Shown: in pieces, positions 1-64,000 of the stretch | Layout: the number at the start of each line of letters is the position of its first letter | Numbering within the stretch: the first letter of the stretch is position 1 | Assembly: GCA_030141605.1 (NCBI GenBank) | Contig: JAQGDQ010000473.1 | Location: forward strand, 25,053-89,052 | DNA: 64,000 nt | Direction of reading: 5' to 3' | Source: Tubiluchus corallicola | Lineage: Eukaryota; Animalia; Priapulida | Translations under genes and position numbers: made by a program | Notes under the pieces: generated by a model | Seen by the model: the letters and a program-made list of their open reading frames with translations, nothing else | What the model was told of the DNA's origin: nothing | Database searches by the model: none

Positions 1-188
1 GTGGCGCTAGCGGCGCTAATGGCGGGTAGTTCAAAACAAATTTGCTCGCAGATAATTTCATAAATATTTCAAGTTACTTCTGGTTATAGACTAATAAAAC
101 TCTAAAATATCAACGTATAAACATCAACATAAAACGTTTTTGTGAATATAAAGGCTACCGTATCTCGTATGCTGTATGGACATTGGCA

Positions 189-1085
189 ATGGTAAATACT
201 CGTAAAAAGTCACATACAGCTACAGATAGTGACACTGGGAGTAATATGGCCTCATCTAATAGCAGCTTAAACGAGGATACAGCACAGGCACTTCTTTCCG
301 CTTTTGAAAAACGACTGACAGCAATGGAGGAACGATTGGGTAAGAGGATTTATGACAATTCAGCATCTATAGATTCAAAACTTACAGAAGTAAACAGACA
401 AATAGGCGGACTTGTGAAAAGTCAGGAATTTATTTCAAAACAATATGAAGATTTGCAAGAACAGAATAAGCAAAATGAGGAAAAAATGAGAAATCTAGAA
501 GAGGAAAACAAAATACTGAAATGTACAATAAGCAAACTAGAAAAAAAAATAACTGCATCTGAAAAATCTGTGAATGACCTTGAACAATACGAGAGGCGTG
601 ACATGCTAGAAATTACAGGTATCCCTTTCATTGAGCATGAATCTACTAACACCATTATCAAAAGGCTTTGTGATGTCATTGGTGTACAAATAGCTCCTGA
701 AGATATTGCTACTTCGCATCGGCTGCAAAAGACAAGATCTGGTAGTGCTCCAGCAATTATCGTCAAGTTTGTACGACGCGACATCCGTGACAAAGTATAT
801 GCAGCCAGGAAACGAATCAACTCTGCTCACGACCTAGGCTTTTCAACAGTAAGCAAAATTTATATAAATGAAAACCTTACAAAGCAAAATAGATCCTTGC
901 TATACCATGCACGACAGTGCAAAAAGCAACTGCGGTACAAATATGTATGGTCTCGATATGGTCGCATCTATTTAAAGAGGTCTGACTCTGATGATTCTGA
1001 AGCAGTACCAATTGACTCTCTTCAAGTTCTGCTGAGAATGGGATATAACCCAGCCATGTCATCGCAGACCAATTCTCATCTTTAA
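189..1085 (+). CDS. LINE ORF1 (coiled coil plus RRM-like/CTD nucleic-acid chaperone)
   Basis: First ATG at 189 (track uses TTG at 183). Coiled-coil region, then NDLEQYERRDMLEITGIP, IIVKFVRR, IYINENLT and YKYVW motifs typical of CR1/L2-group ORF1. Confidence 0.88.
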   Translation: MVNTRKKSHTATDSDTGSNMASSNSSLNEDTAQALLSAFEKRLTAMEERLGKRIYDNSASIDSKLTEVNRQIGGLVKSQEFISKQYEDLQEQNKQNEEKMRNLEEENKILKCTISKLEKKITASEKSVNDLEQYERRDMLEITGIPFIEHESTNTIIKRLCDVIGVQIAPEDIATSHRLQKTRSGSAPAIIVKFVRRDIRDKVYAARKRINSAHDLGFSTVSKIYINENLTKQNRSLLYHARQCKKQLRYKYVWSRYGRIYLKRSDSDDSEAVPIDSLQVLLRMGYNPAMSSQTNSHL

Positions 1086-1117
1086 CCTTAATGTTGCACT
1101 TTTCAGTTATTTAATAT

Positions 1118-4100
1118 ATGGCATCTTATCCATGTACAGTCTGCTCTAAAGTCTGTAGGTCGAATCAGAATGCTATTTATTGTGACAACTGTCAGAATTG
1201 GTGCCATCTGAAGTGCACATGCCTATCATTACAACAGTTTCAAAATTTAGCTAATTCTAGTGATACATACTTTTGCTTGCCTTGCATTAATTCGATATTG
1301 CCACTTCAGATGGCAGACGATGATGACTTTTATGATTTTGTCCATTTTAGTTATTGCAATAGTGAAATTGAACAATTACTGTCACTCAACTGTACAGCTA
1401 GTTTGTCCTCGTTTAATGATGATGATGACAAAGATCCCGACATTAATCATAATACTCTGTATGATAGCAAATACTATAAACTCACCACGCTGCAGTCATC
1501 AGCCTTTTTGCACAACAATGATAAGGATTTTAGCTTCATACATATTAATCCCAATAGCCTTCACAAACACTATCATGACATAACAGATGTGCTTCAGCAT
1601 TTTAAGAGGCCACCCGACATAATAGCAGTGTCGGAAACTCGAGTTAACGATAAAAATATTTTTTTATGTAATATACCCAATTACACTTTTTTACATACTG
1701 ATTCTAATACAAGAGCAGGGGGGGTTGGACTTTATGTATCTAATCAGCTAAATTATACTAAAATCACAAAATACTCTATCCAAAATGCTAATTCATCTCT
1801 TACTTTCCAATCCGACATGCAGTGCGAAGATCTCTGGATACAGATAGAAACTAATATACATTCTAAGCATATTATCTTTGGTGTTGTTTACCGTCATCCA
1901 AATACTAACATTAATCACTTTCATGAGGCAATGGACAACATTATGTCCGACATTAATAAAACTGGCAAGATTAGTTATGTATGTGGTGATTTCAATCTTA
2001 ACCTGCTTCACCATGAAACTAAATCATATATATCCGAATATCTCAATATGGTATTCTGCAATCAATTCACACCCATTATAACACGACCAACTAGACTTAC
2101 TCACACATCCAAAACACTTATAGATCACATCTACACAAATAACCTAAAAGACTACATCATTCCAGGCATTATACTTTACCAAATCGCTGACCACTTGCCT
2201 ATCTTTTGCATTGTCAAAAATTCAATTAGTAAACGTGCGAACTCAAAAGTAAATATCCGTGACAAGAGTAAATTCAATCAAGACGCTTTCTTAAATGACT
2301 TAACTTATAAACTAAACAACGAATCTTTTGTGACAATGTCAACAAACGAAGCATTTGAAAAATTCATGAATATAATTACAGAAACTGTTAACTACCATGC
2401 CCCGTATAAAACCTTGTCGAGAAAACAAACTAAGACATTTTACAAACCCTGGTTAACTCAAGGTATCCTAACTTCTATCAGAAAAAAAAGTCAATTATAC
2501 AAAACTCATAAATTATCCGACAGTTTATACAAAAATGAATATTATCGTACATATTGTAATAAACTAAATCGAATAAAAGAACAGTCAAAACGTAACTATT
2601 ACTCAAAAGTGCTCCAAGGAAATAAAAATAATATGCGACTAACATGGAAAACCATAAATGAAATTACAAACTGTAAAGTGAAAAACCATTTTCAACCTAA
2701 CAAGTTAACACAAAATGGTAATGAGTACAATAACCATAAGGATATAAGTGAAATACTAAACCAGTTTTTTAGTAACATAGGTAGCAATATGGCGAGAAAG
2801 ATACCATACACTGAACTAAAATTTGATTCTTTTTTGAAGAACCCAGTAAATAGCACATTTTTTATGTACCCTATATTAGAAAATGAAACATGTGTGGAAA
2901 TCAATAAGTTAAACATTAATAAATCTGCAGGTCCAGAGAATATTCCAATTTATTTTTATAAACTAGCTGTCCGCATTATTACACCATACTTAACGACACT
3001 CTATAATAAATCGATTACTGATGGCATATTTCCTAACATTTTAAAACTAGCGAAAGTAATTCCAATTTATAAGTCTGAATCACCTGAAAATCCCACCAAC
3101 TATAGACCTATATCTTTACTCTCACCGGTTGCCAAAATATTTGAAAAACTCATCTTTATCCGGCTTGACAAATTCATTTCAACAAACAAAATACTATCAG
3201 AACACCAATTTGGTTTCAGGAAAAATCATTCTACTGCCTTAGCTGTATCTGAACTAACCGATAGAATTCTTAATAATATTGACAAAAATGTATTTGTGTG
3301 TGGCATCTTCCTAGATCTGTCCAAGGCTTTTGACACTGTACAACATAATATATTACTCCAAAAAATGAAACATTATGGTATTAGAGGACTATCCCAAAAT
3401 TTCTTTGCATCTTACTTGCACAACAGACAACAGTACACTTCCATTGGAGATACTAGCTCAAATCTAACTACTATAACATGTGGAGTACCACAAGGCTCTA
3501 CTCTAGGCCCGATATTGCTTCTTTTGTACATAAATGATCTTGTAAACTGTTCAAACTTCCACACTAGAATGTTTGCAGATGACACTAATCTATTCTTAAC
3601 AGATACAAAGATAATTAATTTACAAACTTCAGTTAACAGTGAATTGCATAAGATTAATCAGTGGATGAAAGCTAACAAACTGTCTATTAACTATAAAAAG
3701 ACAAAATACATGCTGATTACGCCTGGCCGCAAAACAGACGCATATGAAAATTTCCAGATTTCAATGAATAATCAAATATTAACTAGGTCTAAAGAAATTA
3801 AATACCTCGGTATGTTCATTGATGATAACTTAACATGGTCTACACAAACAAAACACATAACCTACAAAATTAGCAAAATCAAGGGCATAATTGCGAGGAT
3901 AAGACACTACGTAAATACAGATGTACTAAAACTAATATACCATGCTTTGGTTTATTCTTATCTTCACTATGGGATTCTTTCCTGGGGCACTGCATCTTCA
4001 AATACTTTAAAACCGATACAAACTCATCAAAACATTATAGTTAAGCTGATGACATTTTCTGGTAGACGGGAACATGCAACGCCATCCTACATTAAATTGG

Positions 4101-4408
4101 GCCTCTTAAAACTGAATGATATCTACAAATCCGAGCTTGCAAAATTTGTATACAAATTTAAGAATAACTTACTACCAGAATTGTTTCTAAATTACTATAC
4201 GCCAGCATCCGATATTCACAGTTACAACACTAGGTTTTCTACTAACAGTTCTTTCTTTATCGAACGATTTAATACATCTAAGGGTCAAACGTCGTTAAAA
4301 TATCAGGGATCAGTATTATGGAACTCTCTACCTGCTCATATAACTTCTTTACCTCTGCATTCGCTAAAAAAACAGTACGCTAAGGCACTTCTTGAAGCTT
4401 ACAAATAA
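1118..4408 (+). CDS. LINE ORF2: PHD finger + AP endonuclease + reverse transcriptase
   Basis: 1096 aa. N-terminal C4HC3 PHD (CTVC...CDNCQNWCHLKC...CLPC). APE motifs AVSET, GGVGLYV, VYRHP, CGDFN, TLIDHI, DHLP. RT motifs NYRPISLL, QFGFR, FLDLSKAFDTV, GVPQGS, FADDT, KYLG. Confidence 0.97.
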   Translation: MASYPCTVCSKVCRSNQNAIYCDNCQNWCHLKCTCLSLQQFQNLANSSDTYFCLPCINSILPLQMADDDDFYDFVHFSYCNSEIEQLLSLNCTASLSSFNDDDDKDPDINHNTLYDSKYYKLTTLQSSAFLHNNDKDFSFIHINPNSLHKHYHDITDVLQHFKRPPDIIAVSETRVNDKNIFLCNIPNYTFLHTDSNTRAGGVGLYVSNQLNYTKITKYSIQNANSSLTFQSDMQCEDLWIQIETNIHSKHIIFGVVYRHPNTNINHFHEAMDNIMSDINKTGKISYVCGDFNLNLLHHETKSYISEYLNMVFCNQFTPIITRPTRLTHTSKTLIDHIYTNNLKDYIIPGIILYQIADHLPIFCIVKNSISKRANSKVNIRDKSKFNQDAFLNDLTYKLNNESFVTMSTNEAFEKFMNIITETVNYHAPYKTLSRKQTKTFYKPWLTQGILTSIRKKSQLYKTHKLSDSLYKNEYYRTYCNKLNRIKEQSKRNYYSKVLQGNKNNMRLTWKTINEITNCKVKNHFQPNKLTQNGNEYNNHKDISEILNQFFSNIGSNMARKIPYTELKFDSFLKNPVNSTFFMYPILENETCVEINKLNINKSAGPENIPIYFYKLAVRIITPYLTTLYNKSITDGIFPNILKLAKVIPIYKSESPENPTNYRPISLLSPVAKIFEKLIFIRLDKFISTNKILSEHQFGFRKNHSTALAVSELTDRILNNIDKNVFVCGIFLDLSKAFDTVQHNILLQKMKHYGIRGLSQNFFASYLHNRQQYTSIGDTSSNLTTITCGVPQGSTLGPILLLLYINDLVNCSNFHTRMFADDTNLFLTDTKIINLQTSVNSELHKINQWMKANKLSINYKKTKYMLITPGRKTDAYENFQISMNNQILTRSKEIKYLGMFIDDNLTWSTQTKHITYKISKIKGIIARIRHYVNTDVLKLIYHALVYSYLHYGILSWGTASSNTLKPIQTHQNIIVKLMTFSGRREHATPSYIKLGLLKLNDIYKSELAKFVYKFKNNLLPELFLNYYTPASDIHSYNTRFSTNSSFFIERFNTSKGQTSLKYQGSVLWNSLPAHITSLPLHSLKKQYAKALLEAYK

Positions 4409-5299
4409 ATCAGTTTTTTTGTCTGTTAGATGTACATTCTTATGGTAACTTTTGCTTAAAAACATTTTTATGAGGTGCAAACTCACTTTTTCGCTGCTGT
4501 ATTTTTGTTTTTGTATTTCTGTACGTTTGTGTATTTATTAGATGTATTTATCAGAAACAATTGTAAGGTATTTTGCTTAGTAGTTCGTAAATTTGTCATG
4601 GTTTTTGATTTTTGTCTTTTGCTGTTGTATTTTTGTTTTTTGTATTTCTGCACGTTTATGTATTTTTTAATATAGCTGTGTCTACTGTCCTTAGCGTCCT
4701 TTTGTTTACTGTCTTTTGAGAAGGGTGGTTGACTCGATAACCTTTGGTTTTTCGCCACCCTTTCTCCTATGTTTGTTTGTATTTTTGTGTATTTTATTGT
4801 CAAATTATTGTATATGGAGGAAAATAAATTACTATTACGTTTTAATGTTTTACATGACATGCAATAAACTTTAAACAAAGCACGATAGTAAATGCTTACT
4901 TTAACAAATGAGCAGGATTTGAGCGGTCATCATTTTCTGTCATCTCTCTACTTCATAATAAACCTGGCAGCATATAAAAGTTGACTCATTTATAGCTGCC
5001 ATGTTGTTGTCAATGTTAATTTAGAGAACTTCCGGCAGGATAGTCACTTTTAACTTTTGATTCAGTCTCACATGATCACATCGGCTATTTATTTTTAATG
5101 CATTTTTCTACGACTTAGCGCTGATCATCTGGAAGCAATGCCTGTTTGCTTACGGTGGTACTTCGCCGATGATGTTATATGTTACAGCAATTTTAATTTT
5201 ACGGCAGCAGAACGAAATTGATGAAATTCTAAGAGCAAAAAATTAATAAATTAACTAAAATTTAGTGTTATAAAGAGTTAGTAATTTAGTAATATTACG

Positions 5300-6140
5300 G
5301 TTACCAAATTGTTCTGGGTTGTGCTGCCAATGTCGGTCTAATTGGGACTTTTACAAAGAAGATGTCATTGATTATGTTTTCGGGCAATTTATTACATTTG
5401 TCAACCACACACATTGAAAGAATCTCTCGTTTTCTGCTCCATCTATTGGATGCTGCTCTCTTCTTGATTTTGTATGGAGGACCTCTAGTACCACGATAAG
5501 TATGAGATAGAAACATTTTGCTAGCATTGGTGTGATCAAAACATTTTAAGATGCAGAAGGTTTGGATCAAATCTTGTCTCTTACATCTATACTTTAAAGT
5601 AGTTAGCCCTCGCCTTCTGATTTTCATAAGGTATAACAGTCCGGAAACTACTGGTACCAGCCTAATAGGCCAACGTTGAACTGATTCCTTTTTTCTTATC
5701 ATGTCTTGCGTTCCTGAATTCCAACATCGCCATAATTCTTAATTGGTCTAACCATTGACTTTTACATTTGGATCACCATGGGCCAATCTAAATAAGTGAA
5801 GTTTCATATAATAAGCATAAGCCTTCCATGAGCATTATTAACAGTATGATGAATGCGGCTTTGAAATTTAAGCATGTTATCAACAATGATGCCCAAGTGT
5901 TTTTGCACATTGACATTTGTAGTTTCTACATTGATAAGTTCTGCCATTGCTTATAATTATGTGATCTGTAACATCTGGTCTTCCAATGGTTAATAGGTTG
6001 CATTTGTCAATATTAAAATTCATTTTCTGTTTGTGACACCGTTTATCTGCTTGGTCAATGTTGTTTTGCAAGTACTCATTGTCACTAGGACAACTTATCA
6101 TATATTTTTGCATCATCTGCAAATTAGTTCCTAAAATCAT
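5300..6140 (-). pseudogene. Decayed CR1-type LINE reverse transcriptase C-terminal fragment
   Basis: Frameshifted pieces FADDAKIY (revcomp near 6100-6125), MNFNIDKCNLL, GLTTLKYRCKRQDLIQTF and TRGPPYKI resemble a CR1 ORF2 C-terminus. Confidence 0.75.
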
Positions 6141-6489
6141 GTCATAAAGTTCCTACAAAGTGTTATGAAAATATCCTTGGTGTGAGTGTGAGTTGGTCAT
6201 TTTACTTGTTTTTTATAATAATTTCTTGCTTGCTATTGTACCGGACTACATGAATCTAAATTTAGATTATTGTTGCTAATAATTTTTGCTCGCTCTTTTT
6301 ATACTGAAAAAAAAATGATGGAGTGACGGCGGTGAAAAGATGCGTCATGCCTTGTAATAGATCTAAAGATTACCCACATTAGAACACACACGCTGTCACG
6401 CTCGCTGTGGAGACAGATCTTAACAAAAATTACGTTGACGATACTAAACTCTAAAGACTAGAGAGTTTAAGAATTTAAAAACCACGTAA

Positions 6490-9400
6490 ATGGAAGTTGA
6501 CTTTAGGTTGTATAGTGAATCTCAGGAAATTTTTAAAGAAAAGTTACAACCAAGTATTAAGGAACCACTACACTTGGTAACTCCCGGTGATGTCATTACA
6601 ACTGACCCCGGTTTCATGAGGTGAGCTTGATGTTTCTGTGATCTAGCCTTCGTTTAAGGAGCTCATCAGAGATGGCAATGTAGTCTGGACTGTTAGAATT
6701 TACACAATTGAATCTTAAATAAAAAGGGCCCTTTTTAGAGATGGACCTGATGAACGTAATTTTGGACGTGATAGACGTAATTTTGAGCGTCCTTTCACTA
6801 ACCTGATGGACATATTCCGATGGACATGATAGACGTCTGTTTGCTTTTTCGTTGGGCTTGTTGGACGTAATTTTGGACGTGATAGACGTAATTTTGAGCG
6901 TCCTTTCACTAACCTGATGAACATGATAGACGTCTGTTTACTTTTTCGATGGACTTGTTGGACGTAATTTTGGACGGAATGGACATGAGTTGAATGCCCA
7001 TTTACTAAACTGGTGGAGCTATTTGATCCCCGTGATTTACGTATGTATGTATGTATATTTGAACGCAGTAGATGTCCATTTGGTATGTGTATTTGAATGC
7101 GATGGACATAATTTCGAGCGTCCATGCACAGAATAATTTAAAGTAAAATTACTGGACCTACATAATTGTTGACGTGGTTTTCTTGACCTTTACTTTAATG
7201 CCTCCTGGATGCTAGTTTAAACATAATGGAGTTTATATATTACATGCAAATCAATTTGATTAGTTTTTGCAATGTGATTTTTATTTTAATAACATCCGTC
7301 GCGTCCTTTAAATCAGTGAATAGACGTCCAACTTACGTCCATTTCGTCCATGTTACGTTCATCGCATCCATTCATTTAGAATTTGCCCCATTTTCAGTCT
7401 TTAGTACAAAAGTCATCTGAGAGCACCAGCTTTCACCAGTTAAAGATCTTTCACCAATACTTATAAGACATAGGACTGGCATTTCTTAGAATGATCAACG
7501 ACAATAAATTGCACTTTCAGAGGTCGTGTATTTTTAATGTTTCCAATCCTGTTTATTTTTCCAGGGGACATGGAACTTACACACAAGATGAAAAACTTTA
7601 TGCATCTGTAGCTGGAACATTAGAAAGAGTGAACAAGCTGATATGTGTCCAGCCTGTGAAATCCAGGTTATTTTCACCTGTTACTTGGTTTTTTGCTTTT
7701 GTTTATTATTTCCGCAAACATTTGTGTTTTACACTGTTGATTATTGACAATTAATTGCCACAATCTTTTAATATGGTATTGTATGAAAATGTCTCAAAAT
7801 ATTATATAGGCCTAGGGTCACCAAGTGGTCATTATTGACCCCTGGTGGTCAATGGGACTATCCAAGGAGTCAATAAATGCCTGAGGATCAAAAAGGGGGT
7901 CGATAAACCCCTAGGCTGTTTGTACTTTTGGGGTCGACTTATGACTAAAACTCACCAATTTCCAACCAAATATTAAGACAAACACGTCATTCCCGTTAAT
8001 GTTGTCAGCAAATTCAATAAAACATTATGTTGATTTCTTTAGGGTTTAATTTTGCCTAAAGTTTCTCTCTCATTTTTATTATTGATGTTAGATTCGTTAT
8101 TGAAACTAGTGGTAATACAAATGTGGTGCATGAGTATGGTATAGGCATCTGAGAAGTTCATCTTGCCTGTACTGTGTACACTTACGTGGTAATAGCTCAT
8201 CTACCTAATTATTATTAATATATATTCTTTTGTACGTGCCTGGGGTTTGACGAAAAATCAAGGATTCCATGAAAGGGGTCAATCGCTATAAAATTTGGGG
8301 ACCGTGGTATATGCCTACCTTGACAATAGAATCTATGAGTCACGAAAGTTAGTGTTTTGCCACTGCATCACTTTGTTTCCCAGATTTCTTAATTACTTGC
8401 ATGTTTTTATCAATGAGTCAGCTACAGTGCAGGGATTATAACTATCTACTGTAGTTTTTGTGAGTTGTTAAACTTAACAATCCATTTGTTGGTATCATTG
8501 TTAGTGGCCTGAAAGTTTTTTTACATGTTAATAAACCATTTCATTTCATCAATTAATTTTTTTGTAAAGAAATTACAGTTTGTTTTCGGTAAACTTTTGT
8601 AGGTCACCCCTTCAACAAAAGTGCTTTGATCTGCTATGCACTTGCAACTGATAGAGATATAATTGTTGCTGGCTTGCTAATGCTGAAATATGCTAGTGTA
8701 CAGTAGTTCAAAATAATAACGACAAATAATTTACTAACAAAAAACCAAGTTTAATGTGTTTTAGTCTAGCCTAGCTGTGTGTCTACCTCAATAGTCAGCT
8801 AATAGACATTTGTGCGTTCTTATATACAGTACAAATGCACCTCAGAGAGCAGCATTTGAATTTAAATTAATTCTTAAACAATAGACACCCTATTAATAAT
8901 ATTTTCTACATCTTCGTTGTCGGAACCGGGTAAAACTATCAGACTCGTGTAATGAACAATGCGAGACACCTGGGTACCCGATGGAAACACTAAATCTTGT
9001 AAAAGCGTACGGTTGCATCATGCCAGCACTCTAACCATCGTTTCAACTGAATGCAAAATCAAGCGAACAACAAAGCGTGCCAATGAATCATGCAGGTGGC
9101 AGCACTGTCAAATTTAACATCACAATGATCATTTATTGGGAGACCAGGGTCAGATCAGAGGGCCTGGCTTATTAGCAAAGATATTTGTATACGATATGCC
9201 CTGAATGAATGATGAACATAGGCAAAACTCCATGCTTGCTAAAAGTACTTGTAGCTAACCACTCGCCAACATACAAATGCTATCATAGTCATTATCATGC
9301 ATTTGTTCAGCTTACAGTGGAACTAATGTAGTATCATGGCGAGGTAATTTCTTCCCATTTTCAGTTTACAGTTTATCTTACCACTGATTTGAGCAGCACT

Positions 9401-12400
9401 AAACCCTTTTGTTAAATTTGTTTCTGCTTTGCAATTTGCACAAATTCGAATAACTTTTTAGGTACGTTGGTGAAGTGGGCGACGTCATAGTTGGAAGAAT
9501 TACGGAAGTTGTACAAAAGAGATGGAAAGTTGACACAAACACAAAACTTGACTCTGTGCTCATGTTGTCATCAGTAAATTTACCTGGTGGTGAACTGGTG
9601 AGTGGCTTCTGTACAGGTTGTTTACATTGTTTACGTACCTCATTGTTTTCTACTTGCTGATGTTGTTGCAGGTGCAAAAGTTTTGTGTGGAATCTTGTGG
9701 CTAATCAGTTTTTTAAATCACTCTATGAAGTGGCGCCTCATAGTTAAAATTAGTGACCGTCTTGCTTCAGAAAATTTTTAGTTATTTTAATATTGTGTAA
9801 ACAAAACAAATATATAAAAAGAAAATTTAGTCAAAAACAAACACTACCTTACACTTGCACAGCAGGGTCGATACTGCATGAGCGACAGTACTTTTTCTAC
9901 CTAGCATGCAGCTTCTTATCTCGGAAACGTGCGCATACCCGCATGCACATAACAGCCAAACACCACATTGCAGGAACTGTGAAGCGCACTGTGAGCTTCC
10001 GTACAAGGATTTTTGTAATTTTGAACTAGGCTACTGACATTAAGCTGACATGAAAGAAAGAATTAAAGAAAAAAGACTCATTATATTAAATGTTATCGAT
10101 AATACTGAGTGATAATACTGCAGTTCCGCAGTCCCTATTCACAAGCCACGTAACTTTATTCGCTTCTTCGCTTTTTACAGAGAAGAAAAACGGTAGAGGA
10201 TGAGTTGATGATGAGGCAGTACCTGTCGGAAGGTGATCTCATTAGTGCAGAGGTGCAGTCTGTTTACTCTGATGGAGGTTTATCACTACATACTCGGAGT
10301 CTAAAGTATGGGAAGGTATTAATGTAAGATCGTTGTAACCGTGATCGAAGTTTATTGTGTTAATTTAATCTATGACCTCAGTCCCGTATCTCAGCTAGAG
10401 ATGTATAATGAAGTAATGACCATGAAGATGAACACAATTGTTGAAATTTAATCAAAAATTTATAATTCTTGGACTGTATCTGTAGGCACATCACGTGTCC
10501 AAACGAACGCGCAATTTCTCGTTCTCTTTCATGTTAGCTTTCAATCAGAGCGATCGTGAAACACTATTTCACCGTCGGGGTCATTATATTGTTATAATTT
10601 ATGAGTTTATTTAGGGGTAATCGATGATGGCTTATTCTAAGAGACATGCGACTCATGTTCTATTGACTTTGGTGTGGCATAAACATTGCTTCTGTCGCAA
10701 ATAATTGATTAAACTATAGATCATACTTTATTCTTTTCAGTAGAGTCGTTTAAGTCCTGATGAGTATATTTTGATTAAGCTGCAATTCACAAGAAAGCAG
10801 TTATAGTGATTATAACAAATAAATGACAATGTTTTCTGCCCATTTTGTGAGTTTTGATGATTTTCTCACAGTAAAATCTATTCTGATATTCATCTGCAAC
10901 AAATTTTGCAAGAACTTGATTGTTAAAGGAAAATTGGTCCCAATCTTGAATTGTAGATCAAAACAATCTACTCTGTAACTTATTGAAAGGAAACATACTA
11001 TTTTTTCAAAAATGACTTGCGTGAAAGAATTATTTCGCACAAATGTAATTTCCTGTTTGTGCCACTAGTCCTTCGCTGTTGCATGCGTTTTGCCATTACC
11101 TAGTTAAACAGGCACTAGCACATGCATTTCAGACACACGTTGCACATAAAATAAGTGCAGTACCTCTCAGTTCAGATGTGTTAGTTTTTGATGAACTGCA
11201 TACGTTCGATAGTTCATGCATGTGCGCAGCGGTAAATTTGAAATGTGAATTTTTATGTTAATATTTGTCTACTTTTAGTACAACACACTGAATATCTTAC
11301 AGTAGTGTTGTACTTCAATTTTCTCGGTTCACAAACACGTGCAACATGCCCATGGAATGCATCCGTCTGCGGACTTGGAACTAACAAAACCCATCCGTCT
11401 GCGGACTTGGAACTAACAAAAACCCGTCCGTCTGCGGACTTGGAACTAACAAAAACCCGTCTCAGGCAAGCCAGATCAGTCCAATAAAAGCAATTGTTTT
11501 GGTCATGTGTCATCTAATAATTGTTTCTTAAGGTTATTCTTGGCTTCATGCTGTACTTGCCAGGTGCAAGAAAATTTTCACTGAGACAGTTTCCGTAGAC
11601 TGTTTGTTGCTACAGATTGTTCACTGTGTGCAACTAGGATAAGCTCGTTCTTTTAAAATGCTGATTTTAAGAATTACATTTTATATTTGTGATGTCCTAA
11701 TTTATGTAGTTGAAGTATGTATAAAATGAATAGTGTTTGTACAAATCATTATACATAAATGAAATGCCTATTATTTGTCTAAGTTTTTGTCCTTTTGTAT
11801 TATTTTTACTTATTTTTAAAATATGTATTGTATTCTGAGTAGGTAATAAATAATGACTACAGCCATATCACGTTGAAAACACTGGTTCTCGTCTGATAAC
11901 CGAAGTTAAGCAACGTAGAGCCTGGTTAGTACTTGGATGGGTGACCGCTTAGGAATACCAGGTGCTGTAGGCTTGCGGGATGTCCACACTGTATCTCGAC
12001 ACTAGGCGGAGGAGCTGCACAAGCAGCCAACGGCTAGTGGGTGGAGGAGGTCAAGTGACCCAACGGCCATGTGTAGAGGAGTAAACCTTCCAAATCAGGA
12101 GTAGAGCCCTGAAGGCGGACCAGTGCAGCATACTCACTGACTCCGGCAGCTCCTGCGGCCAACCTGATGCCAAACGTATCGGTCCGCTTTGCTTTGAACT
12201 ACACCAGGGAGGAAGAGAGGGGGTTCCTGTTGTCTGGGGTGGCCCAGCCGTGCGCCCTGGAGACGTTCAAGGATCGCATTGCTCAGTCACAGTCGACGCT
12301 ACAGCTCCATCAATGTAATCAATAACTGACTCTCTTGGCGCACACTCCATTGTCTTCCGAGACAGAAGGATGCCAACCATATAATAAATAATAATAATAA

Positions 12401-15400
12401 TGATGAATTTCTGTAAATTCTACACATAGTATACTTACACTATGACAAAGAGTTGAGCAATGATACTTAATTTCACTGGAAAATTACTTTTAACTTACTA
12501 ACCGAACCTATGATGACATTCCAGTGAAGATAGCTCTTCAACAAGCCATAGAACCTGCTAAAAACCTGCAGGAGGACAAATGTTAACATACTTAAATTTT
12601 GCACAGAAAAATTTAAACACTTCAGCATTGGTCCTTAGAAATAAATCCACTTGGGGCATTGCGGTGAGCAGGGAGTCCTGGCATAGGGAGGTGAGCAGAA
12701 TCATGTCCCTGGACGTTTGATTCAGTGAAGAAGAAGAAGAACCGAACCTAATTTAATGCAGAGATTTTATTAACAAAACAGTTTTTTGTCAAAAGTTTGA
12801 AATAACTATCAGTAAGTTTTTTGTCAAAAGTTTGAAATAACTATCAGTAATTAAGCATTTAAACAGAAAAACTTTCATTCCATTTCAGCTCGGACAAGGA
12901 ACATTAGTGAAAGTGTCTCCGTCTCTAGTAAAGCGAAGGAAAACTCACTTTCACAATTTACCGTGTGGCGCTGGCGTTATACTGGGAAATAACGGCTACG
13001 TTTGGATCAGCCCAACCGTGAACGAAGACACCGACAACACGGGAGGATTTGTACAAAATCTAAATGTATGTAACATTGCTTCCTTGAACAGCCGAGAGTT
13101 TCGTATTGCATAGAGAGGACGGCTGCTATCATTAAGCAAACTAGGCAGCTGTCTAGAGCACATGAGTCAGAAGGACGTAACATGCCTTCCTTGAACAGCC
13201 GAGAGTTTCGTATTGCATAGACAGGGCGGCTACTGCCATTAAGCTAACTAGACAGCTGTCTAGAGCACATGAGTCAGAAGGACGTAACATGGCTTCCTTG
13301 AACAGCCGAGAGTTTCGTATTGCATAGAGAGGACGGCTGCTATCATTAAGCAAACTAGGCAGCTGTCTAGAGCACATGAGTCAGAAGGACGTAACATGGC
13401 TTCCTTGAACAGCCGAGAGTTTCGTATTGCATAGAGAGGACGGCTGCTATCATTAAGCAAACTAGGCAGCTGTCTAGAGCACATGAGTCAGAAGGATGTA
13501 ACATGGCTTCCTTGAACAGCCGAGAGTTTCGTATTGCATAGACAGGGCGGCTACTGCCATTAAGCAAACTAGGCAGCTGTCTAGAGCACATGAGTCAGAA
13601 GGACGTAACATTGCTTCCTTGAACAGCCGAGAGTTTCGTATTGCATAGAGAGGACGGCTGCTATCATTAAGCAAACTAGACAGCTGTCTAGAGCACATGA
13701 GTCAGAAGGACGTAACATGGCTTCCTTGAACAGCCGAGAGTTTCGTATTGCATAGAGAGGACGGCTACTGCCATTAAGCAAACTAGGCAGCTGTCTAGAG
13801 CACATGAGTCAGAAGGACGTAACATGGCTTCCTTGAACAGCCGAGAGTTTCGTATTGCATAGAGAGGACGGCTGCTATCATTAAGCAAACTAGGCAGCTG
13901 TCTAGAGCACATGAGTCAGAAGGACGTAACATGGCTTCCTTGAACAGCCGAGAGTTTCGTATTGCATAGAGAGGACGGCTACTGCCATTAAGCAAACTAG
14001 GCAGCTGTCTAGAGCACATGAGTCAGAAGGACGTAACATGGCTTCCTTGAACAGCCGAGAGTTTCGTATTGCATAGACAGGGCGGCTACTGCCATTAAGC
14101 TAACTAGACAGCTGTCTAGAGCACATGAGTCAGAAGGGTGTAAAACTTAACTTTAAAAAATACAATATTTTATTGATATTTTATTTTATTTTATTTTTTG
14201 TTAATTTTTTTATAAACCATTACGGTTTATTTTACCAATTATTACCCATTGCGGGTAACGAGCTGGAGAAAGGAGACACTGAAAAATTGTTGACTAGTTG
14301 GGATTTGAACCAGAGACCTGAGATTAGCACTCCCATGCTCTACCAGCTAACTTATCAGCCCAGCATGATAAAACAAATTCTAAGATTTTCTCCTTGTAGC
14401 TCACAGTCCAACAGCGCCACCTGTACCCATGTCAGTAGGGGGATACTTTTGGTCACCTGTACCCATGACAGTAGGGGGATACTTTTGGTCACCTGTACCC
14501 ATGACAGTAGGGGATACTTTTGGTCACCTGTACCCATGTCAGTAGGGGATACTTTTGGCCACCTGTACCCATGACAGTAGGGGATACTTTTGGTCACCTG
14601 TACCCATGTCAGTAGGGGATACTTTTGGCCACCTGTACCCATGACAGTAGGGGATACTTTTGGTCACCTGTACCCATGTCAGTAGGGGATACTTTTGGTC
14701 ACCTGTACCCATGTCAGTAGGGGATACTTTTGGCCACCTGTACCCATGTCAGTAGGGGGATACTTTTGGTCACCTGTACCCACGACAGTAGGGGATACTT
14801 TTGGTCACCTGTACCCATGTCAGTAGGGGATACTTTTGGCCACCTGTACCCATGACGGTAGGGGGATACTTTTGGTCACCTGTATCCATGTCGGTAGGGG
14901 GATACTTTTGGTCACCTGTACCCATGACAGTAGGGGGATACTTTTGGTCACCTGTACCCATGACAGTAGGGGGATACTTTTGGCCACCTGTACCCATGAC
15001 AGTAGGGGGATACTTTTGGTCACCTGTACCCATGTCAGTAGGGGGATACTTTTGGCCACCTGTACCCATGACAGTAGGGGGATACTTTTGGCCACCTGTA
15101 TCCATGTCAGTAGGGGGATACTTTTGGCCACCTGTATCCATGTCGGTAGGGGGATACTTTTGGCCACCTGTACCCATGTCGGTAGGGGGATACTTTTAAC
15201 CACCTGTATCCATGTCGGTAGGGGGATACTTTTGGTCACCTGTATCCATGTCGGTAGGGGGATACTTTTGGTCACCTGTACACACGACAGTAGGGGGATA
15301 CTTTTGGTCACCTGTACCCACGACAGTAGGGGGATACTTTTGACCACCTGTACCCATGACAGTAGGGGGATACTTTTGGCCACCTGTACCCATGACAGTA

Positions 15401-18400
15401 GGGGGATACTTTTGGTCACCTGTACCCATGTCAGTAGGGGAATACTTTTGGCCACCTGTATCCATGTCGGTAGGGGGATACTTTTGGCCACCTGTACCCA
15501 TGTCGGTAGGGGGATACTTTTAACCACCTGTATCCATGTCGGTAGGGGGATACTTTTGGTCACCTGTATCCATGTCGGTAGGGGGATACTTTTGGTCACC
15601 TGTATCCATGTCGGTAGGGGGATACTTTTGGTCACCTGTATCCATGTCGGTAGGGGGATACTTTTGGTCACCTGTATCCATGTCGGTAGGGGGATACTTT
15701 TGGTCACCTGTACCCATGACAGTAGGGGGATACTTTTGGTCACCTGTACCCACGACAGTAGGGGGATACTTTTGGCCACCTGTACCCACGACAGTAGGGG
15801 GATACTTTTGGTCACCTGTACCCACGACAGTAGGGGGATACTTTTGACCACCTGTACCCATGACAGTAGGGGGATACTTTTGACCACCTGTACCCACGAC
15901 AGTAGGGGGTACTTTTGGCCACCTGTACCCACGACAGTAGGGGGTACTTTTGGCCACCTGTACCCACGACAGTAGGGGGTACTTTTGGCCACCTGTACCC
16001 ACGACAGTAGCGGGTACTTTTGGTATCAATATTTTTCCAAATTAGCTGGGCAGCTAACGATATCATTAATTAATAATGACTGTGACTTATGACTGCGGTT
16101 GCTTATTTATTTAGTAATCAGGTCCACCATTGTTTAACTTTGGTTGCTGAATACATACCGTGACCACTCAGCTATTCCTGTTTGACTAATTTTGACTTTT
16201 ATTATTGCAGCCAGTGAATGAGGCCGACAGAGAAGTTATAGCTAGGCTTCGCAACTGCATACTAGGCATGACGCAGCATCGAATGATGCTGTACGATACT
16301 AGCATACTGTACGCGTACGAAAGCTCTCTATCACACCCGGTAAGAAAACTGAATAGGTTATGAGTTCATTACGGAAGTAGCAGTTACACTTTGCAGGTCA
16401 TTAGGAAATCTCTCTTCTTTGTAATCTTATTGAACAATGCAGTACAATATGGTAATACAAGAGTTATATGTTCAGCTTGCAAACCAAAATCATTCATAAT
16501 TCGGCATAGTTAAAACTACATTATGATGCTTCAAAGTAGAATGCACCAAAAATTTAGTCCAATGTAACTTTTTTGTGTTTTTGTTGTGGAGATCGCTGGC
16601 GTCTATTAAAATTACATAGAACATTGCAGAATGTTCCGTTGGAATGATCGTCTTACCTTGTGGAATGTTCTGGAACAAAACTTCTGGAAGCTTCTCGGGC
16701 ACACTATATAAGGCGAAGCAGGCCACTGAGATGCACACGCTGATTCACACGGACGCCACTTACACATTTTCTTGTATACTTGTATTTTCAGATACACTTA
16801 AACGTTTTCCAGATTTTCACATTTACTGTAAACATTTTGCGTTTCTTCATACTTTTGTGTTGTAGAATTCTCGCTTAATAAACTAGTTTAATTTGATGAA
16901 GTGTTTTCTAGTTTTCTCTACGAGCCTTCTGAGAGAAACAAAACACAACAGTTTTATAAAAACAAACGCTACATTTATTGGACTTCTAGCATCAAATTAT
17001 CACGAAAATGTTAAACAATACTTATAAACTTAATTTTATAAACCCTCTACCCACCTTTCTGGCTAGACACTAGTACTGCAATCGTAAAAAAACTCGTATT
17101 TTCAAACTCCGACAATAGCTCGTAGAAGTAGTCATTTTGCTTTGGATTTTTTCTGTTGCCAAACCCAGATCTTTGCCAGGGAGAGGCATCTACTGAATTT
17201 AAGCATAACTACAATGTGCTCTTGCAAAGTCCATAGCAACCAACATTTGTACGGTTGCTAACGGTTTTGCAAAAACGCAACAGAAAACAATGGCGAACGT
17301 TAACAGCAATTTTCTCAAGATTATGTTTTTCAGTGCGTAGTGTGCACTTCAACTTCAACATGGATTTCTCACCTTAGAAATGACATAGAGAAATGAGTTT
17401 GGTATCAAAGTGATCCTCATGAAATGGATAACTAGTAAAGCCTATTGCTGACATGTACGATTTTGCTATGCAAGCATACACATTGTTACGTGAAATCTTT
17501 TATTGAATTTAGCATTCCATATTTAAACCAGTTGTGGTCAATCAGTTAATTATGTGTACTGTAAGTGACCAGCAGTGGTCAGTTAATTAATTATGTGTAC
17601 TGTAAGTGACCAGTAGTGGTCAGTCAATTAATTGCGTGTACTGTAAGTGCATAATATTTATTACCTTTGCTGTTTAATCTAAAAAAGTTATTAACTAGCC
17701 GGGCCCCCATTATTAAGTGTTGCTACTGAACTGCCTAACTATGCATAATGCAAGTTTATTGTTCTGTCATCGCGCTGCTGCTTTCCTCATACTTTAGTCT
17801 TACTTTTGTACATGTGAATTTGCTGATTTCAAAAGGCTTATGTGCCAAAATGATGGCGAAACGTACATCATTATGCAAATGTTAAAATCCACTTTTAATT
17901 TTTAAAGGAAAACCGGACAATTGATTAGACTCAATCTTATTTTAATATAGTATCCATAGTATACATTTTCTTGCCCATAAAAGTTAGCAATTATTTCTAA
18001 TATTTGAATATTGCAAAGTTAATTAGCGGCAACCGGGCACAGCTATTGCTTACATCACAAACTAACCACAGTTTGTGCAATGGTAGGCATCTTCCCTGCA
18101 CATCAAGCACGTCTGCTTAAGCGAAGATTGCTGTAAGATGTTGATGTGATGTGAGAAAAATGAGCTCAGATGAATGTCACAGATGAACACTGCAGTTCGT
18201 GATCATGCTTATCATGGTACTGCATCTATTTGTTGGCCATGAAAATGTGACAAAGAAAGCGTCATTGCCAGACTTAGTGGATTTGCAAAGCTGCACATAG
18301 CTTTGTAACTTTAACAAAATTTAACTATCCGAGGTAATTGTCATTTAATTTAATCTTTGTTTTAAAAAAAGCTATTGTAGTTTTCAATATTTTAGAGCAA

Positions 18401-18855
18401 CTTTATTTTGAACTGTCTTCACAATCGTCTGGTTTTCTTTTAACAGACTTATTAATTTTTTCTGGAAATAAAGTTTCACGCCAGATGCTCATGGCTGATG
18501 TCAAAGAAATGCTGAGGAACCCAAGTGCAGCATTTGAACTCCACTCTAATATGTTTTTGCATAATTTTTCGTTCTCGCTGCTATTGTCATAACCGTCATT
18601 CATAATTTAAGAAAAAATAAACAGGCTGTAAACAAATAACTGTAAACAAGCATCGTTCTGAAATCTAATTTTTTTGCATTCTGCATCTTCTTTATTTTAT
18701 AAATGATGTAATTCACGTAAGTTGGCAGAACATGTGCTCTTGACTTGTATAAACAGGTAATTTTGAATATTCTGCAGGTAAAAGACATCCTCACACCAGA
18801 AGTTATATCCGAGATGGTTGCCATGACGCAGCATCGACTTGACTCAGAGTCGTGA
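6490..18855 (+). CDS. EXOSC2: Exosome complex component RRP4, 7 coding exons, 295 aa
   Basis: Exons 6490-6620, 7565-7666, 9462-9597, 10181-10315, 12889-13065, 16211-16339, 18778-18855; all GT-AG, total 888 nt, in frame. Peptides [63 protein letters not shown] and [13 protein letters not shown] match RRP4. Confidence 0.96.
6740..7400. repeat. GGACGT-rich interspersed element with internal direct duplication and inverted segment
   Basis: The block gacgtaattttggacgtgatagacgtaattttgagcgtcctttcactaacctgatg occurs twice (~6753, ~6863), with complementary acgtcc-rich sequence at ~7290-7370. Boundaries uncertain. Confidence 0.5.
7812..8307. mobile_element. Degenerate hAT-like MITE
   Basis: Imperfect termini ctagggtcaccaa / ttggggaccgtg, flanked by atataggc / gtatatgc (6 of 8 match). 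Confidence 0.35.
10923..11362 (+). mobile_element. TTAA-AGG-starting non-autonomous DNA element (Kolobok-like), copy 1
   Basis: Begins ttaaaggaaaa and is clearly alignable by eye to 51627-52070, more loosely to 27416-27913. A TTAA target with AG/GG termini is Kolobok-like. Confidence 0.6.
11363..11461. repeat. Short tandem repeat, ~34 bp x 3
   Basis: ccgtctgcggacttggaactaacaaaa(a)c repeated three times. Confidence 0.9.
11855..12400 (+). mobile_element. 5S rRNA-derived SINE (SINE3-type) in EXOSC2 intron 4
   Basis: 11855-11974 is a 120-nt 5S rRNA-like head (gaagttaagcaac A box, gtacttggatgggtgacc C box, ends gctgtaggctt) with several substitutions and no T-run terminator. It is followed by a ~400-nt GC-rich body and a (TAA)n tail; taataaataat occurs on both sides. 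Confidence 0.85.
12511..12740 (+). mobile_element. 5'-truncated RTE-like LINE 3' end
   Basis: Ends in (GAA)n and is flanked by the TSD aaccgaaccta (12500-12510, 12740-12750). Same family as 46929-47539. Confidence 0.85.
13070..14137. repeat. Tandem array, 107-bp unit x ~10
   Basis: Near-identical units; the ORF track shows 107-bp periodicity. Starts 4 nt into EXOSC2 intron 5. Confidence 0.97.
14292..14361 (-). mobile_element. tRNA-like SINE head or tRNA pseudogene
   Basis: Revcomp gggctgataagttagctggtagagc...ggttcaaatccc has A- and B-box-like motifs but imperfect stems. Confidence 0.55.
14418..16024. repeat. Minisatellite, 35-36-bp unit x ~45
   Basis: Unit cacctgtacccatgacagtagggggatacttttggt; produces the 12-aa periodic ORFs in the track. 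Confidence 0.98.
17530..17650. repeat. Short tandem repeat, ~43 bp x 3
   Basis: gtggtcagttaattaattatgtgtactgtaagtgaccag variants. Confidence 0.85.
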
Positions 18856-20884
18856 AACTGGTGATTCGCTCTTTTCCTGACGGAAACAGCAGAAAAAATC
18901 TTAATAACTGCAAGTGTTTTTCATAGAATCAATGAATTTCTCCTGTGATAAGTCTTTGGTGCCTTTCTAACATTTTGATAATCGAGGCACTTTGTCTTTA
19001 GTGCATCCAACATACATTCATATTCTACACATCTGTAATGTATTAACTTTTTTGTAAATATGTATAAAGTTATTAAAGCATAATCATATCAGCATTTCGT
19101 TTATTTCACTGGTTTTTGTTTGATTCTTGAAAATAGTGCCAGCTTGTTTTATGAGCAAGTTGAAATATTTAAGTTATAATTGGTGTCTGTATGCATTTGT
19201 GGTTAATACTGATTTACCACCTTGTTTAAAATATTGACTAAAGTTAAGCAGTACTAAGACTGACCAGTAAGCAGACTGGCTAACTGAAGAGGTTTTTGAC
19301 CACGTATATGCATTTGAATGTGGCTTAAGACACCTCTGCTGGTGCAGTGTCTCGTCTTGGGGAATTATTCTTGACAATTACATAGGTTCCAGTTCTGCCA
19401 CAACCAGATACATCAAGTGAACATCAAGTACATTGCAAAATGGAGGTCTGTATAAAATGATAATATAAACAACACATGGAGGCCTGTATAAAATGATAAT
19501 ATCAGTAAATATTTTTATTTTTTGCTGCACAATTCAACATTTAAAACAAAAACAAAAATTAGAACTTTAAAATATACTTCAAGAATTGTATAATCTGTAA
19601 TAATGAAAACAACATAAAATAAATAAAAATAATTTCATTTGTTGGAAGTTGAACAGAATACTGACTTTTATGGAAAACAACTGAGAATCGTCATGAACGT
19701 TAAATAGCAACCATTTTAGATTTAGGACACAGAAGAAAATAAATCTACATAAAAATTAAAACTAATCAAACTATCCAAACTATTTCAGTACTGATAACGG
19801 ATCTGATAATGCATACCTTATGTGAGAAATTGTATAAATCAAAGATATTGATGTAGATCAAGATCAAAAGTATATTTCTTTAGCAGTTTTTCTTAATTGA
19901 TAAGAAGTGGCATCTGTAGCTATCATTAAAGATGAATCTATTCATAACCTCCAGGGTGTTTGACGGCAGTCTGTACAAGCGTTTTGAAAAAAATTCAGTT
20001 ATTTTTACTTGTCTGAATGGCTACAGTTAACAAGTTACAGTGACATCTGTGATGTATGATACCAGCATGCTTCAGTAGCTCAGCAAAATAACTATTATTA
20101 CGCTTCCTGCAAAAGCTACGGTAATTTATTTTAGTTAAAGCAAAGGACAGGTCTCTTAACATGTTATTTTACTTCTATCACTTAAATTTAGAACAAAGAA
20201 ATTTGCAAAAAAAGCTGTCTATAAAGCATAAAATTAATTTTTACTATGGCACTATAGAAATTTTCAACATTGTGATAGCTATTCACTTGAAATTGTGATG
20301 TTACTAGTGGATTTCCTGACATTTCTTAAGCACCCTATGACTTTCCAACACCATGCGCCCTTTAATCAAATACCTGCAGCTTACCTAATGTCCTTGCAAA
20401 AATATCACAAAATTAGCTATCAATTTTTTTGCAAAAACGTGTACGTTTGATGGAAATTGACAGTGCACTACTTTTCTTCAGCCGATGAATGATGTCATTG
20501 ATGAAAGAACGAGTGTTCAAAACGGAAGCAGTCATATGTGAAAATCACCGCGACGTTAAAGTGGTTTTACTAATTACACGAAGTGCTTGATGCACTTTTA
20601 TTACTAAATCCTTTTAACGCTTTTCACAAACAATGTAATGAGCCTAGTTTCCAAGAAGGCTTGGCGTTTCCTTTAATCAGGTGACCTGTCTCAAACAGGA
20701 CATTGAAACTGAAATTTGCCAAAAATTAGCTTGCACTTTCCAGTTTACAGTTGTTACCCACAATTTTGCATATGTAGTGCCAGGTCAGTTTTTGCAAAAA
20801 ATAAATCTTAAGTAGTAAAATTGCATCTTTTTTTGCATTTCTTGCGACAACATTGCAAGTACAGTGAAACTAGAGCCCTCTAGG

Positions 20885-23314
20885 TTACAATTCATCATGA
20901 TCTCTTTCCATGTCCTCCAATGTGTAATCTGTTAGAGATTCATCTATGACTTCATCTAGTTCTTCAACTTCATTTGTATAGGATTCATCTAGAAAATCTT
21001 CATCATCACGAGCTTTACGTCCGGCTTCTTCTTCTAATTCTACGAAGTCTACACGTCGAACCTTCGGCAGCCAGGTATTTTCACCCAGCGACGTCCATGC
21101 TTCAATGTTTCCTTTCATAACGTCTATTATCCAAGAACTGATCACTTGCGATTCCAGTCTGGTATCCTTGAATTTGAAAATTTTGCCAGTTGTTTTTTGA
21201 ACAAGAAACACCACTGGAATTGAAGCTTCCTTATCATAGTGGTACAGTATTTCCGATGATAATTGGTAGTTTTCCTGTACGTCTATCCAGGCAAAAAGAA
21301 TCTCTGGAAACTGTTTCGACAATGCTACTTTACCAAAGGCATCTCTGTAATTTGCTGGCCTGGAATTGGAATCGAATAAAATCAGTAGCGCCTTTTTCTG
21401 ACCTACCAACTCGGGGTAATTTTTTGAGTTCAGCTGAGGAAATATGTCTTGCTTATTTACGTTGACAAACTCGACGAGTTCTTCCACAGATTTTACATCA
21501 GATGTTCCCACAAAAGGCTGATAAACGTCGTTCTTTTTAAACAGAACATAACTTGGATAAGGCAAGTCATACGTTAAAGATAATTCTTTGCCAATCTCTG
21601 GATCAATATTCAAGCCCATTATGATTTTACCACGTAACTCATTTGAAGCCTTTTTAAATAAACTAATTTGTTCCTCGTTGCATAGGAGACCCAATAATGC
21701 AATGTGTGAATCTGATTGTTGAAATATAGGCAGATTCATAGAAACAAATTTTTCTGTATCCAATTTATTCACCAAATTTACAGGTTCGCCTTGTTTAGCG
21801 AGAAATGCTGTATGAATGATTGTACCGCTATCGAGCATTCCCTTGTATGTTTGATGATAATCTGGATAAGCATTTATAGTAACTACTGGATATTCAAAAA
21901 CCAATTCTCTTTGGCAAACGTATGTCCATTCTCCACAGTTAACTTTTGTTAATGTAAGTTCTTTCCAACGTTCTTTTTTACAAGCATCTTCTAGCTTGTT
22001 TAACAAGTATTTACTCACATGGTCCCAGGGTTGATAAAACACAGTTACTATTACTTCATTCTCACCTGCAATGAGTGGAAATGTTTTGTCAGTTTGATCA
22101 AGTATGCACTGAGCTTCTCCGGCAAGAAGGGGTTGTTTTACTCTGTAAGCTGCAGCAAACACTGCATCTGCACTTTCAGTATCATCATAAATGATGTCAC
22201 CGGCACTGGATGAAACGTCAGGAATCGATATTTGTGACAAATTTTTCTTCTGGAACCACTCTAACCTGCTGCGTACCAAATTAAGAATTACTTTTTCATT
22301 AGGTTCCCACTCAGCAAACTCAATTGACTCGTCTCGCAGCTGTATGCCCATTACAGGGTGACTTTTAACATCTGTGCCAAATCCCAACTCATTCCAGTCA
22401 TCAAAACTCATGGCACTTGCATTCACTAAAACAACTTGTATTAATCCCTTGAACGCATCAATTAACATTTTCGCTGTACCGTTTAGCTCGGTGTACCAAT
22501 CTGTATAAATTAAGTAGACCATATGTATGTTCGCATAGGCCCTGAATGGCATCATTGGTGGGACATAAATAACAGGCTGTATTTCAAGACTATCAAAAAA
22601 TATCGATAAAGAATGAAGATTTATTTCATCATAGATAGGAGTAACACGGCAGTTGCTCATTTCGCACTGAAGATACCAAACACAGGCAGTAAAGCTAACA
22701 TCACAATTTTGTAGGTCTCTCACTACCTCCAAATCTGTGGCTATTGCAAATTGATATTTTTTTCTAGAGCTATCAGCAAATGCCACTTGTAAAAAACTTT
22801 TGTGCGCAATTGTACCTAACTCAGTCGCGTATAAGAGAAACATATCTTTTCTATTCCTAACTTTGTTCTCGAGGTTCCATCGAGCAACATTGTCGTGGAG
22901 TATTGGAACTTCCCGAATCAACCGCAACTGAAGAGCATTAGCAACAACAGAGTCTACATCAAACATGGTATCCACGGAAAATTTTACATTATCCCATCCC
23001 GATTTCAAAACATACACATAATCCTGTACATCTTGCTCCTCACAATACGGCAAAACATAGTGTTCTTTGCAATTTAGTTGGCCAAACTGCATCTGGTACG
23101 CGTCTAAAATAAGTGCAGATTCCTCAAAGACATTCATTATAGATGTTATTTCAGGAGTTACATCTTGATAAAAATAAACCAAGGCTGCATTACGTCTATT
23201 TGCAAAACCATCAAATTCGCTGGCATTAAGTTGTATTAAATAAGAGGACGTACCGATTTCACAGAAAAAAAGATTAAAAATTATTGACAGAAATATGAAA
23301 CAGTAAGCTGCCAT
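20885..23314 (-). CDS. TXNDC16: Thioredoxin domain-containing protein 16 (ERp90)-like ER luminal protein, single coding exon
   Basis: Likely ATG at 23314 (MAAYCFIFLSIIFNLFF signal peptide; the ORF extends to an ATG at 23359). Several Trx-like units without CXXC (VTVFYQPWDHVS; KVNCGEWTYVC...EYPVV; MFDVDSVVANALQ), an acidic tail and C-terminal HDEL. Confidence 0.82.
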   Translation of the reverse strand: MAAYCFIFLSIIFNLFFCEIGTSSYLIQLNASEFDGFANRRNAALVYFYQDVTPEITSIMNVFEESALILDAYQMQFGQLNCKEHYVLPYCEEQDVQDYVYVLKSGWDNVKFSVDTMFDVDSVVANALQLRLIREVPILHDNVARWNLENKVRNRKDMFLLYATELGTIAHKSFLQVAFADSSRKKYQFAIATDLEVVRDLQNCDVSFTACVWYLQCEMSNCRVTPIYDEINLHSLSIFFDSLEIQPVIYVPPMMPFRAYANIHMVYLIYTDWYTELNGTAKMLIDAFKGLIQVVLVNASAMSFDDWNELGFGTDVKSHPVMGIQLRDESIEFAEWEPNEKVILNLVRSRLEWFQKKNLSQISIPDVSSSAGDIIYDDTESADAVFAAAYRVKQPLLAGEAQCILDQTDKTFPLIAGENEVIVTVFYQPWDHVSKYLLNKLEDACKKERWKELTLTKVNCGEWTYVCQRELVFEYPVVTINAYPDYHQTYKGMLDSGTIIHTAFLAKQGEPVNLVNKLDTEKFVSMNLPIFQQSDSHIALLGLLCNEEQISLFKKASNELRGKIIMGLNIDPEIGKELSLTYDLPYPSYVLFKKNDVYQPFVGTSDVKSVEELVEFVNVNKQDIFPQLNSKNYPELVGQKKALLILFDSNSRPANYRDAFGKVALSKQFPEILFAWIDVQENYQLSSEILYHYDKEASIPVVFLVQKTTGKIFKFKDTRLESQVISSWIIDVMKGNIEAWTSLGENTWLPKVRRVDFVELEEEAGRKARDDEDFLDESYTNEVEELDEVIDESLTDYTLEDMERDHDEL

Positions 23315-23985
23315 CTTTTCGGCAGAAAAACTTGGCCTTCTAATTCGTATACGGCGCATAGGTGCGACATAATCGCAAGCACTGCGGTCTCGAGATATTA
23401 CTGAATCAGAACTACTTTATTATTTACTACGTAAAAAATATAAATAAATATATGTTATATATATATGATATATAAGTTATAAATTATATGTTATAAAAGC
23501 GGAAAGTTTTTTATAGTGTGAAGTGTAAGTTAAAATTGTTGCCTTTAATGTTTTGAAACCAATAGCCAGAAAATATAATATAGTGCTGTAATAATAAAAA
23601 ATGTAATAACCCAAACATATCAAAATGGAAGAAAATGTTAAAGATAGTATTATGAAATCTGTGAACTCAAAATATCAGCTTAAAATAGTAGGTAATACAA
23701 AACCAACATTTTTGCACAATACTGAATGGAAATATAAAACCTTATGTAATCAACAGGGTAGGCAGAAAATGATCTATCTACTGGCTACTACATATAAGAT
23801 TGAACACGATAAAGTCAGATGTAATATAGAAATAAGTACAAGGATAATATATTACATTCAATGTGCAAAAGAAAAAATGTGAAAACTCATTTGACTGTGA
23901 GAAAAACAAGCGAGGATTAAAGAGCCAGCAAATGAAATTATGTAGCAATGATATACATAAACCTGAACATATGGTCAAATATTTT

Positions 23986-24190
<205 letters not shown>

Positions 24191-24511
24191 TGAACAAATT
24201 GATGAAGAGATGAATTAAAGTGAAGTCATTAATCCAGAACAAAAAAACATAAAAGCACATTGAAATTGGATCTCATAAACTGGGAGCAGTTTGCTCATCT
24301 ATTGATGAAGTGGAATCTAATGAAATCACAAGAAAGTAGCCATCGGCTAATGTTGATCGTTTTTGAAATTTCGAAATAAATAAATGAATTTCAATTACTA
24401 CGTTCTTTTTTACTACCAGTCAGATAATATTGTGTACTGCACGCGTGCGACAACGTCAGCACTCATCAGCGGTGCATTTGTTTCTTGGGTTTTTTTGCCG
24501 GTGTGTCGACC

Positions 24512-37451
<12,940 letters not shown>

Positions 37452-38175
37452 TGCTATTAATTACCGGTTATGTTAATCATCAGATATCTTTAGTTCATGG
37501 TTCATAAGATTCCTAGTGTCATCAGTACGTGTTTGATATGTTAATGTAATTATGAAAAACAGAAGAGAAAGTTTTGAAAAGACAGCTGGTTTTTTGTGTT
37601 CTTGTTACCACAGTTGTACAAAAACCACATCGTGTTTAGCTCCTGCTTCTACGTTGATTGTAAACAGTTTATGTGATTTTGCTGACTTTAAGTAAAGACT
37701 TTGAGAACTTTTGTTTTGCTTTGTATGGAACTTGCATTGCCCGGAGGTGCATTAGTTGACTAGTATGAGAAAATTCAAGTTCTTTAAAATGGTTGCCATT
37801 CATGTTGAACTAGATCACATGCTGGTCTGGATGCATTTTAAATATGTCATTTTACTTTCAAATCAAAATAAAAAGTGGTTACTCTTTGCTTGTTTATTTT
37901 GCTGGATACATAAAAACGATCTTTTGGGTACTTCCACAAAACGTAACTGAGTAATTCACTCAACACTGAAAAGTGTCTCTACTTGTCATAAAATTCCTCA
38001 TATCCGTTTGACCAAGTACACGGCTGATCAGCAGACACATATGAAGTACACAGTTTCTCAATAGACATTGATCAAGTACACCGTTTTTTTTTTAGCAAAC
38101 AACAACAAAGATTTATTATATAACTATAATAACAAACTACATTCTTCAATAACTACCTTTCCTTCATAAACAAAG

Positions 38176-38308
38176 ACCGGGTTTGGTGTGTAAACTAGCT
38201 ATATCACCTAGATGTACAAAAACCGGGTTTGGTGTGTAAACTAGCTATATCACCTAGATGTACAAAAACCGGGTTTGGTGTGTAAACTAGCTATATCACA
38301 TAGATGTA
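38176..38308. repeat. Tandem repeat, 46 bp x ~3, in the presumed GPI 3' UTR
   Basis: accgggtttggtgtgtaaactagctatatcacctagatgtacaaaa. Confidence 0.93.
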
Positions 38309-38685
38309 ATGTTGTGCACATTCCATTACAAAATAAAGAAACACAGGAACTAGTTTTCCGAAAACAAAATTTGAGCAAACGAAAAACAAGAAACATCCCT
38401 TTCACATGAGAGTGAACAGACTTACGTGACTACTAACAAAAATTACTAATATTGTGCAAATATGACAGTATAAATCTGCATTGAAAGCTTTGCACTACAG
38501 TCCTCAGTGAGTCAACATCTGTAGACTAATGTCAGTACATTCATTATTAACTAGCAAACTACACAGAAGTGATGAATACGATTGTCATTACTTTTTACTT
38601 TTTATCAAAACACAAACTACTTGGCACAATAGGTAAATTTGTAGTTTACTGAGGAAGCAGCTAAGAAGTCACTTGATGCGCACGT

Positions 38686-53243
<14,558 letters not shown>

Positions 53244-53517
53244 CTAAATTACAGCAATTTCAAACAATATCAATGAGCATACAGGTTAAACAAGTAAGAG
53301 TTTATTTTTCCGATAAGAAAACTTTAAACAACAAATCGGCTTTTAGCTGCCCCATGTTGCTTATTTTAATGTGAGAAGACTAATAAGATTCTACGTGGTA
53401 ATCCAAAAATAATAGCAAATGTCTCATTCCAGACCTCAAGATCAACAAGGATGGTGCCAAAATAAATCACAAATGGGATAATAGTGACCTGAAAAAAATA
53501 TGCTAATGACTCATTAG

Positions 53518-53921
53518 CAGGGGCGTATCAAGACTCTGTGATGCCCTAGTCTGATAATTCTGTTCCGCCCATTTTAATAATGAATTTACGGTTATATATG
53601 AAATGTGCAGATTAAATAATTACTTGTGGTGTATTAGAAACACCATTGACCTAGTTTCTACGTTGTCATCATTAATCATATGCATATTCACAGCTCTTAT
53701 ATTCAAACAGGGTGTGTAACACGTAACAACTTGACATGTTCGTTATGTGGCACTTATAAAAGCTGTTCTCATTAAAGTGCCTGTGGTGTGTTATACAATG
53801 CACCTTTTCAGAGTATACACATTTTCTGAGGAGAATAAGATTTTTTCTACAATGTGACACCCCTCAAACTTTTGGTGCCCTAGACTATAGCCTAGTTAGC
53901 CTATTGGTTAATATGCCCCTG
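53518..53921. mobile_element. hAT-like MITE
   Basis: TIR caggggcgtat / atatgcccctg, flanked by ctcattag / cttattag. Confidence 0.7.
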
Positions 53922-54559
53922 CTTATTAGAATGGTTTATTAATGCTTTTGAGAAAGTGCAACTTGACAGCGACCAAACTAAGACCTATGCGCAACACGGC
54001 CAGTGATGGCACCAGAGAAAATGAAGACACAATTATAAAGTTCACTAACGACAACTGAAAAGCATCATAAAGGGAATCACTCTGGTATCTGGTCATAAGT
54101 AGTTTAAAAACCAGTTACTCAGCTAAAAAGGTACAAAGTGATCCTGGATCGAAGAAGAAACTCTGCAGAATGAATTTCATTTACAAACCACAAAATGGCC
54201 ACTTCGTTGTATCATACTTTAAACATATCAATGAACAACAACATTCCCAGACTCATTTGACTAAACTGAGAAGGCCTCATTACAAAAACTAGTAGTTCCT
54301 GATGAATGTGACTCACAGGTGCTTATACAATTTCCTATTTGATTTTTATTTGCACAGTTTAGTGTGTGTTATGTGCTTCAGTGTAGTACCATACATTTTC
54401 ATTGTAGATATTTTTAGGTTGATGTATTACAGATGATTATAATTTATTAACATCATAATCTGTGTATCATTAATGTATCGCTTATTAACTTAACTAAGCA
54501 AATTTTAATCTTCTACTGGGTTTTGTATTTAATCATCTTCATTTTAAACTTGTTTCCAG

Positions 54560-54700
54560 ATGGGTGGCTACAGTGAGCCTGTCGATAAGCAGATTAAGGA
54601 AAAGGTGCTAGAACTGCTAGCTAGTGGTGTAACAAACAGAAGGAAACCAGAGTCGTGTCTTAAAGAATATGTGGTTAACACTTTATTCTATGGGCTCTGA
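54560..54700 (+). pseudogene. Possible CARF-like/MULE-associated transposase exon remnant
   Basis: After ttccag it reads MGGYSEPVDKQIKEKVLELLASGVTNRRKPESCLKEYVVNTLF, resembling (from memory) the CARF-like segment of invertebrate MULE-type proteins. Stops soon after. Confidence 0.4.
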
Positions 54701-55099
54701 TGCAAAGCTGCAAGGTTCCCTGACAGCTCTCTAATCCTGCAAGATATGCCAAGAGAGCTCCAAACTTCAACACTGGTTTGGTAAAATCTGGCTGTCAGAA
54801 ATCAGGGTAAGTATTACTGAAAATTACGTGAGTATTATTAACCTATTAAATATTTTTAAATCAGCTAAATTGATAAATTAGTTTTACACGTTTTATTAAT
54901 TTTTTAATGACATGTTTAATGTGCAAACTCTAAAACTCGACATTGTGTACTATTGTGGCTTTTTGCGAAAATATTTACTTTAATAAAGATACAGAAAGTA
55001 GAAAAATTGAAATTTTTATCGTTAGAGATATCACAGTACATACCAGGTCGAACAGCAGCCGCATGACGTCATCATTTACTAGATTCTTGCTGTAGTCCA

Positions 55100-55790
55100 G
55101 AAGAATTTTCCCCGGTTTACTCGGCAGTTGTATGCTACAAAATAACAGGAAAGAATTTTTCCCGGTTTACTCGGCAGTTGTATGCTACAAAATAACAGGA
55201 AAGAAGAATTTTTCCCGGTTTACTCGGCAGTTGTATGCTACAAAATAACAGGAAAGAAGAATTTTTCCCGGTTTACTCGGCAGTTGTATGCTACAAAATA
55301 ACAGGAAAGAAGAATTTTTCCCGGTTTACTCGGCAGTTGTATGCTACAAAACAACAGGAAAGAAGAATTTTTCCCGGTTGACTCGGCAGTTGTATGCTAC
55401 AAAATAACGGGAAAGAAGAATTTTTCCAGGTTTACTCGGCAGTTGTATGCTACAAAATAACGGGAAAGAAGAATTTTTCCCGGTTTACTCGGCAGTTGTA
55501 TGCTACAAAATAACAGGAAAGAAGAATTTTTCCCGGTTTACTCGGCAGTTGTATGCTACAAAATAACAGGAAAGAAGAATTTTTCCCGGTTTACTCGGCA
55601 GTTGTATGCTACAAAATAACAGGAAAGAAGAATTTTTCCCGGTTTACTCGGCAGTTGTATGCTACAAAATAACAGGAAAGAAGAATTTTTCCTGGTTTAC
55701 TCGGCAATTGTATGCTACAAAATAACAGGAAAGAAGAATTTTTCCCGGTTTACTCGGCAGTTGTATGCTACAAAATAACAGAATAACAAA
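55100..55790. repeat. Minisatellite, 53-bp unit x ~13
   Basis: Unit aagaatttttcccggtttactcggcagttgtatgctacaaaataacaggaaag. Confidence 0.97.
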
Positions 55791-57399
55791 ATAACTGAAT
55801 CCGCGACATTGCATTCAGTAAGCCAACAGATCGTCTTGTTCTGCACTGGCCATTAAACCTATGAGTCCAGTGTGTTGATCACGTCATGCTATTTGGAAGC
55901 AGATGTTACATGAAAACTGTTTAAAATCTTGTTACCCTCTAACAAACATTAAAAACAATAACTAAAGTTATGAATGGTTTTCTTATAATTAACAAAAAAA
56001 CACGGTGGAACACTGAAACTTAATCGTCACAAGACTGTCAGAGAGTTCAACTCTGCCGCTAAGCATTTTGTTTAGTATTGCTATCTGTTTTATACTGGCT
56101 CCTACAACCTGCGCCAACCTACCTAGAGGTGCCCAGGTTGTAATTTTACACACGGTTAACCTGAAATCATTTATATCTGCTAACACGGGCTTCAATCTGA
56201 AGTCCTAAGCTTCATTGTCACCTCTGTACAGGTGACCATATGGCATGACGCTCGCGATCCTATAAGCAACATCATATGATCCGCCTAACCTCGTTATGTT
56301 TTTTCCTTTTTTTAATATTCATGTGCTTATTTGGGTGCGTTATATACGTGATAACTTAATACTCACAGCGTCCATGAAAAATTAGTGAATTGTGCTTTAT
56401 TTGATAGTTATGTGATAATCGGTGATAGTCAATTATGCATTTGATTGTCCATCTGTGCTTTGCCTATTGTGATAAGTCTAATTTAAGATATGCTCTGGTA
56501 GTTATCGAGTAAGAATGTACATGCGGCCAAAGACAGTAAGCATATTTTTGTGTGGCCATTTTTTAATTAAATAGTTGTGCATTTTTCAAACTCGCAAAGT
56601 CGTAAACTAAAATAGTATTTTATTATCAGCAAAACGTTTTAATCAACAAATCCATAAACATAAGCGGTATGCATTTCTTTCGACAAAAAACAAATTAGAC
56701 TACGTTTCCACAAATGAATTATGAATTTTTCCACAGCAACTCAAACATACATATAAATTGATATAACATTGAAAAGAAACTATGCGAGTTACTGTGAGGA
56801 GAAGGAAGGAGCATTGAGCTTTCGAGTCCTCCTCCAGATAAGTGAAACAATTGACAATTAACATTACATTTTCATCAGTTATAGCACACATTAGAACAAA
56901 ATAAGTTTTGTTAGTAACTTAAGATCAGGATGAGTAAAATTGTGAGTTAATTATACCGTTGTGGTAGGTAATTCTTTGATGCTTTTTTAAATTGATAGAG
57001 ATTAAGAGTTTTCATTTCACGCAGAATGAAATAATAATTCATAATTTTATCAATAATTAATCCAGAATGAGCATCTTTCAAGAGACGTAACTGCCAAACT
57101 TCAGATTTTATAAGAAGCAACAAACAAGAGGTAATTTGTTGAAAGATGTGCAAGCTTGTTGTTCTGGATACCTGTTACGTTGAAACATTGGTACTTTAAC
57201 AGCACAAATTACCATATTGCCTTTCGAACAAGGGGCAAAATTAATTAACTAGATTAATGAATTACGTGGCAAATTCAACTGAGAATTACTGTACTTATTT
57301 ACGTATGAAAAGTCAAGTAACAACAACAGCTTAATTCTGTTTCATTACAAGACGTCCATGTAATCATAGCTGCTGTATTAGTTTATGCTTTGGCTAAGC

Positions 57400-57890
57400 A
57401 CTCAAATTTTCTTAAGTAAATAAAACCTTCTGTTGATTACAAATGTATAATCTAGAGTGAATCTCTCGAACTATTACCGAGATTAACTACATACAAGCGT
57501 ACAGTATTTTGCAACAACTTTTATTCCTTTTGCCCACTATTCCTATTATTTACATGATAATTTATTTTTGACTGTCTAAGAATTATGATAGTGTTATAAA
57601 GTATATTTCAGTTGTCATTGTTCTTATATTTCAGTTCTTGTTTAGTTTTTTTTATTATGCACTTATTATTACTGTGTATGAATTGTACTAACACGTTATA
57701 AGCAGTACTGACACTAATACACTGTAGCATAGCGCTTATAAAAATGTTCATCACTAACCAAAGGGCAGCTGACTAGATGACCAATTGGTCGTTCGCTGCC
57801 CTTTCTTCACATTTTTGTTTCCAAATTAATTGTATTATAACTGTGCGTGTGTTAAAAGATAAATAAAAAGATTATTATTATTATTATAAA
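57400..57890 (+). mobile_element. CR1/L2-group LINE 3' UTR remnant
   Basis: T-rich UTR, stem-loop aaagggcagc...gctgcccttt, then aataaa and (ATT)n; same architecture as the LINE tail at 4720-4840. Confidence 0.6.
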
Positions 57891-60249
57891 AAAAACTCAA
57901 AGATGTCTCTAGAATTATGTTCAGCAAATTACAGACATTGTGGAATAAGCACAGCATACGTAACTTATAGTTTCAACAATAACAACAACAACATTTTGCA
58001 GACAGGCAGGCGGCCATGAAAACCTTCAGCTACTGCATTTGAAGTCTGGAAGAGAGCTACATGTCAATTTGCTTGTGTAAACGAAAAAAAAACTGCTGAT
58101 TCATTGTCGACACTTCTTATGAACGAGGGAGGTTGCCTGGCCACGCGAATTTATTTATGGCCATGAAAATCATTTTGATCACGAAAGAGACCAGATTTTG
58201 GGCCAAAAGACATGAAATTTTCTCGGTTTTTACTGTTTAAAAATTCGAATAATTTTGTTAAGATTAATCCTTCTAGATAGGAAACAATGTAGCAAAACTC
58301 AATGTTATTAAAACCCAGGTGTTTAGGTTAGGAATATTTTAACTTAACAGTAGTTTTACATGTATATTATCGCTTTGAAGTAACTTCAATGTACGAAGAA
58401 GTACAGGCGATAAACCTTTCAAACATATAGCACAATATGCTCTTCATTGTTTCACGCTCCCAAGGAGAAATGCAATTTGGGAAGGAATTTATTTTTTTGC
58501 ATCTGTATTTTGCAATAATTTATTTTTTATCTAATGAATTTTAAATTTTGATGAGCTTATTAAACTTAATGTGTAAAAATTACCAAAATTTAATTTATTT
58601 CAATAATGGTATTTCATTTGAGGGGGACACTGTTCCATGGTATGCAAATTTTTAACAGTCCTGCTTTATTCAACCTTAAATAGATAATTTGTTTAATTCA
58701 GTTTTAATATTAGGATGGCTGCAGCACGAAGCACTTCAAAGAAGTTAGCCTGTTCACACTGAATTAGTTTACTGAAACACCAGTTGGCACATGGCTGTAC
58801 TTGGGTGACCAACTCAACATTTTCTCATTGAATATAAACATCAATGGAAAATACCTTGTTGGGAATGAATCTGGTAATATGTGAAGTGAAATGAAAATAA
58901 GAAAATTCACCTCCCTTTAACAATAACATCGATTTCGCAGTACTTGTTGTTATCCATCCTCAGCGGTATAAAAGTTGCTTTACGTTTGATTATACTATCT
59001 TGACATTGTATAGAAAACAAGTAAAAAAACCAAACGTTTCTAATTCTGAGAACACTGATTAGCTAACGACTCCACCCTTTCTTGTTAAAATAGACCCTTG
59101 TAATACATCAAACGACGTCTATTTGTACATAAAAATCTGTTCAATTAAGTTTCCGACACTAAATTATAGTGTTTCAATAGGAACAATGACTGTGTGGTAT
59201 GATTTCGACTACTAATGGATTCTGTATGTGGCTGAAAAAGACAAATGGAAAGAGGACTAAAGAGAGAAGCAGATGGAAAGAGGACAGAGCATCCATGTGG
59301 GATGAGTAATGTATGGCAGGCAAGCTGGCATGTGTGTAGGCATGCATACATGCTGCCAGGCACTAATCAATACTTCGCATTCTGAACTAGTTTATAATTA
59401 AGTGAACTAATTACAGCTGTTGTGTATCACGTTTAGCCATTTAGTGTGCTTTTTATTTATTTTTCTAGAGTTCTGTGCAGATTTTTTTCTAAAAAAAGGC
59501 TGCAGAAAAGGGACCTCTTGTGCCTTTTTGCACGTGTAGCCACAGGTGTGTTTGTACATTGTTTAAGTATTCAGGTGAGTCATCTGCATGGCATCATGAC
59601 TCATATGAGAGACTGCATCAAGGATGAATTTTTTGGTGCAAGAGCATCAAGAAGCATGAGGTATTTATCTGATTCTAAAAAAGAAAAAATGCTGTCATTG
59701 TTAATGCTGTCATTGTATTCCTGGTTCATTGCGTATTTGGAAAAAGGGTACGATTAAGAAAATGCGCCACTCAAAAACTTATTTAACTTAACAACGTGAG
59801 TGATGTAAAGTGTCAACACTTGTTGAATGCTGCACATTTTCTTGAAGATGAAATGTATGACAAAGTAGCGAACCTTGGAAAGTCCTCACCAGCGATTTGA
59901 TCACTGACAAACCATTAGATGAGAAATGGACAATGTTTTTTTCTGGGTGTAAAGCACCAAATTTCTTCTGCATAGTTGCAAGGATACTAGCCATTGCCGT
60001 GAGCAGTGCATTTGTAGATAGAACAATCTCACTAATTAATAACCAATCAGCATAAAATAACCAAGAGGTCACAACTGCAAGCAATTATTGAAAGAGTTAA
60101 AATTGCAAGCTTGTGTGTAAAAAATGAACTTCTTAGAGCAATAGAATCCTTGCATGGAAAAATATGTTTGGGAGAATCCTTGACTTGTGTGGTCCTGCAG
60201 CAACTTGAGTTAAGTGTTGTTATAAAAGGCACAGGAAGATGTGATGATG

Positions 60250-60915
60250 CACAGACAATGGTAGTTGCACTGACATTATATTTAAATAGTCGATGTGCAT
60301 ATTCAGAACTTCATAAATATTTAGCTCTGCCTCACCCAAAAATCTTAACCAACAATACTACTAGACTCTCAGATGTTGGGTCAAAGGTAGAAGTGGAGAG
60401 AGTTCTCCTCTATTTTTTGGGACATCAGGTAAAAACTCAAAAAAACTTAACTTTTTGCTTGAAAGATATTTCAGTAAATGTATTTTTTTGGCCCACACAG
60501 TATCTAATATTAGAAACCACTGACCAAGATAAAATTGATACATTTATATGTTCATCCTAATACTGTACGTGGAACTATTTTTTTTACAACTGTAAAACAC
60601 ATATTAAAGATTCCATAAAGTCAATAACTTTATTTTAGTGCTGCGATTTTCATTTTTCATTCAAAATGCTGTTTGCTGTTTGATGAAGTCTATTTGAAGA
60701 CTAACCTTCGTTTCCGCGGAAGTCACGTTGTTGGACATGCAGCTGATAATACAGAGGAATTAGCAAAAACCGTTGATGGCTAGAAAGTCGAATGCTCTGC
60801 GCTTTGTTTCACTATTCAAAGTAAATGCACTTGAATTGTATACAAATTTACTTCAAGTTTTGAAAATAATTAAAAGTGTGGGAGGACATTGTGTAGCTAT
60901 AATGTCTGATAAATC
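60250..60915 (+). pseudogene. Decayed P-element/THAP9-family transposase fragments
   Basis: VALTLYLNSRCAYSELHKYLALPHP (60260-60340), CCLLFDEVYLK...VVGHAADNTEELAKTV (60667-60775) and VLKIIKSVGGHCVAIMSD, in canonical P-transposase order but interrupted. Confidence 0.8.
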
Positions 60916-62959
60916 AGTCTTGTGGTGGTCTGGCTTTCCCATAGCCATCCCTGTAGTGTCATTTTTTGTAAGTTTTACCCTATTTAAGTTTGGAACTGCC
61001 ACACGCCACACAACACATCAATAAGTGAAACGGAACAATTAATGATATTAGTTTTAATTATGTATGTAAATAATTTTGAGTGCAGATGACCATAATCTGC
61101 ATCGTGTTCAAGCCCAACCGGTTAGCAGAAAAAGTTGTTTTTGTGCTAAGAGATATCTCAACCCAAATGGATTTTGGAATTGCAACAGTTTTGTTTAGCC
61201 AGTCACGTATCTTTTTTCAGGATCTGAATTCTGATTGAAGACTACGAGTGGCTTCCTTTCAAATCAGAAATACTGTCAAAATACCTGTGCTGAATGACCT
61301 GTGATATGACTTTATTCGTCATTCTAACGTCTTGACCTTGTTCTGCACAGACGTGCATATTTGTCGTGGGGTGCTGGCCTGGCAGACATCTTGAAATTGA
61401 TGAGAAGTAATATTTTTGCAGAAGTTTCGTACAGACGAACCAAAGTAGTTTTACCATAAACTCATCACCATAAACATATACACTGTGTTTGGGACAAGTT
61501 GGAGTCCACTAAATTCAAATTGCGGATGGTTACTGAAAGGCTCCTACTTACGAGCATCGAGTTGTCCTGTAATCAGCTCGTCAACGTACGTGAATAGGTT
61601 TTATGGTTGAGAATGGCAGAACAAATCATTCTACATCAAAGGTTAAATGGTCCCAGGATTTGGGAGGTCAAAGTCTAGCCATAGTGCAGACCGGAGTTAG
61701 CTAGAGTGGAGAAATTCTACCCACAGCAGAGACAGTGGTTAATCAAGTGGAGCCAAAATAGAAATCTGATTTTGAAAATATTCTATTTTATTTTATGATG
61801 AAATGACTTTGGAAAATTGGCTGTTATTTAAGCACGACCCCTTATACTGATTTGCTCTACATATATTATCAAGAAAAGGTTTGTTTTTTCTAATATGACG
61901 TTGATATCTGCTTATCCTGGGTTAGCTGCGGCATGTGGTTGATAGAACATGTACATAATCATGCAAACCAAAATTATGATCAAAATAAACACAGGACCAA
62001 AACAAAATTGTCAATGCCATGCTTTTATTAGTGTCACCTAGATAACAATGGGAAGAGTTATCCCAGCACTGAAATCTTATCAAGGAATTCCGGTGTAAAG
62101 GAAGAGGTCGACATTCAAAATCCAAAGGAGCAAGAAAGAGAGGTCACCAAGAACAGGAGACAAAGAAAAGCACAATCCCTCAACAAGCCCAATCAACAAT
62201 GAAAGAAGCCCAACTAGTGAATCTCTTGGAGGAGAGGAGCTTGAGAAGATATGCATAAGTCTGCCATGTGTCAATTAGAAGTTCATCTAACTCTACAAGA
62301 GAAAATGAGAAATCCAAAAAGTCCCACGATCCTGTAAAATGAGTGAGCGATTGAATGTTCCCATTATTCCTTAATAAATCCAATACTCTTTTCCAGTAAT
62401 CATCCACTACTCCAATTTTTGCAATAGGCAAACACTTCCGTGGAACAATTGCTGGTATTTTTCAACAGTTGTGTAATCCAATTTAATAGTAAACATAAAC
62501 TTACAATGTAAAATTTGCAATGAAATTGTGAATTATATGAGAGTGCAGAATAGTAGAAACTATCAGCAAGCTTAGAAAAGTTTGTAGAAAAAGCATCTTT
62601 TGTAAAGTAAGTTTGTGCTGCCAGGTTAGAGAAGCATAAGTCAGATGGCCTAACTGCAAACTGACTAAATAAAAGTGTCAGAGTGCAGATAGCCTAGACT
62701 CATGGACATTCTGACAAAGGTTACCAAAAGATGTAATTCATTATTGAAGTTGTACATCGTAGTACTACATAAGTACTAGTATTTTGTTTAGTTTCTCTAC
62801 ATGCTGAGCTGCAAACAAATGTGGAAATGACAGAAAAATGGAGGTGGCTACATATCCAAATGTAAGCAAATTTTGCACGAATAGCAATGCGAAACTCAGC
62901 ACTTTGGAAAGAAGAACTTCTCATACTAACTTTGCTTACGTTGATTCTAAAGAAGAACT

Positions 62960-63200
62960 TTTTGAAGAATGGCAAGAACGACTGAATCTAGGAAAGGTAA
63001 TACAGAGGTTTACAGTGGTTACTTATGCTTTTATGTAAAAGTGCCCCCAGCTGCAACAATACATTTATTAGCTCCTACTGGTGTGACTGAGTTTAACATT
63101 GGTGGAGATACGATATATTCTAGTTTGCAGATTTCTAAAGGAAATATAAATGCACTTAGTCCTGATGCATTAAATACGTTACTTGCTCAAAATGGCTGCC
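62960..63200 (+). pseudogene. PIF1/Helitron-type helicase fragment
   Basis: LLAPTGVTEFNIGGDTIYSSLQI resembles the PIF1-family APTGxAAxNIxGxTIHS motif; no intact Walker A. Confidence 0.7.
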
Positions 63201-63282
63201 ATTATTGGTTGGAAATAATATTCACAAAAACGTGTTAGCTTTCTACGTATAAACAGAGGTAGATATGTGTAGAAAACTAATC

Positions 63283-63336
63283 ACACAAAGACGCTCATTA
63301 ACATTTTGAAACAAAGGAATAGGATATTGATAAGTC
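63283..63336 (+). other. Phenuivirus segment terminus ACACAAAGAC plus 54-nt viral 5' UTR
   Basis: acacaaagac at 63283-63292, 54 nt upstream of the N ATG. ACACAAAG is the conserved Phenuiviridae terminal sequence. Confidence 0.8.
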
Positions 63337-64000
63337 ATGTCCCAGCAGCAGAAGAAAACAGCCAGCGAGCAAGACGTTCAGAGATTCATCCTGGCATCCT
63401 TAGAAGACGTTAATATAGAAGATCTGAAGAAGGATGCCAAAGACATGATGGAGTTAGTAAAATTCCAGGGCTTTGATCCTGTGGAGACTGCACGTCAAGT
63501 CTTGGAATATAGTGACTGGGGTACTGGTGATGCCCCAATGTCAGATGCCTTGAAGGATGTATCCAAGATGATAGCCCTATTCCAAGCGAGAGGATCTAAA
63601 ATTGTCAATAAGTCTGGACAAAACTTTAGAATGAGTGCAGATGGGGTTAGTAGAGTTACTAACCTTATATCAAAATATCACATCGTGGCATCAGGAGGAG
63701 GACAACATGCAAAAGTCCTAACCCTACCAAGGATAGCTTTAGCTTTCTCTTACATCACATGTCAAAACTCTTACACTCTTCTTCCCGAGTCTGATACTCT
63801 CAGGCAACTCACTTGCACCGCACCAGTCAAACAGACAGCCTTTGCCAGTTTGATACCCAATGATATTGAGAATGAAGCAGATTCCACTAGGAGCATGGTG
63901 ACCACATTAATGTATGCCCATGCATATTGCATGTATGAATTAGGGAAGATCATTGGGGGAAATAAGAAACTCAGCCAAAGGCAAAGAGTGGATGAGGTGA
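63337..64000 (+). CDS. Endogenous viral element: Phenuiviridae-like nucleocapsid (N) protein, 3'-partial
   Basis: Hand-translated 221 stop-free codons: MSQQQKKTASEQDVQRFILASLEDVNIEDLKKDAKDMMELVKFQGFDPVETARQVLEY...KDVSKMIALFQARGSK...MSADGVSRVTNLISKYHI...LTLPRIALAFSYITCQ...AFASLIP...LMYAHAYCMYELGKII. Motifs are collinear with phlebovirus N (YQGFD, KDAKKMI..RGNK, MSKEG..LINKY, LTLSRV..TCQ, FAGM, DAH). Confidence 0.9.
   Translation, partial: MSQQQKKTASEQDVQRFILASLEDVNIEDLKKDAKDMMELVKFQGFDPVETARQVLEYSDWGTGDAPMSDALKDVSKMIALFQARGSKIVNKSGQNFRMSADGVSRVTNLISKYHIVASGGGQHAKVLTLPRIALAFSYITCQNSYTLLPESDTLRQLTCTAPVKQTAFASLIPNDIENEADSTRSMVTTLMYAHAYCMYELGKIIGGNKKLSQRQRVDEV

Follow-up and report, generated by a model that had tools for sequence, protein, structure and literature searches.

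A young, segregating phenuivirus-like nucleocapsid insertion that begins at the exact viral terminus, and the RNA from which it may have been copied

When a non-retroviral RNA virus leaves a copy of itself in an animal chromosome, which RNA molecule was copied? Whether mRNA or genomic RNA gave rise to such EVEs usually has to be argued indirectly, because the junctions are old and the UTRs lost. A locus at the right-hand end of the window (the whole stretch of Tubiluchus corallicola DNA that we analysed, 64,000 nt) offers a more direct view: it joins a segregating insertion and its empty allele to an exact viral terminus and a spacer of leader size, so that the template question becomes testable at single-base level. 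The features on which our argument relies are collected in Table 1.

Table 1. Features around the insertion, in window coordinates
Feature	Position	Strand	Remarks
Host flank, decayed PIF1-like helicase (Helitron-like)	62969-63270	+	ESM Atlas and weak PDB match; a lead rather than a firm assignment
Reversed 9-of-10 look-alike of the spacer, left flank	63235-63244	-	Local score 8; bears on a templated-filler origin
Left breakpoint	63270/63271	.	Last base common to the empty allele is 63270
Spacer AGAAAACTAATC, candidate cap-snatched leader	63271-63282	+	12 nt; absent from the empty site and from the viral terminus
Conserved phenuivirus segment terminus ACACAAAGAC	63283-63292	+	Exact left boundary of the viral sequence
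Complete viral 5' UTR, terminus included	63283-63336	+	54 nt; ATG at 63337
Phenuivirus-type nucleocapsid ORF	63337-64000	+	221 aa, open at the window end; Pfam PF05733, PDB nucleoproteins

A nucleocapsid reading frame in animal DNA

The setting of the locus is animal-like: besides tandem repeats and a LINE, it contains exons of phosphoglucose isomerase (PGI) and of ATP synthase beta as well as a TXNDC16-like ORF. The ATP synthase beta exon lies at 31215-31601 (+) and the PGI exon at 49937-50326 (-), the latter with matches of 65-82% across all life. The TXNDC16-like frame (20885-23416, -) runs uninterrupted for 843 codons in an intron-rich region and is either a single-exon gene or a retrocopy; no close relative of it was found among 7436 candidates. 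At 60036-60560 (+), in a multi-copy stretch, there is a weak match to a P-element transposase HTH (E 0.007, below the cut-off). Hemocyanin matches of the ORF upstream of the insertion were rejected as the sum of weak repeats. The LINE-like element (90-4408, +) carries an ORF1 with Baculo_FP-like domains and a 1097-aa PHD-endonuclease-RT frame free of stops, and is a possible source of reverse transcriptase. The flank immediately left of the insertion resembles a PIF1 helicase in the ESM Atlas (feature scores 0.94-0.95; PIF1 on 51% of the members of the rank-2 cluster) and, in the PDB, AAA ATPase 8bnv over residues 33-55 (E 0.056); Pfam gave no PIF1 match at E≤1, and the frame is broken by stops and frame changes.

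The reading frame at the window end matches Tenui_N (E 1.8e-14, 54.3 bits against a cut-off of 25), and all 12 PDB sequences that it matched are nucleoproteins (E 9e-8). At E≤0.001 it has 51 relatives among 1.84 billion representatives, with identities of 25-38%; four of the 20 clusters looked up have names, namely a Daphnia nucleoprotein, a thrips virus nucleocapsid, a sea-spider protein and the N of Precarious point virus. Other searches for N relatives were negative, whether by word index (0 of 218 candidates), in the ESM Atlas (no usable match) or by scanning viral contigs (0 of 6 and 0 of 16 stretches). In a tree of 53 sequences the protein has a long branch (1.18) and weakly supported neighbours (0.76), and for these reasons we claim no genus. 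Genera in Phenuiviridae are defined by L-protein phylogeny, and the 64-kb window holds no L sequence. These comparisons point to a phenuivirus-like lineage so divergent that none of its relatives exceeds 38% identity. One related metagenome contig (L002) has an ambisense-like layout, with an N-like frame at 30-956 (+) and a 375-aa frame at 1114-2241 on the opposite strand.

The viral terminus and the insertion junction

The original prediction, made from the letters of the window, had placed a viral segment end 54 nt before the N start, had held that the whole 5' UTR was retained, and had taken the motif as support for the protein assignment. This observation holds, and more strongly than could be seen from those letters alone. 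The decamer ACACAAAGAC is identical to the segment ends published for wenriviruses (OWV1) and uukuviruses in the relevant part of PMC8652140, while tenuivirus ends, as given in part of PMC8148189, differ from it by one base. At nucleotide 1 the copy begins with the 5' terminal ACACAAAG(A/U)C expected of a Phenuiviridae-derived EVE. As a lone word the decamer would prove nothing, because 0.32 copies are expected per shuffled window and 30 of 100 shuffles hold at least one; the window itself has no second exact copy. In the 150 nt before a given ATG, on a given strand, the 10-mer would be met by chance with a probability of about 1.7e-4 and the 8-mer with one of 0.003. The motif stands at no end of two related contigs (L001 and L002, 2 of 352 stretches), both of which apparently lack their own ends.

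Contigs from public sequencing runs (X1 to X6) add what the window could not provide. The stretch was found in four of the six runs, from two studies; X1 and X2 come from the same sample and X4 from the other study. Five of the six runs entered the contig comparison (X3 was left out), the contigs of X5 do not cover the N gene, X6 (RNA by our guess) gave no contigs on the stretch, and the N-gene evidence comes from X1, X2 and X4. Junction evidence consists of contigs throughout, and depth, which is no copy number, served only to check the graph. In X1, X2 and X4 the same contigs span the 5' UTR and the N ORF. Three upstream contexts are available from these contigs, all different, and all three switch to viral sequence exactly at 63283 with nucleotide 1 of the terminus kept, so this base is the true viral boundary. 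A faulty assembly of the junction, or a chance occurrence of the motif in host DNA, would have the expected frequency of the bare 10-mer in its favour; against it, the filled junction is bridged in X1 (by a 72-nt unitig) and in X2 (by a 1002-nt contig), and copies in another study begin at the same base. We regard this explanation as exceedingly improbable.

The same runs contain the empty allele. In X1, X2 and X4, and thus in both studies, the host match runs through 63270 and is followed by other letters, the first 30 of which are identical. In X1, a flank contig (depth 186) leads into a common 64-nt piece, 63207-63270 (387), from which two branches leave: one is the filled junction, 63241-63312 (218), the other a path whose letters differ (182). 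Filled and empty paths are both present in X2, where the filled contig begins at 63241, 42 letters left of the terminus. In X4, one contig equals 62910-63270 exactly and continues for 438 further letters, and none of its four contigs on the stretch shows a filled junction at this site. The viral copy thus lies in host chromosomal DNA. Had the motif been part of the pre-insertion site, the empty allele would carry it; over the first 30 letters of its continuation it lacks both the motif and the 12 nt before it. A second structural difference lies 64 nt left of the insertion, at 63206/63207, where the alternative path in X1 and X2 is unrelated before 63207.

Unitig lengths give the size of what was gained and lost. 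At a word length of 31, the 72 nt of the filled junction unitig resolve into 30+12+30, leaving exactly 12 nt that neither side accounts for. On the empty path, the corresponding unitig measures 82 nt (30+22+30) in X1 and X2 and is unbroken in X4, from which the filled allele would rejoin the host 22 nt downstream. From these lengths only, we infer that the target site suffered a deletion of about 22 nt without duplication.

Further copies, and the age of the insertion

There appears to be more than one viral copy. The N contig of X1 starts exactly at 63283 at a depth of 374, twice that of the flank, and has a second predecessor (depth 120, 66 nt, with 6 unique letters before a branch) that differs before 63283. 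This second predecessor was not seen in X2, where N stands at 1.5 times the flank depth. The N contig of X4 has 29 further letters before 63283, different again. On the right, the N contigs of X1 and X2 each run 242 letters beyond the window and then stop, giving a common unit of about 960 nt, long enough for an ORF of at most 301 aa; that of X4 is 16 letters shorter, perhaps because of a break in the graph.

Filled and empty alleles show no difference over 62910-63270, and the viral copies are near-identical: over 718 nt, one position separates the window from X1 and X2 and four separate it from X4, and two of the three differences between the X4 and the X1 copy are synonymous. It follows that the insertion is young, and it is segregating as a presence/absence polymorphism. 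Between the window and the X1 flank contig there are 4 differences in 5.2 kb, and the window may be another haplotype than X1.

Could the copies descend from a single integration that was later duplicated as DNA, by Helitron capture or by segmental or tandem copying, with the 12 nt as flank of the donor site? The site resembles a decayed PIF1/Helitron-like sequence, to which other copies in the genome are related, and tandem multi-copy bunyavirus N EVEs are known from the account of odin in part of PMC6620529. Moreover, the N contigs of X4 reach depths of 159-234, which is 13-19 times the depth of 12 seen for the empty flank, in a library that contains host intergenic DNA, an excess that fits both amplified DNA copies with one flank and RNA of a live, 99.4% identical virus. 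Duplication should, however, have carried a common flank along, yet the three upstream sequences diverge immediately left of 63283, and the host element is decayed. We hold this origin to be improbable.

Twelve bases and the choice of template

The original prediction had also suggested that the 10-20 nt before the terminus might be a fossil cap-snatched leader. Part of this stands: in the range of 10-15 nt expected for a non-viral 5' stretch absent from the pre-insertion site, 12 nt were found, with 30 letters of the empty continuation visible. The first two letters ('GT') of the 14-mer proposed at the time belong to the host. Phenuivirus leaders are given as 12-14 nt in part of PMC11162785, and the section of PMC5735111 on rice stripe virus describes mRNA with a 12-nt leader ending in C12, followed after realignment by the full terminus. 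More generally, phenuivirus mRNAs carry host-derived caps, are 3'-truncated and have no poly(A) (PMC12641553), and RNA-virus EVEs are described in part of PMC2987831 as generally covering single transcripts, consistent with mRNA templates.

That the 12 nt are a host leader, and viral mRNA the template, is a plausible reading which we favour by a modest degree of belief. It is favoured because the length of the spacer and its final C fit the published leaders and their prime-and-realign mechanism, because the layout is the same as that of rice stripe virus mRNA, and because all three contexts keep nucleotide 1 and differ before it, as a variable leader that buffers the terminus would predict. 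It is also favoured because the left side offers no exact template for the spacer: the longest common words are 5, 6 and 7 nt within 50, 200 and 1000 nt (P 0.67-0.77). Nor does the window contain another copy of the spacer at 0 or 1 mismatch. A common trans-spliced leader was rejected, since the three upstream sequences differ. The spacer is enclosed by a 5-bp inverted match (63266-63270 against 63283-63287), an arrangement found at 0.25% of host sites, for which we see no supportable mechanism. In the open-access literature, covered mostly through titles and abstract openings, we met no description of an EVE that preserves a cap-snatched leader; supplementary figures, for instance Figure S1 of PMC2987831, may be relevant here.

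Several points weaken the leader reading. Both flanks hold imperfect reversed look-alikes of the spacer, and no clear leader of 12-14 nt is seen at the other two junctions. Copying from the 3' end of genomic RNA would likewise yield exact termini, and at about 960 nt the unit could also be a whole small segment. Copying may have begun at the terminus on genomic-sense RNA rather than run through to a 5' end. The main competitor of the leader reading, which we consider rather unlikely, is a full-length genomic or antigenomic RNA template, on which copying began at, or jumped onto, the negative-strand 3' end, the 12 nt being filler that was untemplated or was copied, imperfectly and reversed, from the break ends during end joining. 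This accounts for the exact termini at all three junctions, and the inferred deletion of target site, rather than its duplication, suggests end joining. The size of the unit fits a whole N-only segment: the contigs of relatives are mostly 0.9-1.4 kb, small phenuivirus segments range from 0.8 kb upward (PMC12641553), and the S1 segment of OWV1 is listed at 1164 nt in part of PMC8652140. The look-alike in the left flank has a local score that random host sites reach in 6.4% of cases and shuffled spacers in 8.2%; a second one, found by eye and with one gap, lies where the right break end is inferred to be, over letters 22-30 of the empty allele, with a chance of 3.8%, and 0.4% for both together, a post hoc figure for which 30 letters of the empty allele are visible. 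On the other hand, the left side holds no exact template although the insertion is too young for drift, filler of exactly leader size ending in C would be a coincidence, and genomic RNA is encapsidated while mRNA is not, as stated for orthotospoviruses in part of PMC8148189.

On balance, we see the locus as a young, polymorphic DNA copy of a phenuivirus-like N RNA from its terminus on, with viral mRNA as the somewhat likelier template and the 12-nt leader probably copied along with it. On this mRNA origin, a virus of an unsampled lineage would have infected germ-line cells, where its polymerase would have used a 12-nt host leader with a final C as primer for N mRNA, and prime-and-realign would have restored ACACAAAG. 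A host reverse transcriptase, probably LINE-derived, would then have copied the non-polyadenylated mRNA through to the leader, and the cDNA would have been joined into a break in the dead PIF1/Helitron-like sequence, about 22 nt being lost and the target site not duplicated. The same process may have occurred more than once, with different molecules. More tentatively, and with the odds in our view somewhat against it, an unsampled phenuivirus-like lineage could be entering the germ line repeatedly and currently, one mRNA molecule each time, such that every junction bears a different cap-snatched leader.

Implications and known systems

An important aspect of the retained terminus is whether it still works. 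The suggestion that a transcript of this locus could carry a viral cis-signal that works found no support: the end would be internal in any host transcript, and the candidate leader and UTR form no special structure on RNA folding (z 0.19 against shuffles). A working viral promoter is unlikely because the terminus would be internal and, unless the far end is complete, unpaired, and because the region folds no better than shuffles. The copy is probably inert as a viral signal, and any role would be that of a candidate source of small RNAs or of N protein. The wider interest lies in the junctions themselves. If mRNA molecules have indeed entered repeatedly, each with its own leader, they would be a heritable DNA record of cap-snatching, which would identify the template of a non-retroviral endogenisation and prove viral transcription in host cells. 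For genome scans, a general rule would follow, namely that a terminus preceded by 10-15 bases foreign to the site marks mRNA-derived bunyavirus insertions.

Several known systems share features with this locus. Like the phlebovirus/phenuivirus N EVEs of Ixodes scapularis (described in part of PMC2987831) and Daphnia, it is a chromosomal copy of a Tenui_N gene corresponding to one viral transcript. Unlike in those cases, the exact terminus, the whole UTR, the empty allele and the 12-nt spacer are resolved here, and the protein, on its long branch, is 25-38% identical to any relative. Odin, a phasmavirus N EVE of Chaoborus (parts of PMC6620529 and PMC8963322), is likewise a multi-copy bunyavirus N in an invertebrate genome; by these accounts it is fixed, about 78% identical to its virus and without identifiable UTRs, whereas the present copy is polymorphic and has kept its terminus. 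EBLNs, the LINE-1 retrocopies of bornavirus mRNA treated in part of PMC2987831, offer a parallel in that a host retroelement copied a nucleoprotein RNA and viral signals were kept. In that source they have poly(A) and target-site duplications, in contrast to the target-site deletion inferred here and to phenuivirus mRNAs, which are described in PMC12641553 as having no poly(A). Finally, wenriviruses and uukuviruses (PMC8652140) share the identical decamer and, in S1, an N-only segment of similar size, unlike the protein itself, which is just 27% identical to the N of the uukuvirus Precarious point virus. Overall, a bunyavirus EVE is a known kind of insertion, and the present one is unusually young and well resolved; it is in this resolution that it is new.

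Follow-up and report, generated by a model that had tools for sequence, protein, structure and literature searches.

The right-hand end of the window, as we call the whole stretch of 64,000 nucleotides of DNA that was analysed, carries a reading frame resembling the nucleocapsid (N) gene of a phenuivirus, which raises the question of whether this frame is truly part of the host genome and, if so, how it came to be there. An endogenous phenuivirus N belongs to a class that is already known, and the unusual part of this locus is the junction. The entry route of non-polyadenylated RNA-virus transcripts into animal germ lines is usually unknowable because the junctions have decayed; at this locus the first nucleotide of the virus can still be read, along with a spacer the size of a leader, a target in duplicate and an allele that lacks the insert, and this opens both the enzyme and the kind of template, mRNA or antigenome, to testing. 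For comparison with the window we used contigs of X1, X2 and X3, which are runs of one sample (S1), of DNA type by our guess and possibly the window's own source, and of X4, a run of a second sample (S2) that comes from another study and has no organism or library label.

The nucleocapsid frame and its relatives

The N frame runs on the forward strand from the ATG at 63337 to the window edge (63337..64000), and its reading bore out the 221 uninterrupted codons counted in an earlier note on this DNA; a stop-free run of this length has a chance of about 4e-8 at the composition of the flank. The same note had called the gene intact, which holds in that no stop occurs up to the window edge, but the stop codon itself lies outside the letters seen. 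Past the edge, the contigs of X1 and X2 run for 242 nt more, with room for 81 codons. The relatives have a median of 73 residues beyond the column of residue 206, from which about 58 more residues would be needed (with a wide range), and a complete N gene past the window edge is plausible. In X4 the N contig reaches 226 nt beyond the edge, which is 16 nt less than in X1 and X2. The frame had also been described as less AT-rich than its flanks; its GC content is indeed 43.4%, the 2 kb upstream having 36.7%, yet the contrast is modest, as 8.8% of equal-sized windows are as high. CpG is strongly depleted in the N ORF, with an observed/expected ratio of 0.26 compared to 0.67 in the whole window.

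The assignment to phenuivirus-type N, which the earlier note had drawn from six motif blocks, was confirmed by both profile and fold. All six blocks are found in the translation in the order given there, and five of them align to the N of Toscana virus. Residues 28-216 match Pfam PF05733 (Tenui_N) with an E of 1.8e-14 and 54.3 bits, the curated cut-off being 25, and all 12 matches in a PDB sequence search are named nucleoprotein or nucleocapsid (E 9e-8). Among 1.84 billion representatives, 51 matched N at E <=0.001, the top one with 31% identity (E 2e-11), and the closest relatives reach only about 31-36% identity. When the query was aligned with 48 of these 51 matches, each of the 49 rows matched the Tenui_N profile, and the query keeps the four invariant residues of this 49-member alignment, G45, G86 and R132 being among the invariants. 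An AF2 model built with the alignment of family members predicts an all-helical N fold with a pLDDT of 88.7 (the single-sequence fold was unusable, with a pLDDT of 37.9). In a Foldseek search of this model against the PDB, the 20 rows listed are all phenuivirus N, including those of SFTSV, Toscana virus and RVFV, with TM values of 0.57-0.66, and matches among predicted structures comprise phenui-like N of ticks, insects, crustaceans, fungi and plants.

The source virus appears to be an unnamed phenuivirus with no close relative in the collections searched, which agrees with the earlier suggestion of an undescribed virus. A quick maximum-likelihood tree with 57 rows, P0025 being left out, places the query on a long branch (1.28) without a supported sister, and the copy flags a deep, unplaced phenuivirus lineage. 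A word-based protein search passed none of 218 candidates, a profile search gave seven distant unnamed matches, and a search of the Atlas gave no usable match. Close relatives of N were found neither in viral contigs (0 of 6 stretches) nor in metagenome contigs (0 of 82), P0005 was likewise not found in viral contigs (0 of 4), and the 64-kb window yielded no further N-like piece. Names were available for 20 of the 51 matches and include a Daphnia magna genomic N, a Pycnogonum protein, a thrips-associated virus and Precarious Point virus. Two Tenui_N-like proteins, P0010 (CAM1292729.1, Pycnogonum litorale) and P0054 (KAK4006171.1, Daphnia magna), lie on host contigs of 3.9 Mb and 13.7 Mb and are likely to be further endogenous N copies; one of them is annotated merely as uncharacterised. 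Another match, P0007 (UHK03330.1), is called a phasmavirus nucleocapsid by its source, yet it matches Tenui_N and its name may be off.

The left junction and the empty site

The frame is preceded by a viral 5' UTR of 54 nt (63283..63336, forward strand) that contains no upstream ATG and starts with the segment-end motif ACACAAAGAC (63283-63292), as judged from the motif itself, from related segments and from the points at which the flanks break. The motif was set in advance and then tested on related segments: the three complete ones all open with the same 10 letters and have the N ATG 34-47 nt later, whereas the motif is absent from a fourth control, metagenome contig L004 (1026 nt). ACACAAAGAC has its sole match in the window here, which is unremarkable by itself with 0.32 matches expected in 64 kb, but the number expected within 150 nt of the N ATG and in its orientation is only 3.6e-4. 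The conserved Phenuiviridae 5' end of ACACAAAG type at nucleotide 1 is present at 63283-63292, and tenuivirus termini have been reported as ACACAAAGUC, partly common to other phenuivirids (PMC8148189, PMC8238005). Moreover, three different left flanks all diverge at 63283, the viral nucleotide 1.

The host sequence next to the virus could be delimited by a contig of the second sample. X4 record 24 covers 62910-63270 with 0 differences and continues, unbranched, straight into the onward sequence that leaves a 64-bp duplicate in X1, X2 and X3, and it is the empty site in S2. The 64 bp of host sequence concerned (left copy at 63207..63270) are duplicated in S1 and likely represent a target-site duplication, as they form a contig of their own at double depth and occur once in the empty-site contig. 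Their depth is 2.08x that of the flank in X1 and 1.96x in X2, and two paths lead into them and two lead out. The depths in X1 are 186 on the unique flank and 387 on the duplicate; the entries have 186 (from the window flank) and 177 (from an unlike sequence), and the exits 218 toward the virus and 182 toward another unlike sequence, so that entries and exits lie at 0.95-1.17 of the flank. The same entries and exits recur in X2, and X3 has the same exit. The duplicate is deduced from the contig graph and the empty site, its right copy being unseen in place. In all three S1 runs, duplication layouts fitted the depth ratios better than a filled/empty heterozygote (rms log2 deviation of 0.11-0.28 vs 0.45-0.51), bearing in mind that contig depth does not equal copy number, and the simplest reading of the layout is flank, duplicate, insert, duplicate, flank.

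Given that the empty site diverges after 63270 and that the virus starts at 63283, exactly 12 nt (63271..63282, forward strand) belong to neither target nor virus. We infer that this spacer is likely a capped host leader stolen by the viral polymerase. To prime their mRNAs, bunyaviruses use pieces of host 5' ends cleaved 10-20 nt from the cap (PMC8916216), and phenuivirus leaders of 12-14 nt have been reported (PMC11162785). The insert begins 12 nt before viral nucleotide 1, as a LINE-type retro-copy from a transcript's 5' end would. The spacer occurs a single time in the window, within which its source gene was not found, and at a single junction 12 nt are indistinguishable from filler or untemplated DNA.

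The left host-virus junction is bridged by DNA contigs of two runs, X2 record 13 (42 letters on the left and 718 on the right) and X3 record 20 (42 and 187), which substantiates the genomic integration proposed previously; a bridging contig of X1 was not counted because it has merely 30 letters on the right. Since none of the contigs listed spans unique flank, duplicate and virus together, the path through all three rests on the window's assembly. In one sample, S1, the virus is covalently joined to host DNA at 1.5-2x flank depth; such full-depth N argues against somatic mosaicism, and the site is empty in S2. We conclude that the window almost certainly holds a true integrated copy of a phenuivirus N.

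The insertion target (63035..63270, forward strand) appears to be a decayed, Helitron-like repeat with a PIF1-helicase-like motif, a weak assignment based on a 23-residue match to PDB 8bnv (E 0.056), and neither Pfam nor NCBIfam gave a match for it; we presume that it belongs to a Helitron-like family. Contigs of X1 and X2 match 63195-63229 with 3 differences, which points to a diverged copy of the repeat elsewhere. A helicase-like frame reaching 63282 was dropped, as the empty site continues differently after 63270. A stretch of 20 nt in the duplicated target (63217-63236) matches ORF1 of a LINE on the opposite strand (130-149) at 95% (E 0.037), probably by chance.

Further copies and the route of entry

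The contigs indicate that this N is present more than once. The N contig of X1, 960 nt in length, has its first letter exactly at 63283 and lies at 2.0x flank depth, which compares with 1.5x in X2 and 1.9x and 1.2x in X3. A second left flank in S1 joins at 63283, though among the records listed it occurs in X1 only (one of three runs), at a depth of 120 or 0.64x, and X4 has a third left flank of 29 letters that again ends at 63283. The two other left flanks are short (29 and 36 letters). In X4, N has depths of 234 and 159 as opposed to about 5-12 on the unique flank (4-20 over the flanks generally), an excess of roughly 13-47x that may reflect an array, transcription or infection. Some X4 contigs end in letters that we take to be adapter-like, and therefore the inserts are presumably short. 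X5, which carries the same species label and belongs to another study, gave nine short repeat matches, none of them on N or on the long unique flank, and was as uninformative as X6 with no matches.

Between X4 and the window, 4 of 718 positions are different, two of them synonymous and two changing an amino acid, so that the identity is 99.4%; X1 and X2 differ from the window at one of these four variable positions. The earlier note had left the choice between a recent insertion and co-option by the host. The former is borne out by the empty site, the perfect 64-bp duplicate and the 99.4-99.9% identity between copies. The latter, as drawn from intactness, found no support: at less than 1% divergence an open frame is expected without selection, with a neutral probability of remaining open of 0.69 at 0.5% and 0.48 at 1% divergence under an assumed indel rate. 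Because an unselected frame often stays open at 0.5-1% divergence, the intactness of N says nothing on its function. Most likely the copy has no role yet and is a segregating passenger, and it may possibly serve as a template for RNA silencing later on.

Taken as a whole, the locus is probably a young retro-copy that is polymorphic, made from a viral N mRNA of full length together with its leader and accompanied by a target duplication. In such a scenario, the phenuivirus polymerase would steal a capped host leader to prime N mRNA in a germ cell, and a host reverse transcriptase would copy this capped mRNA through to its 5' end at a staggered nick inside the decayed helicase-like repeat, that is, by target-primed reverse transcription, with the staggered nicks giving rise to the 64-bp duplication. 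The frame would be open since the copy is young rather than since it is selected. Since every viral mRNA bears a leader of its own, independent captures would break at the same viral base, and captures starting from viral nucleotide 1 would account for the three junctions. A duplication of 64 bp is long for a target site, and L1 target duplications of up to several hundred nt have been reported (PMC1291365). Priming is harder to account for, because bunyavirus mRNAs usually lack poly(A) (PMC9836281) and no tail is seen at the far side of the duplicate: the 30 letters entering it from there, which by deduction form the end of the insert, contain neither poly(A) nor a viral end motif. It can be guessed that the 3' end was fused to the 3' end of a host element that would supply the priming.

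A possible source of reverse transcriptase lies in the window itself, although nothing ties it to the insert. The neighbouring transposable element fragments had been described as frameshifted, and the remnants are indeed broken, but an uninterrupted LINE is present at 90-4408. This element, on the forward strand, has an ORF1 of 331 codons with Baculo_FP domains and an ORF2 of 1097 codons with PHD, endonuclease and reverse transcriptase domains.

The several junctions are best read as recurrent captures from a virus that possibly remains in circulation. More tentatively, and with the odds rather against it, endogenisation could be ongoing, with a still-infecting lineage, lacking close known relatives, whose whole capped N mRNAs are recurrently retro-copied into the germ line, each with a different cap-snatched leader at its 5' junction, and with the S2 signal stemming from live virus or from an amplified array. 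Should recurrent capture be true, the genome would be a readable record of the host transcripts decapped by the virus in germ cells.

Among the alternatives, a recent integration from antigenomic, uncapped viral RNA or from free viral cDNA patched into a DNA break seems unlikely. The 12 nt would then be filler, and the 64-bp duplicate would be a product of repair or would stem from a host element joined to the unseen 3' end. An antigenome likewise starts at the end motif, the 30 letters entering the duplicate from its far side show no poly(A), and the contig on that side starts just 35 letters before the duplicate, as if from a multi-copy node; two published accounts also report an absence of target duplications at insect and isopod copies of RNA viruses (PMC4231630, PMC2987831). 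The length of the spacer, however, falls within the narrow range reported for leaders (PMC11162785), and the RNA-virus copies of a wide survey are described as spanning single transcripts, which points to mRNA templates (PMC2987831).

It is quite improbable that the locus is one of a family of antiviral N genes, domesticated or under selection, which the host copied and amplified as a dominant-negative protein or small-RNA source, in the manner of odin in Chaoborus or of the CFAV element in Aedes, precedents for which have been reported (PMC6620529, PMC7522710). The open frame with its invariant residues and confident fold would suit such a family, as would the roughly 1.5-2 copies in S1 and the excess depth in X4. 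Nevertheless, openness is expected neutrally and four differences are too few for dN/dS, a host duplication should bring its flanks along whereas the flanks break at viral nucleotide 1 three times, and the empty site in S2 (X4, where the species label is absent) indicates that the copy at this locus is not fixed. That the assembly is at fault, through contamination by virus or through a misjoin at the 64-bp repeat, N then truly lying at another locus, is very improbable: no listed contig spans the whole path and the filled state is seen in one sample only, but an RNA virus is unexpected in DNA-type runs at 1.5-2x nuclear depth, contigs of two runs connect host and virus with more than 31 letters on each side, and even with a misjoin N would stay joined to host DNA.

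Known systems and the remainder of the window

With the N of Phenuiviridae (SFTSV, Toscana, Rift Valley fever virus, uukuvirus) this copy has in common the Tenui_N match, the fold, G45, G86 and R132, the 10-letter segment start and a short 5' UTR, but it is at best 31-36% identical, sits on a long lone branch and exists as DNA in a host chromosome. Phlebovirus/uukuvirus-like N copies have been reported in ticks (PMC2987831, PMC10675110), and phlebovirus-like copies in an isopod and in water fleas (PMC4231630). These tick and crustacean elements, including that of Daphnia magna (KAK4006171.1), are likewise described as host-integrated phenuivirus N spanning one transcript; unlike here, the portions of those accounts that bear on them mention neither a kept segment end nor a leader-sized spacer nor an empty allele. 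Odin of Chaoborus americanus is a captured phasmavirus N, reported as tandem and in several copies beside its cognate virus (PMC6620529), and thus resembles this N as a bunyaviral N in several copies in a host genome. It is however described as limited to the coding sequence, as expressed and fixed, and as having an age of millions of years, whereas the present copy keeps the 5' UTR and segment end, is polymorphic and is near-identical between samples.

The borna- and filovirus mRNA copies that LINEs have made in mammals provide a further parallel, as they are reported to comprise the whole gene from the transcript start with a target duplication (PMC2987831). Those copies have poly(A) tails, while bunyavirus mRNA is usually without one (PMC2987831, PMC9836281), and a host leader at the junction is possible only for viruses that snatch caps. 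In the literature, as far as the published text we drew on extends, no endogenous copy was found described with both a kept segment end and a cap-snatched leader, and supplementary figures (e.g., Figure S1 of PMC2987831) may bear on this point.

Carriers and non-carriers of a near-identical virus sequence would constitute a natural experiment on whether a new viral copy protects its host, a situation that has been called exceedingly rare (PMC6620529). In Aedes, an element has been reported to limit its cognate virus via piRNAs (PMC7522710).

Animal nuclear DNA makes up the remainder of the window, where housekeeping genes split by introns occur together with minisatellites and the remains of transposons. 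Host exons encode an RRP4-like protein (7467-7754) and a member of the ATP synthase alpha/beta family (31215-31601), and phosphoglucose isomerase exons occur on the reverse strand at 40763-53000, the N copy lying about 10 kb beyond the last of these exons found. In a comparison with one phosphoglucose isomerase exon, entries of animal type came first. A TXNDC16-like thioredoxin-domain protein is encoded on the reverse strand in one frame of 843 codons (20885-23416), apparently intronless among intron-rich neighbours; in a protein search with it, none of 7995 candidates passed at E 1e-20. A decayed P-element/THAP-like transposase is suggested at 59700-60850 (forward strand) by weak Pfam matches in two frames (E 0.006-0.07). 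A purine-rich, T-poor stretch at 62040-62340 has no family match, and no support was found for a second viral fragment there; X4 covers 61866-62350 with 7 differences at a depth of 20, above its neighbours. Matches to hemocyanin (summed weak domains, best single E 0.86), to OXA beta-lactamase (E 0.05-0.09) and to two Rfam families (far under threshold) were put down to chance. Homogeneous minisatellites with periods of 107, 36, 26, 3, 33, 20 and 53 are located at 13070-16024, 36589-37040, 44749-46347, 47960-49038 and 55099-55781, and such an abundance of minisatellites is typical of a repeat-rich animal genome.
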